A stretch of 64,000 bases of DNA, taken from positions 434,001-498,000 of the forward strand of contig CDROCS010002342.1 in the NCBI GenBank assembly GCA_977020255.1, written 5' to 3'. The position numbers and the translations under genes were made by a program. Under the pieces are notes generated by a model that had not been told where the DNA came from, made no database searches, and was given only the letters and a program-made list of their open reading frames with translations. Positions 1 through 64,000 of this stretch are shown one piece after another; position 1 is the first letter of the stretch; each line of letters opens with the position of its first letter. The DNA comes from Obrimoposthia wandeli (lineage: Eukaryota).

Positions 1-946
1 TGTTGAAGGGACCGCTGACCTTTCCGAGGAAGAAGCGGCTGTTGTAGAAGTTAGTGCTGCTGAAATAAATATATTAAAAAAATAAATATATTTTTTAAAA
101 TTATTACCTCTAAGACGTGCTAACATCGATGTAGGCACTCGCGATGGTGGAGGCATATCTGTTGTAGCAGATGACGATTGTAGAACTGTATTTCCTGAAT
201 AAATAATATAAATAAAATATATATAATAAAAATAAAATATATAATTACAATTTACAAAAATAAAAAAAAACCTAATGAAGGCAATCCAAGTTGAGATGGA
301 ACGAAGTCCTCTTCATTGATGGAATCCATCCAGCTGTCGTCCGTTGACTCGATGAAATCGGATTCCTCGATGGTCTCCAACCATGAGTTATCGCTCCACT
401 GAGGCTGCTCCATCTCGAAATCTGACTGGGTGATATTTCGCATCCAGTCATTGTTTGAGAATTGGGTTGCTGGTGCCAACTCCTCAAAATCTTCCTCGGA
501 GATGTCGTTCATCCACTCATTGTTTGACATTTGAGTGGATGGGGCAGCAGCAGAATCAGGAGCCGGGAGAGAAGGACCAATGGCAGGACCATAAACTGGT
601 AGACTGACTGCCACTGTAAATGGAGGTGGAGCTCGAGCGGCCTGCGAATCGCGCACCAATTGGACGATATCCCTCTTCTTGTTGTTGGCCGTGAAACACG
701 ATAGGTGAGCTCGATGTTCACAGAAGAATTCTCGAAACTCCTTCTCCTCAATTGTTCTGCAGAAGGGGCAGACGAAGAACAGAACACCTTGAGACTTGGT
801 CCGGTAGTATGCAGACATTGTCTCCATGCAGGACTCTCCTCCATGCGGAGCCGAAGCACCGCAATACGCAGGGAATAGGTTACACGTAATCTGAAATAAT
901 AAATATTAATAAGGAAATAATAAAAATAAATTCTTACCATAGGCAT
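1..946 (-). CDS. Spliced gene 1: N-terminal Cys/His RING-like Zn-binding region plus four acidic W/F repeats; 3' end outside the window
   Basis: Exons 946-938, 890-272, 194-108 and 59-<1 with GT-AG introns of 47, 77 and 48 nt; phases join in frame. TATATAA at 994-988. Protein MPMITCNLFPAYCGASAPHGGESC...CPFC...CEHRAHLSC...(NNEWMNDISEEDF-type repeat x4). Confidence 0.8.
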
Positions 947-1024
947 TATTTCAAATTGTCGGGGATTTAAATGAAGAAAGTGTTTGCTTATATACTAAAA
1001 TTCATGCACACATGCTCTTTTCCT

Positions 1025-1285
1025 ATTGGATTAAAAAATTGAATTTATTCCTCCACTGAGAAGGATTGTTTATCTGTTATTGGATGAAAAAATAATTTTA
1101 TTCCTCCAATAAAAGAGAAGGATTGTTAATCTATTATAGGTTGAAAAAATATTGTTATTCCTCCAATTAAAAAAAAGGATTATTCATATATTATAGGTTG
1201 AAAAAAAATTTATTCCTCCAATCAAAAGGCTTATTTGTAAATAAATGTAAAATTTTAATAATAAATTCCTCCAATTAGAAGAATT
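1025..1285. repeat. About five imperfect 55-60-bp tandem units (ATTCCTCCA...AAGGATT) upstream of gene 1
   Basis: ATTCCTCCA recurs near 1027, 1080, 1137, 1193 (approx.) and 1265; a partial copy occurs at about 19620. Confidence 0.75.
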
Positions 1286-1287
1286 GT

Positions 1288-1701
1288 TTATCTACATGTC
1301 AAGTAATAATAAGAAAGACTTAAACATTTTTTATATGCGCAATGGTCACCATGATTACGATATGGACAGCAAATATTTTGTGGAATATTTAATAGATGAT
1401 CACGTGAAATATTTAAAGTATTCAACCTCAATTTAGGAAAATATAAAAATAATAATATCTCTTCTCTTCTTTTTTCCTCCACCTTCCTTTTTTCCATTTC
1501 GATTTTCTTGTTCCACTCCACAACCCGACGTCGTTCTGCTAGCCGCCTGTCCTGAATCTTCACCCGACGATTCCACTCGGTCGCGACAGCAGTATATAAA
1601 TTCTGGTTGAGGATCCTCTTTCGTAAATCTCCTTTCTTCTCATTTATTCTTATATTTGCCTCGATCTTCGTCACCAAACTTTGCATTTTAATAAATTCCA
1701 T
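1288..1701 (-). CDS. Gene 2: basic coiled-coil protein with a C-terminal Cys/His cluster, function unknown
   Basis: Open ORF; likely start MEFIK at 1701 with a TATA-like run at 1737-1748; C-terminus CCPYRNHGDHCAYKKC; 3' part duplicated at about 19700-19840. Confidence 0.65.
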   Translation of the reverse strand: MEFIKMQSLVTKIEANIRINEKKGDLRKRILNQNLYTAVATEWNRRVKIQDRRLAERRRVVEWNKKIEMEKRKVEEKRREEILLFLYFPKLRLNTLNISRDHLLNIPQNICCPYRNHGDHCAYKKCLSLSYYYLTCR

Positions 1702-1904
1702 TTTTTTAATTATGAAGATGTTAATAAATTTGAACCTATATATATAAATTAAAGATATTTTTAATCCAATCACAAGCAATTAAAATATATTTATCAAATG
1801 GAAGTTTAATAAATATATAACTACTCATTGCATTTATATTTAATCCTAAATTTTTTAAATTATTCCTTAACAATCCAATCACATTCGAATAAGTTAACTT
1901 TATT

Positions 1905-2080
1905 TTAATAAACTTACGGAGGATATTTTAATATTACTAAATTCTAAAATTTATTTTTTTACCTTGTTATTTTAATAAACTTAAGATGGATATTTTAATA
2001 TTAAATTCTAAAATTTATTTTTAACCTTGTTATTTTAATAAACTTAAGTAGTATATTTTAATATTACTAAATTCTAAAAT
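1905..2080. repeat. AT-rich tandem repeat of about 62 bp, roughly three copies
   Basis: The unit AATAAACTTA...ATATTTTAATATTA...AATTCTAAAAT repeats three times. Confidence 0.7.
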
Positions 2081-2109
2081 AAATAATAATAAAAAGACAA
2101 CACAAGAAA

Positions 2110-4214
2110 CTAATGTTTATGAATTATATTTTTGAAAATCCTTACGAAGTCTTCATTGGGATCGTCGGGGTCGTATTCCCTCCGACTAAGTATTATAGGA
2201 GAAAGCGGTACTGGTTCCTTCTTCTTTGGCCGGCCCGGTTTCTTTTTCGGCTTCACCGGTTGCTGTACAGCAATTGTCCTTCCCTCAGGTTTTGGCAATA
2301 GTTGCCGCAACTTTTTGGGAGGAGGTGCAGCCGATGTTGATGGCCCGGACATAGAAGCAGTAGCCTTCCTCTTCCGCGGAGCTTTCTTCTGTTTCTCCTC
2401 CTTCTCACGCTGAAGCTGGCGTGAGACGGCATCCTGTTGCCCACGCGAATCTGGAAGCATTGCGGGTGTATCCAGTTCCGCTAGGAATTCGTCCAAACCA
2501 GCGTCATCCCAGGCCCTCTTCAAGTTTTGGCTGGTTGTTGGACGAGGAGAAGCAGTATCCTGCAGGCGTTGTTGACTCGAGTGCGGACTAATCTCGATCG
2601 GTGAGACTGGGATCCTCTCATATAAGATAGGCCCGTCGTCCATTGGAGGAGGGAGAATCTCCTGCTGGCCAATCACCGCCTCAGAATAATGGCCAATTGA
2701 GGTTCGAATTTTTCTCGTGCGCCTCGTCTTCTTCACCTCTGCCCGCTTTGTCCTTTTCTTAGGGAAAGGAGTAACTTCTCCACAAGTCTCCTCAATTATC
2801 CAGACAGGTTCCTGCAAATGAAAACAAAAATAAAATTTCAAATAAAATTTTATTTAAATAAAAAAATATTTAAAAAAAAAAATTACCTCAATAATCTTAG
2901 ACGGAAGGTTTTCCTGCCGCTCAATCGTTACTTCACTCGAATTGAGCAGACAGGATTTTGCCTTTCTAAGACACCGTGTCTTCCGTACAGTAAGCTGCCT
3001 CGTTCGCTTATGCGGGAAAGGAGAAATTTTGGCCCACGTCTCCTCAGTTAATATTATTGGTTCCTGCAACAAAAAACATTAATAAAATTTAAACATATAA
3101 ATAATTTACCTCGATGACTGGCAGATTAGCCTGTTTCCCCAACTTGGCCTTCTTCCGATGAACCGTATTGGTTTTGATTCGATGACGTTGAGCTTTCTTA
3201 ACTGCCGCTTGCTTCCTATCAACAGGTAGTCTCCGAGATGCCTCCTCCCAAATTTCCTCCACCAATTCAGCTTCATAAGTGAATAATTAAATAAATTTAC
3301 TAATTTATAATAATATACCTCAATTTTAGCCGAAGTCGGTAGGTATCTCTGATCACTCCTGGGATCATCCTGGCTACATTGACTCGCCAAGTATTGCGGT
3401 TCAATTAGCCTCTCAATCGTGGTCACTGACGGTGCCATATCCAATTGCAGTTTCTGAAAATAAAATTAAAAAACATTTTAAATAAATGATTTCTAACCTC
3501 ATTCGTCGCCTTTATTCTCCTAACAGGACGTATCGGAGATTGTGGCCTTCTGAATGGATCAGGCACTGTATTGTTGGGTATCGGAGTCGGAGTTGTAGAG
3601 GGAGTGAGACCATCCCATTCGTCAGTGAACAGATCCCACTCATCTTCATCCATTTCTGCAACCATGGACTCGTTGGCTCCTGGGGCTCCGATACTTGGCT
3701 GTATCCACTCCTCCTCCCCATCCGACGGAACGTCATCAGTAAACAGCTCCTCGTCTGAGTTTGGTGCCAGTATTATCTCCGGTTGAGACAGCGGGATCAA
3801 TTTCCAGGGGCATTTGATTGCCGCCTCGAAATTGTCAAATAGATTGGATCTCATTGCTGCTACTGCTGAAGTTGCCGGACGATTGGCTTCTGTGTTCAGC
3901 CTGGGAGTACAGTCTTCCCAATTCTCTATCGAATCCTGACTAGTCAGATCGATATATTGGGATCTCTGTACCCCACTTCGCACGCTCATTGGTTCTTCTC
4001 TTGGAGTTGAGCTGGCCAATGGCGGTTCTTCTAGCAACAGTTGGGCTCTTGCTGCTGCTTCTCCTTCGTCTCCTTCACTCACCACCGACGAGTCTTGACT
4101 AAGTAAGTCAATGTACTGCGCCGGTGGCGGCGTTCGCTGATGTACTGGAGAGAGATCTCCATACAGCTGAACCTCCGTCTCTTCATCCAAATCGACGTTA
4201 TTGAAATTTGACAT
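2110..4214 (-). CDS. Spliced gene 3 (possibly two genes or isoforms): acidic SIM-containing N-terminal part plus basic nuclear C-terminal part
   Basis: Exons 4214-3498, 3453-3319, (3270 or 3256)-3110, 3063-2887 and 2811-2110 with 44-75-nt GT-AG introns; TATATAA at 4278-4272. Motifs: YIDLLSQDS and YIDLTSQDS, EMDEDEWDLFTDEW, PRKRKA, PPKKLR, KKKPGRPKKK. The third-exon acceptor is ambiguous. Confidence 0.7.
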
Positions 4215-4598
4215 TCTTGCTTCTTGATTAATGATATTTGATTTATGAAAAAATAATGAAAAGAGGTTTCCTTATATACAAAAATAATAGACTAACCCTC
4301 TTTTGTCGTCCAATGAGAGCGGGTTAATCAAATAATTTATTTGAAAATCAGTAGGCTTTTCTCAATTTTTTAACTATGTTTGAATGCTGGAATGTCATTG
4401 GATAAAACATATTTTATTCGAAAATGTAACTATTTTCTTAAGATTTTCTTAAGATTTTCTTGTATAAGTTTAACGTCCAATGAAAACGTATTATTCAAAG
4501 AATTTATGTTATTTTCTTAAATTTTGTTAATATTTGGATTTAAAATAGTAATATTTTTTTTGACTGTACATGTTTGGATTGGACTGTACACTCATTTT

Positions 4599-4744
4599 AG
4601 GTCAAGTTAAGGTCATTACCTTATGAGGTCATCATCGTGAGGTCAAGGTCATTTAAGGTCATCATGAGGTCAAGGGTACAAAGTATATTAGGTCATCATG
4701 AGGTCAAGATCACTTAAGGTCATGATGACTAATTTGATGACTCA
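4599..4744 (+). promoter_or_regulatory. Array of 10 co-oriented AGGTCA hexamers followed by a TGACTCA (AP-1-like) site
   Basis: AGGTCA counted at 4599, 4610, 4626, 4640, 4646, 4656, 4667, 4690, 4701 and 4717; TGACTCA at 4738. Lies between the TIR and the gene 3 promoter. Confidence 0.7.
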
Positions 4745-4849
4745 TCAAATAAAAATGCAAATTATTTCGAATTTATGTAGTTGATTATTTAAATTTTTTT
4801 GTGACCCTATATATGTATCTTTCTTATAAGCTGTATCTTTCGCGAGCCT

Positions 4850-5126
4850 GTATTTATTACTCGTTGATCCACTGCGGGCCCGTAGGGCACGCTTTGGCCA
4901 TTTTTTTGGCCTCTCAGGACCTTAATCAAAATTTTGGGAGCATTATGAGATTTTAAAATTTACAGGGTGTTAAATGGAGTTTTTTTTTTTTTTTTGAGTT
5001 TTTGAGATGGGGAGGGTAGAAAATTTTTCTACACACCTACACGAAATTTCACTCCACACACATGCACGGTTTTAAAGGACAGTAGGGGGGAGGGGGGTGT
5101 GGATTAGACCGGATTAGACCTCTAAT
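4850..5126. repeat. Maverick terminal inverted repeat, right-end orientation
   Basis: Shares GGCCTCTCAGG, GGGAGCA.TATGAGATTTT, AAATTTCACTCCACACACATGCAC.GTTTT.AAGGACAGT and GTGGATTAGACCGGA with 58500-58705. Confidence 0.75.
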
Positions 5127-5345
5127 GATAGAGTATCGGCTTTCAAAGTGCTAGTTGATTCATAATAATTCATTTCACCATCTCTTGTAAAATAACAGTT
5201 GTATTACTATAAGTAAATTATGTCAATGCAACTTCCCAAACGCCTTGAGGTTCTATTGCATATTTCCATTCAACAATAAAGTTCGATGCAGTATTAACAT
5301 ATTGAGTGTTTGGACAACTTTTACATGGTAATACAATATATAAAT

Positions 5346-6250
5346 TTATTTCTCTATCTGGTTCGCTTTTATCCATGTTTGTGTTTTATATCTGTGCCAT
5401 TTAACGATATTTTGATTATTTTTACCTCGACCTTTATATTTAATAATTTCTTGGATCCTATATACTTTTGGTTTATCAATAACTTGTAATTCCTGCTCAT
5501 AAAAATTTCCCTATATTGGACCTTTATCTTCATCTATGATATTATACATTACGGAGTTATTACGCAAATTGATTTTTGATATTTCAAATACTTCACAGAT
5601 GCAATTATTATCGAAACTTTTAATAAAATGTGTTGTACTTAGACATGATATGCAAACGAAATATCCGACTTTGTATTTGGGTTTCTTTATTATAGTTCGA
5701 TTATTGCGGTCAAACCAATCATTGAGTGAAATATCAATATATTTCTTACCGCCCAAACATCAATGTAGTAAGGGATTATATGAAATTATCAGTTTTGGTA
5801 GTACCTTTACCCATTTCTTTGATCCAATTGTGATTAAATTTTTCTTTACTTTATACCTCACTGTCCTATTAATTCGTTCAACCAAGGCTGCTTTAAAGTG
5901 TGAAAACAAAAGATTAGTGATTTAGTTCTAATTTATCAAAAGTGGTTTTAACATGTTTATTATAAAACTCTTTTCCAACATCTGTTTGTACTTTATCGGG
6001 TACAACATCAATCATATTTTTGATGGCAGCATCTAAATCTTTTTTTCCGATTTTGATTTTACGGCTTCGACACACGCAAATCTAGTAAATGCATCAATAT
6101 ATGATGAAATATATTTGTAACTGCATTAATACGCTCAAAAAGTATCATCTCGAACAAACCCATTTGTCACAAATTATTAGAGTTACTAGTCTTGTACGAT
6201 CCAGTCGGAAATCTTTTTCACATTAGTTTGTTGAGACTGTAGGCTAGGTG
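5346..6250 (-). pseudogene. Maverick retroviral-like integrase with C-terminal chromodomain, decayed
   Basis: IDAFTRFA, DKVQTDVGKEFYN, KKPKYKVG...GNFYEQEL, YRIQEIIKYKGRGKN...VKW; multiple stops and frameshifts. Confidence 0.85.
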
Positions 6251-6737
6251 ATTGCTTAACCATGCTTAAGTTTTCTTTTGACTCGACTTTGTGTTTGATG
6301 ATAGACCTCAAACGCCCATGTATCCTACTCAGTCTTTGGAATTGTACCATCTCGCTTCCATTGCAATCATTTATTTTAAAGTCAAAATTAAGCAAGTTGA
6401 TTCCCATACACTTTTTAAGCAACAGCTATAACAAGTAATGGACCGAATAGCGTTTAAACTTTCAAAGCCTCATCAACTATATTCCCTTAAATCTACTAAA
6501 ATAGCGTCATGACAAACTCCATCAAGCAGAAAGGAACAAGAGCATGGCATATGGATACTATAAAATTTGAAAGGCTTTCTTTATTGATTAATTTTTAATA
6601 AAATCCATATGGCACCTTTATTCTTACAATACTTTTATTTAATTTTATTAGGTTGGACCTTATAACTTACCATTGTTGAAAAATATGCCTATTCTGTGAT
6701 ATTATTTTATAGCTAATGTTTTGTATAAATGTATATA

Positions 6738-8090
6738 CAGTAATACCCCGAACAGTGCGGTTCCAGACAGTGAGGGTTTCACTATAGTGCAGATTTTGTA
6801 AAATATTGGTAAATAAATAAAATATAGAATAAAACTATATTTAATCCTTTAAAAATATCAATATTGATTTCAAGATATATATATAACATTTTTAAAACTC
6901 ACATTTTAGAAATTATTCTTTAATCTGATATTTTATCGAGTCAATATTGCAGAATACTATTATTAAAACAAATTGAATTAAAATGTCAAGTCAAACAAAA
7001 GGAAGCACATACAGTGTTGGTCCAAACAAACGACAGTGGCTAACATTAGAAATAAACTAGATGTTATAAAGTGTCATGAAGATGGTGCATCATTGACTAA
7101 AATTAAATGAGTCATATGTGCGTGTCATTGTAAAGAAGAAACAACAATATGAAGATCATGGAATTGCTACTGCATCGTACATGTCAAAAAGAATTGCAAA
7201 AAATAGAGACGAAGACATGTTGAATATGGAGCGACTTTTATTAATTTGAATTGAAGATTGTAATAAAAAAATAATTCCACTCAGTCAACTTATTATTCAA
7301 GAAATTAGCACAAAATGAAAATGAAGGTGATACCTCTACGACTACAAATGAAGAAACAAATGAAGAAACATATTTTAATGTGAGCCGCGGTTGGTTCAAT
7401 CGCTTTACAGAACGTACAAAAATTCATAATGTTAGAATTGTTCGTGAAAGTGCTGATGTAGAAGTAGCCGCAAATATCCTGATGAATTAAAAAAATGATT
7501 GAAGATGGTAATTACAGTGATCATCAAATATTTAATGTGGATGAAACAGAATTGTTTTGAAAGAAAATACCTACTAGAACATATTTAGCTTAAAAAAAAG
7601 AAGCACGACCAGGGTATAAAATTGCTAAAGATCGTCTGACTTTTTCGTTAGGTGGCAATGTGCCTGGTACATTTAAATTGAAGCCTATGCTTGTTTACTG
7701 GGCAAACAATCCAAGAGCTTTAAAAGGCTATACCAAAAATACTCTCCCAGTATTTTGGCGATCAAATCGAAAAGCGTGGGTTACGAGAGATATATTTGAA
7801 GACTGGTGCAAACTTCTTAGCTTAAATATTTTTCTAAGCAATAAAAACCTTCCAGTATTCTTTTTGTTTCAATAAATATTTAATTATAATCTTGTTTCAT
7901 TATCTCTATTAATGCTCGTTTTTAATGCATTTAATAACTTTTAATTATTTTATCGTATGTAAGTATCGATATTTATTCAGTCCGGAACGAATTACTATTA
8001 AACCCATTATATAATGCATCAAACAGTGCGGTTCCGAACAGTGCGGTACAATTCTGGCACGAATTATCTTCACTGTTCGGGGTATTACTG
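6738..8090 (+). mobile_element. Tigger/pogo DNA transposon, internally deleted
   Basis: Perfect 20-bp TIR CAGTAATACCCCGAACAGTG, TA on both flanks; transposase remnants SRGWFNRF, IFNVDET.LFWK, KDRLT, WRSNRKAWVT. Confidence 0.95.
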
Positions 8091-8900
8091 TATCTAAAAA
8101 GGTATTTTCTATTTTTATTACCCCACATTTACACTCGCTGAAAATTTATAAACAGCGTTGAAGTTGTTAATCCTCTTGATCGAAAATAAAAACACTATGG
8201 ATAAGTTAATTACAAAATACATTCACTTAATAAGCAGCAGACGTATGTGATCAATTTTTTATTGACTGCTTAACTTTGTGTAATGATCCGGTGTGAGTAA
8301 CAAAATGTTATGCACAATCCGAATAGGGAAATTTTATCTGTGCAGATAAAAACACATGCGCATTAGTAGAATTTGGTATTATCTCTATATCCATCGTCGT
8401 ACAATATTAGCCATGAAACCGGTTCGAAAGAATGGATACCTTCTCTTTTGTATCTTATCGTTGCGCACAACTCGATGAGGGTTGGCTCCTTTTAGATATC
8501 CGAAGTTGATACTTGATATGTGTGGCTAACACGTCTATAACAAGTTACCTTCTGAATTGGAAAGGGTTCGGATGCGTTGGAATTTTAGTTTGTGTCAGAG
8601 AAATATCGAAATTGCTGATCTAGTGGCTTTCAGGGGAAATATCTTCGATCAGAAACGTCTATAACCACTTATATGCAAAGGTTTATTTAAATCCAACGCT
8701 GGTACTATAAGAAAAATCAAATATGCTGCATCCCGGTTGGAAAGGACGACATATACAAACAAATTGGAAATTATTATTAATTTTCATTTCCGTAAAACTT
8801 CATGTTTAATACGTACTCTTTTCCCAAAATTGATGTTAAAATGAAGGTAGGTATTATACAAATGTACTTTTTTCGACGATAATATAAATTCCATTTATTA

Positions 8901-9170
8901 TTAATTTATTGTATAACCAGTGTTATTAATAACCCTCCAATTAAGCGCCCTGTCATAAGGATTGTCGAACGTGAGCGGCGTTTGGTCTGCATTTCCAATC
9001 TGATTCAAATCATAATTGTGTTTCTTTCGTAGCTCGATGATGAATTTCTGGAAATGCCGGAGTTTTAACTCACAGTCAGCCTCTGCTCTAATGTTTTTAC
9101 GACGGATAGATAAATCATGGCGTAACATGGAGAGCTCTCCTCATCCACGATATGTCTTGATTAAGTCCGT
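8901..9170 (-). pseudogene. pogo-family (POGK-like) transposase fragment
   Basis: RHDLSIRR...FQKFIIELRKKHNYDLNQIGNADQTPLTFD matches the CENP-B HTH/DDE_1 junction of pogo transposases. Confidence 0.75.
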
Positions 9171-11929
9171 TTTTGTATTGTCTGACACAATTCGACTGGT
9201 TTAATTTGAATGATTACTAATTTATTTTAATAAACTTTGTTAATCTTGTAGAATATGTTCAGAGAAATTTTACTGTGACTAATTTTTACAATTTTACAAT
9301 CACAATTTTTAACTACTTTTAAAATGAGGTATATTTTAATATTTAATAAAATTCAAATAACCTAAAATTTCCATTTATTCTAAATTTTATAGCCAAGGTT
9401 CATATTATACATATGTATTTAAATTTGGGGTGCCTATTACACATAAAGTTGACCGTCGTTTTAAAACTATAAAATACTATGAACTTCTAAAAGAAAGTTC
9501 AAATTTTAGTAACAGTAAATATTTCTTTAATTTCATAAAATGTAAAATTATCAAAATTAAATTTCAATTTTACTTGTGATAATAACGGGAATATAACCTG
9601 TTATTGTAATAGTTCACAGATTATGTTCGTTTTGAAGTCGTTCTTTATATCAAATATGTTGCCTTATAATAATTTTAAATAGGAGTCAAATTCAGGCCAT
9701 ATCATGTATCTAATTCTTACTTAAAGACAGAAAAACCAAATCAAATATAAATCGTATTCTTAATTATAATAAATGGAAATTTATCAATACATGTATTGAT
9801 AAATTAAACTCCATCGCTACATCGGTCGGTGTCAATTAGAATTTCCAGATCTAAATTTAAAATAACAATTTTGGTACAGGAAAATTATTACAATTAGCAA
9901 ATTCAATCGGATCGACGATTCAAGTTGTTGCATTGCATTTTATTTCGGTTTCCAAATAATTGGCCACCGAAATCAGAAGAGAAAAGAATACGTAAATGTG
10001 TTCGCCAGATTTGTCGTAACCTCAGAGTTTTGTTAATATAATCCATTGCATGTATATTCCATATTAACTGACTACCAGCACTGCCTGGATCGGCCAAACT
10101 TTCCGGGTTCGATTCAATACTGAACTATCATACTAAAGTCAATAAAAGTATATGGAAATAAGAATTAAACTTCAAATTGATAATAATTTGAAAAAAAATT
10201 ATTAAATTGTTAGTAAAACACGCTCGTCAATTTTATTATCAGAGGACCATTTTAACAGAAAATTTTTGGCTTTATTACGAACATTCTACTTAATTTTCAT
10301 GTGAAATTTATTATTTTTATTAGCAATTTTAAATAATGTCACATATTATCTTTTGAAATGTGAACTTCCAAACTTATAATTTTTTGTACTGAAATTTAGT
10401 AAATGTTTTCTTTTTCTAAAGAATCAATTTGAATGCAAACAAAATATAGTTAAATAAAATACTTGCGAGCTCACTGGAAACATTAAATACAAACAAGTCA
10501 AATGTCAAATAAAATAATAAAGAGCTGTAATATAAATAAACATTTTGTAGTTTTTTTGTTGTAATTTATCTGATATTCAAGAGGAATAGGATGTTATGTA
10601 AACAGTCTATATCTGTATTTTAGAAAAGTGCATTTTAATTTAAAAGTGTGGGGAATATCAAAATGAATGAAAACTGAAAGATTTCACTGTAAACAACAAC
10701 ATTAAAAATGTTTACAAAGTTCCAAACATTCAAAGACACATGAAACCGAGCTCGAAACATGTATATTAACACGTTACATAAAGTTCTTTTGTCTTGTGAA
10801 AACCTTTGATGAAATGAAATGTTTTATATTTATCATATTTAAAATTTCGTCCCGTATTTTATCGTCAAAAATAATTTTCATGCTGAAATTGAATCCTTAG
10901 ATGTTCACGTTTCGTTTGTTTTAAGTACAGAGGACATCTAATATACAGTACAGAGCAAATTTTTATATTTTATAATCTTACTTAATTATAAAATATTACA
11001 TAAAAAGTGCATTAAAATCGGGATTAAATAATTGTTTAACTTGATTAAAAATTATAACTATAATGACAATTTATTTTATTATTATTTAATAAATGCAAAA
11101 CACGGAAACCATTACCAGAGCAGTATTTTTGTACTACGAAAAAGAGAATTCTGAAGAAGTTCATACCAAGGAAAATCAAAAGATAGTAAAATGTTTTATT
11201 ATTTTACCGACAACTTATGCTACAACAAACAGCTTCAAGTTCTGAAATACTTAATACATTAAAACAAACTGTACAAATGCTGATCAAAAATTCGTTTGAG
11301 GCTCAGTAATCAGAGAAAATATTATCATACATTTATTATAGGTATTTGTTTTGAATTTTCCCTTTGTTTTATTAATTTTGTGTTAAATCTTACATGACAA
11401 ATTTCTTGTAATGCACACCAAAAGTTGTGGGTTTTATAGTACACATTATTGATTTTTGACTGTATTATATATCATTTTACAAAGGTTTGATCACTAAATC
11501 GTTACACTTAAGAGCTAAATTTAATTATTCACAAGGAATTATGAATATTTGAAAAATAAAGAAATGTCAAAATCTTAGATTATATCGTATTGTAAATGAT
11601 TTATGCTTTAGAAAGTCAACAGTCCAATTTTTTTTAAAATTAAAGTCTTAAGAAGAAAATTGATCCCAAGTCTATTTTACCAAATTAGAAATTTCCAAGT
11701 TGGTAAATGATGAACAAATAGTTACATAATGTTGCTACTAAAATTAAAAGAAACTGAAACATTGGGGCGGAAAATTGGACTGCACAGTGAACTTCATAAA
11801 AAGAGATTATTGAATTGGGTTTACAGACATTGTTGGGGGAAATTCAACTCGAGAATCAGAACAAGGTACGAAGATTAGAGAAGGCAGAAAATAGGACTCA
11901 ATGTGTCTGTATCCTGTGTTTCCTACAAC

Positions 11930-12100
11930 AAGGAGGAGCCAGTATCACGGTACGGGATGATATTATTGACGGGGGATATATGCTTATGCATACTCACGCG
12001 GAGACAAAATATGAAGTTATGTATAAGTAATGAGATGTATTGTTGGACCAGCATTAACAGAAAAAGAAAAACAATTACTGGTTATATCAAGAAGTGCTGA
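11930..12100 (+). pseudogene. Possible Ty3/gypsy integrase zinc-finger fragment
   Basis: HTHAETKYEVM...YCWTSI...ITGYIKKC resembles the HHCC region when read across a frameshift. Confidence 0.35.
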
Positions 12101-13550
12101 TTTATATCCAGGTAATTATAGGGAAGATGCTCTTGAATTGAGTTTAAAACAACTGTTCTTTCCAAATGTTTAAATACTTGAAAAAAGGAGCTGATTATAT
12201 GTGCAGAAAATCAAGAAATAAAAATGTAAATGTTGAAAATAAATTCGAGTTAACAAGTTTAAAATTTTCAACAATCCCTCATTATATTTGTATTTGCCAA
12301 TTTAATATATAATACGAAAAAACGTGCTTGCTTGATTATATAAGGTTTACTTATTTTGATTATAATGCGTGACAATTTTATTTTATTTTAATATATTTCA
12401 AATAATATTGACATATAATATTCATTGAAACAATATTCTGAAATAAAACCTTTTAATCAAATCCAATAAATTACTTTTTTAGGACTTACGAAAAATAACA
12501 TTTTTGACTTGAAGTTTTTCTAAATTACACAGTACAGTACATCACACATGCTTACCGTAGGCTCACCTGCCGCGATTCGACCATTTCAGTCATAGTAAAC
12601 GTTGAGGTCCGGGACTTTGGCTTCACATGGATTTTGTCAACCAACAGTGACTAGCGTGGCTCAACTCTGGCAGAGTCCGCGAGTGGTTTCCGTCTAGATG
12701 GAGGCGTGTGAGCGAGAGTGTGAAGTACCTCAAGATGCGCCGGCAGATTTCGGTTTTCTTATTTAGAGATGAGAATGGCATATCGTATGTGCATCGAGAG
12801 TCTGACCGGACCTGGCAGCTTCAGTAACGTAAAACTGGTGGCCAGGCAATAACATGGGATTGTTGCGAGGAGCATTCGATTTGCTAGCTGGTGACTGTGT
12901 GTGGTCCTGTATCAAGTGAGGTGCAGAGATCTGGCACCATCATCAATCTTGCAGTTACTTCGGTGCCAACATTAAGACTCTCTTATGTCTTTATTTTTCA
13001 CTCTTATATCATTCATTCTGTTGTATATTTCTTTATTATTGACTCTGCTAGCCCTAGGTCAACCTTTCGTGGTTTGCCGTATTTGAATGTTGTTTGCTTA
13101 AATATAGGCTTCGATTTTTATGAGTAAGTTTAGGTTCTCCGTTGATTTCCGCATCAATATTCATGAAATTGTCTTCTTTAATGATTCCAGGGCATCGTGA
13201 TTACCAGGCTCTGTCAATATCCCTAGTTCTACTGTTCTTAAATTTGTTATCGTTCTATTCCTTCTGAGCAATCAAAAGTACAAAAGCATTTCTAAATTTT
13301 TTATTCTTAATTTTTTATTTATGGAAAATATGTAAAACATAAATCGAAATTCTTAGTCTATAAATCAATAGCTGCCAATGTTTGAAAATTGGAACATTGA
13401 CTTCAAGTTAGATTTTTGTGATTAAAAAGTCATTTGAGCACCATAAAGTGCTACAAAATATTGCTGGGCGTATCAAAATGTAATGATGTTTTAATTATAA
13501 AAAATATTATATTTTACAAAGATTTATACACTTTTTTATTTAATAATATA

Positions 13551-13720
13551 CTGTGCATGTGTGTGGAGTGAAATTTCGTATATGTGTGTCTCCATTCCAC
13601 CCAAAGGTGAAGGGGGGTCACCCCAAACACATTTTTTTAAATTTTACTTCGAAAATTACCACGAATCTCGAAAGTGGTTAGAGAAGACCACGGGAATCCA
13701 TATTGGACCCGGTGATATTT
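13551..13720 (-). repeat. Truncated Maverick TIR fragment, left-end orientation
   Basis: ACTGTGCATGTGTGTGGAGTGAAATTTCG is the reverse complement of the motif at about 5041-5067 and 58640-58668. Confidence 0.7.
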
Positions 13721-16559
13721 CAAATAATAGTGCATTTAATAAATTACATTTCTTCTATTTTTATATTTTTCTTTTATTGTGGACTTAACTAATCTTTTTT
13801 AATCATTAAGTGATTATTTAAATTTATTTATTTTATACTAATAAATAATCTTCGCATTATGACATCAATATTCGACCTCTAATTCACATTATTGCACAGT
13901 TTGAAATTGTAAATATTGCATCCAAAAGCAAAAGTATTATCTACAAAAATTATTTTGAAAATTAATGACAGATTGATAATTATATTAGAACAGTAACAAA
14001 AGTTCATCAATTTCATTTAACATTTTGTTAACTTGAAGAAGTTAATTGAGAGGTTAATACTTCCCAGCTACATTATTACATTTTCAACGGAACTAGCGCT
14101 CTATTGTTGGGATGTAAGCACCATAATCTCCAAGTGCAGCTGCAGTTAAACGACAAAAGCGGAGACCAGTATAATTTTCAGAAGCATTTATTCAAAGAAA
14201 TATATTGATCTAAAATTTTCTGTGTTTTGCGTTTTTTGATGATTCAGAAAATTTAACTAAACGATTATAATCAAATAAAATTTATATTCATATTGATCTC
14301 ACTGTGCTGGTTGTACATTAATTACTGAGGCTTGTGAATAGTATAGGATAAAATTCGCTACCCAAGACGGGCAAATTTCACAACATTTATGAATTATTTT
14401 TCATCTTCAAGCTTGTCATTTATATTTTCAAACTCGTTTACACATAAATATTGCGATGTTTGATTAGATATTATTTTTTGATCCTATTTACAAACAACAG
14501 TGTCTTCTATTTTTCTATTTTTAAAATTGTTTATGTACTCTAAATATACAGTTTGTTGTAAGCAAACCCTTATACAATTGCAGTATTCGCGAATATTGGA
14601 TTCAAAATGTATTTGAAATTAAATTTGAAATCAAGACGAGAATTATGGGTTGAAAATATTTCGTCAGTATCGTCATTTTAAAAGATAACAGAATACGGTA
14701 CAAATGGTACAGAACAAAACGACAAAATGGACAAGAGACAAAATGCATTCTACAGGATTGCTGAGCCAGATGCACTAGTATATGTCGAAGTTCAATTGAA
14801 ACGGTAACCTTTTCTGATCCCTTAATACAACAATTATATCAGTTATGGTAATGTGTGTTACATGGTCGATTTTCCTCTTTACCGATGCATCACATGTATC
14901 AGTTGTTGCGTCATGTAGCCTAAAGAATCATTTAGGCAATTAAATTTTCTCTTGTTCTGGCATTGTAGTCTCTTTTATAATTAGATATGACTATTAGTTA
15001 TCCTTAATCATTGGATTTATTTTAGAGTTCATTGGTAATTGTCAATGAGATTCTTTGTGATATTACTTCTTATAGTAAGAACAATTCATTAAATTTTTAA
15101 AATTTATCATTAAAATTTATCATTATTTTCAAAATATTTCTTTCTATTTCATCAATTATGAAATGTTAAGACTGAAAATTGGAGCTGAAAAGATATCAAA
15201 CCAAAATAGCGTGAGAAAGAAGATTGCATATGGATGTAATTAGGTAGGCTGAAATGATTCTTAGGATCCGGCTGTTCAAATAAAATATTGATGCAGATGA
15301 ACAAACTAAAATAGCTTATTTGCGCACTTCAAGTTATTTTTTTCCCACTGGCTTAGCTACTAACTGTCGTTTAGATAAAATATCAAAGATGTTTTAAATA
15401 GTTCTGTATATAAATTTAATATTGCAAACTAAAAAGCTTGAGTTTACCCTCAGTTTACCCGCACACTCGAGTAAAATGAACTATTTTTGTAGTAAAAAAT
15501 TCATTAGGTTCCGAAAAAAAATCCATATGGCTCTTATGTAAACACTTTTGTGTGCCATATAATGGGATTGTGGCTGCTTTGAACGGGTAATGTTTATCAC
15601 TGATATAAAGATGGTTTCATATGTAGGATTATCATTTTTATTTCATAAAAATAGCATAAAAGAGTACTAGGGATATTAATTTGTGGTAAACAGGAAAACC
15701 AAGGTACAACAATCACAATGACGATAATTAAATACCTACACCGCCTAAAGTAGAATGGTTTGACCTACGTTTTCTAAGTGCTGTCAACAGGACAATAAGT
15801 TCTAGTTGTTGAGAAATAATTTCATAATAATATTTCATAGATATTTTTAAAGCAAAGTTGTTCAAAAAATTCAATTAATTATAAACATGATTTACATTGA
15901 ACCAAAAAAGAGTACAAAGTACATAGATGGGAAAAAGAAAACAATGCTAATTAAAGCAGTCTAAAATTATATATGTACTCTTTAAATAGAACAATTGGTA
16001 ACCATATTCATAGTTGATATTGAATTTCAAACGCAATTTTTGTCTGCAACAGACAATACGATCGGTACAATTGTACAACTCCGCATCTACTTCACGTAAT
16101 ATTCTAACGTCCACACCAAGAAACCCTCTTTTAACACACGTATATTTATATTAGTTATTATAACAGCTGTAAGTGATATAGTAAGACTATTTGATGATTT
16201 TCATAGAATTTAAAAATAGAAGAACACAAAAATGTGACATTGTTTTTTTTATGATCTTCATATATTTGAGATTAAATATCACAATTCATGACATCAGGTA
16301 ACTTAAAACAACAGCAAGTAACTGGGAGAATAAGGTATTCAGGAGACTAAGAGAAGCAGCAGTCTAAAAATAGACGAAATTGTAGTCTATACTAGGCCAG
16401 GCTGTGTGAAGTTCTGCGATTATAAAAGAAAGCTACCAGAAGTAGAAAATTAGAAGAACGACAATCAATGAATACATTCACAAACAACAAACGAGAACAA
16501 CAAATCCGCAGTCTCTCTTAGGAGATTGTCTATGCAGAAGACAAACCAAAACAAACAAC

Positions 16560-16946
16560 GATTTACTTCTTTTTTGGAAATGCATCAACATCTATTTCTC
16601 TTCCATAGTCATCTAGAAATGCTGCATCGGCTCCTCGGATATAAAATTCGTTCTTGTTGAAAGTAAAATTTGGAACTACATTTTCAACTTTCTAATTTAG
16701 ATATTGAAAATCTGGTTTTTGAATATTTTATAGATTATAGCTGAACTTTCTTCTTTCAATTGTCACAGGATTTACTAAAGCAATCAGTTGAGCCTTCTTC
16801 AAGAATCTGACTTTGTATTTGAAATATTGTTTCACTTCTTCATACATATCCTTATCCGATTCTTCAAATATTTCTAAATCTTCATCGCCGCTTAATAATC
16901 GTTGGCTATCGTCTATCATTGATAATTTTCTTTGATATGAATGCAT
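16560..16946 (-). pseudogene. Maverick ORF X, unknown function; second copy at about 46570-46960 (+)
   Basis: MHSYQRKLS...NIQKPDFQYLN*KVENVVPNFTFNKNEFYIRGADAAFLDDY conserved in both copies. Confidence 0.55.
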
Positions 16947-17194
16947 TTATTGTGATTTGTCCTCCAACGGTGCATTCTTTTATACTAATTTGTAACAAAG
17001 ACATGAATCTCATTGGTTAATATAACTAAAGCATTGAATTTGATTTGACTAAATCCATATTAAAAATAAAAATTTATTGGAAGAAATATATCATCCAATT
17101 ATAATAGGTTTTCAAGATAATTACAAGAAATGTGCAATAAAAAGCAGGTTCAGACATATATAAAGAAGAATTTACAGAATACAATTTTAGTCTG

Positions 17195-17596
17195 ATGAAA
17201 CTCGTAAATATAAATGATAAAGGTAGAATAGAAAATGATGTTTCGTACTTACAATTAAATGAATGGAAGCCGGGACAATAAGTGGAAAAGTTTGACAATT
17301 TCACAGTTGTTATTTTTCCTAAAGGTTAGTTTTTTATTATTTTTTTATTTTCATATTGAATTCTTTTAGTAAATTGTCGTGTTATGGGATGCAAAAAACC
17401 TTTGCTTGAGATCAATTTACCATTTGGAATTCGAATCACTGCAATACAATCAATCACGATTTCGGCTAATCTTGGGAAACAAATAAATCTTTTTAAAATT
17501 GCAGAGTAAATGAAAGAAGAATGCATGTTTGAACCAGAAATTTTCCTGCTCTCAGATATTTAAAGTTTACTAGCTATCTTTTCTATAAACAAACCT
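17195..17596 (+). pseudogene. TATA-binding-protein-like gene (one 45-nt intron) within the Maverick, disrupted
   Basis: MKLVNINDKG...VVIFPK|(intron 17325-17369)|VNCRVMGCK...IQSITISANLGKQINLFKIAE*MKEECMFEPEIF matches the TBP repeat motifs NIVxSANL, EPExFPxL and IFxSGK. Confidence 0.7.
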
Positions 17597-17926
17597 GTTT
17601 AAATCTATTGTTTCAAATGAATAATACTATAAATAAAAACAATGAATTGGATCGTCTTGTCGACGATGTTTTTACAGGAAAAAATAAGTGTAAACAATTT
17701 TTATCATAATTAAAAAAATAATGATATAACAAGAGATAACATTGAAATATTGGTTAGATCACACGTTATTCGAGAATTTAGATATCGAATACAAATAAAT
17801 AAAAATATAGTCAAATATTCATTAATTAATTTTTGTATTTCATCTACAGAAGCTATGGTATTATACTTTTCTATAAGGAAACTTCTATAATAATATAAAC
17901 AATATTAAAATGAAAGAGTATATGTA

Positions 17927-18242
17927 ATGGAGCTAAATAATAATGCTGTATTTCAAATAGTTGGTCCCAGTGGAAGTGGAAAGACACATTTCGTATGTAA
18001 ATTGTTGCAAAATGAATATTTTTTTCAATTCTAGTTTCAATTTTTTTAAAATCTTAGAGATCAAACAGTTGTAGATTTCGTAGCCCTACAGGCATTTCAC
18101 TAAAAAATGAACTTTCTAGTTGATTCATTCTATGATTCTGCTAAACAAGGGTTTATATTTATTGACTTTACACAAGCTTGCCCAAATGATTTACGTGTTT
18201 TAACAAACATATTTAATTCTAAGGAAGTAACTGTTTATAAAT
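17927..18242 (+). pseudogene. Maverick FtsK/A32-like packaging ATPase, internally deleted
   Basis: Walker A GPSGSGKT; C-terminal FIFIDFTQACPNDLRVLTNIF; central part missing. Confidence 0.8.
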
Positions 18243-18455
18243 AAATAGTAAACAATTATAAAAAATCAATTTACAATGCCTTTTAAGAAGTTGATAGTGA
18301 AAAGTAAACGTAAAGTAAAAGCCAAGCATAAGAAATCAAAAAAAAAATATTAAGAAAAAAGAAGTGAATAAATTAATTAAATCTGTAGTTCGAAATAAAA
18401 GAAAACTTAAATGGCTTCGAATATAAACAATTTTCAAATTGAAATTTTTTTTAAA

Positions 18456-18790
18456 TGAAGAAAATACAAAGAAGCATACCCTATTTTAAAGCTTTGATCA
18501 AAGTGGCTTCTTATAAGAGAATATCCATCTTTTGTTGTAGATGATTTATTGGAAGTTTTGTATAAAATAGTTTTGGGTCGACTAAAAATTGTAAAACGGA
18601 AAAATGTATTAAAGAAATATAGAAAAACTCTTTTAGAAATTGCTAATGTAAAAAGTAAAAAAAGGAAACGAAATATTATTCTTAAACAGAATGTTGGTTT
18701 CATAGAAGCTGTTATTCCAGTTGTTGCTTCAATTATCAGTAGTAACACGTACATAAACAATTATTTCAAAAATCAGCTACAGATATGGGT
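18456..18790 (+). pseudogene. Maverick PW-like small basic protein, frameshifted; tiny Lys-rich ORF just upstream at about 18277
   Basis: LKKYRKTLLEIA...KRKRNIILKQNVGFIEAVIPVVASII resembles the QxGGF-type motif; homolog GFIGAIIPVVASII at about 45530-45580 (-). Confidence 0.6.
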
Positions 18791-18842
18791 ACTAACCCTT
18801 CTTTACCTAAACTTAAATTTTCTTTCTATTCAAATTGTTGTA

Positions 18843-19090
18843 ATGGAGAAGATATGGTTCAATCCAAAAGATTCAATTGGCTACACAAGAGTTTCAAAAT
18901 AGGTAAAAAGAACAAAACATAATTACAAGAAAACGCAGAAATGGCTGAGCGATCAGTTAGTCTACAGTCTGAACAAGCCGATTAGAAAAAGGTTTCCAAC
19001 TAGAGCTTACAAAACAAGCGGTCCTAGTAATTTATGGCAAATGGATTTGATGGAGATGATTCCATATTCTTCTATGAATAAGGAATACCG
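18843..19090 (+). pseudogene. Maverick integrase N-terminal fragment
   Basis: YSLNKPIRKRFPTRAYKTSGPSNLWQMDLMEM; breaks off into the gene 1 copy. Confidence 0.85.
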
Positions 19091-19099
19091 AAAAATCAT

Positions 19100-19580
19100 A
19101 AGAAAAAATACCTGATGAAGCCGATTCAACTGTAGCTGGTTGGAAGTCTTCTTCATTGACAGTATCCATCCAGCTGTCGTCTGTTAACTCGACGAAATTG
19201 GATTCTTCAATGTCGTCCAACCAGCCGTTGTCGCTCCACTGAGACGGCTCCATCTCGAAATCTGACTGTGTGATATTTTCCATCCAGTGATTGTTCGAGA
19301 AATTGGTTGCTGTCGCCAAGTTATCAAAGTCTTCTTGGGCGATGACGTTTATTCACTCATTGTTAGTCAGTTGAGTGGATGAGACAGCTTCGGAATCGAG
19401 AGACGGGAAGGAAGGACCAACCTCATGACTGTAAACATTTTGAATGACTTCCGTTGCAACTGGAACAGGAACTGGAGCTGGAACGACAATCAAAGCACGC
19501 ACCAATTGAACGATATTCTTCTTGTTGTTGTCCGTGAAACAGGAGAAGTGAGCTCGATGTTCATTTTATGCACACATGTT
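19100..19580 (-). pseudogene. Diverged, truncated copy of gene 1
   Basis: EHRAHFSCF and repeats NNHWMENITQSDF, DNGWLDDIEESNF, DDSWMDTVNEEDF align to 252-827. Confidence 0.85.
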
Positions 19581-21725
19581 CATTTCTTATTGAATGAAAA
19601 TATTAATTTTTATTGAATTTATTCCTCCAATTAAAAGGATTGTTAATTATTGGTTATTGGTTGAAAATGTTATATTTTATATATTGTATATCTCCAATTA
19701 TAAGTATTGTTTATCTACATGGCAAGTAATAGTAAGATAGACTTATACACTTTTTATATGTGCAATGTTCACCATGATAGATAGATGATCACGTGAAATA
19801 TTTAAGGTATTCAATCTCAATTTTGGAAAATATTTTTTAAAGTCTTATACTTTTTACCATACATTTCATCTAAAACATAAAAAAAACAGTTTTCAATATC
19901 AAAATTAGATTCAATAGTATTACACAAAGGCTTATTTCCTTCTCTTCATTTTAATAAATGAAAATTATTAGTCAGATATAAGTTTGTAATTTCTTCTTAT
20001 AATCTAAAGTTCTAAACGGAATATCTACATGAAATATGAAATGCAAAGGATGGAAAACGTCGCATATATCGATAATACATAATTGTTACTCCCAAGCTTT
20101 TCAAAGCCAAACAGGATCAAATTCCAAATTTTACCACACCCAATTGCAATGATCACAAATCAAACTCCGACTTTGAAGCAGCTTTTGAAATTGAACTGTG
20201 AACTGAGCTCTTTACAGATTCTGCAAGAAAAATTGAATTAATCTGTTATTTGGAATTAAAGTTTGCAGAAGATTGAATATAAATTTAATACTAAATTATT
20301 GGCTTTGACCTGTGATTAAATCGCTAAAAAAACTATTCATATATTTTACTTTCTAAAATTTATAAACAATTGTGAAATAAATGGAATAATTTTATAGTAA
20401 ATATTTTATAATTACTTATAAAGTCAATTTTATAACTGACTATCTATTTGATTATTTTGTCCCCAGATGTACTTTGCAAAAGTTAATAAATATTTTGAAG
20501 ATGTTTCAAATACATTCTAAATAAAATCTTTTCTCCTAACCTAACATATCAACATCTGCAAAATTTGAAATATTTTAAAAATGGAATAAAAGTAACTTAA
20601 TTAATTGTTTTTAAGATATAGACAGTAATTAATATTAAGTAAAGGGTTCATCGGCTCTTGAAATACAAACATTCCTTACCTCATATTTATTGAATTGTAA
20701 TCTAGTATAAATATTGTTGTTTAATCTTTTCAAAACCGTTATGTAATCAGAAACTAGAAATATCCTACTTGCAATAATTTTTTAATGAATAAGTATTTAA
20801 CATATATCATATAATTTGTGTTGTGGAATCTAAATTTTGAATTATATCTACGGTAGAAAACATAACTGGTGACCACACCTAAATAATTGTAGTGACGAGA
20901 AATAAAGGAAAGAAGAATCTTCTCGAAACAATGCAAAAATAGCAAAAAATTACGTTTAGTACAGCACAAGAAAATATTATGGAACAAGTTCAACGAAAGG
21001 TGAAAAACGGATAAAATATATAGGAGAGTGGGTCGACGAAAATGAGACTAATATCATGGATGCATTTGATTTGCTGTTGTCTGATGAGGCTGAATTATTA
21101 TATAAAGATGCCAGTAAAAAGTTAAATTCAGAAATTGAAGTCAAAAAATGGTTTGAAGAAAAGTTTTTAAAAAATAAATTCATATTTGACAACACTTGCG
21201 AACTCGCAAAGGTGAATCAAGTAGAAGGCGAACGTTTATCCGTTTATCGAATGTTTAGAGTTAGAAAACTGGTTGAGGCAATGATGGAAAATAATGTTAG
21301 CAAAGATGACCTGACTGACACTAAAGTTTATTAAAGATAGAGTAGGAAGTGAAAAACTGAAGGAGTAGTTCTTATAAAATTTGCAGATGCTAAATGAAAA
21401 AATAGAGGCATTGGCAAAGTTTTATTGCAAAATGGAATAATTGAATCCAAGATTGCACAAGTTCAGAATACATATGCAAACACATTAAAAAGAGAATACA
21501 ACTGTCCAGACTACCGTCCTAATTTTTCAAACAATACGAAGAAATACCCGTTATCGGTAACAGTAGATCACGAAGAAAGAAGTTATGTTCATGGAAAAAA
21601 ATATACATAAATATGGACGCAAAAAAACAAAATAAAGGACACCAAAGCGGAGGGTTTTATTAAAACAAGTAGCTTAAAAATATAACTTAGCCAAGGGACT
21701 GCCTGACACAAAAGTGAAAAATGTC

Positions 21726-24434
21726 AGTAGGTAGAAGGATGGAGTCTAGATCACTTAACCCCCCCCCCTTGTGCGCACACAATGTTAAAGGATTTTACAA
21801 CATAGGGTGTCACACCATAAGGGTATATGTTGCCTCACCATAGTGATGTCACACCATAAAGGTATATGTTGACTCACCATAAGGGTGTCACACCAAAAGG
21901 GTGTCACACCATAAGGGTGTCTTGCCACACCATAAGGGTCTGGCTCAGAAAGGTTAAGATACGGGCGAGGGAGGGTGAAGGGTCAAGTGATCTAATATCC
22001 ACCCTTCTTTTGGTCAACCACTAAAGGGTTGTTGTCGTCCATAATTCAAAGGGTCAGACAGAGTTTTGACTTGAAGGTTTTAAGGTATGGTCATGACCGT
22101 CTATGGTTGGCCATCACATCTAAAGGATTGTGGTCGTCCATAGATCAAAGGTTGGGATCAGTTTTGACTTGAAGGTTTGAAGGTATAATTAAGGTCAACT
22201 ATGGTTGTCCATCATATCTAAAGGGTTGTGGTTGTCCATAAATCAAAGGGTCTCACTCAGTTTTGACTTGAAGGTTTGAAGGTTGATTAAGGTCAACTAT
22301 GGTTGGCCATCACATCTAAAGGGTCATGGACGTCCATAAATCAAAGGGTCGGGCTAAAAACAAAATCAAGTTTTAAATATCAAGGTTTTAGTACATGGTC
22401 GGAATCATCTTTAGAAGGCAAATTCCCCCATAAAGTATGGTCGTCCATAAATCAAAGGGTCGGGCTAAAGACAAAATCAAGTTTTAATTGTCAAGGTTTG
22501 AATACATGGTTGTAATCATCTTTAGAGGACGAATTCATCCATATAGGTATGGTCGGCCATAGATGAAGGGTTAAAAAAGTTGGAATTTCATAGTTTTAAG
22601 TACATGGTTGTATTCGTCAACATATTACGAGTTTAATCATGTAAAGATTTTATGGTCGTTCACAAGGTAAGGTTTAGATTTGGCATAATTTAAGGAATTA
22701 TATAGTAATTAATCAATTATTCTATGTGAAAGTTAAAGTCCACTCTTATCAGTTAAGGAATGTGGTACTTAATAACACACACACTATTATATGTAAAAAT
22801 GTAGGCTAAAGTTCACTCTTATCAGTTAAGGAATGTATTATGTAATAATACACACATTATTCTATGTGAAAATTTAGATCAAAGTTTTTTCCAAGCTTAT
22901 GCATCTAAAGAATTATGATACAATTTCTTTAAATAACTTAAATTATATATTAACATAAAAATAAAATAAGAAAGATCTTCTTTCCGATTCAACGACTAAG
23001 TTACAGCGGAATTAATAGAAGGAAAAAAACTCTAAGTTTGAGGCTATGAATGAAAATTAGTAAAATATTAATGTATTTGAATATATTTGAATGATAGTTT
23101 GAATAAATGAGAGTTAGATTGAATGTAAGTGAATACAAGTATGAATGCAAATGAATGCAAATACAAGTAAGAGTCTTAGCAAGTGAATGTAATTTTTAAA
23201 AATAAGAGTGTCGAGAGTATGATTAAATGTGAGTATAATTTAGACTATAAGTAAATTAAAATATGAGTTTTCGTAAGCAACTATAAGAAGCAGTGATACT
23301 GAGTTATGTTAAAAGTTAGAATGACTAAGTTACAGCAATATTAATAGAAAACAATACTATATTTTACGGTATAAGTGAAAATTAGTAAAATATTAATGTA
23401 TTTGGATGCTACTTAGAATGATTGTAAATAAATACAAGTATGAATGCAAGGGAATGCAAATACAAGTAAGAGTCTTACCAAGTTAATGTAATTTAAAAAT
23501 AAGAGTGTCGATAGTATGATTGAATGAAAGTGTTATTTAGACTATAAGTAAATTAAAATAGAGTTTTCGTATGAATAAAGTTTAGTTACAGTTACAGTTA
23601 GATTAATAACAAGTATGAAACTATAAGAAGCAGTGATACTGAATTATGTTAAAAGTTAGAATAACTAAGTTACAGCGAAATTAATAGAAAACAACACTAC
23701 GCTTTAAATTCAAAACCTCTTTTTTGGTAAAGGTTAATCAATCATTTAATAACATTCCTTAATTAATTATTTTTTTTTTAAAACTGATAAATTTTAATTT
23801 TTTATTTTTAAAGGACTTGGTTAAAGAAATGTTTATTTATATAATTTGAGTATTAACATTATTCGATTTAAACTTTAAATATTCGAAATTATCTTTAACA
23901 CATTAAAAAAACTTCAATTTTTTAAAATTTGTATCGAATATTGAAAATTCATTTGCAAACACATGTTATTCAAAGCTACTGAAAGCTTCGTCTATAAATT
24001 CGAATATCAAATCTTTAATTATATTGTTTTATATGCAAATAAATCAAATTATGTACATATTCGATTATCAACTTAGTATTTTTATTTATTATTCGACTTT
24101 CTAAAATAATTAAAATGTCTTGTAAGAACACATAAAATGAATTAAGGGTGTCACACCATAAGGGTATATGTTGCCTCACCATAGTGATGTCACACCATAA
24201 AGGTATATGTTGACTCACCATAAGGGTGTATTGCCACACCATAAGGGTCTGGATCAGAAAGGTTAAGATACGGGGGAGGGAGGGTGAATGGTCAAGTGAT
24301 CTAGTCTCCACCCTTCTTTTGGTCAACCACTAAAGGGTTGTGGTCGTCCAAAATTCAAAGGGTCAGGCAGAGTTTTGTGCACACAAAGGGGGGTGGGGGG
24401 GTTAAGTGATCTAGACTCCATCCTTCTACATACT
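21726..24434. mobile_element. Non-autonomous mini-Maverick A (2.7 kb, repeat-filled)
   Basis: About 50-bp TIRs AGTAGGTAGAAGGATGGAGTCTAGATCACTTAACCCC (right end reverse complement AGTATGTAG...); perfect 6-bp TSD AATGTC at 21720-21725 and 24435-24440. Confidence 0.9.
22010..23700. repeat. Tandem arrays inside mini-Maverick A: about 100 bp x3, 120 bp x2, 70 bp x2 and 330 bp x2
   Basis: GTCCATAAATCAAAGGGTC-type units at 22010-22620; GACTAAGTTACAGC-type anchors near 22995, 23323 and 23663. Confidence 0.8.
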
Positions 24435-25349
24435 AATGTCAGTCAGGAGCATATTTTTGTTGTGGTGAAAAAAGTCATTTCTGAAACTAATGTCATCTCA
24501 ATCACAAATGTTTAATTTTCAGAAAAAAAAAGTCAAAATTTCAACAGCTGCTTTCTTTAAAAAACTCATAAAACTTCAAGAGTACTTTGTATAACAGAAT
24601 AAGTGGAATAAAATAATGAATATTTAGAAGATTGTAATAATGACGACATGATCATACATGATGTTAATCAAGGAAACGTGAGTGATCCCATTGCTTAAAT
24701 TTCATCGGTGGGTTCGAGCATATAGAAGCAAAGCGGGATGAAAATATGTGTGTGAAAAATGATGGTTATGACTGGAGTATAATGAATATGAATGATGTAG
24801 ATGTTGAAATGCTGTGGGCATCAGTTGCTGTAATGAGTACGGATTGTTGGAAAAAAGTAGTATATAACAAAATGACAGAGATTAATTTATATCTGGGTGG
24901 AGATATTTCGAGTAGTTATCAACAACAATTCGGCAGGTTTAATACTAAAGTGTTTTAGTATGTAAAGGAGAAAGTTTTAGAAATATAGAAAAATAGAAAA
25001 AAATGTAAACCAGATTTTATTGGTGGACTCGATACAATGAAAACCTTTGGGATAAAGCTGTAGGAAGTATGTCATTTGGACCTGTCTTGCATTATGAAAA
25101 GGTTTTCCTCTAAAGAAAGAACAGATAAAATATATAAATTTTAAAATGCGATAGAGACTCAATTCTAGGACATTATATTGAGGAATTTAGGAAAATTTTT
25201 ATGTGTTCTAAATTTGATTTAGGATATACCAAAATTGTTTCTTATAAACTTGAGACTATTGCCGATACAATTTGTCAAAATCCTAAACGACAACCAATGC
25301 ATTTAGAAAATCAAGTTGATGACATGATTGAAAATTTAATCAATGTAAA

Positions 25350-26490
25350 ACGTAATTAGACGTTGTGAAAGTCCTTGGAACTCGCCATTGGTCATTGTGA
25401 AATAACAAGACAATACAATTCTAATGTGTGTTGGCAATAGATAAATTGCATGCTGTAACCAAGAAGTTTACATTTCCAATACCGGGTGCACAACTCTTGT
25501 TCGATTGTCTGGGTGATGCAAAAATATTTACGACACTAGATATTGGACAAACTAATTACCAGGTAGATCTAGAGAAAGAGTCTTAGATCAAAACTGCATT
25601 CAGTACAAAACTGGGACAATTTTGTTTCAATTGGTTGTCATTTGAGTTGTCTACGGCACCTGCAACATTCCAGAGTCTGGTGCATAAAATATTGAATGGT
25701 TTGCTGTTTTAAAAAAATGTATATCTGGATGATATTCTTGTTTATAGTAACAACCAAGAAGAACATTTTAGATTATTAAGGAAAGTATTTAAAAGAATTG
25801 CAGCGGGAGGCCACAAAATAAACCCTAATAAATGTTGCATTGGTCAGAAACAGCTAAAATTTCTAGGTCAAACCATAACAGAAAGCGGAACATATACAAA
25901 TCAGTCGAAATTCAACGAAATAAGAAATTTCAAAGAACCAGATTGTAAAAGAAAATTAATGTCATTCTTAGGAATGACAAACTATTATCGTAGATTTATT
26001 AAATATTATGCCAATACTGCAGCTTCTCTATATGCAGCGGGTTCCGAAGATAAGAAGTCAATACAATGGTCACCGGATTGTAAAACAAGTTTTGCACACC
26101 CGAAAGAAAAAATTAACAACAGCTCCCATATCAGATTTTTTCCAGGCAAAATAGAAAATTTATAATTGATACAGACGAAAGCTTTGGTGTGATTTGGGCA
26201 ATATTGAGCCACCTGGATGAAATGAGAAACGAAAAAGTGATTGTATACGCTTCAAGACAGTTAACTTCTCATTAGAAAGGTTATTGTGTCACCAGAAAAG
26301 AATATTAGAGGTAGATAAATTTATTATGTATTTCAAACATATTATATATTTTTGGCAAGAACAGATCATAAAGCATTGGTGTTTTTAAGAACGACAAAAA
26401 ACCAATCAGTCTCCAATTTCAAACATGGCTGTCAAATTTATTAAAATTTCATTTTAAATTAGAGCATCGTAAAGGTATTGACCATGGTAA
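25350..26490 (+). pseudogene. Ty3/gypsy reverse transcriptase-RNase H remnant
   Basis: SPWNSPLVIV, IKTAFST, APATFQ, VYLDDILVYS, SFLGMTNYYRRFIKYYA, VIVYASR, EHRKG..HGNAD. Confidence 0.9.
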
Positions 26491-27533
26491 TGCCGATGGC
26501 ATGTAAATATTGAATGAGACATTATGTCCTCAGTGTGAAACTAGACATATATACGCACAAGGAAAGAGATCTAAAATACGGTATATTAACTCTCTAAATG
26601 AAGATCACAAAATAAGAAAAATACGAGAAGATATTCTTGTAAAAGAAAGGAGTGTTTTTCTCTATCAAGAAAGTGAGAATATATCATTATAATGCGAAAA
26701 ATGTTAGATTTATCAGATAAAGTTAAACTTAAACTCTGTGATTTTGAATTTGAAAAGCTTTATTGAGTAAACATAATTGAATTAAAAAATATTACTGATT
26801 TAAAAACATCATTTGAATTTGAAAGCATTACGTATTTAATAAACATAGTTTAAATTGAAAAGCGTTATTGATTTAGCAAACATAATTTGAAATTGAAACC
26901 GATAGTATAATATAGTAAAGGGTTGGATGGACGGGTAGTGGGGGACAGGGAGTGTTTTGAAGGGTGATTATAGCATAAGGCGTATGGAAATATACGCATG
27001 GAGAAGTGTCAACCCTGTTATGTGTTTCTGTAGTGGTTTTAGGAAAATTCTAAGTGTATTAAGTTAAATATAGTTATTCTAGCGAAATTGATCGAACAAA
27101 TAACTTCCAAGTTAACTCCCATTTGAAATTCATGTGCCCCCTGACATATAGGTTAGCTGAGGGACAACTCACGAGACAATATTTCACGTACTGACAGATT
27201 CAGATTAATATTGTCTACGTCAATTGGTCCCGGCTCAGTTTCCTCTTGGTGTTGCCAGACCCTTCTGACATAAAAGCTAACTCAGCTGATAAACTATCCA
27301 CCTGCGTTACATCACACCACACTAGCTTTGGGGCCATAATAGCTATTCTGTAAACATCCTTTATTTTGAACAATTTTTACAGATTTAATTTTTCATACCT
27401 CTGAAGAACGCTAATGAAATTTTTAATGATATTCACCAAAATCTTTGTCACCTCGATATGCAAAAAGTTTATAATTATATGAAAAATAATTTCTATTTTA
27501 AAAGAATGTTTTATAAATAACAGAATGTATATC

Positions 27534-29042
27534 AGTAGTATATAATGTCGGTATTAAACCAAAGGAACAAAGCCCACCCTGGGAAAGGATGATTGTTCCT
27601 TTGATTTAGTACCAACACTATAGTACCTAAAATGTCTATATATAGTTATTTTTCTGACAGAATGTCGTAAAAACGTCTAGAAATTGTTTAAATTGGCTTA
27701 AAATGACTAAAAATTACTCAAATTTCTATCAAGTCAGGTCTGGTGTTGTATGCAGGATTTTGAGACTTGACAAATCACACATACTAAGCCAATGGTAATA
27801 GGTCCCCTCCGTAATAGTAGTATTGAATATCTCCCATAACTATTGAATGTATATTAAATATTTTTAAAAATAAAAATCTTACGTTGATGATATTGGTAAA
27901 GTTATATAATCCCTTAAATTTACCTTTATAATTTATATTGATTATTTTCATTATGTGATAATAATTGATAATATCACAAACATATATAGTTTCATATTAT
28001 CCAATGATAATCAACCAATAAGATTCAAGTAGTCAACATTAACTATCAAAACATTTCAGTTTACTCTCATTCATCATGTTCAATTTACAAAAACCGATTT
28101 TGAAGAACACAAAGAAGAGGAAGAATGAAATTTTAAATACAAGCAAAGTTGTACAGATAGATTCTGATGATACAGAATTAGAGGATATTTTTAATGAAGA
28201 AACATAAGAACTATTCAAAGAATCTGTACTTCATTTCAGTTATACAATGAATTTTATCAAGATGCCTGTTATCTTTGGATTAAAATACCCTGATATGCTA
28301 ACAAAGTCCAAGTTTGACTATGTCAACTCAAGGATCCATCAAAATGATATTAATAATATAAATTATATTTTCAGAAGAATGAAATTAGATATCAAAATTG
28401 AAAACTTTAGTGCTTTTATTAAAGCTGATGAACATTTGTTTAAAGGAATATATACTTACTCTGAAGAAGAATTTCCAAAAAGCAAATATTGGATTTTAAT
28501 TTATTCAAATTCAAGGATTCAAAGTCGATAGACTCAGGAGACAGATGCCTATTTGGAGAAATTCTGAAGGACATAAGAAAGTTTAATGTAATTTATCATA
28601 TGAATAAATGATTTATTGATTTTATTTTAGTGATATTTATCATATGAATAAATAATTGATTTTGTTATTCTTTCAAAGTTAACTATAAAAAAGTAATATA
28701 AATATAAATTTTGTCAAAGGTGCTGCCCGGTCTTCGGATGATGGGCTCCCCTCTTAGGAGGCTCCGCAAGGGAGACTTAAGTCACTTAAAATCTACTTAA
28801 TCTACTTTTCTTTGGTAAGTTATATAGCGCCATATTTGAAAATGGTCTTGAAATCACGCATACAACATCAAATTGGTTTTGCAGTAAAAGTAACCCCCGG
28901 GGGGACCTGTTTGGGTGTCTAAACAAAATGACTATATATAGATATTTTAGGCATTTTAGTGTTGGTACTAAATCAAAGGAACAAGCTCTCTTCCCCGGGG
29001 GGGCTTTGTTCCTTTGGTTTAGTACCGACACTATATACTACT
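27534..29042. mobile_element. Non-autonomous mini-Maverick B (1.5 kb) with a cargo ORF
   Basis: AGTAGT...ACTACT termini, imperfect TIRs over 100 bp, perfect 6-bp TSD TATATC at 27528-27533 and 29043-29048. Confidence 0.92.
28076..28531 (+). pseudogene. Cargo ORF of mini-Maverick B (about 150 codons, one internal TAA), unknown function
   Basis: MFNLQKPILKNTKKRKNEILNTSKVVQIDSDDTELE...T*ELFK is in frame with the listed ORF 28247-28531; TAA at 28205. Confidence 0.55.
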
Positions 29043-30903
29043 TATATCAAAATGTGTTTATTGTGCCAAAAGAAAATTTTTATAAAGCAGAACAAAATAA
29101 ATATATAATCTTATAGTCAAATAATTTTTTAGATCAAATAGTTGTTGATATAGGCCACATGAAGGAAGGAAGATCTACAAAGAAATATATGTTGATAGAA
29201 ATCGATCGATTTAGTAAACTGGTATCACTATCAGCAACTATAAAAGAAGATGAAATAACAATTACTTAAGCACTTGAGACAAATTGGAAGTATAAATTTG
29301 AGTAACCTAAGAACATTTTTACAGATAAAGGGCGAATAATTACTGAAAGTTATTTTCAGAATTGACCATGAAAATTTGGTATTAAACAGGAGCTAACAGC
29401 ACCTTATCAACACCAAGCTAACGGTCTAACAGAAAGAGTTATACGCACTGCAAGAAATATGATTGTTACGATAATAGCATATACTAAAACATAAAAATGC
29501 TGGCACGATTTATTGTCACAAATTGAATATTCTATAAATGCAACAGTAAATAGTTCTTCAAAACATTCACCGTTGAGATCATTTATGGAAGAAAAAGAAA
29601 AATTCAAGCATCAAGTGCAACAACAAACAAAAACGAAGATATCATTCGTAAGGAATAATCAACAAATCCAGTTGAAAAGTTAGAGAAGTTAGATAAAGAA
29701 AAGATATTTGAAGTTAATAAAAAAGGTGCTTGTTAAAAAGTACTCAATTAAGAGAAGCAAGCATTGTGACCAGTTTGAAGGCCTATATAGAATAAAAGAA
29801 TTATTGAGTCCACGACAGGTATCAATTCAGTTTCTAAGAGAAATCCTCCCCAGGAGAATCGAATGGCTGAAGAATTTCAAGTTTGAATAGTGAAGAGAGA
29901 GTTATGTTATCAGAAACCAGAAATATCCTACTTGCAATAATTTGTTAATGAATAAGTATTTAACATATATATTATAAATTGAGTTGTGGAATCTAACTCT
30001 TGAATTATGGCTTCAATAGAAAACATAACTATCACCTATTAATTTCGGGCCATAATAATTTTGAATTAGATTTTATAGATAAATACTTTTATTCAAATGT
30101 TAACGTTTGTTTATTTTGCAAAAATTACAAAATCAGTTAAATAATAAGTTAGGCCGCATAAACACAATTCATTATGACCAAACAATGTTGTAAAAACTCT
30201 TCTTAATTTTATCCAACTCTGCTACTTGTAATGATTTTAAGGATTCCATCCAGGACAAGACGTTCCTATTCTATTAACCTTGACTGAGACAAACCGTATT
30301 TTATCCCATTAGCCGATACCGAAACATATACAGCCTGTGGTTATGGACTTTTAAAAGGCTTCTAAATCATAAAATATAATTGTTTAAATTTCTGTTTTAA
30401 AATCAATTTTAAAAATTCAGATAATACATAGGAAATACGAGAAATTTATTTCGCACGTCACAATTTCGTTGAGCATTTTAGATTTAAAGATGAATTTTTA
30501 TATTGTATCTAGAGTTTTCTATATAACCAAAAGAAAGGGAAACTTTACATTAAAACGAGATTTTCAATTCGAAATATGCAAAAGAAATCTGTAAATTTTG
30601 CCCAGATTTTAGTGAATATTTGTAATTTATTTAATTCCTGTAGTTATTAGATATAGCAAAAAATAGAAAATGTTTTATTGAAAAATATGAAAACATTTTG
30701 ATACCAATCCGATTTGAATAGAGAAAAAAGAGAGAGACAGATAATTTAAAACGTTTAACCTAAGAATAGAACTCGAAAATAACAGAAAAAGAAATCTAAG
30801 AATCGTGACAGATTAGGTTAGGTTGTCTGGGTGGTATATATAGGGATCAGTGAATGTAGATGTACAGTAGTGAAAGAGAAAGTGTATGTAGGAAAGAGAG
30901 TGA

Positions 30904-33900
30904 TTACTTTTCGAATTCGTTCTCTACAAGCTTTAAGGGCGGAATATATCTGACGGAACGGAATGACGACGGGTTGGCTCCATAGACACTGGCGGTGTTG
31001 ATGGACGTGTTGTCGACAATTACTGACCCTTGTCCAGCATACCGTTCCATGGCGGCAAGGGTGTGGTTGCTACCATTGTGGTGCGGTGTTGCACTGAATT
31101 CTGGCTTCTTAGACCACTCTGTAACCCTGCCTTGTTGCTGGTTGTGGGCGTACTGCTTCTTGACGAGCGGGACTGTCTGAACCACCTTGTTGTTGAGTAG
31201 CTCCATGCGGTCTGTGGCCACTACCGTGGATGACCCAATCAGCGGGCTATGGTCTCTGTGGTGCCCACCCGGTGAGGTCGTAGCAGGCCGCTGGCCGGTG
31301 TTGTGAGGCCGTGCGTATGTCTCCGACATTGTGGTTTGTGGCAAAGGACTCCCGCATTGCAGCTGATCCGACTTGCGCAGATAGTCGTACATGTCAAAGC
31401 TGTTGATGGTGTCGAATGGAGTCTTCGGATCGAGCATGTGTGGCTGCTGTCGGTGATTGAGATAGGTACCAGACGAGTTAATGCAGTTTACCTTGGCCTC
31501 GTTCCGGCGGTAGAAGGACAAGATGAAGTAGACGAGCACACAGATGATGATCATCACTGCAAAAATCATGAGACCGAGCGCGATGTTGAACCACGTTTCT
31601 GACGACTTCATGGACGCCCTGTCGCTGTTTCTGTTGCTGCTATCGATCACTGGAGACACTAAGGGTCGCTGAGTGTCGATATTGGTGCAGTTGTGCGGTA
31701 ATGACTCTACTGCATAATTAATACCGATTAATATAATAAAGGATTCAACAAATCGAAATTTAGAAATAAGATAGATTTAAAAATGCAAAATTAATTTTAA
31801 GCAGTCGAAACTAAACTAGGTCATTAATTAGAAAAGTCAATTTCAATACCTTGATTTCTATTATATCCTCGTTTTAAAGTGTAATTTTTTTAAAAAAATA
31901 ATTATTTTGCCCTAAGACATTTTTACAAAAATAAAAATTAAAATAATGGTCAAATGTAAAGTTATTAAATCATTTTACATATAATGGTTCCACTCAATGA
32001 CTGAGGATATTAATTTCTATCAAAAGTCCTAACTAATAAATTATATTAAAAACAAGTTTGGGTATCGAAAATGGTGAGGTTATATAATTATTGTACTTCA
32101 ATTGAAGTTCATATGAGCATAAGCATCATAAGTCGAGGTTAAAACTGTATTGGTGTATTTTAAATTTAAAAAACCAATACTCATAATCACCTAGGCACAT
32201 CATCCAGGATTTTATACTAATAATCCATAGATTGGATTATTATAATTAATAATAACCATAATAATAATAACAAACTACTTATTATAATAATAACTATACG
32301 TTATACATTTATTAGTATTAGCACTATCACCCATCATCACCACTTTTATCACTACAATTACAATTACAATATATATATATATATATCAATATCAATCACT
32401 ATCATCAACTTAAAATATTTTCACAAGTTTTAGGCGATCCCTTTGCAAGCATCCGTTTTCTTTTATATTCAAAGCTTCACAAAATAATTCTTTTTCTACA
32501 GTGAATGGCTATATATTCATCAAAAGAAAAAAATCAACAAAAACTTTGCCTACATTTATTAAGGTTAAAAAGTTAAGGAGACATTTTTTTAAAATTGAAT
32601 ATATTAAATTAATTTGTTTTAAAATCAACTACCAATAAATTAACTATAGTTTATTTCAAATGAATAATTAAAAGTATAAACTAAAGTTTATTTACATTTT
32701 CAAAAATGTTATATGAAAATATTTTATAATATTTTATAATTCTGATTAACAAAGATATTTATACAGGAAACCCTAAAATAGTGAAATTTAATAGACAGAG
32801 CAAATCGTTTCATTACATCGGGGTTTCGCTGCATAAAGTATTTTCATAATACAGTGAAACTCTGATATAACGAATCTAGATATACCATAACGATTTACTC
32901 GGTTCAAGAAACTATTGCAACTATATGCAACAAATTATAAAAAGATTGCTTTATTCCTAAAACGAATCGCGGACAATGCAATTGTCGACTTGGGAAACAA
33001 AGATTAAAATTGATGCTGAAATATCAGCTCATCTAGACATTCTATTAAATAAGAATCGAGGACTAAATTCCGTGTTATGTCCTGATCCTACGCTTCACAT
33101 TACACAAGAAATTGTAGCAATTTTGGCTGTCAATTAATTCAGTTATGGGACATTTTCATCTGACATGACCATTTTGACCGATAAGAGATGAAGACTAGGC
33201 GTAGAAAGCTTTAAACGACTGGTCATGTTGCAATTTAACAAGTATTGCAGTGATGACCAATGATGTTTCTTTATATAAAGAACTTTATAGTTAATTTTAT
33301 ATGAATATGAATGTTTTTAATGTCATTTTTCTAATATATTGGTTAATCAAAATAAGTCAGCTTGAATAAATTGTCCAAATGAGCACTCATTATGCTAGAA
33401 TATATACGTATATTTATGATAAAAAATTATAAAATGGTCACTGATCATTGAACATATCGCTAAAATATTCCATTGGAGTTTTACCACTCGAGGTCATTTT
33501 AGTAATTCTATCTAGAAAACAACATTATAGAGATTGTATATTCATTTTATACGAACCTCAAAATATTTAATTTTAAACCTTTAATTTAACTAATAAAAGC
33601 CAAGCAAAAACAATAAAATCAAACTATATGATTTTGTTTTCTATTTTAATTTTTCTTTATTAGGGGTAAGTGGGGGATTACCGTGCAGCTGGTAATACCG
33701 TATAGTGAAGTATAGGCCAGATTATGACGAGAAAACACTAACTTGTGTGCGTATGTTATCGCTTTTACAATTATGATTTGTTTTACTGAGGTATTATTTT
33801 AAATTGTCACGTGTTTCATTTTAAAGCGCAGCTTTCAAATATTTTGTAAGTTTCCATGTAAGTTCAAATCATTATTAATTTAAAGTTTTTAACATTTTAC

Positions 33901-36900
33901 TTAACTTTAAATATTCCAATTTTACTTTTTTCTAAGAAATAATAATATAATGTACTAAATACATAGCAATTTATATGTTAGATTAATGTTTAAAATTCAT
34001 TATTTCGATTTGAAAATATTATTGCTTTGGCGTTTTTGTGACATTAAATCTTTTTTAACATAAATGTATTATGAATTTTATATATTACATATTATACTTA
34101 TGTGTTTCACATTACATTACTAATTTGGTCATTCTAAAATGTTGTTTGGTAATATCGTGCACTTGTACGGTATTACCCCACGAATTTTAGAATGGTCAAC
34201 ATTTTAAATTTTGATTTGCCAACATTTTTTATACAATTTTAATCATTTATATGCTTAATGCATATACCATTATGTAGAATATAGTCTTGTTTATTATATT
34301 GCATATTAATTTTTCTTGCTGTAATAATTGAGTTGAAGAAATTGAAATTTTTGCTTAGGTGCACGGGTAATCCCCTACTTTCTCCTATCATTTAAAACCA
34401 CAAACCGATAAAAGGTTTACATTAATAGTTCATAGAAGATGTTTCTAATATTATATTCTAATATATAATATTATACGCCAACAAATTATATTCAGATGAT
34501 TATGGACAACACACGATTCTCCAACAGTGCATCATTGAAAACAAAGCAATCATCTCTTTGAAAGGATTCATTCAAGCCCGTCTGATATGATAAGAGACAT
34601 ATTCTAATTATTCTACGAGTTGTAATTCATTCCGATGTTAAAGAAAATATGCACCATCCAAAATATGTTAAAATGAAAGCTAAATTTAAAACGTACATAG
34701 AGATTAATGCAAAGTAATACTTGTTTCTTAAAAATATAATTTTGATTTTAACTAAAAAATTTTATTCATTATATTTTAACTAATGATTTCAGATTAATTT
34801 TAAAATATCATTAAGTTTCTTTCACTTATCTTACTGTCAAAATGGTACAATTTACTTTATATATAACCTTAGCAACCTTTTTGAATAAAAATATGTATTC
34901 TATTTAATATTCTTTTAGCATTTATTTCTAATTTTGACAAGTTAAAATTGAAATAGATCTTAAGTTTTTAAAAATCGATTACCCGTTGGCATGGAAAGAG
35001 TTTTAAAAAAAAGAAGATTATGCATGTCAAAATAAACCACTTTTTTATTATTCTCTAAAAAATATATATACTCTTCAACAAAAATTAAATTATATAAAGT
35101 TTTACTAAAATTACTGAATCATTATCAAAATTCGCCGATAACTATCGTTCCCTTTGAATCAACGTGGCATATGTAATATAAAACGCTAAGATGTAGACAG
35201 AATGCATTAATACATAACAGAATTATCTAAAAATAGGTAAATAAATACAATGTTTAGATACTTCATTTCATAGCGGGATACAAGATAATCAAATCGTTGC
35301 AAATTTTAGCGTTATGTCTATTACATTTGAAGTTAATTATACATTGAATAGTTAAATCTAAAATTTATGTATTATGGTAAATAACTTTTTTTATATTTTC
35401 TAAGAGTTAAATTACTATTTTAATTTATGAACTCATAAATTAGACGATATTAGTAGTTTGAATGAGGTAAAATATAAATATTATTTTTGAATTAGATACA
35501 AAAATCTATCAATAGTAAATTTAAGTCAATCATATAAAAGTTGTATTTAAAATATATATTAAATTTAAAATAAATGAAAAAATTCAATCTTATACAATAT
35601 GTTAATGAATTAATATCTATTACAATGAAATTTAAAATTAAAAGTCATTTGATATTTTGATAAAACAAAATTTACACAAAATGAAATTATTTGTGTCCAT
35701 GAAAGAAGAACTAAATTGTCTATCTGATATTTTTTCGTGTATCAAAAACATATGGCAGTTTTACTAAATATCTCAAAAGTATACGTTTTAAATGATTACA
35801 AAATAAAGTTGGTATTTTAAATTTAATAAATTAAGTTAATTTTTTTCATTAATATTTTAATTAATTTTGTGTTATATATATTTATAAATAAAGCTGATTC
35901 GTAGTCAATTTATCAACCTTTATCTATTTTTCATAATTTTATAACTGACAAATAGATAATGCATATTCATATTAATATAGACGGATTTTCTTTCAGTAGT
36001 TAATAATTCGTCCAATATCCATAGAAAAAATAATTTGTATGTTTATGATGTTAATTTTGCATTTATGTTTTATTATTTTAATACGACCTTTTATCTAAAT
36101 ACGCAAATTTATAAGTTAATATAGATATATATATGTATATAAGTGCTGTGAACATTTGGCTTTATTCTTTAACGACTTATATAAATTTATTTAGATTTTC
36201 TTGTAATATAAACCGTATAGATATGTGATTAGGATGTTTCCAAAGTATATAATTTTCAACGTCATAGCATTAAATATATTAGTATGTATCTAAAACTTAT
36301 ATACTGAAATTTTTAATGAATCTGTAAAATATTAAAACGACTATTTTTTATATTGAAAGATGATCAATCCAAGGCCCATTCAGATGATATAACCTTTTTA
36401 GAATCTCAAAATATGGTGAAATTATTTCATTTTTTCAATTATTATTAGTGTAGGAATTGGTTATGTATCAGGTTCTGTAAACGAGAATAATCTGTATTTT
36501 AAAAATATTCAAATTTCAAAGGGTTTTTAATTTTTTAAATAATTTATAAGTCGTTAGAACGTTCTCAGTCTCAAGTAAAGCGTGAAAATGGATCATACAA
36601 TAAGTATTCATTTTTAGAATTTGATTCTGATGATTCTATTTATGATTTAAAAGGTATTTAAACAAACTCCGGAGTTTGAATAAATAATAATTTTTGTTCT
36701 GATATTTCAAAATTTAAAAAATGCTTGTAACCTTTCACTTACTCAAGCTCTTGGCGTATCAGAATATATGAAGACCATCTTACAGCGGAGTGTATAAAAG
36801 AGCTAAGCGGGATTGAGAATATCAGTGGCTAATATGAATTTTACTAACAATCAATTAAGATAGAATGATGAAGTTTCATAACGAGGTAGTGGATAGTTGA

Positions 36901-39878
36901 AAGAATTGGCTGAAGTAACCAATTTGTGAAGGAAACTGGAATAAACCCATACAACTGCAAAAAGGACAAATAACGACTTGAACAGAGAGGTGAAAAACTT
37001 AATGAACCCGAGAAGTGAATTGTGCGAAACTAAATAAACCCGGAAAAGAAAATACTGAAACAATTATTATGGAAAGAAAATACGAAGCTGAACCATCAAA
37101 TATGACTGTCTTTCGATACATGGAATTGAATAAATTTAAACCATATCATGTTGTCAAAAATCAATATTAAACTGTTTTTTAATGGAAGAAGTGTGTATGG
37201 TTTTATGAATATTTTAAAAATAGGCTAACAAATGTTGCATTTGAAGTTGCATTTTATATTTAGCATCTACAAAAACGTAACTGTCAAAATTACAGAGTTT
37301 TGGTAACAACAGTTAAAGAAATATCCGACCAAAATTTACAAACATTTAGTATCACACTTACAATTATATCACAAAATCTTTTAAATTTCAAAATTAAATC
37401 CAAACATTCGAGATATTACGTTTATTTCTATTTTTATTTTATTACTTATAATTTTTATATGGATGCATTTAAATTATCCGATTCAAATCGTTTGTAGTCT
37501 ATCACTACTTATGTGCTCAAATATTTCGGGTCAGTATTATACCTGGCTTATCATTCTCGCAATCCAGAACGACACAGACAACAGCAGTTTCAGGTACGCC
37601 TTTCATGTTCTGGAGTCGAACTTCGAAGCTTGGGTAGACTATATTTTTGGACAAGGTGACACGTAAACGAGCACCACTTTCCACATTGTGTCGCAGAGGG
37701 AAATCAATATCCACACGGTTTTCTTCTGCAGATAACTTCGAAGACTTTATCTGGACATTGAAATATAAGACTTAAACAAACATCAAAAATGTTTTTACTA
37801 CTATCAAACCTCTTAATATTGAATGTTACAATTATATTCCATGCCATTTATTATTTTTTTATACGAGCAATTTATTTGATTATTCAATTATAAATATTTC
37901 AAAATGTATTTACTAACACAAACAAAATATAATTTACATTGATAAAATTCCTCTTATAAAATACATAATTTTTGAAAATTTTATTAACTCTAATTTATTA
38001 AAATAGTCGATAGTTAAATTAACAAAGTCAGAATAATATTAATAAAAATTAATTAATTTGATAATATATTAACGAAATTTTGAAATAAATAACAATTATA
38101 AAAAGTGTTCTAGATAATTTCACTTATAACCATTGTGTTCTATAAAAAAAACTGTATTAGTATTTTTTAGCCATTAGAGTTTACTCAAATAGTTGAAACT
38201 TTCAATCAAATTAATAAGAACAAACTACTGACAATTATACATAATGTCAAATCAGTTTTTATAGAATGAAATGCGATGGTTGATTTATAACAATGCTTCA
38301 TTAGAATTATGAAAACGGAGATAATTTTCTTGTTTCAGGAATATTTTTTTCTAAAACTAATATGTTAATTTTTGCATTAGAATATTTGCATATTTGATAC
38401 ATTTTTTTCACGTTTCTATAAAAATTAAACAATTTTATGTTATACAATGTATATGAAAAAAAGTTAAGTAGTGTAATTATATTGTAATCTATGTAATCTT
38501 TCTTTAAATTTTTTGCAAATCGTTACTCACCTTCATCAATTTTACAGTTTTAAATATTAAAATACAAACAGAAAATTGACACCTTTATTTTCAGTTCTAA
38601 AATAAGATTTATCATGAAGACTTTTGTTAAGCCACAAATCTTCCTTCACAATCTATGTAATCTTTCTTTAAAAATATTTTTTATTTTCAAATCGTTACTC
38701 ACCTTTATCAATTTTACAGTTTGAAATATTAAATACAAACAGAAAATTTAAATTTTTAATTTTCAGTTCTCAAATAAGCATTTCTTCGTTTATAATTTGA
38801 ATTTTTCTAAACAAGCCAAACAAAATAGTATTTTGATTTTTTCTTATGAGGCAATTAGGATATTAGTCTAAGTATACGAACATTGTCGTTATATTTTAAA
38901 ATTCAATTTTCCTTATTATTTTTTTTAAAAATTAGATATATTCTTATAAATAGGAGTATTTTCTTATATATTTTTACAACTTAGATTAAAATTACATTTA
39001 TTAGATTTAAAAAAAAATTATATAAAGGGAATGGGATTAAAAAATTATAATATATTTCAGGAATCTCATTCTCATTTAATAATATTTCAGTTTATAAGAA
39101 CCATACTTTATGAGAGATTAACTTTATTTGTTATCAAAGTTTGAAAAATAACCTTTTGCCACACAAAACTCATCGATGCTTTCAATAAAAGTTCAAAAAA
39201 TCTTTTCATGTTCTCCAATAAATTTGAAACTAAAATTTACAGAAAAATTTAATTTTCAGATAACAATGTAAATTAAAATTTTAATTCATATGAATATAAT
39301 AAAATCAAAACATTTTTATATTACCTTCATAAATACCTTTTATAAAATTTAGTTATGCATAATTTTTTTAAAGTTTTCCTTCTTTCTGTTTAGTATCAAA
39401 TATATAACAGATAACAATGTAAATTAAAATTTTAATTCATATGAATATAATAAAATCAAAACATTTTTATATTACCTTCATAAATACCTTTTATAAAATT
39501 TAGTTATGCATAATTTTTTTAAAGTTTTCCTTCTTTCTGTTTAGTATCAAATATAAAACTTACAGCATAATAAAATTGCATCAGCTGATCGAATCCAATT
39601 ACTTCACTGGAATACTTTTTACATTCCGACTTCGGGTCAAAAATGTTCTTCTGTATCAATCGAAATGTGGAGTTGCATTTATCTAGTAGCTTAACTGCCG
39701 ATTTATGGGCAGAATATCTGGGGATGTGATAATAAAATTTGCTTTGACTTTTAAACGAATCTGAGTGAGGAAATTGACTGGCATAACTGTCTGCTTTTGT
39801 GACTAAGGACAACGACAGAATGATGAGAACGATTATCAGGACGAATGCCGATATTCCATGAAGACGACAGAGAAACAT
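30904..39878 (-). CDS. Host gene: about 442-aa single-pass type I membrane protein of unknown family
   Basis: Exons 39878-39564, 37750-37543 and 31709-30904 with canonical GT-AG sites; phases 0 and 1 join into 443 codons including the stop. Signal-peptide-like N-terminus, Cys-containing ectodomain with NST/NCT sequons, TM WFNIALGLMIFAVMIIICVLVYFILSFY, long Tyr-containing tail; exons are GC-richer than flanks. Confidence 0.8.
33100..33250 (+). pseudogene. hAT-like transposase C-terminal remnant
   Basis: TFSSDMTILTDKR*RLGVESFKRLVML resembles the ERxFS...LTDKRxRL dimerisation tail. Confidence 0.45.
33663..34385. mobile_element. TA-flanked MITE (Tc1/mariner-pogo type) in the host intron
   Basis: Imperfect TIR of about 25 bp (GGGGTAAGTGGGGGATTACCGTGCA versus right-end reverse complement GGAGAAAGTAGGGGATTACCCGTGCA); TA on both sides. 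Confidence 0.7.
38487..38780. repeat. Local tandem duplication, period about 164 bp
   Basis: AATCTATGTAATCTTTCTTTA...ATCGTTACTCACC... occurs at 38487 and about 38651. Confidence 0.75.
39257..39555. repeat. Near-identical 151-bp tandem duplication next to the host exon 1 donor
   Basis: CAGATAACAATGTAAATT... starts at 39257 and 39408. Confidence 0.85.
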
Positions 39879-40222
39879 TTCGTGTTAACTGTGGTTGTTT
39901 CGAATCGACAGAGTTAGAGTATACAATAATAATAATCAGATTTACAAATGTAATAAATGATTATGTTTTGGTGTGCGTCGACTTCATTAAGCTGCAATTT
40001 TAGGAAAATTCTGAAAAAAACAATTCTGTTTGCTCATGACATCATATTAAATATATTTATACTTCGATTCTGCATTATCATTGGCCGTTCAGCATTCGCT
40101 GCAGTTTCTGCTGGAATTGTGCGATTTATTCCTCAATTGGGCTGTGCACATACACAGGTACTGCAACCAGTCTGCTAAGGACTACTTATTATTGAGAAAA
40201 TCTCCAAGCAAATTTGCCTTTT

Positions 40223-40240
40223 CCCGATTACGTAATCGGG
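40223..40240. promoter_or_regulatory. Perfect 18-bp palindrome with a PAR-bZIP/E4BP4-type core, upstream of the host gene
   Basis: CCCGATTACGTAATCGGG, about 345 bp 5' of the ATG at 39878. Confidence 0.4.
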
Positions 40241-42419
40241 TGTGGCAGTTGAATGTTTACGCGTTTCTAATGACTAATTCGAGTGTGAAGTCGAAATTAG
40301 GCTACTTAACAGTGGGATATTTTTGCGATTTTATCTGACTGATTATTTATAGAAACACTCACGACTTTGTGTTCTCTTGGAATATAAAATTGAGAAAAAA
40401 AAATTTCGTCAATTTTGTAAATGTAATTTGCAGAAAATTCCTTTACTAAACCTTAAAACGAGAGATTATTGGAAAAATGAGATGTTACTTCAGTTTTAGC
40501 ATGAGAACTTTTTCTTGAAAATTAAAAAAAATGTAATGAAAGAAATGAGAACTTTTTGAATTTTCTGGTGTTCTAGATCTAAATAATAAAATACAACAAA
40601 TTATGAAAATTTTAATTTCCGACTATTACGCTTGTAAAGGGGAAATATTGCAGTAAAGTATTTTTAATTTAAAAATAAGTTGAGGAAGTGCGTTGTCTAT
40701 TGAAGACTCAAACTTCATCCTTCACATCACCTGTTTTGAACTGCTCTAATATTTCTACAAATGCTACTTTTACAGTCGTGTTCATCATCCTCACTTATAA
40801 TATGATTTATTGGTTATTATGATTAGGTGTAGCTTTGTTGGGGATTCTATGAAACTTTCAGATCCTCGTATGGAGGCCCCCAACGTGAGTTCTGTAGCGA
40901 TAGGGCTTACAGATGGATGTGGCCACCATATTCTTACTTTCTTGTATTCTAGTCTCAGATCTGAAGGTATCAATGTTTTTTGTTTGATGCTGTGTGCAAA
41001 GAGTTGTGATAACTGAAAGGGAACCCTTAAACGAATGTGGTGTAGTGTAGGGTTGTGGTATTTAGCCGGTTAGGCTAGTTTGAAGTTTAATTAAATCCTT
41101 AACCGAAAATATTCGAATACGAAGCCGAAACGAAGCGACGTTAACGATGCTCCTCTAAATATAGCAGGGCTCGAAATTTGGTTACGTGGTTAGCTCTCGG
41201 CTGACCTATAGGTTAGTGGATCTGAAAATCTTGGTGGGTTGTCGTCTTGAAATAACTTTAGTTATGACTTCGCAGTTGGTTTAAACAATATATTTATTTT
41301 TACAATTTATATTTCCACTGAATGGTTACTTAATTTATATAACAGATAATTTACTGACGATTTACACTTCTTTCTTCTGGGTGACACGCTTATCCTTTTA
41401 ACTACTTATTCTTAAATACGTTTATGTTTAGATTTCTGTCGATTTTACTTTAATGTTTATTTTTGTCAATACAACTTCCGAATACTTTATGTTCAACAAT
41501 TTTCAATATAAACGTTTGAATACCTCATAAAATACAACAAATGTAACACATGATCAAGTTCGGACTACTATCAAAATACATTTATTTAAAAATATAATTA
41601 CACAATTAAAAAATACGGTCTCAATTAACTGTTATCTTTACTTTAATTTTACTTTAAATATAATTCAATATAATTCCGGTCGCTGATCTGTGTTTCTCGC
41701 TTCTTCAAATTTAAGTTTTCTATTGGTGTTTCCAAATCAATATAAAGTAAAAAGGAAATATATTTTAATCAACTCATGGATAATCCATTACATTTATTAA
41801 TCGCGTAGGTCAGTGATTGTGAAAGATTACACCATAATTTTACTCAATTACACCTCTTTTATCGTCCATGAAAGCGTTTTTCCCTAAATTTTGTTGGTTT
41901 AAAATTTTCATATTCGCAAAATATCTTTTTACATTGCTTTATTAAAATGTAATTATATTTACTGTACTATAAGCAGTCGTATCAAGTTTGAAGACTATTC
42001 ATGTTATTTTTTAATATTCAATAACAAATACTAGGTTCAGTGAAAGTTTGAGTTATTTTTATCAATTAACGTAATTAGGTTATTTTTTATTTAGAGTAAG
42101 AATTTTAACGAATTTTCTGGATAATTTAAATGACAGACAGTTTTTTTGATAACCTACTTTTGCATTAAAAAACTTATTTACTTAATAAGATTTTCCACAT
42201 GAAAAAGGAGAATGCAGAAATTAATAATTGATCAAACTAAAAACCTGCATTTTAGCTAACTTTTTTTTCCAATAATGTTGAAAATGTGTAGCAATTCCGT
42301 TGTCGAAATTTTTAGATGATTATGTTATCCTACCTGAAAATACCGCCCATTTCAATCTTAAGAAATCACCTCAATTAAGGTTAATAATTACATATTATAC
42401 AACATCTCTCATGGGAAAT

Positions 42420-42560
42420 ATGTTATGAGATCTGTCAGCAGCATTTGAGGCAGTTGGTCATAAAATTGTACTTCAAGACATGGGAGATATTGGAAATTTA
42501 GGGATCATTTTGAAATGGATTGAAAACTATTTAACAAGCAGTACAAGAAGCAGTTATAAT
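42420..42560 (+). pseudogene. Non-LTR (LINE) reverse transcriptase fragment
   Basis: DLSAAFEAVGHKIVL...GIILKWIENYL matches the DLSKAFDxVxH...WIxxYL motif. Confidence 0.7.
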
Positions 42561-43094
42561 TTACAGGAAATAAAATATCAAATATTGTGTACCACTGAGT
42601 TATGCTGATAGCATACAAATATATGTGGCATCATTTTACAAGAATTAAAGGAAATAGAAAATTATATTATTTAATAAAACGTATATTTATTAGACATTTT
42701 AAATTAAATGATAGATGAACATAATTCAATAATTTTGAATCACAAAATGCCGTAAATTTATTAATGCAGTCCAAAAGCCATATATGGTTGGTAACAATGA
42801 CATATATGCAACCGTTTCCGTCAAAATCTGGGATTTATGCTTGATAAACAAAAACGAAAACGAATTCTCAATTTAACAATATTCGTATTATAGCCAGTTA
42901 AGCAGTGGATGGACTCTAGTTAAAATTCATGATGTTAACTTTATTTTAACAAAGTTCACTATTATGATTTATTTATTTTTATTTATTTATTATTCCTTCA
43001 TTATTAACGTACATAACAGTGATAACCTTTGCCTCCCATAATAAGGCTCTTATATTTTGGGAAAGTAATTGTCAAAATCTTCTAGAGTATATGC

Positions 43095-43560
43095 TGTTAT
43101 TTGAAGTTAGACATTTATCTTTTAGCTGGTGTGTTTGAGTCCTTTCGTGTAAAATCTTTAGTAAAAGATGGGCTAGATCCCATGCATTTCTTTAGTTTAC
43201 CTGGTCTTTCATGGGCAAAGGCAATAAAAACTCTTAATATTAATATCGAGTTACTGCAAGATCCCGCGATGTATCAAATGTATGATTATGGTATACGCAG
43301 TGGAAGGAATTTTGTCAACAAACATCATGTTTTCAAAGATCAATCCACAGAGATTCTGTACATCGACATTAATAATTTGTATGGGTGGGCACTTACTCAA
43401 CCTCTACCTCATGTCAAGTTTAAGTGGGTTTATGATGAGGAAGAGTTGAATAAGTAGATGACAGATTTGGCTACTGTTGATACAGTTTCATCAAACGTCG
43501 GCTATTTGGTTGAGGTTGATTTAAAAATCCTTCCCAATGTTGAGGATAAATTGGATGATC
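43095..43560 (+). pseudogene. polB: Maverick protein-primed family B DNA polymerase fragment
   Basis: LLAGVFESFR, GLDPMHFFSLPGLSW, YGIRSG, YIDINNLYGWALTQPLP, GYLVEVDL. Confidence 0.88.
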
Positions 43561-43911
43561 TTCAAGGGGCACTTGTTCTATACAAATACCGATAACTTTC
43601 CCAATTTAGTTTGATTTTGAGGTATCCATATTATTCTCTAAAGTGGTACTCGCAGTCATCCTTAAAGCGTTGGTTATATTAAACTAGTACAAATATATAA
43701 CTGATTAATAGCATTTTAAAGATTGGCCTAATTTTTATCTTTATGTTTTTACCTGTTTTCTACTGCACTTTACTGTAAACGTCAACTTACCATTATTTAA
43801 TATTACACCTTTATCCAAAAATTTACTGAATTTTCTCATTATAAATTTACATAAATTCGCTTCACTCTCTATTTTATAATCTTTTGAAAACATTTTTAGT
43901 TCCAGTACATC

Positions 43912-44394
43912 TTAAGATCTAGCTTCAGCTAACAACAGTTTTGTTACTCTATCAGGAACATTTCTAACCGATTTAGTTGAGACAATATCTTGTTTCTTAT
44001 TACCTACTGTATGTTCGATATCAAAACCGAATTGAAGAGCTTCTTTATCAGATTCAAATGTAATTTGAATGACTTGAATAAATTTTAATCGATTTTTAAA
44101 TCTGACCTTTTTATTTTCATATAATATTGTCACTTCTTTATCTATACAATTGTAATATAATTTTCCTTTACTATCAAACCTGATCACAACTTTATTTAAT
44201 TTTTCATAATTAAATTCTTTGTAAACGAAATATATGAGTTTTTTCTTATTGTAATTGGAGAATAATAAAAAGAAAATTCTGCTAAAGCCGCTTCCCATCC
44301 TCCTTGGAGATTTATAGAATTTTCCCAATCGACAAAAAGCTACTAGCATCATTATCTGGCTGAGTCTTCGGTCATCCGTTACTAGGTAAAACAA
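43912..44394 (-). CDS. 160-aa ORF directly downstream of the Maverick integrase, unknown function
   Basis: Uninterrupted ORF, co-oriented with and abutting the integrase remnant. Confidence 0.45.
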   Translation of the reverse strand: MFYLVTDDRRLSQIMMLVAFCRLGKFYKSPRRMGSGFSRIFFLLFSNYNKKKLIYFVYKEFNYEKLNKVVIRFDSKGKLYYNCIDKEVTILYENKKVRFKNRLKFIQVIQITFESDKEALQFGFDIEHTVGNKKQDIVSTKSVRNVPDRVTKLLLAEARS

Positions 44395-44399
44395 TATAC

Positions 44400-45416
44400 A
44401 AAGATTTAATATTATATTATATGCTGATTTCCAAGTAGGATCTGAATAACCATACCATTTAACAAAGTATTGTTTATGTTTACTGGTACTCTTAGATTTT
44501 AATAATTTTTGAAAACCGAAAACGTTAGAATTATTTGATATTACTTGTAGTTCTTGCTCGTAAAATTTGCTCTGAATGATATTATTGTCATCATTTTTAA
44601 TAGTTTACATTATTGGATTACGCTTTAAATCAATTTTACTTATACAAAATATTTCATCACTCCAATTCCGATCAACATTTTTAATAAATAGAGTAGAGAT
44701 AATTTTAGAAATTTGACCATTTTGTGTTTCTTATATTTAGCTTTTTTATTATTTTTTATTATTCATGTCTATCCAAATATCCATATAGTTTTTATCAGTA
44801 ACATCAACAGGTCTCATTCTCTTGAGATTTCTATGTTCAGAGTGATTCTATGCATGTATTATTTTAGGCAAAACTTGAATCCTCTTTTTATTTCCTTCTT
44901 TTGTGAAATACTTTTTTATTCGATCTCTTAAAGTACGATTAAATCTTTCTACTACTGCTGCTTTGTACTGTGAAAACACCGAGTAGTGATTTATATTACT
45001 TTGTTTAAATAATGATTGAATTTGCTGATTATAAAATTCTTTTCCTAAATCAGTTTGCACATTTTGTGGAATGTCCTCTTTTAATATTTCTTTAATGGCT
45101 TCAAGCATAGCATTTGAAGACTTTGCTTTAACTGGAACTGAACGAGTAAAACTGCTAAAACATCAATACATTTTTAAATATATCTATATTCTTTATTAAT
45201 GAAAGAATATGGAATCATCTCCAAGAAATCCATTAACCATAAATTATTAGGACCGCTGGTTTTGTATGCTCTAGTTGGAAACCTTCTTCTAATAAGCTTG
45301 TTCAGACTAAAGGTTAACTGATTGCTCAGCCATTTCTGAGTTTTTCTGTAATTCTGTTTTGTTCTTTTTGCCAATTTTGAAACTTGGATCTTTGAATTAA
45401 ACCATATATTCTCCAT
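44400..45416 (-). pseudogene. Maverick integrase (near full length) with chromodomain remnant
   Basis: RRRFPTRAYKTSGPNNLW, NVQTDLGKEFYN, KAAVVERFNRTLR, NWSDEIF, KFYEQEL; stops and frameshifts present. Confidence 0.9.
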
Positions 45417-45819
45417 TACAACAATAGAATATATAGAAAATTTAAATTTACGTGAAGAAGGGTTAGCATCAATATCTTTAAGTGATTTTTGAAATAATTG
45501 TTTATGTACGTGTTACAGCTATAATACTACTAATAATTGAAGCAACAACTGGAATAATAGCCCCTATGAAACCCCCATTCTGTTAAAAACCATCACTATA
45601 ATGTTATTTATTTGCATTTGATTTCTAAATTCTCAAATAACATGTGATCTAACCAATATTTCAATATTATAGTATCTCATAGTATATATATATTTTAAAT
45701 TCTTATAAAATTTGTTAACTCTTAATTTGTCCAGAAAAACATTCATCAACAAGACGATCCACTTCATTGTCTGTATTTATAGTATTATTCATTGAAACAA
45801 CAGGTATAAACGGGTTTGT

Positions 45820-46311
45820 TTATAGAAAAATTAACAAAATGTAATAAAGTATATTTTCTAAAATCGATTCAACAGTGTATTGATAATCCAAATTTCTCAA
45901 TCCCAATATCATAACTTTACGACTTGAAAATATTTACACATAGCGGTGTAAACTTCAAATATCTGAGAACAGTAAATATTTCCAGTTCAAACATGCATTC
46001 TTATTTCATTTTCTCTGTAATTTTATAAAGATTTATTGCTTTCCCGAGATTAGCTGAAATTGTGCTTGATTGTATGGCGCTGATTTTAATTCCAAATTGT
46101 AAATTGAAATCATCCAAAAGTGTTTTGGATCCCTTAAACGACAAATTCCTAAAATAATTCAATATGAAAATAAAAACTACCCTGAGAAAAAAATAATAAA
46201 TGTGAAATCATCAAACCTTTTCACATATTTTCTCGGCTTCCAATCATTGAATGATAAGTGCAAAATATCATCTTCTATTATTCCTTTATAATTTATATTT
46301 ACGATTTTCAT
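45820..46311 (-). pseudogene. Second copy of the Maverick TBP-like gene
   Basis: MKIVNINYKG...IIFFSG|intron|ICRL...IQSSTISANLGKAINLYKI...ECMFELEIFTVLRYLKFTPLCVNIF-SSRKVMILGLRN, read across small frameshifts. Confidence 0.7.
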
Positions 46312-47161
46312 TAGACTAAACATGTTTTCAGTAAATTATTCTTTATATATGTCTGAACTTGCCTTTTTATTGTACATTTATTGTAAATATCTTGCAAACC
46401 TATTATAATTGGATGATTGAAATCTAATATATTTCTTACAATCAATTTAAATTATAAATATGGATTTAGTCCTATGAAATTCAATGCTTTAGTTATATTA
46501 ACCAATGAGATTCATGTCTTTGTTAAAAATGAGTATAAAAGAATGCGCCATTGGAATACAAATCATAATAAATGCATTCATATCAAAGACAATTATCAGT
46601 GATGGAAGATAGCCTACAGATATTGAGCGAAGATGAAGATTTAGAAATGTTTTAAGATTCGAATAAGGATATGTATGAAGAAGTGAAACATTATTTTAAA
46701 TACAAAGTCAGGTTCTTGAAGAAGGTTCAATTGATTACTTTAGTAAATCCTGTGATTATTGAAAGAAGAAAGTTCAGCTATTATCTATCAAATATTCAAA
46801 AACCAGATTTTCAATATCTAAATTAGAAAGTTGAAAATGTAGTTCCAAATTTTACTTTCAACAAGAACGAATTTTATATCCGAGGAGCCGATGCAGCATT
46901 TCTAGATGACTATCGAAGAGAAATAGATGTTGATGCGTTTCCGAAAAATAAGCAATGGACTGCAACAATTTGACTTTATGGTTACAAGAAAGAGGAAATT
47001 GGAACAAAGTTACCTATGTTTTAACTGTTTTATTCTTTATTTTACCACCTTTCTTTCATTTTGCATGTAATAAATTGTAATCAGTTTTTTTTAATTTTAT
47101 AATATATGTATCTTATTTTTTTTTATTAACATTATTTTGTAATCAGTTTTTTTATTTTAGG

Positions 47162-47437
47162 ATGGATCTTCTTCTGAGATATGTTGGAAATTTTTATTAT
47201 CCAGAAAGAATTACAAAAGGAAAACTATGTAATATATTAAAGAGACATCAAATTATACAAATTATGAATCCTGTGAAAATATCAAAAGTGGAAAATGAAT
47301 ATCTCATCGAAATTTTAACAACATCTGATATTGATCAATTGAAAAATATTTTGGGATTTTACATACCTGATTATGTATATGAAGTAAATTCTTTCCAGTT
47401 TGAAACTGATCCCAGTCTAGTTTTAAAGATGATCTAG
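47162..47437 (+). CDS. 91-aa ORF of unknown function, probably Maverick-derived
   Basis: Open ORF adjacent to the Maverick segment; no recognisable motif. Confidence 0.3.
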   Translation: MDLLLRYVGNFYYPERITKGKLCNILKRHQIIQIMNPVKISKVENEYLIEILTTSDIDQLKNILGFYIPDYVYEVNSFQFETDPSLVLKMI

Positions 47438-49020
47438 GATATTTGATTGCTCCAATTCTAGATGAAGAACTATGGAATATCTCAATACGTCTCAATGGAT
47501 ATTTTGCTGATGACGGGAAAATGCAGCCTCTTTGGACTTTGAGTGAAGCCAATATGGTGTTTTACGTTTGATTTAATAAATGTTTTGAAAATAATTTTGA
47601 CTTGTATTTTCTCCAATAAATCTGACTGAAACGTATTATCTCCCTTTATAATACATTTTATTAATTAAAGCTTGTTAACGAAAAGAGATGTAAGATTCAT
47701 CAGTAAATTTCATCAATAAACAAGCTTAAACTACTTATTAATACATTTTTATTTGGGCCACGCAAAATTTTCATTTTATTATACTGGTCCTCATCGCTTT
47801 TGACATGCGAAGCCCTGGATTAGATGATAATTAAATCCTATATTAAATATTTTTAATTTATCTGACATTATCTTAAGACTTATTAATTACATAATTGTAA
47901 CAATTTAATCTTCTCTAAACACTTATCACTATTTACATTATAATATTACATTAATGCATACTGTAAGATTTGTAAAGAAGAATTAAATAAATAACATGCT
48001 TATTTATAGTGAATAAATAACCTTGAAAAAATTTATAAACATTTTCTTAAAAAAATTAAAAGTTTTTAAAACTAAAAAACATAATAATTTTAGAACCTTG
48101 AAAAGGATCATGAAAATGAATTTCTAAGCTAAAAAATGTAAAATGTTGGGAATAATTTAAGAGGGTCATATTCAAGTATTTTAATAATTTCTTATTTGGA
48201 ATTAACTTGTAATTAAAAAATTAAGTAATGCACTTTGGCATTTTCTTTAGGCTTTTTGATTGTAAGTCCATGACGATCCAAAGGATCGTTTAGTCCTGCC
48301 ATGGGCTCTTTACGGCTGATGCTTATCCCTGACTTCCCGGTGGGCAAAACACTCACAAAGTCAGAGATAAAAAATGGGGTTTTCCCCTCTGTTACATGCA
48401 CAAAGAACATACATCACACACATACACGTTTTTCTGGCATACATCCCTACTCACTCACATACTTACTCACATACTCACTCACTCTCGCTACTCACTCATC
48501 ACTGATATGTGTTACTTGCATTAATATATGTGTATTGATTTTTTTTCGTGGAGATATTTCCTGCACATCATCACACACAGTCGCGGGGGGCTTCAGTTTA
48601 TCTGCACTGACGCTGTCCGCCGGTCTGTGTGTCATTATTTCCCCGCTGTCCGTTTGAGGAACGGATCAGCGATTTGTGGGCAGTGTTATACACTGTATTT
48701 AAACTGCAGTTTTTGCCGCCAACGCCAATATAAAAGAAACTACGAAAAATGTATTGAATTATATTTTACTTCTACGATTTTAATTTTTTTCGTTAACATT
48801 TAAGCGAGGCAAAATCAGTGATATGAAGTCACCAATCATCCAGCCCCAACGACCATACCAACGACCATACCAACGATTCCAGCGAATCTCCATAGGGTAT
48901 TTAAAGACAATCATTTGCTAATTTATCGAACATAAAATTTCAGACAAGAAACAGCAGAGGACAGTACAGAAGAGATTTTACTAGAAGAATCAAACTTACC
49001 GATATTCAATAGAGGATAGT

Positions 49021-49758
49021 GCTCGAAGGACCAGCCGATGCAAAGGCTGTAGGTGATTTCCTCGTTCAATCGAATGGTTTTGATTGTGAAATTAGTAGAT
49101 GGATCAAGGTCACCCCAGTATTGTAGGTCGGTTCCAGAACGAGATTGGTGATATCAAACAGATCAGAGGCTACACCTGACCACAGCAAGAAGGCAAATTT
49201 GGAACTCAACAAGAGCAATCTAAGTCAACAATACGGACCCATTCAAATTGGACAGCCACATACGGCTTGTGAGAATAAATAGTAATTGGTGAGCAGAAGT
49301 TGATATCTGATAAATTGTAATAATTGAATTAAAGGAACATTTGGCGATAAAGTACCCACATCTTGATAAATTGTAATATTTGAATTAAAGGAACTACTAT
49401 CTGATAAATTGCAATAATTGAATATAATTGAAATAATAGTTTGTTAAATTATACTAATTGAGTCGGAAATTGTAGGCAGCAAATTTAAAGGGCGATTAAT
49501 CGGAAGCGTGAAGTGTGTTGCAGTTTGCTTAAAGATTCTCCATTTGAGAATTATACTTAGTATCGGTCTCTTTGTAAAAGCAGTTTAGTGTGAGTGTTAA
49601 TAATAAATATTAGAAGTCATAAACAGAGCACAGCCTCTCATTTAGCCCATCAACTAGATTGACGTAAATTGTTAACAACTAGGAGAACTTACCAGCCGAG
49701 AATTAATCAGTGAAACGCCAATCTAAGTCCTGACATATTCAGAGGGGTATCGTCGACA
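49021..49758 (-). mobile_element. Probable 5' LTR plus PBS of a second, truncated BEL/Pao element on the minus strand
   Basis: The reverse complement of 49021-49033 is TGGTCCTTCGAGC, a typical BEL/Pao PBS; candidate LTR start TGTCGAC at about 49758. Confidence 0.5.
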
Positions 49759-49783
49759 TTGCTTGAGTCTGGTTATTTTGTGC

Positions 49784-52700
49784 TGTTGAAGAATGTTAAT
49801 GGAATATAATTAAATGGAATTGAATGTTAATGGAATATAATTAAATACATTAAAATATTATTAGTAAAATAAATTAAATAGTGGGCAGTGAGATGGCGAT
49901 GATGGGGGGGTAGTGGAAATAGTGATGAAGGTCCTTATTTATAAAAGTTTTTAATATGAATTTACCAGGTGTTTTACCAAGGTGGTTGGTAACTTAAAAG
50001 TTAATGTTGTCAAGAATAAAGTTTGTATTTTAAAAAGTTTAAAGTAATTCAATAAAGAATTGAGTGATTTTGAATTTATGTTTTTATTTATGAAGTTATT
50101 CCCTGAAGTTATTTATGAAGTTATTCCCTCAAATATTTCGGTGCCTCAATCTTCCTCATCATCTTGACAATTTTTCAGTCACTATTTATCCTCTCAACCT
50201 TCAACTTGCAATTTTGTAACAATTGTAACAATGTTATCAGAAATCTCTACAACATCAAATGATGTTATTCTCTCAAACATGGTAGCAGAGAAGAAGAAGA
50301 TATGTATGTTAATGATGATGGAAGTAAATGGAAGTCACGAGGCTAACAAATTACAAGAAGTTCTCTACGGATTTATAAGTAAAAATTACGGAATTTTACG
50401 GATGAATAAAATGAATAATATGAATTATCAAGAACAATATGTATATGTACATGAAGATGATGAAAGTACTTTCTATATGGTCAATACCGTTAAAGATTAG
50501 AAATCAAGCTTTTTAAAGCAGAAGAACAGATTTGCTGCCAATAGAACCTGCAGAGAAAAGGATGGACCAAGAACCAGAAGATCTTTATATTTGTTAGAAC
50601 ATTTGCCTTCGATAATCCGAAACTATTCTTGAATGAAGACGAGGACAAATTAAACCTGGGTTCAGTGGGTTATCGATACCGAAAGTTTAACCGCAGTAAC
50701 GATACCAAATTGGTCGTGCGAGAGGATCAGAAGTTGGAGATAGAAGACAAAATGGACCCAGAAATGATCGGACAATCGGAGAAGGTGCCACAGCTGGAGC
50801 CCTTTGTCATGGACAAGTCGCTGCTGGATGTTGGGCTTTTTTTTGCTATTTAATTGCCCGCCCCTTGCTGTCGTTTCATTACCCGCTATTTTAAACTTAA
50901 ATTAAAAGTAAAAGAGTTCATAGTATTTGATTTTGTTTTGTTAGTAGTGGTTGATTCTTCAACTGTAATACATAGTAAGATGATGTTATATAGATATTAT
51001 AGTAAAATGATGAAATACATTGTAAGAGTAAAGTTAAACCGCAGGGAAAGTTTTAAGGGATGAATTGAGGGAGAATATGTGGAGAATTATAGAGGATGGC
51101 AAGCACCATCCGAGAAACTACCTCAGCCGGCATTGGCGGTGGCCTATAGACGAAGTCTGACGGAGGGATGCTTCGCAGTGTCGATTGAGGACGGGACAGC
51201 GTGCATCCAACCGCAAGGAAAGCATCAAAAGCAGAAGTGGTACATGAAAACAACCGCTATGACGTCAAGTTGCCATGGAACGAGAAAAAAACCGAATTGA
51301 GAATGAATAACCATGGTCGAAAGAAGGTTAAATAGTCTCATCAGAGAGTTGGATAAGGATCGATTATTAAAAAACGACTATTCAACAGTAATATAAACTT
51401 ATATGACTAAAGGATACATAAAAAAATTAACGCTAGATGAAGAGAAAGAAACAAAGTGGTTACTACCTCACTTCCCAGTTGTAAAAAGGGAAAAAGTTCA
51501 ATAAAAGTGAGATTAGTCTTTAACGCAGCGGGGAAAACGAATAATATGAGTCTAAATGAGGCAATCCATTGTGGTCCCAAGCTGCAAGGAGACCTTATAG
51601 CCATTCTTCAGCGATTCCGAAGGAATACAATATCGTTAGCGTGTGACATTTCAGAGATGTACTTACAGATCAAGACACGTAAGGAAGACCGGCCATAGCT
51701 AAGGTTCTTATGGAGAAATAGAGAGAACTAGAGGGAAATGTATGAATTTCAGAAAGTAGTCTTTGGAATAAATGCCTCGCCGTTCTTGGCTCAACTGGTA
51801 ATCAGAGTAAACGCATAAAACTTTAAAGTAAAGTATCCAAGAGCCAGTGAGACAATTTTGCAATCAACCTACATGGCCGATAGTCTAGATTCAGTATCTT
51901 CAGTAACCGAAGCAGATAAGCTAAAAGATCAGTTGGTGGAAATATGGGGGAATGCAGGGATGATTACAAGGAAGTGGATTAGCAATAGCCCAGAGGTTAA
52001 TGAAAAATACCCCTTGTAAGTGAGCTGAAGATGGATGAAGTGGAAGAAGGGATGCAGTGGTTGATAAAGCATGAACAAATCAGTACTTCTGCAAGGAATA
52101 CCAAAGGTTGAAAAAGAGGAAAGATATGGAGAGAACAAGCTCATTACTAAGGTTGAAACCGTGGGTGGATGAAAAAGGGATAATCAGAGCCAATACCCTA
52201 ATTAGATGACAATACCCTAATTACGCCTAATGTATTTTAACAGTAAATACATTAGGCGTACACTGCAATGCCAAATCTGACAATTTTTTCATAGTGACAA
52301 AATTTGACGAAGTCAACGACATAACCAAACGATCTTTCTTAAGTCTTTTATCAAAAGTGTTTGATCCATTAGGTTTTGTTAGCCTGATAGTCATCAGAGC
52401 CAAAATTATTATGCAGTAAGTCTGGCTTACAGGGTCGGATTGGGATCAAAAAGTAAATCAAGAATTAACTAAGATAAAAGTACAATGGATAGCGGATTGT
52501 AAGCAATTGAAATAGATCAAGATTCCGAGGTGGATGATAACGAGTGAGAAACAGCAAGAAATTCACGTTGATGGCAGCTAAAAGTAGATTTGCCCCAGTG
52601 AGAATAAAATGTGTACCCATATTAGAGCTGATAGCTGCAGGGATTGGAGTGAAGTTAGCACAAACGATATGGGATGCTTTAAATTTAATGGAGGTAAAAA

Positions 52701-55700
52701 CAACATTTTGGTCGGACAGCAAGAACGTATTATGGTGGATACACCAGCCAGGAATAGACTACAACCCGTTTGTAGCCAACCGAGTGTGGATGATCCAAGA
52801 AGATACTGATATAAATCTCTGAAGGTATGTGCCCACGAAGCTAAATCCAGCAGATATACTATCGCGGGGAGTCGATGTAAAGCTATTGATTGACGAGACA
52901 GATTTGGTGGGAAGGACCGGAGTACCTAAAGGAACAGAAAGAAAATTGGCCAGTTAATTTAGACTTAGAATAAATACAGTCAGATAAAGAGAAAAAGAGA
53001 CGGTACAAGGAAGTAACAATGTTCATACAGGAAGTAAACTGTTTCAAGATAGAGACTAATTCCGACTTGACGAGGTTGAAGACAGTCTTAGCTTGGATAC
53101 TACGATTTGCACGAAATATAAAGTAATCTCGAAATAGCAGACTTGTAGATGAGCTGAAGATTGATGAAGTGGAAGAAGAGATGCAGTGGTTGATAAAGCA
53201 TGAACAAAATCAGTACTTCTGCAAGTAATACCAAAGGTTGAAAAAGAGGAAAGATATGGAGAGAACAAGCTCATTACTAAGGTTGAAACCGTGGGTGGAT
53301 GAAAAAGGGATAATCAGAGCCAATACCCTAATTAGATGACAATACCCTAATTACGCCTAATGTATTTTAACAGTAAATACATTAGGCGTACACTGCAATG
53401 CCAAATCTGACAATTTTTTCATAGTGACAAAATTTGACGAAGTCAACGACATAACCAAACGATCTTTCTTAAGTCTTTTATCAAAAGTGTTTGATCCATT
53501 AGGTTTTGTTAGCCTGATAGTCATCAGAGCCAAAATTATTATGCAGTAAGTCTGGCTTACAGGGTCGGATTGGGATCAAAAAGTAAATCAAGAATTAACT
53601 AAGATAAAAGTACAATGGATAGCGGATTGTAAGCAATTGAAATAGATCAAGATTCCGAGGTGGATGATAACGAGTGAGAAACAGCAAGAAATTCACGTTG
53701 ATGGCAGCTAAAAGTAGATTTGCCCCAGTGAGAATAAAATGTGTACCCATATTAGAGCTGATAGCTGCAGGGATTGGAGTGAAGTTAGCACAAACGATAT
53801 GGGATGCTTTAAATTTAATGGAGGTAAAAACAACATTTTGGTCGGACAGCAAGAACGTATTATGGTGGATACACCAGCCAGGAATAGACTACAACCCGTT
53901 TGTAGCCAACCGAGTGTGGATGATCCAAGAAGATACTGATATAAATCTCTGGAGGTATGTGCCCACGAAGCTAAATCCAGCAGATATACTATCGCGGGGA
54001 GTCGATGTAAAGCTATTGATTGACGAGACAGATTTGGTGGGAAGGACCGGAGTACCTAAAGGAACAGAAAGAAAATTGGCCAGTTAATTTAGACTTAGAA
54101 TAAATACAGTCAGATAAAGAGAAAAAGAGACGGTACAAGGAAGTAACAATGTTCATACAGGAAGTAAACTGTTTCAAGATAGAGACTAATTCCGACTTGA
54201 CGAGGTTGAAGACAGTCTTAGCTTGGATACTACGATTTGCACGAAATATAAAGTAATCTCGAAATAGCAGACTTGTAGATGAGCTGAAGATTGATGAAGT
54301 GGAAGAAGAGATGCAGTGGTTGATAAAGCATGAACAAAATCAGTACTTCTGCAAGTAATACCAAAGGTTGATAAAGAGGAAAGATATTGAGAGAACAAGC
54401 TCATTACTAAGGTTGAAACCGTGGGTGGATGAAAAAGGGATAATCAGAGCCAATACCCGAATTATTAATGCAGAGTTTTTAGATAATGACACAAAATATC
54501 CCATAGTGTTATCGGAAAAGAGTTGGCTGACTAGATTAATCATAAAGGATACACACGAGAGGTTACGACATTACGCCGGGGTACAGCATATACTAAATGA
54601 GAGCCAAAATAAATATTGGATTCCTAAAGTACGAAGAGTAATCAAATAAATAGAGCAATAATGCTTCGACTGCAATAAAAGTAAAGCCGTAGGGATGGTC
54701 GAAGAGATATCACCCTTGCCGGGATTCAGATTTGAACAACTGTTAAGGGTCTTTTCAAACGTTGGAGTGGACTTTGCAGGATCATTCATTACAAAACAAG
54801 GACGGGAAGAGTGAGGACTAAGAGATACCTTTGCCTTTTTACATGCCTGCAAACGCGGGCCATTCATTTAGAGATGGCTTATGGTTTGGATGTCGATAGG
54901 TTTATTAGGGCATTAAAAAGATTTATAGAAAGAAGAGGAAGACCACGAATGAAAATATCGGATAATGGCACAAATTTTGTGGGGGCGTTGAATGAAGTGA
55001 GCGAATTGGTACGGGATGGTTATCGGATTCAAAAGGAGTTAGTAAAGGAGGAGATACGTTGGGTCTTCAACCCACCACATGTACCACATTTTAGAGGGGT
55101 CTTTGAGATCATGATAAAATGTGCCAAAAATGCTATATACCGGATTCTAAGAGGAGCCGAAGTGACTGACGAATAATTACAATTAGAATTCATCGAAGCT
55201 GAAAGCCTTGTAAATTCTAGATCCATTGGAGTTAAGAGCATGGATGCAAAGGAAAATGAGGCGCTTTCACCTAACCATTTTTCAATAAATCAGGCGTATG
55301 CTGAGACAAAGTTTGGGAGCGATGAAATGAAGTCGAAGCACAGATGGAAATTTGTCCAAATGTTAACCAGTATGCTATGGAAGCGATGGATGGAGGAGAT
55401 TGTACCCATGTGGGCACCGAGACAAAAGTGGCATGAGGCACGCACACCGTTACTGATCGACGACATCGTGTGGATAATAGAGAAGCAAATGAAGAGAGGT
55501 TAATGGAAATTAGGTAGAGAGGAAAAATTAGAGACCGGAGAGGATGGGAAGGTGAGAGTAGCAAAGATTATAGTGGGAAATAAGTTAATAGTTAGTGCGC
55601 TTCATAGCGTGTGTAGATTATATTGGGTCCTTAGAGCTGTTTTATAATTTACTCGTTGTTATAATTATGTCAATGCTGAATAATGAAAGTAAGTATGTGA

Positions 55701-56277
55701 TTGTGTGATAATGATGAGTAAAGAGTATGAGGAATAATATAAAATTAAATAGAATATAATAGTCATAGATTGATCATGTCTGATCAAATGGGGGAGAATG
55801 TTGAAGAATGTTAATGGAAAAGAATTAAATGGAATTGAATGTTAATGGAATATAATTAAATACCTTAAAATATTATTAGTAAAATAAATTAAATAGTGGG
55901 CAGTGAGATGGCGATGATGGGGGGGGGGTAGTGGAAATAGTGATGAAGGTCCTTTTTTATAAAAGTTTTTAATATGAATTTATCAGGTGTTTTACCAAGG
56001 TGGTTGGTAACTTAAAAGTTAATGTTGTCAAGAATAAAGTTTGTATTTTAAAGATTTAAAGTAATTCAATAAAGAATTGAGTGATTTTGAATTTATATTT
56101 TTATTTATGAAGTTATTCCCTGAAGTTGTTTATGAAGTTATTCCCTCAAATATTCCGGTGCCTCAATCTTCCTCATCATCTCAACAATTTTTTAGTCACT
56201 ATTTATTCTCTCAACCTTCAACTTGCCATTTTGTAACAATTGTAACAATGTATCAAATGATGTTATTCCCTCAAACA
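49784..56277 (+). mobile_element. BEL/Pao LTR retrotransposon, decayed, with an internal tandem duplication
   Basis: LTRs 49784-50279 and 55799-56277 (TG...CA); 5-bp TSD TGTGC; PBS TGGTAGCAGAG (matches the initiator tRNA-Met 3' end); PPT GGGGGAGAA; motifs LPHFPV, VFDPLG, AAKSRFAP, GVDFAG, ISDNGTNF. Confidence 0.95.
52014..54458 (+). repeat. 1130-bp-period tandem duplication (about 2.2 units) inside Pao pol
   Basis: ORF pairs 52465/53595, 52544/53674 and 53056/54186 are offset by exactly 1130 bp; copies are nearly identical. Confidence 0.92.
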
Positions 56278-58428
56278 TGTGCCAATTTATGGTCTTGTTT
56301 TTACAAAAGTCTTTAACAAAAATAGTACTTCATGTCCTTGACTTTAAAATCATGTGCACTATAATAAAATATGACTTTCATTGATGAACTTCCAAAAGCA
56401 GGCGCAAGCAACCGAAATTTGATGCATTCTAACAAAAGTCAGGCCAAAACTAAGACCTTATAACCATATACACTATAACTTCAAATAATTTTGACCTATA
56501 TGGTGAAAAACGTTTCACAAAAATTGAAACAGATTCTTTGTTCTCAAGTCATTACATGCAACTACTTTAATTAAAATAAGAACAAATGGCGATAAAAATA
56601 TCTAAATCAAAAAAGTAAACCGTATTTTTGTGGTATATAGATATAGCCATTAACAGTAATAAAGTGTAGTAATATTGAAGAATTTGCTGTTTAGAAAAGA
56701 CTACAGTTATCTACGCAAAGTTACTTATTTGTATAAAGCCTTTGAATAAAAATTTATACCATAATAAAGAAATTGTTCTATTTAACGTAACTATCTATAG
56801 CGAAAATGATTTAATGACAACAGACTGATTCAAAAATTAATTAAGTAAATATTTTCGTTAAAAATTTTATTTAAAACTAAAATAAATGAAACTGAAAAAA
56901 TTGTCTTAACCCATTTTCAAATTTATCTGTCGATTAGTGAAATATTTTAATCAAATTCCCAGATAGATTAAAATTAAGAACAACAATCAATTAAAATTAA
57001 ATTACCTTTTTTACTTAATGTAGAAATTTATGGTAAATTTATAATTAATTTGTCTTTGATGATTACCTTTTAATATGCATCGTTACATGCGGTTTTAGCT
57101 TAATTAAATTTAGCTTAATTAATTTTTTATTAGCATCAATGCCAATTAGAAATACCCTGGTTTGCATTTTAGCTTTTAAAATGGAATTTACTTTGATTTT
57201 GCTGACGAACAAAAATTCTATTGAACTACCGATCGCTACAAATTGTTAGAATATACGAATATGGGTAACTAAATTCATTTGGAAATCAAAATCCTGAAAA
57301 TTTGTAGGTTAATTTGCCAAAAATTCAAAATTTTCTTTCAACTCGGATTTTCTAGGGAACGTCTGAAAATATCAGATTTATTTATTTTTGTTGGAAGATA
57401 ACTGATACTGTTCGTTGGAATTCGACACTGAAAACGTATGCAATGTTTACAGAGAACGCTAATTTGTATCGAAACCAAAATTGATATTTGGATACACTGT
57501 CCAATCTTGATTGGTAATCTGAAGCACACACATTTCTCTATATTTGCTAAATCGACAAACGATTCTTGGCCATTCATTAAAATGCTTCTTACACAATATT
57601 TCAGCTTCAGTCCGAATTTAAGTTTATTCCACTTCAAATTTCCGGTTATTTTGCATCCTGAGAGGTGGATAACGGAAAATGAGTATAGAATCAAGCTGAT
57701 CATAGATTCCCATTGTCTCGATTGACAAAAGTGTCTGTGAACTTTATATTTTATGTTTTTCATTTTCTACTAGATAGTTGAATATGATTTCTTTGAGATA
57801 TTTAAACAGTCCAATGCAGGAATAAGTTTTCAATGAAATATTTCATATTGTACAATTGAATGATGTGAATTTGCTCATGCTTTTTTAATTTTGACTTTTT
57901 ATTCTATTTTTAGATACGATAAATAATCACTAGGGCGGTTATTTTATGACCTAAAAATTCAGAAAATATGACTGACTTTACCTAAATTTATATAATATCA
58001 TTGAATTAATGCTTACTTTTGGAATTTAAAACTTTAAAATTTATTTGGATAATGAAAAAAGAATAATTACAAAAATTATAAATCTTTGATTATAAATTAA
58101 TTTTTTTATTATAAATTCTAATCCTTTTATTGTAAATTGTAATAAAAAAAGATGAAAATAATAATTTTTTTATGTATTTAAAAAATAAGGCTTTTATGAC
58201 TTTTACATAAAAATTATAACTTTTTATGATATTTATCATAAAAGCCGCCCTACTAATCACACAACATATCAAAGAAGAGGCCATCTGTCTCGGTATGAAT
58301 GGGACTGTACCGATATATAAATACATGTCTCACGTTCCGATCGTCCAGGTAATTATCCTGAGATGTTTTATTTCCCTAGATTGAAGTATAGCTCACCGTT
58401 CCAGTGTTGCTATTCTACATCCGTTGTA

Positions 58429-58717
58429 AGTAGGTGGATGTGTCCGGTCTAATCCACCCCGTGTATATATGTATTGCTCGTCAGGCCACCGCGTGCCCAA
58501 AGGACACACGTTGGCCCTTAGATGGCCTCTCAGGCACTTCCTCACTCTGAGGGAGCACTATGAGATTTTCAATTTTAGAGGGTGTTATATGGGGTTAATT
58601 AGTTTTTAGGGTGTTGGGTGGGGGGCTAGAAAATTTCACTCCACACACATGCACAGTTTTGAAGGACAGTGGTAGCCTCCCGGGGAGGGTGGATTAGACC
58701 GGACACATCCACTTATT
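58429..58717. mobile_element. 289-bp MITE-sized mini-Maverick C
   Basis: 31-bp TIR AGTAGGTGGATGTGTCCGGTCTAATCCACCC with 2 mismatches at the right end; perfect 6-bp TSD GTTGTA at 58423-58428 and 58718-58723; interior homologous to 4860-5115. Confidence 0.88.
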
Positions 58718-61399
58718 GTTGTAATTTTACCGCAAAAATACTCAAAATAACACATCTGATTACACATTATGACGAAACTATTTTTTCCTTACAGGGATTT
58801 CGAAAAATTCGAAACACTTGACATTCGAACGGAGAATCACCAGTTGGGATGCATTGTGAAATAAAACCTAGAAAACGACCTTAAATCAGTGTATCTATTT
58901 TTTCACTTCAAACCAGATTTGTCCCTATACGAGGATATCAGAATCTGGTCACCCAGTATTAAAGACGCACCAAACATATTTTTACGGGATTTCTGAGAAT
59001 AAAACTGGAGTACAAGCTAATTGGGGTACCTGTTTATAATCACAGTATCTATAAATCATGTTTCTTTGATAAAAAATCTTCTTAAAAAGTGTTTATAATT
59101 TTGCACTTTTTATGAATAAAGATACCATTTTTACAAAACGTCAAAATTAACTACATGTTACTCAAAGGTGCATCAAAATTTCATGCAGGAACTCTTTCAA
59201 TTTTCTTTATAAAGCTACTGAAACCCTTTGTAATATGTCCTTCAGTATTGTTTAACACATGTTTATATGCTGACAATTAAGGATAAAAATGGTATATTTT
59301 TATTTTAACTTTTAAATGTTGTCAAATCACCTATGAAAAGAGATGCTTTTCTGAATAATTAAGTGAATTTTAAATTCAACTCTAGCTCTTATTGGAAGCC
59401 AAAGTATGATTATAATTTCTTAAAAGAATAATGTAAAGGAAAAACGAATTAAGATATCGAGCTATTTGAAATTCCCTAGAAACTTTATTGCAACTATTAT
59501 ATAATATGCATATTTTATGTACAAAATCCGGTTACGTTAAATTTACATTTTTAAAATGGAAAAAATAAATTTCTAAGGAACCGAAATACAATTTAAATCG
59601 CAACAACAAAAACAGATTGTAAAATAACAAACATTACAACAATTAATTAGCTCTATTATGAAGTAAAAGCATCTAGCAATTATTTAATGATTACATTTAC
59701 ATAATTGTTTGTGTAATTCGATTTGCTAGATACTCCAACAATTTCCTTTAGCGTCTTAACATTTCCAGACGCGCAGACACAGCAAGCATGGCGAACAGCG
59801 GGAAGAAACTAAAGTGACTGTCAGAAATCATTTGACAGTGACACTGTTTATGTTTATTGTACCAAACTTTAACTAAATTGTCAACGCGAAATTCATTAGA
59901 ATATGTTAGTACACTAACGAATTCTCAGTTGTTGTTAAGATAGTAAACGTGTCAATAATTACTGATAATTCCCGGAAAGTGAAAAATACGCTTTAATAAA
60001 ACAGATTAATTCAAATTAACGTTAAATTCATTCAAATTAATTCATCCTAACCCAAATTCTACACTGATTTCAAAAATGCTTACAAAATTTTTATTTGAAA
60101 TCATAAAACTAATTAGAGTGATTTTATTCATTAATTCAAATCCATTTCATTAAAATAAATACAAATAAGATAATTAAAACAATAATTTCAAATTACTTTC
60201 ATTTCATCAATTTAATTAATCCAGTTACACATTTCAAAACGGAAATTCAAATCTATTTTCAAATAATTTATTAAAGTTGTAGAAGACAAGTTTGAACTTT
60301 CCTCACCGAAATTTTGTTCAGAATTGAAATTTAAAATCAAAAACCCGCTTAAGAAATTTTATTTAAAGCAATTTGAGTATAAAATTGTCAATTAATTAAA
60401 TGAATGTTGCCATGTCTTGGGATATCTGCTTGCACCGATATGTAAACCGGCATTATCGGGCCACCAATCCCACCAGCTTCATTTAAGTTTCCACATTGAT
60501 TTTGTTTACAAACATTATAATAACTCAAAATGAATGTAAAAATGCTATGTTCAAATATGTCTAAAACACAATTAAAATTTTTGTTGTAAATTCGAAATAT
60601 TTACTTGTTAAAACGCAAATTCAATTTCATTACACATAGTGGTATTTTGAAAATAATGTTTGAAATCAGATTGGTAATTAATTATTAAACCTTACAGATG
60701 GATTAATTGTTTTTCTTATGTGATATATTTGCAAACCAACATTTTTTACTATTATTGCATAAAGATTTTATTGAAATATTTCTCTTATTAAATCCAAATT
60801 TTTCTTTTGAAAGATAACATCAATTGAAATTTGGGTGTTGATACATACTAAAATGAATTGTTTAACAAATTTTATTGCAGTATTTACACCTATTTGTTGA
60901 ATAAGTACAACTACAGTGACATCCCGATCATAACAAGACCAGCTAGCAATTGTTACAAGTGGATATAAAAACTAACTGCATAACATATATTACACAATAC
61001 AAATACAATATTTAAAGCACTAAAATATCCAAAATAATAACTAAAATAACACGAATATATTTACTACTGTTTCCTAATTAACCATTCGTTAGAAATAAAC
61101 GATAGTATCATGCAATGTCGTTCCCCGACACTGATAATATTACTAGTGTTGATAGGATTGATTGATGTATGGCTAATTAGAAAATTAATTCGACTTATAA
61201 AAATGACATATAAGGATTCATGTATATGAAAATGAAGAGATCAAATTGACATACGAAGGAAGTACTTGCATATCTTTTAGGATAGAGGATAACATAGTTA
61301 ATGAAGCGATTTATTACACGTGAAACCATCAACTAGATCCATTTTGCATGGACTACGAAGTTAACCGACAACGCACACTATAGAATATCAGAAACGTTT

Positions 61400-63400
61400 G
61401 TAGGGTACAAACGAAAACACAAAGTTGCAACAAAGGAACTAATATAAGCAAATATGAAAGGTACAACATGTGTATTCGACGGAGATGTCATTGAAACCCG
61501 AAAGTATGGAAACAAGCGGGGGATAATCGAAAACAACAAAAAAACGTAAACTATATTTATCAGCTAAAAATGGATTTGGATATCTAGTGATAAGTACAGC
61601 TGATCATCGGAAAGAGTAGAATCGAAGAGTTGTCAAGACAGAAGTGAATAACCAGGACAATACAACAGTTATGTCTGAAACAGATAATAATCAAGACTAT
61701 TTGTAAAGTAATAATCAAAGCCATGAGTGTTATAACACAGGGATTGATCTATGGAATAGTGATTGAATTGATGTTACAAGTCATTTCAACCGGTAAAACA
61801 GACGTGATGACGCTAGCTGGATATAATTTACATCAAGGCAACACTTTAGAAATAATTAAGAAAACTCACAGCAAACCAGTAATAATAATGTGTATGAAAG
61901 AATGCTCAGAGCGAATGTGCATAATATCAGCCACAAACATGATGGCACTAAAAGGATATTATGGCGTCACATGCAACGGATACACATTTGGACAAACTAA
62001 AGTTGTACTTCTGAGTGGTATAACAAACAAGAGGACATACAAATTCAAGATATTAACCATCAAGATTAAAGAAACAAAGGTAAATAGGTATGACATACCG
62101 GAATTGGCCAATTATTGGATTTATTAGATTCATAATATTGATATCACTTATCCTGATATGTTGTTCAAAGATCGAGTTAAGATCGAAAAATAAACGTCAA
62201 GATTTTTCAAGGCGACCAGGTCAAATGAACTTACAAAAAATTCCACACAACTCTAACATTATCATCATTTATTAACAAACCAGCACCATAATATCATCCA
62301 ATGGTATATGAATGTACCGAGGAAAGACCTTACTTTATGGGGAGTGTGGAAGTCACCGAAGTAGGAAACGTACAATAATATAAATTGTACTGGCTATATA
62401 AGCTACAACAACTGAAGCTGATTATGAAATCATTATAAACAAGTGGATACAAGATGTGATACGTGCTCTATGTATAGGCTCTAGAAATACTCAGATAAAA
62501 AAGAAACCATGTGGCGAAGATTCAGTTGCAGACTTCTACGACTGAAGATGTCGACCAGGAATTATACATTATTTGTAACATCCAGGTGAAAGACAATAAA
62601 TGTTCATCATCTTACCAACTTATCCTATTTTATTACGAAAAAATTTTACACCTACGAATAACCATATCCAAATGGAAACGGATCATCCAAGTCACCCGAA
62701 CAAAAAGTGTAATATTACCTAATGACGCATCTGGAAATTTGTCAACAAATTTACAGTCACAAACAGACAAGGTGTAATCGTATGGAATTCCAATACCCTA
62801 TATTTCAGATTGTTAGACTGACCAAGCAGTTGTGGCTTGCCACAATGTCAATACAAAAACTAACAGACAATACAAGCCAAAATTGTAGATCCATCATACA
62901 ATACGGAATGTATATGCAATCAAATTCCCAGTAATGCTAGAAAAACATCCACTGTAATCATTGTGTTATCAAATCAAATGTACTATCTCACTCTAAAGTA
63001 TCATACAAGTCGATTCAATGGATTAGGTACCTGGATTAGATCTAGAAAGACTGCAAAATAACAAGATCAGATCCAGAAAGTGCGTTCACAGAAACCAAAG
63101 TGTGATCATCGAGAGAAAAAGAGTGAAAGGAACAGTTTCAATAGATCTCAAATCTCGATTAGTGATAACACTCGGACGGGTATCTAAAGTACAAAAACCT
63201 CACGTAATCGAATGAACAAAACTTACGTACGGAAATAGAACAAAACCTTTCGAAACACCGTTCGAATCAGTAAAAGACAATGAAAAACGTGATTACCAAA
63301 TTTCAAACAGCGGAATAACGCTAGTTAATGCTCTAAGAGCAATGGCCGTAGTATCTACTACAGTATTTCTACTAACAGTAATGTGCGTAAAAGGCAGTTA
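61400..63400 (+). pseudogene. Decayed envelope/fusion-glycoprotein-like ORF
   Basis: Co-oriented Cys-rich fragments across frames (TLAGYNLHQG, TCNGYTF, DVIRALC, GVIVWNS, NQMYYLT) end in a TM-like segment ALRAMAVVSTTVFLLTVMCV near 63340-63390. Confidence 0.4.
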
Positions 63401-64000
63401 AGCCAGGCCACGACAAAGATGTGAGACTACCATGTTGCGCTTTACGTATGACAGGTAGATTTCTGGATCCTCAATAATTGTAATATGTGGAAATGTAATC
63501 TAATATAAGTGTATACTCGTACATTTTAACTTACTAGTTTTGTGAGTGACCGAACGATTTTTTTAGTAAGTGGAACTGCGACCCTTACCTCCGCCATTTA
63601 TCAAGGTTTGACAAATGTCAAATGAAGTTGTAGATAAACTAGTATATACAAAATGTAGAAAATGATTGTAAAAATTGAATGTAAAAAGTGATTGTTGAAA
63701 CCATGAAGAAACTAATGTCGTCATGTATTTAGGATATCTGAGGAATGCCCAATATGTTTATAATAGATGCCAATGCAAAGAGCAAGACTCAATATCTGCA
63801 CCACATATATAACGAGAACTGTCTCTCGAATGGATCATAACTTACAGAGATTTCCCCCATCCAACATACCCTCGTTGCCCTGTGTGCAGAAGACAACTCA
63901 CAAAGTAGCAAACCAAGAGAACATAGATGTGCAAGTGGAATTTTGTTGAAGTAATCTTGGAGAGTGTTGGTGTTTCTTATGTGTAGCATCACACAACAAC

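Follow-up and report, generated by a model that had tools for sequence, protein, structure and literature searches.

A TBP-like protein and two promoter classes suggest an early-to-late programme in a Maverick element

Introduction

The closest described systems are the Mavericks/Polintons. In the available text of Barreat and Katzourakis 2021 (PMC8097293) and Krupovic et al. 2024 (bioRxiv 10.1101/2024.03.18.585575), these elements have TIRs, a 6-bp target-site duplication (TSD), genes for pPolB, an rve integrase, a packaging ATPase, capsid proteins and a protease, accessory genes at both ends, and an extended pPolB N-terminus. The element analysed here resembles them in these features, its capsid and protease genes being candidates, and in size. 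Intact vertebrate Mavericks are reported in the same text as intronless, a descriptive rather than a defining trait, whereas the element here has predicted short introns in gene 3, pPolB, the TBP gene and the protease gene. It also differs in its TBP gene, a Zn/acidic extension before the TP region of pPolB and a shared late promoter word, none of which is mentioned in the available text of the two papers. As of PMC8097293, no one had observed Maverick particles.

Adintovirus maps (Starrett et al. 2021, PMC8502044) carry MAEL labels, and a MAEL-like gene is present here. The available text of that paper places E1A-like 'Oncoid' ORFs typically upstream of PolB. One of its figures has a 'TBP' label without a stated element, and no promoter or mechanism is described in that text; this label was all that we found on a Maverick TBP in the literature. 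The remark in the preliminary description that the arrangement was not recognised from described Mavericks is thus partly wrong.

The beta/gammaherpesvirus vTBP/TATT system combines TATA at early genes, host Pol II and a TBP mimic (KSHV ORF24) with a non-canonical TATA-like word at structural genes, and ORF24 makes direct contact with the Pol II CTD and requires five more viral activators (PMC7498053, available text). Late, replication-dependent kinetics are a further mark of that system. The element here shares a virus-type TBP mimic and, at the level of sequence, this division of promoters. Unlike ORF24, the Maverick protein consists of the ~150-aa core alone, with the TFIIB stirrup and without a CTD-binding N-terminal domain. 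Its candidate late word, read from sequence, is YATAAACR and not TATT.

Adenoviruses have spliced, TATA-driven genes near the terminus (E1A/E4 and E2B), and in E2B the pol and pTP take their first residues from a short upstream exon. The element here likewise has TATA-driven, predicted spliced genes near a terminus, and its polymerase gene has a predicted 9-nt first coding exon. In adenoviruses, it is host TBP that serves the late genes. A search of the element for sequence similarity to adenovirus E1A or E4 found none.

Results

Insertion, termini and family unity

The window is the whole 64-kb stretch of DNA that was analysed. Positions 1 to 5121 are the left end of one Maverick insertion of ~16.8 kb with TIRs and a 6-bp TSD. 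The rest of this insertion, where the TBP-like gene sits, runs left beyond the window edge.

5028..5121, minus strand: left TIR of the insertion, 96% match over 86 nt to the right end ~16.7 kb away
5122..5127, no strand: 6-bp TSD, with the same hexamer at the right end (locus L024)

The terminus is corrected here to 5121, and 5122 to 5127 are the TSD. Comparison of termini revealed that the outermost bases of the left TIR are altered in the window's copy. The element is a Maverick/Polinton by its TIRs, TSD, pPolB, integrase and packaging ATPase. Profile matches were obtained for pPolB (PF03175, 105 bits vs cut-off 25.8), the integrase (rve, 50 bits vs 32.6) and the packaging ATPase (Pox_A32, 28.5 bits vs 22.8); the integrase chromodomain scored 22 bits with the chromo profile, under the cut-off of 25.1. 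The major capsid, minor capsid and cysteine protease had no match in the Pfam search, and these candidate labels follow from motifs, size and conserved order in relatives. The Pfam search of the unknown ORFs likewise found no family. Introns in the Maverick genes were predicted from splice signals, phase and GC content.

The preliminary description held it probable that the left-end genes and the TBP module belong to one family, and the copies confirm this. Gene 1, gene 3 and the TBP gene lie within one unit, enclosed by the same TIRs, in 8/10 copies examined (the window's own and 7 of the 9 others). TIRs were found in 9/10 copies, and the 6-bp TSD was perfect in 8 of the 9 copies with both ends and matched at 5/6 positions in one. 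In older-subfamily loci, the linkage was collinear in 2/7. Nested and rearranged copies are frequent in this genome, which would favour modules of unrelated families joined by chance. This explanation is refuted because the left-end genes and the TBP gene share TIRs, and with identical order between TIRs and TSDs in 8/10 copies, the window's own included, we regard it as practically impossible.

An older copy lies in the 16.5-19.9 kb segment of the window.

16542..19100, plus strand: decayed right-hand module of the older copy
17195..17600, plus strand: two-exon TBP-like gene, broken by stops in both exons and a frameshift
19103..19850, minus strand: homologue of gene 1 exon 2, with a remnant of the 57-bp repeats and a MAEL-like 3' end, all from that older copy

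The module comprises orf158 (minus strand), TBP-like gene, orf113, ATPase, pX-like ORF and integrase 5' end. As previously noted, a homologue of gene 1, at 78% DNA identity, is linked to the TBP module in this segment. The junction is an internal deletion in an older, decayed copy and connects the 5' end of the integrase with the intron that follows exon 2 of gene 1. Intact copies keep gene 1 and the TBP module ~10 kb apart.

Gene 1 as the probable 5' exons of pPolB

1..946, minus strand: gene 1, predicted pPolB exons 1-4 (946-938, 890-272, 194-108, and 59 onward past the window edge)
988..994, minus strand: TATA box of gene 1/pPolB (TATATAA, at 994), in 7/7 copies scored
1058..1228, no strand: tandem repeats of 57 bp, upstream of the promoter of gene 1/pPolB, with one ATAAAC at 1073

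Gene 1 encodes a Zn-binding domain, acidic-aromatic repeats and a Ser/Thr/Ala linker. The predicted splice chain from gene 1 enters the polymerase frame in phase, and the phases match in most copies. GC content is 0.44-0.53 in the exons vs 0.05-0.13 in the introns of gene 1/pPolB. No AATAAA was found between 1049 and 1, and the polymerase frame has no Met over 221 codons in 4/6 copies scored. The phase-1 donor after exon 2 is kept in 7/7 older copies and is missing in one copy (L027). The Zn domain is homologous to that of the family-2 pPolB (E 1e-9), and in family 2 the Zn domain and pPolB lie in one open frame without introns (4/4 copies). Because of the in-phase splice chain and this intron-free fusion, gene 1 is very likely spliced to pPolB as its N-terminal exons and is probably not a gene of its own.

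Annotation of Maverick ends by ORFs only can turn polymerase exons into false regulatory genes, and some of the ORFs published as 'Oncoid' may be 5' exons of pPolB that were not recognised as such. The conserved Zn-domain ligands are C,C,H,C and C,C,H,H, not C4-C4, and the Pfam search of this domain gave no match. The nuclear-receptor C4-C4 module was rejected as a candidate; its lone ERR-gamma match (E 0.59) was not recovered with the family-2 homologue.

An alternative is an E1/E4-like early region, in which the acidic-aromatic proteins of genes 1 and 3 would attach to TBP, either the element's or the host's, and activate the promoters of the element; in a variant, the Zn/acidic domain would be cut from the pPolB polyprotein or made by intron retention and would then work as an activator. 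The acidic-aromatic, SIM-like, NLS-like and GRP motifs fit this reading, as do the canonical TATA boxes and AGGTCA array at the left end and purifying selection on genes 1-3 between subfamilies (dN/dS 0.11-0.30). The position of Oncoid ORFs upstream of PolB (PMC8502044) is also in its favour. A retained intron would put a stop after gene 1 exon 2. A Gly-Gly motif, which we take to be a protease site, precedes the TP region in both families, consistent with domain cleavage.

Against this alternative, gene 1 is in frame with pPolB by predicted splicing and fused to it in family 2. Oncoid genes are marked by paired CXXC and a place upstream of PolB; gene 1 has one CxxC plus other Cys/His ligands and a fitting position, but its ORF looks like PolB 5' exons. 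Unlike the Oncoid genes, the window's exons contained neither the Rb-binding motif LxCxE nor CR1 in a pattern scan, where gene 3 exon 3 was out of frame and was checked by eye. Homologues of gene 3 exon 1 and gene 1 were searched for and none was found. Genes 1-3 were unmatched in 81 loci around related TBPs, which are mostly short and few of which reach the left end. Acidic activators use the N-lobe helices of TBP, and the element's TBP-like protein (mini-TBP) lacks them, which argues against such activators acting through it. We consider an E1/E4-like region unlikely.

Gene 2, MAEL-like gene and gene 3

1291..1443, minus strand: 3' remnant of a MAEL/DEDD-like gene of 162 aa, which the deletion has joined to gene 2
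1459..1701, minus strand: gene 2, 5' part, basic coiled-coil, shortened by deletion here; TATA-like word at 1746
2110..4214, minus strand: gene 3, ~630 aa, five predicted exons (4214-3498, 3453-3319, 3274-3110, 3063-2887, 2811-2110)
4272..4278, minus strand: TATA box of gene 3 (TATATAA, at 4278), in 7/8 copies scored

Gene 2 as read (1288-1701) is a chimera produced by a deletion of ~540 bp in the window's copy. Its basic coiled-coil part showed dN/dS of 0.11 between subfamilies. The MAEL/DEDD-like gene has homologues in 17/81 related loci, with an Atlas lead to Maelstrom at 0.87. Gene 3 encodes an acidic, SIM-bearing N-terminus and a basic, AT-hook-like C-terminus. Its exon GC content is 0.45-0.51 vs 0.09-0.14 in the introns, the intron-2 acceptor is non-canonical in the window's copy, and dN/dS against the sister subfamily was 0.22 and 0.28. 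A search for a Pfam family or homologue of gene 3 found none.

The SIM, Zn-type, NLS and AT-hook-like motifs reported before were recovered as patterns: gene 3 has two SIM-like YIDL words in exon 1 and PGRPK in exon 5, gene 1 has CPFC, and basic runs of NLS type also occur. These labels follow consensus patterns and carry low information. It is doubtful that gene 3 or gene 2 acts on transcription.

Candidate regulatory DNA at the left end

4599..4722, plus strand: AGGTCA half-site array, 10 exact sites, all on one strand
4732..4750, no strand: 19-bp palindrome around TGACTCA, read from sequence

The AGGTCA array of the preliminary description is real. The whole window contains 27 AGGTCA sites vs 20.4 expected, and 10 of these are inside 4599-4722. 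TGA[CG]TCA is present in 8/10 copies. We take the half-sites to be nuclear-receptor-like and the palindrome to be AP-1-like by their consensus sequences.

The TATA boxes of the left-end genes were also found, with TATATAA at genes 1 and 3. TATA-like words start 48 bp (gene 1), 45 bp (gene 2) and 64 bp (gene 3) upstream of the ATG, and shuffled sequence yielded such a word there in 4.4%, 12.7% and 5.5% of 2000 trials, respectively.

The array and other subterminal repeats may instead be replication or packaging signals or expanded tandem repeats, with the left-end genes as chromatin or replication accessories. The array is made of repeated units 400-520 bp from the terminus, subterminal repeats also occur in another TIR element of the window, and a scan for the AGGTCA cluster in loci of family 2 and of metagenomes, most of them without a terminus, detected none. 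The exact hexamers, kept at 9-10 sites in 10/10 copies and at 9 and 5 sites in two older-subfamily loci, argue against this reading, as does the position of the array, which adjoins the AP-1-like palindrome and lies upstream of a TATA box by 320 bp. We regard it as rather unlikely.

The TBP-like protein

The TBP-like gene was correctly identified in the preliminary description: open exon 2 of other copies matched PF00352 (45.8 bits vs cut-off 22.9) and a solved TBP (E 6.6e-14). In the structure model of an intronless relative (P0002; pLDDT 96), the N-lobe had no helix, and every Foldseek match listed at E<1e-3 was a TBP chain. The protein, mini-TBP, is a bare core of ~150 aa that starts at the TBP core.

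Mini-TBP resembles cellular TBP and TRF2/TLF in its fold and in its C-terminal repeat with EPExFP and both Phe, and it keeps the N-terminal Asn and second Phe of cellular TBP. It differs from cellular TBP in its missing N-lobe helices, one Phe-to-Pro change, Asn and Ser at DNA-facing positions and a separate branch. Among 43 relatives, three Phe are invariant and the fourth is Pro in 40, the stirrup Glu residues are kept in 42 and 43 with the second invariant, and two DNA-facing residues are exchanged, one for Asn in 43 and the other for Ser in 42. With no N-lobe helices, as modelled, and only three of the four intercalating Phe, mini-TBP does not have two complete repeats. A natural TBP of this kind with altered DNA contacts would show which TBP surfaces are needed for Pol II initiation.

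In a quick tree search with midpoint root, 13/13 Maverick TBPs fell on one side of a branch (SH-aLRT 100), with 3 host rows outside. A core Maverick gene was present in 40/80 metagenomic TBP loci and in 20/23 loci of at least 4 kb. The dN/dS of TBP against decayed copies, 0.23-1.41, is an uninformative range. We regard TBP homology, the TBP fold and a lineage-wide TBP as shown.

Two promoter classes

The starts fall into two classes by sequence. In near-identical copies, canonical TATA was found at 35/36 early-class starts (left-end genes and TBP), and ATAAAC at 79/82 late-class starts (virion, ATPase and integrase genes), none of which had canonical TATA. In held-out metagenomic relatives, ATAAAC was found at 73/81 late-class starts vs 1 antisense and 6.7 shuffled, and at only 4/43 TBP starts; as the loci are related and many come from shared sample series, the contrast is weaker than the Fisher p of 1e-19 indicates. 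For the ATPase, 21/28 ATAAAC words fall outside an upstream ORF. The older-copy module has ATAAAC at 17585, 17895, 18423 and 18753.

The division is looser at some genes. An additional ATAAAC lies farther upstream of gene 1/pPolB in 6/7 copies, a distant relative (L104) has ATAAAC 60 bp before pPolB, and TATA and ATAAAC overlap before pPolB in family 2. Canonical TATA was present at only 20/43 TBP starts of relatives, and a scan of 5 orf158 homologue starts found neither word. Since our searches yielded no Maverick without TBP, ATAAAC may be general to Mavericks.

Host factors could also read ATAAAC, with mini-TBP as a TFIIB decoy, a shut-off of host TATA genes or a DNA-bending protein at origins. 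The forkhead consensus, RYAAAYA, fits the word, whose commonest form is ATAAACA (A next in 63/78 sites). A crystal structure (PDB 1qn3) is reported to show wild-type TBP bound to the TATA variant C(-25), so host TBP may read ATAAAC as a weak variant of TATA. Mini-TBP lacks one of the four intercalating Phe, and TRF2, which has lost a Phe, does not bind TATA (PMC10005294, available text). The word-to-ATG distance is also spread, from 31 to 128 bp. Its peak at 31-46 bp and the strict strand bias fit a core promoter better than an enhancer. The altered DNA-facing residues are nearly invariant in the 43 relatives, and ATAAAC and TBP persist jointly in elements whose ATPases are only 33-38% identical; both argue against host factors, which we judge an improbable explanation.

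Proposed early-to-late programme

We lean slightly towards a two-step programme in a high-copy, intron-bearing Maverick as the best explanation. In the first step, host Pol II and host TBP would initiate transcription from canonical TATA boxes, probably with the aid of the AGGTCA/AP-1-like array near the terminus. The products would be gene 3, the basic protein, spliced pPolB, orf158 and mini-TBP. In the second step, mini-TBP would bind YATAAACR, which lies some 30-100 bp ahead of the genes for the ATPase, integrase, capsid and protease and of the pX-like and MAEL-like genes. Its intact C-lobe stirrup would recruit host TFIIB and Pol II. Because the N-lobe helices are lost, we propose that mini-TBP is outside TFIID-type control. 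That mini-TBP reads ATAAAC and times early and late expression seems somewhat probable from these sequences. In its operation the programme would parallel the vTBP/TATT late switch of herpesviruses, although it does not belong to that system.

The preliminary description had placed an element-encoded TBP in a regulatory cascade. This is plausible and indirectly supported by the second promoter word, while an E1/E4-like activator feeding TBP is weakly supported; the two promoter classes suggest a cascade more strongly than such a region does. A longer chain has a little less than an even chance: a host nuclear-receptor/AP-1 signal at the terminus would act on the TATA genes, and then mini-TBP, with altered specificity, would alone redirect host Pol II to the YATAAACR promoters of virion and integrase genes, throughout one lineage of animal Mavericks of ~17 kb. 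If true, a single protein would be the independent counterpart of the late pre-initiation complex of herpesviruses, and a virion stage in which the integrase is packaged would be implied. A temporal programme would be directly evidenced by a dedicated TBP together with a promoter word that only virion, packaging and integrase genes carry, which bears on whether animal Mavericks are viruses with a lytic programme.

Other elements in the window

A third decayed copy was found.

43086..47580, no strand: pPolB fragment (plus strand), then minus-strand remnants, orf158 and orf145

Its minus-strand remnants are of minor capsid, integrase, pX-like and TBP-like genes. A different TIR element in the window carries subterminal repeats of its own.

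Structure of the Maverick insertion and its family

The element at the left edge of the window (contig C2342 of the source genome, G000:C2342:434001-498000) is a Maverick, as identified by its TIR, TSD, pPolB, integrase and ATPase. The following features were located in the window.

1-5121, minus strand: left end of the insertion
1-946, minus strand: gene 1
1288-1701, minus strand: gene 2
2110-4214, minus strand: gene 3
5122-5127: 6-bp duplication
16.5-19.9 kb: a decayed, older copy that has lost about 8 kb by deletion

The insertion is about 16.8 kb in length, of which about 11.7 kb extends to the left of the window, and a matching inverted repeat is present at its ends. The preliminary description had placed the terminus at 5126; the actual end is 5121. 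pPolB (PF03175, 105 bits), the rve integrase (50 bits) and the A32-type ATPase (28.5 bits) scored above the Pfam cut-offs. The capsid and protease ORFs had no Pfam match, and we take these names from motifs and the conserved gene order.

The family is an abundant one: a first look gave 5232 candidates, of which 40 were scored. We examined ten copies, the window's own and nine of the best-scoring others. Gene 1, gene 3 and the TBP gene were located between the same TIRs in 8/10 copies, which bears out the proposal that the left-end genes and the TBP belong to one family. Of the two exceptions, one had lost the TBP gene by deletion, and the other was interrupted, its right end not being reached. 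The TSD was perfect in 8 of the 9 copies having both ends.

The gene order from the left TIR is the AGGTCA array, gene 3, a basic gene, a MAEL-like gene and gene 1/pPolB. The block facing pPolB comprises the protease, major capsid, orf128, minor capsid, integrase, pX-like ORF, ATPase, orf113 and TBP, followed by orf158 and then orf145. In the older copy at 16.5-19.9 kb, gene 1 is 83-87% identical to its best matches elsewhere, and the linkage of gene 1 to a TBP remnant in the same order persists in 2/7 such older loci.

At the right end, orf158 and orf145 share a weak likeness (24-28%; family copy L028, 6107-7118; window 16542-16946 and 46572-47580). An Atlas search gave a weak lead from orf158 to NCLDV proteins, among them a cluster in which 12% of members have Pox_I3; a role for orf158 in ssDNA binding is a weak suggestion with a low recognition score. 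One copy is nested inside the integrase gene of another (G000:C2453, near 183106 and 200400).

Two promoter classes

In the family copies, the word ATAAAC was found upstream of 79/82 starts of ten genes (ATPase, orf113, pX-like, integrase, both capsids, orf128, protease, MAEL-like and orf145), and a canonical TATA at none of them. A canonical TATA preceded 35/36 starts of gene 3, gene 2, gene 1/pPolB, TBP and orf158. The division between the classes is not sharp: ATAAAC also occurs upstream of pPolB in 6/7 copies and in L104, a distant relative, and some of the words fall in coding sequence (7/28 for the ATPase).

As the family copies are near-identical, the relatives are the real test of the promoter classes. 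Removal of similar regions reduced the late starts from 94 to 81 and the TBP starts from 59 to 43. At the late starts of these loci, which are related to one another, ATAAAC was found in the sense orientation at 73/81 and in the antisense orientation at 1, with 6.7 expected by shuffling; it was found at 4/43 TBP starts. Canonical TATA was found at 20/43 TBP starts (6.0 expected) and 12/81 late starts (8.6 expected). The word has the profile YATAAACR and is mostly located 31-46 bp from the ATG. The MAEL-like gene retains the word at both of its positions, namely the left end in this family and after the protease in relatives.

Properties of the mini-TBP

Exon 2 of the TBP gene matched PF00352 and solved TBPs. 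The protein is a member of a broad group of short TBPs, for which the search gave 76 representatives with E up to 1e-10, mostly of the mini type. We kept 80 metagenomic TBP loci from 162 confirmed; a core Maverick gene was present in 40/80 of these and, among the 23 loci that reach 4 kb, in 20. A quick tree search on 131 rows put 13/13 Maverick-context TBPs to one side of a branch (SH-aLRT 100); with midpoint rooting, longer forms were near the base of this branch and three host rows were outside it. IMG/VR was scanned twice with TBP: one scan gave no hit and the other a single distant locus with no Maverick genes.

In a modelled intronless relative (pLDDT 96), the N-lobe consisted of strands only, and the structure matched TBP chains. 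Compared with host TBP, three Phe residues and the stirrup were retained, and the fourth Phe was Pro in 40/43. DNA-facing positions of the mini-TBPs carried Asn (43/43), Ser (42) and Cys (41). Two of these positions are also changed in the altered-specificity yeast TBP mutant. TFIIA, TAF1 and acidic activators bind TBP through the helix that is lost here, which argues against the proposed contact between gene 1 and the element TBP.

The host loci L132, L133 and L134 (the latter two on G000 contigs C60 and C1092) cover a pair of adjacent TBP genes on contig C238 and two near-identical, intronless, divergent TBP-like genes.

A possible early/late switch

The best reading of the two promoter classes, which we favor by a little, is an early/late switch, in which we infer binding, timing and TBP dependence. 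Host TBP would transcribe the canonical-TATA genes, the mini-TBP gene among them, and the mini-TBP would then direct host TFIIB and Pol II to the YATAAACR promoters. Alternatively, the word could be read by host TBP or a forkhead factor. A TBP-less Maverick to serve as a control was sought in IMG/VR with the capsid protein and with alignments of the capsid and the ATPase, and none was recovered; the second Maverick family in this genome also carries a TBP.

The early/late switch would work like the herpesvirus vTBP/TATT system (PMC7498053). The Maverick TBP has no CTD-binding domain, however, and does not belong to that system. In the available part of PMC8502044, Oncoid ORFs occur upstream of PolB, and TBP appears as a bare label in a figure legend; the slides and figures of its supplement may say more on TBP. 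In the exons scanned, genes 1 and 3 lack the Oncoid motifs LxCxE and CR1. The available parts of 10.1101/2024.03.25.586562 and PMC10748475 contain no relevant mention, and that of 10.1101/697771 contains legend labels only. The open literature that we searched, in full or in part, gave no account of how a Maverick TBP acts, of a promoter with ATAAAC or of splicing in pPolB.

Left-end signals and genes 2 and 3

The TATA words, AGGTCA array, motif patterns, TBP-like gene and 16.5-19.9 kb join noted earlier are all present in the sequence. The AGGTCA clustering is far beyond chance, with 10 of the window's 27 sites within 124 bp, where about 0.04 are expected. The array may be the trigger of the program, or it may be a replication or packaging signal. 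Each TATA word is weak when taken singly (4-13% by shuffling), and all three are 45-64 bp upstream of an ATG. No Rfam match was found in window 1-5200. Decayed remnants like the family terminus were observed at 58468-58703 and 13550-13589.

In this copy, gene 2 is chimeric, combining a basic coiled-coil gene with the 3′ end of a MAEL-like gene. For gene 3, the prediction is a protein of about 630 residues encoded by five phase-0 exons. Between subfamilies, dN/dS was 0.22 (91 codons) and 0.28 (231 codons) for gene 3, 0.11 for the basic gene, 0.26 for the MAEL-like gene and 0.30 for gene 1 exon 2; all four are under purifying selection. We found no Pfam family, homologue, LxCxE or CR1 in gene 3, and a homologue search with its exon 1 found nothing. 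A nuclear regulatory role would be compatible with its composition, the motifs behind this reading being low in information.

Gene 1 as the probable front of pPolB

Gene 1 probably forms the front part of the polymerase, to which predicted splicing would join it. In the predicted chain, three exons of 9, 619 and 87 nt, in that order, lead into the long pPolB frame. The introns are GT-AG, of 47, 77 and 48 nt, with matching phases; their GC content is 5-13%, compared with 44-53% for the exons. AATAAA was not found between window 1049 and 1. The polymerase frame was Met-free for 221 codons in 4/6 copies scored, the other two frames being cut short. The phase-1 donor was present in 7/7 older copies and missing in one young copy.

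The second Maverick family of this genome has a Zn domain homologous to that of gene 1 (E 1e-9) with eight Cys/His conserved, and in 4/4 copies this domain and a following acidic stretch form one open frame with the TP region. A single-sequence model of this N-terminus gave pLDDT 30. C2H2-type fingers begin the unspliced pPolB ORFs of two distant relatives, one of them above the cut-off. A short gene 1 product by intron retention or cleavage is possible; a search for gene 1 homologues among longer proteins, a weak test, found nothing. The earlier interpretation, an adenovirus-E1/E4-like early region and an element TBP forming one regulatory cascade, was supported in part, and its observations were confirmed in part: the one-family linkage stood, and gene 1 is probably a portion of pPolB.

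We also considered the Zn domain of gene 1 as a nuclear receptor domain and rejected it; the match to the ERR-gamma DNA-binding domain (window 570-890) was non-significant (E 0.59) and was absent with the family-2 homologue. The array contains a TCAAGGTCA site at 4643-4651, which we take to be the ERR consensus.

Introns were also considered in the protease gene of family copy L031 and the TBP gene of L028. The protease gene too seems to open with a micro-exon of 5 nt, followed by a short intron rich in AT, and at least nine introns are therefore predicted per element. Intact vertebrate Mavericks are reported without introns in the available part of PMC8097293, and introners in dinoflagellate elements are described in that of PMC11957031.

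Other elements in the window and genome

The second, high-copy Maverick family (loci L124-L131; G000 contigs C280, C600, C815 and C749) has its own mini-TBP, 54-57% identical to exon 2, and ATAAAC before its late genes. It carries an IAP gene (BIR and RING). By eye only, and with no Pfam match, its pPolB shows a ubiquitin-like stretch that has LRGG at its end and directly precedes the Zn domain. At L126, copies of this family are adjacent to remnants of the first. Three further features were observed in the window.

21726-24434: 2.7-kb non-coding element with 43-bp Maverick-type TIRs and, between them, repeats of 39, 98 and 111 bp; it probably derives from another family as a non-autonomous form
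49784-56279: LTR retrotransposon remnant, BEL/Pao-like by its motifs, with LTRs of about 500 bp that are 92% alike and, internally, near-identical tandem copies of a 1130-bp segment
30904-31776, minus strand: open frame (290 aa), rich in GC, that looks like a host exon and for which a hydrophobic segment is predicted

Follow-up and report, generated by a model that had tools for sequence, protein, structure and literature searches.

It is an open question whether Mavericks are genuine viruses, and how they would time the production of their capsids. A locus in Obrimoposthia wandeli raises a related one: what would a Maverick do with a TATA-binding protein (TBP) of its own? The locus lies in a 64,000-nt stretch of contig CDROCS010002342.1 (positions 434,001 to 498,000), referred to below as the window. 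A preliminary description of it proposed a spliced TBP-like gene belonging to one Maverick family, whose minimal product directs or hijacks Pol II transcription.

Two broken TBP-like genes and their Maverick surroundings

Copy 1 of the gene begins with an ATG at 17195 on the forward strand, 3' of an ordinary TATA-type box (17157..17165) that is predicted from its sequence to be an early-type promoter for host TBP. Exon 1 (17195..17324, 130 nt) encodes a shortened N-terminal lobe, and removal of a predicted 45-nt phase-1 GT-AG intron (17325..17369), delimited by comparison of copies, brings the exon 2 remnant (17370..17591; end of the N lobe and C lobe) into frame, as originally described. Two stops interrupt this copy, at 17279-81 and at 17507-09; its frame also breaks near 17540, and the gene end is lost to a deletion at about 17570. 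Copy 2, on the minus strand with its start at 46311, consists of exon 1 (46182..46311), a 33-nt intron remnant with a non-GT donor (46149..46181), and exon 2 (45817..46148), which has frame breaks near 46138 and 45934 and a YATAAACR box at 45824-45817. Both copies are therefore disrupted, as the preliminary description had stated, and their elements are 86% alike over 1,021 nt surrounding the gene; they are broken TBP-like genes of one Maverick family, here family A. The half-repeat motifs first listed for copy 1 turned out to mix the two copies, since NIFSS..KV.ILG is not in copy 1 and occurs only frame-shifted in copy 2. The Pfam TBP profile (PF00352, cut-off 22.9 bits) scored 21.0 bits (E 3e-4) on the exon 2 piece of the window and 46.3 bits (E 3.7e-12), above the cut-off, on exon 2 of another natural family A copy. 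It did not match exon 1 by itself, and relatives of the gene scored 37-67 bits.

The left limit of copy 1 is the truncated start of a divergent neighbour gene (16563..16946, minus strand), which we take to be SSB-like and label so for working purposes; an atlas search with this neighbour gave no usable match. Downstream on the forward strand lie a small ORF of about 80-90 codons, broken in the window and without Pfam match (17617..17890), the remnant of an A32-like packaging ATPase with an internal deletion at 18040 (17927..18241; PF04665 on relatives), the remnant of a basic ORF without Pfam match, given the working label PW-like (18410..18740), and the 5' part of a retroviral-type integrase, recognised by sequence comparison and cut by a rearrangement (18843..19091). 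The second decayed family A element (43038..47610, minus strand) contains the TBP-like gene, an integrase with chromodomain (44413-45407, minus strand; PF00665 and PF00385) and the start of a putative minor capsid gene, together with a pPolB remnant on the opposite strand (43098-43580; PF03175, E 2e-4). It had been placed in the same gene context as copy 1. A second TBP-like copy is indeed present there, but the ATPase region is deleted and most of the next gene is missing.

The full gene order of family A is SSB-like (minus), TBP-like, small ORF, ATPase, PW-like, integrase, putative minor capsid, major capsid, protease and pPolB (minus), where the minor capsid is presumed from position and recall and has no Pfam match. 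The following hallmarks of Mavericks/Polintons were found: pPolB, integrase, A32/FtsK ATPase, protease, major capsid, and inverted repeats with a 6-bp duplication. Protein-primed PolB of relatives matched PF03175 at E 1e-21 to 1e-24, and PolB matches also occur in family A copies. The integrases of the elements matched PF00665 and PF00385, and the ATPase matched PF04665 on relatives at E about 1e-6, with tblastn links to family A. Families A and B both have, after the capsid gene, an ORF with a His/Gln/Cys motif that was counted as an adenain-like protease (PF00770 at E 0.004, below the cut-off); a genome-wide search with PF00770 gave no match anywhere, controls included. A model of the major capsid protein of a relative, L070 (pLDDT 74), matched iridovirus, PBCV-1 and mavirus capsids at E 7e-14, and the family A gene matches the L070 capsid at up to 490 bits; the major capsid of the lineage is predicted to be a double jelly roll. 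A capsid profile gave 0 matches to PDB sequences. Family A ends are inverted repeats starting AGTAG. Both were recovered in 2 of 4 extended contexts, one of these two with a 6-bp target duplication.

The TBP-like gene lies consistently inside Mavericks. Flanks of 1.5 kb matched a Maverick core gene at 46 of 50 loci in the same genome, the other four matching genes known from these elements, and core genes were found on 21 of 24 metagenome contigs of at least 4 kb that bear the gene (38 of 80 contigs of all lengths). It is thus a Maverick gene, as proposed, but one that marks a whole lineage rather than a single family. That lineage is heavily expanded in the O. wandeli genome, where a first look gave 19,768 TBP, 24,442 pPolB and 29 TFIIB candidates (not copy numbers). 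TFIIB, with its 29 candidates, is not expanded alongside TBP, and those inspected resemble host exons. Neither a viral TFIIB nor a viral RNA polymerase was found in these elements by Pfam matches on relatives and the genome TFIIB search.

Several other features were recorded. Families C and D (L055, L057, L060) bear a BIR (inhibitor-of-apoptosis) gene beside the TBP-like gene, and family D also a dual-specificity phosphatase gene. Within the window, positions 1-5120 and 19077-20087 hold the right-hand end of a further element of family A that carries several intron-like early ORFs, and a rearranged piece of this region is joined to the integrase of copy 1. About 290 nt at 58429-58717 have both family A terminal repeats and are perhaps a miniature non-autonomous derivative. 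An integrase remnant at 5203-6372, 65% identical to family A, represents a further Maverick family, and reverse transcriptase and integrase fragments at 25713-26165 and 54736-55176 belong to unrelated retroelements.

Predicted splicing, relatives and modelled fold of the TBP-like protein

Start, donor and acceptor could all be mapped in 37 natural family copies, drawn from 61 stretches of which most of the remainder are host TBP or other families. A GT-AG intron is present in 34 of the 37 and both exons are open in 15. Exon 1 is 130 nt long in 36 copies, and the intron varies from 33 to 45 nt, its length not being divisible by three in 18. Families C and D and the metagenome locus L107 have an intron of different sequence at the same codon (its donor altered in the family D copy viewed). 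An artefact was rejected on the GT-AG borders, the varying length beside a fixed exon 1, the position common to other families and the lack of the intron in sister families with one open frame. Since the unspliced intron opens with an in-frame stop, the product needs splicing, and we infer that the family A gene is spliced. Families B and F of the same genome have a single open frame across the junction with no intron, and among full-length metagenome matches 69 of 71 have no interruption, so that on these sequences splicing appears as a minority trait of the lineage. In four runs of contigs from one sample of uncertain kind, none of the joints listed (15 of about 920) corresponds to the intron. 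In metagenome loci L062-L089 the SSB-like neighbour often seems to have a short 5' intron, which suggests that introns recur in early-type genes of the lineage.

A natural intronless frame of family B, P0001 (144 aa), served as structure query. A word-indexed search with it found 43 relatives at E <=0.001, and 136 cluster representatives, ordinary TBPs among them, had E <=1e-10. In a quick tree (79 rows, with a duplicated-domain protein and a short host exon left out), a branch with SH-aLRT 100 separates 38 short TBP-like proteins from the TBPs of the host, of archaea and of NCLDVs (these last represented by one row). Over 30 pairs of relatives, which are non-independent, the median dN/dS was 0.19, indicating purifying selection on the TBP-like relatives at the sequence level. 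Variants among 39 genomic copies of family A are near neutral (N/S 0.70-0.83), as decaying insertions would be, and lend present function no support. Given the separate clade and the purifying selection, a retrocopy or pseudogene of host TBP was rejected, as was a chance ORF. In a viral contig collection, the P0001 search found 0 loci, the family alignment one locus, an NCLDV with a full TBP, and the capsid and ATPase alignments 0 loci.

The genome also contains intronless, two-lobed, fast-evolving TBP paralogues that group loosely with host TBP (L034 and L035; G000 C60 and C1092), of which that on C60 has no Maverick gene directly beside it. Two host-type TBP genes adjoin in divergent orientation at L031 (G000 C238).

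The AF2 model of P0001 (pLDDT 94.4, pTM 0.83) is a two-lobed saddle. In a Foldseek search of the PDB, ranks 1-44 were all TBP, with a best E of 1.3e-9 and the next family at E 0.017, and a VIA comparison with human TBP 164-336 gave Z 13.8 and rmsd 2.5 with 144/144 residues aligned, the next fold reaching Z 6.8. A phmmer search of PDB sequences had a best E of 1.6e-14, natural copies exceed the curated TBP profile cut-off, and the atlas returned TBP clusters at 0.95-0.97, with recognition below threshold. The fold claimed in the preliminary description is thereby borne out, in a predicted model, for the family. TBP-like saddles also occur in replication initiators (Rep proteins, Z 5.7-6.8), and the fold could in principle serve a non-transcriptional role such as bending element termini in replication or packaging. 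The residues and box positions described below make this very improbable.

The model has a complete C lobe. Of the N lobe, strands S1, S3, S4 and S5 remain, but helices H1 and H2 are missing in model and alignment alike, leaving a gap of about 14-20 residues; distant relatives L113 and L121 keep more of this helix region. The protein accordingly has neither the four helices of canonical TBP nor the basic regulator patch of N-lobe H2. Intercalating phenylalanines had been part of the case for a TBP, and three of the four canonical ones are kept among the 38 aligned members (F39 in 38, F98 in 38, F114 in 37). The first N-lobe site has Phe in none of the rows and Lys in 28. The acidic C-lobe loop for TFIIB is present throughout, with E96 in 38/38 and E or D at position 94 in 38/38, and this invariance argues against the non-transcriptional role. 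In cellular TBP, the C-lobe glutamates bind TFIIB, and the basic patch of N-lobe H2 binds TFIIA, TAF1, Brf, Mot1 and NC2 (Ravarani 2020, PMC7221094, consulted in part).

The YATAAACR box and a proposed late switch

One natural element has nine YATAAACR boxes along its virion-gene cassette, all on the coding strand, and copy 1 of the window retains four, on the forward strand. They precede the small ORF at 17617 (17584..17591, overlapping the 3' end of the TBP-like gene), the ATPase (17894..17901, 33 nt before its ATG), the PW-like gene (18422..18429) and a small ORF with ATG at 18785 that overlaps the integrase start (18752..18759). The last ORF (18785-18922), found with its own box in many relatives too, begins Met-Gly and has a Cys-Cys pair; we presume that it may be a lipid-modified peptide.

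ATAAAC was counted in non-redundant 90-nt upstream regions (collapsed at 70% identity), with expectations taken from dinucleotide shuffles. It was found before the ATPase in 28/30 (2.0 expected), the major capsid in 10/15 (1.1), the putative minor capsid in 12/19 (1.9), the PW-like gene in 10/15 (1.6), the integrase in 11/23 (1.4) and a 159-aa ORF in 12/18 (1.5). Before the SSB-like gene it occurred in 6/30 (1.6 expected) and before pPolB in 0/6. Upstream of the TBP-like gene ATAAAC occurred in 6/64 (3.8 expected) and an ordinary TATA in 29/64 (7.0 expected). Metagenome loci taken separately gave 24/26 for the ATPase and 7/7 for the major capsid. Rows with an unassigned start or close to a contig end had been dropped (ATPase 4/54, major capsid 13/34, minor capsid 8/38, PW-like 9/30, integrase 4/42, TBP 15/108, PolB 25/33). 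The boxes lie 15-84 nt before the ATG, a range that partly reflects start calls. In two natural elements they map to gene starts and not to termini, which again speaks against a role in bending the ends.

Some boxes lie within the last coding stretch of the preceding gene (as YKQ, HKQ and INK codons), where protein constraint may help to preserve them. Because many boxes fall at the 3' end of an upstream gene, and ATAAACA fits the forkhead consensus RYAAAYA, the box might instead be a host forkhead-factor site or a polyadenylation-related signal unconnected with the TBP-like gene. We give this little credence, since the box has a single orientation (60 of 78 forward, 2 of 78 reverse), GTAAACR occurs in 1/78 and AATAAAC in 3/78, and T or C precedes in 58/78.

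The sequence TATAAACR is one letter off the ordinary TATA consensus, and the genome has host TBP together with the intronless two-lobed paralogues. Host TBP or a paralogue could therefore read the box as a weak variant of TATA, with the mini-TBP only assisting or acting on early TATA promoters. We regard this as unlikely: the C of the box is constant across elements whose TBP-like proteins share 30-60% identity, 11 of 60 boxes begin with C, and early-type genes of the same elements have an ordinary TATA. An apparently TBP-less Maverick lineage in the same genome is, moreover, mostly without the box (4/61 upstream regions; ATPase 0/9, capsid 0/5), although this control is one lineage of 10 related copies and so compares one clade with one outgroup. 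No match to a TBP of its own was found in its 10 contexts, those in one context being adjacent fragments of the TBP lineage, and no close TBP-less relative of the TBP-bearing lineage was found. This second lineage (L318, L369-L370; G000 C3352, C1961, C2121 and others) has a double jelly-roll capsid, a PLA2-like domain fused to the integrase, and a different ATPase and PolB, and in place of the box its genes have a T-rich and then an A-rich run directly before the ATG. TFIIB matches near its elements were rejected as viral TFIIB because they look like host exons.

From this pattern we consider it likely that the Maverick minimal TBP binds YATAAACR before the packaging and capsid genes and recruits host TFIIB and Pol II, providing a late switch. 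The earlier proposal that the protein directs or hijacks Pol II thus gains sequence support for directing; a hijack of host genes is unsupported, the evidence pointing to the element's own genes. Host TBP would transcribe the TBP-like gene early from its ordinary TATA box, and in family A the transcript would be spliced. The mini-TBP would then bind YATAAACR through its retained concave DNA-binding sheet, and its acidic C-lobe loop would draw in host TFIIB and Pol II for late expression of the virion genes. Loss of the N-lobe helices, where TFIIA, TAF1, Mot1/BTAF1 and NC2 dock, may let the protein act independently of TFIID and avoid being evicted. That the box departs from an ordinary TATA at its 3' end may be explained by the absent N-lobe Phe, together with other conserved changes of the DNA face. 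In the usual orientation of TBP on DNA, this changed end of the box would be the one that meets the altered N lobe. The parts of PMC10886972 and PMC10005294 consulted do not state which lobe faces which end. Against the late-switch reading stand the box upstream of some SSB-like genes (6/30) and the 35 of 64 TBP upstream regions that have no ordinary TATA.

The missing TFIIA and TAF1 surface, and the host-modulating BIR and phosphatase genes of some families, would also suit a decoy or repressor that occupies TATA boxes or sequesters TFIIB, damping host or early element transcription, with the box serving another factor. This seems to us distinctly unlikely, because the strict conservation of the DNA face and the TFIIB loop suits a working initiation factor, and the box and its TATA-like spacing would be left unexplained.

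Returning to the late switch, we see about an even chance that its broadest form holds, in which the smallest two-lobed TBP (145 residues) serves a widespread Maverick lineage for an early-to-late transcription cascade of its own. Rewired in DNA specificity, the factor would use a private box together with TFIIB and Pol II of the host, and would not respond to the regulators of host TBP. A dedicated factor and a box common to the structural genes would make a concrete switch of one small protein and an 8-bp site, and the late-gene strategy of herpesviruses would then be known from a second case, apparently of independent origin. A natural minimal TBP also offers a way to ask which surfaces initiation needs. 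If the cascade reading is true, the elements would be transcriptionally autonomous nuclear viruses that need no helper giant virus, and the protein and its box a natural orthogonal promoter system.

Comparison with known systems

Like cellular and archaeal TBP (PF00352), the Maverick protein has a two-lobed saddle with a complete C lobe, three intercalating Phe, the N-lobe Asn and the acidic TFIIB loop. Unlike them, it is about 30 residues shorter, lacks H1, the stirrup and H2 of the N lobe, and falls in a separate clade in the quick tree. It further differs from cellular TBP in having a KP-x-Q/M motif in place of the first N-lobe Phe and an invariant Asn where cellular TBP has Leu before the last Phe.

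The elements resemble the Mavericks/Polintons/adintoviruses covered by the parts consulted of Starrett et al. 2021 (PMC8502044) in pPolB, an rve integrase with chromodomain, an A32-like ATPase, an adenain-like protease, a double jelly-roll capsid, inverted repeats and a 6-bp duplication. They differ in that TBP is not among the genes of animal adintoviruses in the text and figure labels of that source. Its Fig. 5 legend does name 'TBP' for MELD viruses, which are related to adintoviruses and come from non-animal data sets; this may or may not be the same family. No description of the short TBP family or of the YATAAACR box was found in the literature searched, a scope outside which most subscription journals lie, and PMC12220804 gave only reference-list matches.

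Fold similarity to the herpesvirus protein BcRF1 is weak (E 1.2e-3). The TBP homologues of Nucleocytoviricota (giant viruses, ASFV B263R, poxvirus factors) likewise have a viral TBP fold, with best BFVD matches at E 2e-8 to 1e-3. They usually come with a viral RNA polymerase and also, according to the parts consulted of Ravarani 2020 (PMC7221094), with a viral TFIIB. The same source notes that the TFIIB site has diverged in most viral TBPs, which are accompanied by a TFIIB of viral origin. The Maverick family is the opposite, keeping the site, with no viral TFIIB found.

The closest functional parallel lies in the TBP mimics of beta- and gammaherpesviruses (KSHV ORF24, EBV BcRF1, CMV UL87), which, as described in the parts consulted of PMC12529657, work with host Pol II and recognise a variant TATT box at late genes. 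The two systems share a TBP-fold factor, the lack of a viral RNA polymerase, a variant late TATA and ordinary early promoters. ORF24 is a large protein that contacts Pol II directly; it depends on five further viral factors and is not compatible with TFIIB (PMC12529657, in the same parts). The Maverick protein is instead a bare 145-aa core that retains the TFIIB loop, with no Pol II-binding N-terminal domain or viral activator complex, its approximately 145 residues all aligning to the TBP core. Since Ravarani 2020 argues that most viral TBPs rely on a viral TFIIB, and ORF24 bypasses TFIIB by means of other viral factors, a so far unrecognised viral partner is possible. By analogy, the herpesvirus TBP is most likely what the Maverick protein works like, and the Maverick mini-TBP is a new variant among viral TBP-type factors.

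What the first reader, a model, noticed from the sequence alone, without database searches (positions are those of the whole stretch)
58423..58723. 289-bp MITE-like satellite with Maverick-type ends and TSD
Seen: AGTAG-type 31-bp TIRs, a perfect 6-bp TSD (GTTGTA), no coding capacity, and an interior that is essentially one copy of the TIR region at 4860-5115. Established: AG(TAG) termini with 6-bp TSDs are the Maverick integrase signature; non-autonomous Polintons are known but are usually kilobases long. Inference: this defines the minimal cis-sequence for Maverick integration and possibly replication.
Basis: partly seen in the sequence, partly recalled or inferred. Interest (0 to 1): 0.7.

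Follow-up and report, generated by a model that had tools for sequence, protein, structure and literature searches.

The report
Miniature transposon with Maverick-type ends
A real 289-base, gene-less jumping element whose ends and insertion scar look like those of the virus-like Maverick transposons; its ends belong to a very abundant repeat family in this animal genome, but this exact short form is rare, so it does not yet prove how little DNA a Maverick needs to move.

Summary
The element is real: 58429-58717 (289 bp), 31-bp inverted ends (29/31), perfect 6-bp duplication GTTGTA, no coding capacity. The match to 4851-5113 is only 68%, and that stretch is not shown to be a Maverick end. Contigs of one sample show that the end is a large family: depth steps up at 58429 from about 50 to 5 million, and 260 contigs in three listed rows run into unrelated flanks. 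So 'single copy' is refuted for the family. But this copy's own left junction has at most 26-44 times single-copy depth, and related contigs carry other DNA there. It is a rare deletion or copy-back variant that may have shrunk after insertion. Maverick drive is likely (AGTAG ends plus 6-bp duplication in three elements of the window; three decayed Maverick integrases nearby), but no gene-carrying element with this end was seen. 'Minimal cis-sequence' is not shown. One joint hints at a roughly 107-bp form in about 50 copies. The scan noted kilobase-size non-autonomous Mavericks in other genomes before, none this short.

The parts
58423..58428 (.). Left target-site duplication GTTGTA
58429..58459 (+). 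Left inverted end, 31 bp, starts AGTAGG; holds the motif ACACAT(C/G)CAC on the minus strand; the family's most abundant part
   Evidence: depth step at 58429 in 3 of 3 runs
58460..58461 (.). Junction between the left end and the interior: the probable deletion or template-switch point, rare among family members
   Evidence: depth without the right-end letter is 26x (X1) and 44x (X2) single copy; three other contigs align only from 58462 inward (records 4-6)
58460..58686 (+). Interior: the subterminal region of one end only; 68% like 4851-5113; no ORF
58631..58657 (+). 27-bp subterminal box with a second copy of the end's ACACAT(C/G)CAC motif; often tandem in other copies; candidate protein-binding site (inference)
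   Evidence: identical at 13550-13576 (minus strand); tandem at 5023-5070; depth as high as the end itself; loose ends and go-back joints at 58631
58687..58717 (-). Right inverted end, 29/31 to the left arm; its two differences make it unique to this copy
   Evidence: single-copy contig 58688-59250, depth 48, no differences (record 8)
58718..58723 (.). Right target-site duplication GTTGTA
4851..5113 (+). Related subterminal region on a longer element; outer 14 bp and duplication missing, a 10-bp tandem repeat at the break; runs leftward into AGGTCA repeats and intron-bearing ORFs
13550..13589 (-). Isolated copy of the box, no end next to it
21726..24434 (.). Second gene-less element of the same build but another family: 2709 bp, AGTAGG end, arms about 57-62 bp, duplication AATGTC
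27534..29042 (.). Third such element: 1509 bp, (AGT)2 at both ends, arms about 119 bp, duplication TATATC
43095..46192 (.). Decayed Maverick core: protein-primed polymerase piece (43095-43562, +), integrase with chromodomain (44383-45383, -), TBP-like piece (45847-46192, -)
   Evidence: Pfam; tblastn with Maverick loci L047 and L056
17333..19100 (+). Second Maverick remnant: TBP-like piece, packaging ATPase (17927-18241), start of the integrase
5355..6361 (-). Third decayed Maverick integrase

Best explanation
One aged copy of an abundant family of gene-less elements with Maverick/Polinton-type ends, inserted by a Maverick integrase supplied in trans. Shown: the boundaries, the 6-bp duplication, the lack of genes, and that this end is attached to many unrelated flanks. 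Shown in outline: the 289-bp form is the outer 31 bp of one end joined to 258 bp of the other end, that is, a longer family member with its middle removed. Inferred: the middle was lost either by template switching (copy-back or deletion) during protein-primed strand-displacement copying, which gives a small panhandle molecule that the integrase then inserted with a 6-bp stagger, or by a deletion in the chromosome after insertion. I put the two at about even odds. Inferred: the ACACAT(C/G)CAC motif in the end and in the box is a binding site for element or host proteins. The copy is diverged and probably no longer mobile.
For: Boundaries and chance tests. All three TIR-plus-6-bp elements found in the window start AGTAG, one with full (AGT)2 at both ends; the joint chance of three such duplications is about 1.5e-6 even with 17 offsets each. 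(AGT)2 or (AG)3 ends with 6-bp duplications are the Maverick signature (PMC8097293, passages; PMC6839031, passages). The window holds three Maverick integrase remnants, with polymerase and ATPase pieces. Contig depth is about 50 in the flanks and up to 5.1 million at the end; 260 (X1) and 167 (X2) contigs in three listed rows each leave the end into unrelated AT-rich DNA, agreement 0.39-0.43. The single strand folds into a panhandle with a 26-bp perfect stem. A possible 4-bp ACCC microhomology lies at the junction (weak).
Against: No element with Maverick core genes and this end was seen: the three remnants show no matching terminus, and 1-5113 holds no core gene. The end reads AGTAGG, 5 of 6 of the published motif. 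No 6-bp duplication could be read at any other site of this family. All three runs are one sample, possibly the source of the window, so they are not independent. Summed contig depth is not a copy number and can be inflated up to about 31-fold. The end pattern was not found in IMG/VR, JGI or GTDB contigs.
Confidence: 0.7

Rival explanations
1. History of this copy only: a kilobase-size Maverick-type element inserted here and later lost its middle in place. The 289-bp form never moved and says nothing about minimal cis needs. This is compatible with the family being Maverick-driven.
For: Junction-specific depth is at most 26-44 times single copy, about one copy after the overlap correction. Three other single- or half-depth contigs align from 58462 inward and carry other DNA outside it (records 4-6). 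The relative at 4851-5113 is the end of a much longer element. The copy is old: at all 14 listed variant positions inside it most of the X1 depth has another letter. Fragmented Mavericks of 0.6-4.5 kb are known (PMC8504770, passages).
Against: Short-form joints from the left end into the box occur (58448 to 58631 in one contig per run, at 53x and 55x single-copy depth), so junctions of this kind can be amplified. The window's two sister elements are also gene-less and short, each with an intact duplication.
Confidence: 0.45
2. An ordinary MITE of another cut-and-paste superfamily that makes 6-bp duplications (IS3EU/GingerRoot, Ginger2, a 6-bp hAT group, or an unassigned one). The AG start would be coincidence.
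For: Short 31-bp arms, subterminal repeats and very high abundance are typical of MITEs. Mavericks are usually low-copy (median 8 per vertebrate genome, TIRs 46-1447 bp; PMC8097293). Unassigned short TIR families with 6-bp duplications are reported in C. elegans (PMC2817418, passage).
Against: IS3EU/GingerRoot end TA..TA and Ginger elements TG..CA. The TA..TA reading (58431-58715) has no duplication, and no offset gives TG..CA. Three unrelated families in 64 kb share AGTAG plus 6 bp, next to Maverick remnants. The 6-bp hAT group is recalled, not from a call.
Confidence: 0.15
3. Chance or assembly artefact.
For: None found.
Against: Both junctions are bridged by contigs with no differences at single-copy depth (58109-58453, depth 50.8; 58688-59250, depth 48.1). 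Chance tests.
Confidence: 0.01

Closest known systems
Maverick/Polinton elements of animals (PMC8097293; passages read)
   Same: AG-starting inverted ends, 6-bp duplication, decayed Maverick genes in the same window.
   Different: 289 bp against 12.7-24.6 kb; no genes; arm 31 bp, below the 46-1447 bp range reported; AGTAGG instead of (AGT)2; ends at hundreds to thousands of sites against a median of 8 copies.
Non-autonomous Polintons (kilobase-size Repbase families, recalled; polB-less mobile polintons in insects, bioRxiv 10.1101/2025.02.07.637071, passages; Tlr1, PMC5499653, passages)
   Same: Ends kept, core genes missing, mobility in trans inferred.
   Different: Those are kilobases long and mostly still carry genes; this one is MITE-sized and almost wholly made of one end.
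MITEs of cut-and-paste DNA transposons
   Same: Size, short arms, no ORF, repeated subterminal motif, high abundance.
   Different: The end and duplication signature points to a Maverick integrase, not to a known cut-and-paste transposase.
IS3EU/GingerRoot (PMC10045372, PMC6839031; passages)
   Same: 6-bp duplication, integrase-like enzyme.
   Different: They end TA..TA; that reading gives no duplication here.
Copy-back (panhandle) defective genomes of viruses (recalled)
   Same: All sequence can come from one end plus a short inverted copy of that end.
   Different: An analogy only: an internal deletion of an element with long arms gives the same structure, and no replication was observed.

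Membership tests
Maverick/Polinton (non-autonomous) | 6-bp target-site duplication | tested here: met
   GTTGTA on both sides, only at this offset of 17; seen at this one site of the family only
Maverick/Polinton (non-autonomous) | Ends 5'-AG...CT-3'; (AGT)2 or (AG)3 motif | tested here: inconclusive
   Left arm AGTAGG (5 of 6); right arm differs at positions 2 and 5; the sister element at 27534-29042 has full (AGT)2
Maverick/Polinton (non-autonomous) | Terminal inverted repeats | tested here: met
   31 bp, 29/31; shorter than the 46-bp minimum in intact vertebrate elements
Maverick/Polinton (non-autonomous) | Ends shared with a gene-carrying Maverick of the same genome | tested here: inconclusive
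   No matching end on the three remnants in the window; no genome held
Maverick/Polinton (non-autonomous) | A Maverick integrase and polymerase exist in the genome | tested here: met
   Decayed copies only; an intact helper was not seen
Maverick/Polinton (autonomous) | Encodes pPolB, integrase, ATPase, capsid proteins; 12-25 kb | tested here: not met
   289 bp, longest ATG frame 46 codons
MITE | Short, non-coding, inverted ends, duplication | tested here: met
MITE | Many dispersed copies of the same short structure | tested here: inconclusive
   The ends are abundant and dispersed, but the 289-bp junction is rare; element lengths cannot be read from fragmented contigs
MITE | Empty sites or insertion polymorphism | not testable with these tools
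   One sample only; no clean empty-site joint among the 15 of 109 joints shown; both junction contigs are at full single-copy depth, so the insertion looks homozygous
IS3EU/GingerRoot | TA..TA ends with 6-bp duplication | tested here: not met
   Offset +2 gives TA..TA but no duplication (definition)
Ginger1/Ginger2, solo LTR | TG..CA ends | tested here: not met
   No offset gives TG at both arms

The most novel reading that the evidence does not exclude
Maverick enzymes drove a true MITE burst in this animal: thousands of dispersed elements of about 100-300 bp, some born as copy-back molecules from one end, each inserted with its own 6-bp duplication. The roughly 107-bp form (left arm cut to 20 bp, joined straight to the box), seen as one contig at about 50 times single-copy depth, would then bound the DNA needed for Maverick insertion, and perhaps copying, at 20-31 terminal bases plus a box. 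It would also show that insertion needs neither virus-size DNA nor packaging.
Probability: 0.35. Interest if true: 0.75.

Novelty: new variant of a known kind. Interest (0 to 1): 0.5.

Why it matters
Maverick movement has been inferred from sequence, and the signals that its integrase and protein-primed polymerase read are not mapped. Mavericks are described as 15-25 kb and low-copy. A family of 100-300 bp passengers with hundreds to thousands of independent insertions would be a natural deletion series of those signals and a large sample of target sites. It would also suggest that some unclassified short repeats with 6-bp duplications in animal repeat libraries are Maverick passengers. If this copy only shrank in place, it is an ordinary fossil within an abundant non-autonomous family.

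Tried and rejected
No whole genome is held, so copies with their own duplications could not be listed. The 24-nt core of the end: 0 hits in IMG/VR, JGI metagenomes and GTDB; the 19-nt start: 0 in IMG/VR; the 18-nt box: 1 hit in a 57% GC contig with no further likeness, taken as chance. The element has no DNA match to 126 fetched loci; 1 of these 126 had a TIR with a 6-bp duplication, not AG-ended. Rfam: 0 matches in the window. The frame 43915-44604 found no relatives in three searches; the frame 44851-45162 found 4159; 2 of the 10 clusters looked up carried names, neither useful. The flanks hit no Pfam family in 12 of 12 frames and have no second copy in the window. One contig joins 58395 to 58835 with unknown DNA between: a related flank without the element, but not a clean empty site. 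I tested whether the box at 13550 is the end of the remnant at 16563-19100, colinear with 46955-48700: no colinear match. Atlas searches of two ORFs in 1-4271 scored under 0.9, leads only. An unseeded scan for TIR plus 6 bp gave 5 hits: two of the three elements and three palindromic hexamers inside long inverted repeats, which I discarded; it missed the 1509-bp element, which the AG-seeded scan found. Ten paper searches found no description of a sub-kilobase Maverick MITE family. The library lacks Kapitonov and Jurka 2006 and the review with DOI 10.1266/ggs.18-00024, and Repbase and Dfam were not searchable, so this is weak evidence of novelty. Supplementary table 2 of PMC2817418 (short families with 6-bp duplications) was not read and may bear on novelty.

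Full report
Observation. The element runs from 58429 to 58717 (289 bp) between two copies of GTTGTA (58423-58428 and 58718-58723). Its arms match at 29 of 31 positions; the right arm differs from the left at positions 2 and 5. The 31-mer has 2 matches in the window and none in 100 shuffles. Of 17 boundary offsets only this one gives a 6-bp duplication. Two random 6-mers of the window agree with P = 6.7e-4. The longest ATG frame is 46 codons. That stretch lacks the outer 14 bp and any duplication, and ends in a 10-bp tandem repeat.

Surroundings. The window is 31% GC repeat debris, most likely from an animal: a BEL/Pao retrotransposon at about 49784-56279, a Tc5/pogo-type transposase piece, a reverse transcriptase piece. 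It holds three Maverick remnants. These are an integrase at 5355-6361; a TBP-like piece, an ATPase and an integrase start at 17333-19100; and polymerase, integrase-chromodomain and TBP-like pieces at 43095-46192. I placed them by tblastn with ORFs of 126 fetched loci; the best query, L047, carries an A32-type ATPase, an integrase and downstream ORFs that I read as capsid genes from recall. Two more gene-less elements of the same build lie at 21726-24434 (2709 bp, AATGTC) and 27534-29042 (1509 bp, TATATC, full (AGT)2 ends). They show no significant DNA match to the 289-bp element. So three separate families in 64 kb carry AGTAG ends and 6-bp duplications; the joint chance of the three duplications is about 1.5e-6.

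Copy evidence. No genome is held. Three public runs hold the stretch, all of one sample, which may be the source of the window. Their contigs were laid on 57900-59250 at 80% likeness. In X1, contigs identical to the flanks have depth 48-51, and two of them bridge the left and right junctions without a difference. The insertion is therefore real and looks homozygous. Over the element the summed depth rises to 5.1 million at the end and 5.1 million at the box. The share of the boundary bin at that level puts the family's first base at 58429 within half a base in 3 of 3 runs. Three listed rows (58425, 58427, 58429) hold 260 contigs in X1 and 167 in X2 that leave the end into unrelated DNA (agreement 0.39-0.43, median 255 letters); 18 of 1088 such rows were shown. 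The ratio to single-copy depth is about 1e5. Overlapping short contigs can inflate this up to about 31-fold, which leaves 3,300-4,300 ends. The tool warns that this is no copy number, so I read it as hundreds by direct count and probably thousands. Whether those ends belong to short or long elements cannot be read from the contigs.

This copy within the family. Depth at the first interior base, after removing the right-end letter, is only 26 times (X1) and 44 times (X2) single copy, about one copy at the full correction. Three other contigs align from 58462 inward and carry other DNA outside it (records 4-6; 24 of 35,009 pieces shown). At all 14 listed variant positions inside the element most of the X1 depth has another letter (40 of 148 rows shown). 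So the copy is old and its left junction is rare. Its build is 31 bp of one end plus 258 bp of the other. Among the 15 of 109 joints shown, five go from the left arm straight into the box at 58630-58631. One (58448 to 58631) is a single contig in each run, at 53 and 55 times single-copy depth in X1 and X2. If it continues to a normal right end, it is an element of about 107 bp in about 50 copies. Its short side is only 22 letters, which the tool flags as unreliable, so it is a lead. No clean empty-site joint was among those shown.

How it most likely works. Shown: boundaries, duplication, no genes, dispersed ends. From the literature: Mavericks integrate with a retrovirus-like integrase that leaves 6 bp, and their repeated end motif is expected to serve jump-back priming (PMC8097293, passages). 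Inferred: this family is moved in trans by such an integrase. The short form arose either during strand-displacement copying, by copy-back or deletion, and was then inserted as a small panhandle molecule (the single strand folds with a 26-bp perfect stem), or by deletion in place. The intact duplication does not separate the two. A possible ACCC microhomology at the junction fits both. The motif ACACAT(C/G)CAC occurs 5 times in the window, all in this family's ends and boxes, and is the best candidate binding site.

Comparison. It works like a MITE driven by a Maverick. Membership is likely but not shown: the duplication and the AG start are met, the (AGT)2 motif is met 5 of 6, and a gene-carrying element with the same end was not seen. 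IS3EU/GingerRoot (TA..TA) and Ginger (TG..CA) fail on their ends (PMC10045372 and PMC6839031, passages; the two papers disagree on the Ginger2 duplication length). Papers seen as passages only: PMC8097293; PMC3014272 (few anole Polintons, no non-autonomous copies); PMC6431247 (15-25 kb); PMC8504770 (408 fragments, median 1243 bp); PMC5499653; PMC2817418; PMC5753468; PMC10294476; bioRxiv 10.1101/2025.02.07.637071, 10.1101/2024.01.15.575659 and 10.1101/2022.07.12.499685. Kilobase-size non-autonomous Polintons in Repbase and a 6-bp hAT group are recalled, from no call. Earlier notes of this scan describe 4-16 kb non-autonomous Maverick-ended families in other genomes (unchecked), none this short among the 16 listed.

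Verdict. A real element, new variant of a known kind. Maverick-driven family about 0.7-0.8; this 289-bp form itself mobile about 0.5; a true burst of 100-300 bp Maverick passengers about 0.35. Interest 0.5.

Noticed in passing
window 21726-24434 and 27534-29042: Two more gene-less AGTAG-ended elements with perfect 6-bp duplications (2.7 and 1.5 kb; longest ATG frames 75 and 94 codons). The 1.5-kb one has an internal inverted copy of its own end (28957-29033 is self-inverted); the 2.7-kb one has an internal direct copy of its end and 98- and 111-bp tandem repeats.
   Followed up: partly
window 4599-4722: 10 of the window's 27 AGGTCA hexamers (both strands) lie in about 125 bp just inside the related end. 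AGGTCA is the nuclear-receptor half-site (recalled); possible hormone control of the element.
   Followed up: no
window 1-4271: GC-richer ORFs on the minus strand broken by short AT-rich, intron-like gaps, including a RING-like gene (255-950). A 78% copy of 263-720 directly abuts the truncated Maverick integrase at 19103. Possibly intron-bearing accessory genes of a Maverick-type element; no core gene in this stretch.
   Followed up: partly
window 17333-17545 and 45847-46192; L047 382-726: TBP-like gene carried by the Maverick remnants and by locus L047 (Pfam TBP E = 3.7e-12 for L047).
   Followed up: partly
window 4878-4888: GC-stem hairpin with a GNA three-base loop in the related end, the only one of its kind in the window scan; the aligned place in the 289-bp element (58490-58510) is a weakened hairpin.
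   Followed up: no
window 16563-19096 and 45178-46955: Two Maverick remnants, 81-86% alike, lie inverted to each other 26-29 kb apart.
   Followed up: partly
window 49784-56279: BEL/Pao LTR retrotransposon with about 500-bp LTRs (92% alike) and a 99% identical 1130-bp internal tandem repeat (52013-54464); recent duplication or assembly effect.
   Followed up: no
window 13550-13760: Exact 27-bp box copy with no end beside it, followed by a short GC-rich stretch unlike the other family members: perhaps another subfamily.
   Followed up: partly
L017 11312-15578: 4.3-kb stretch with inverted ends and a 6-bp duplication (TTCAAA) around an integrase-like match in an IMG/VR contig; ends do not start AG.
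   Followed up: no
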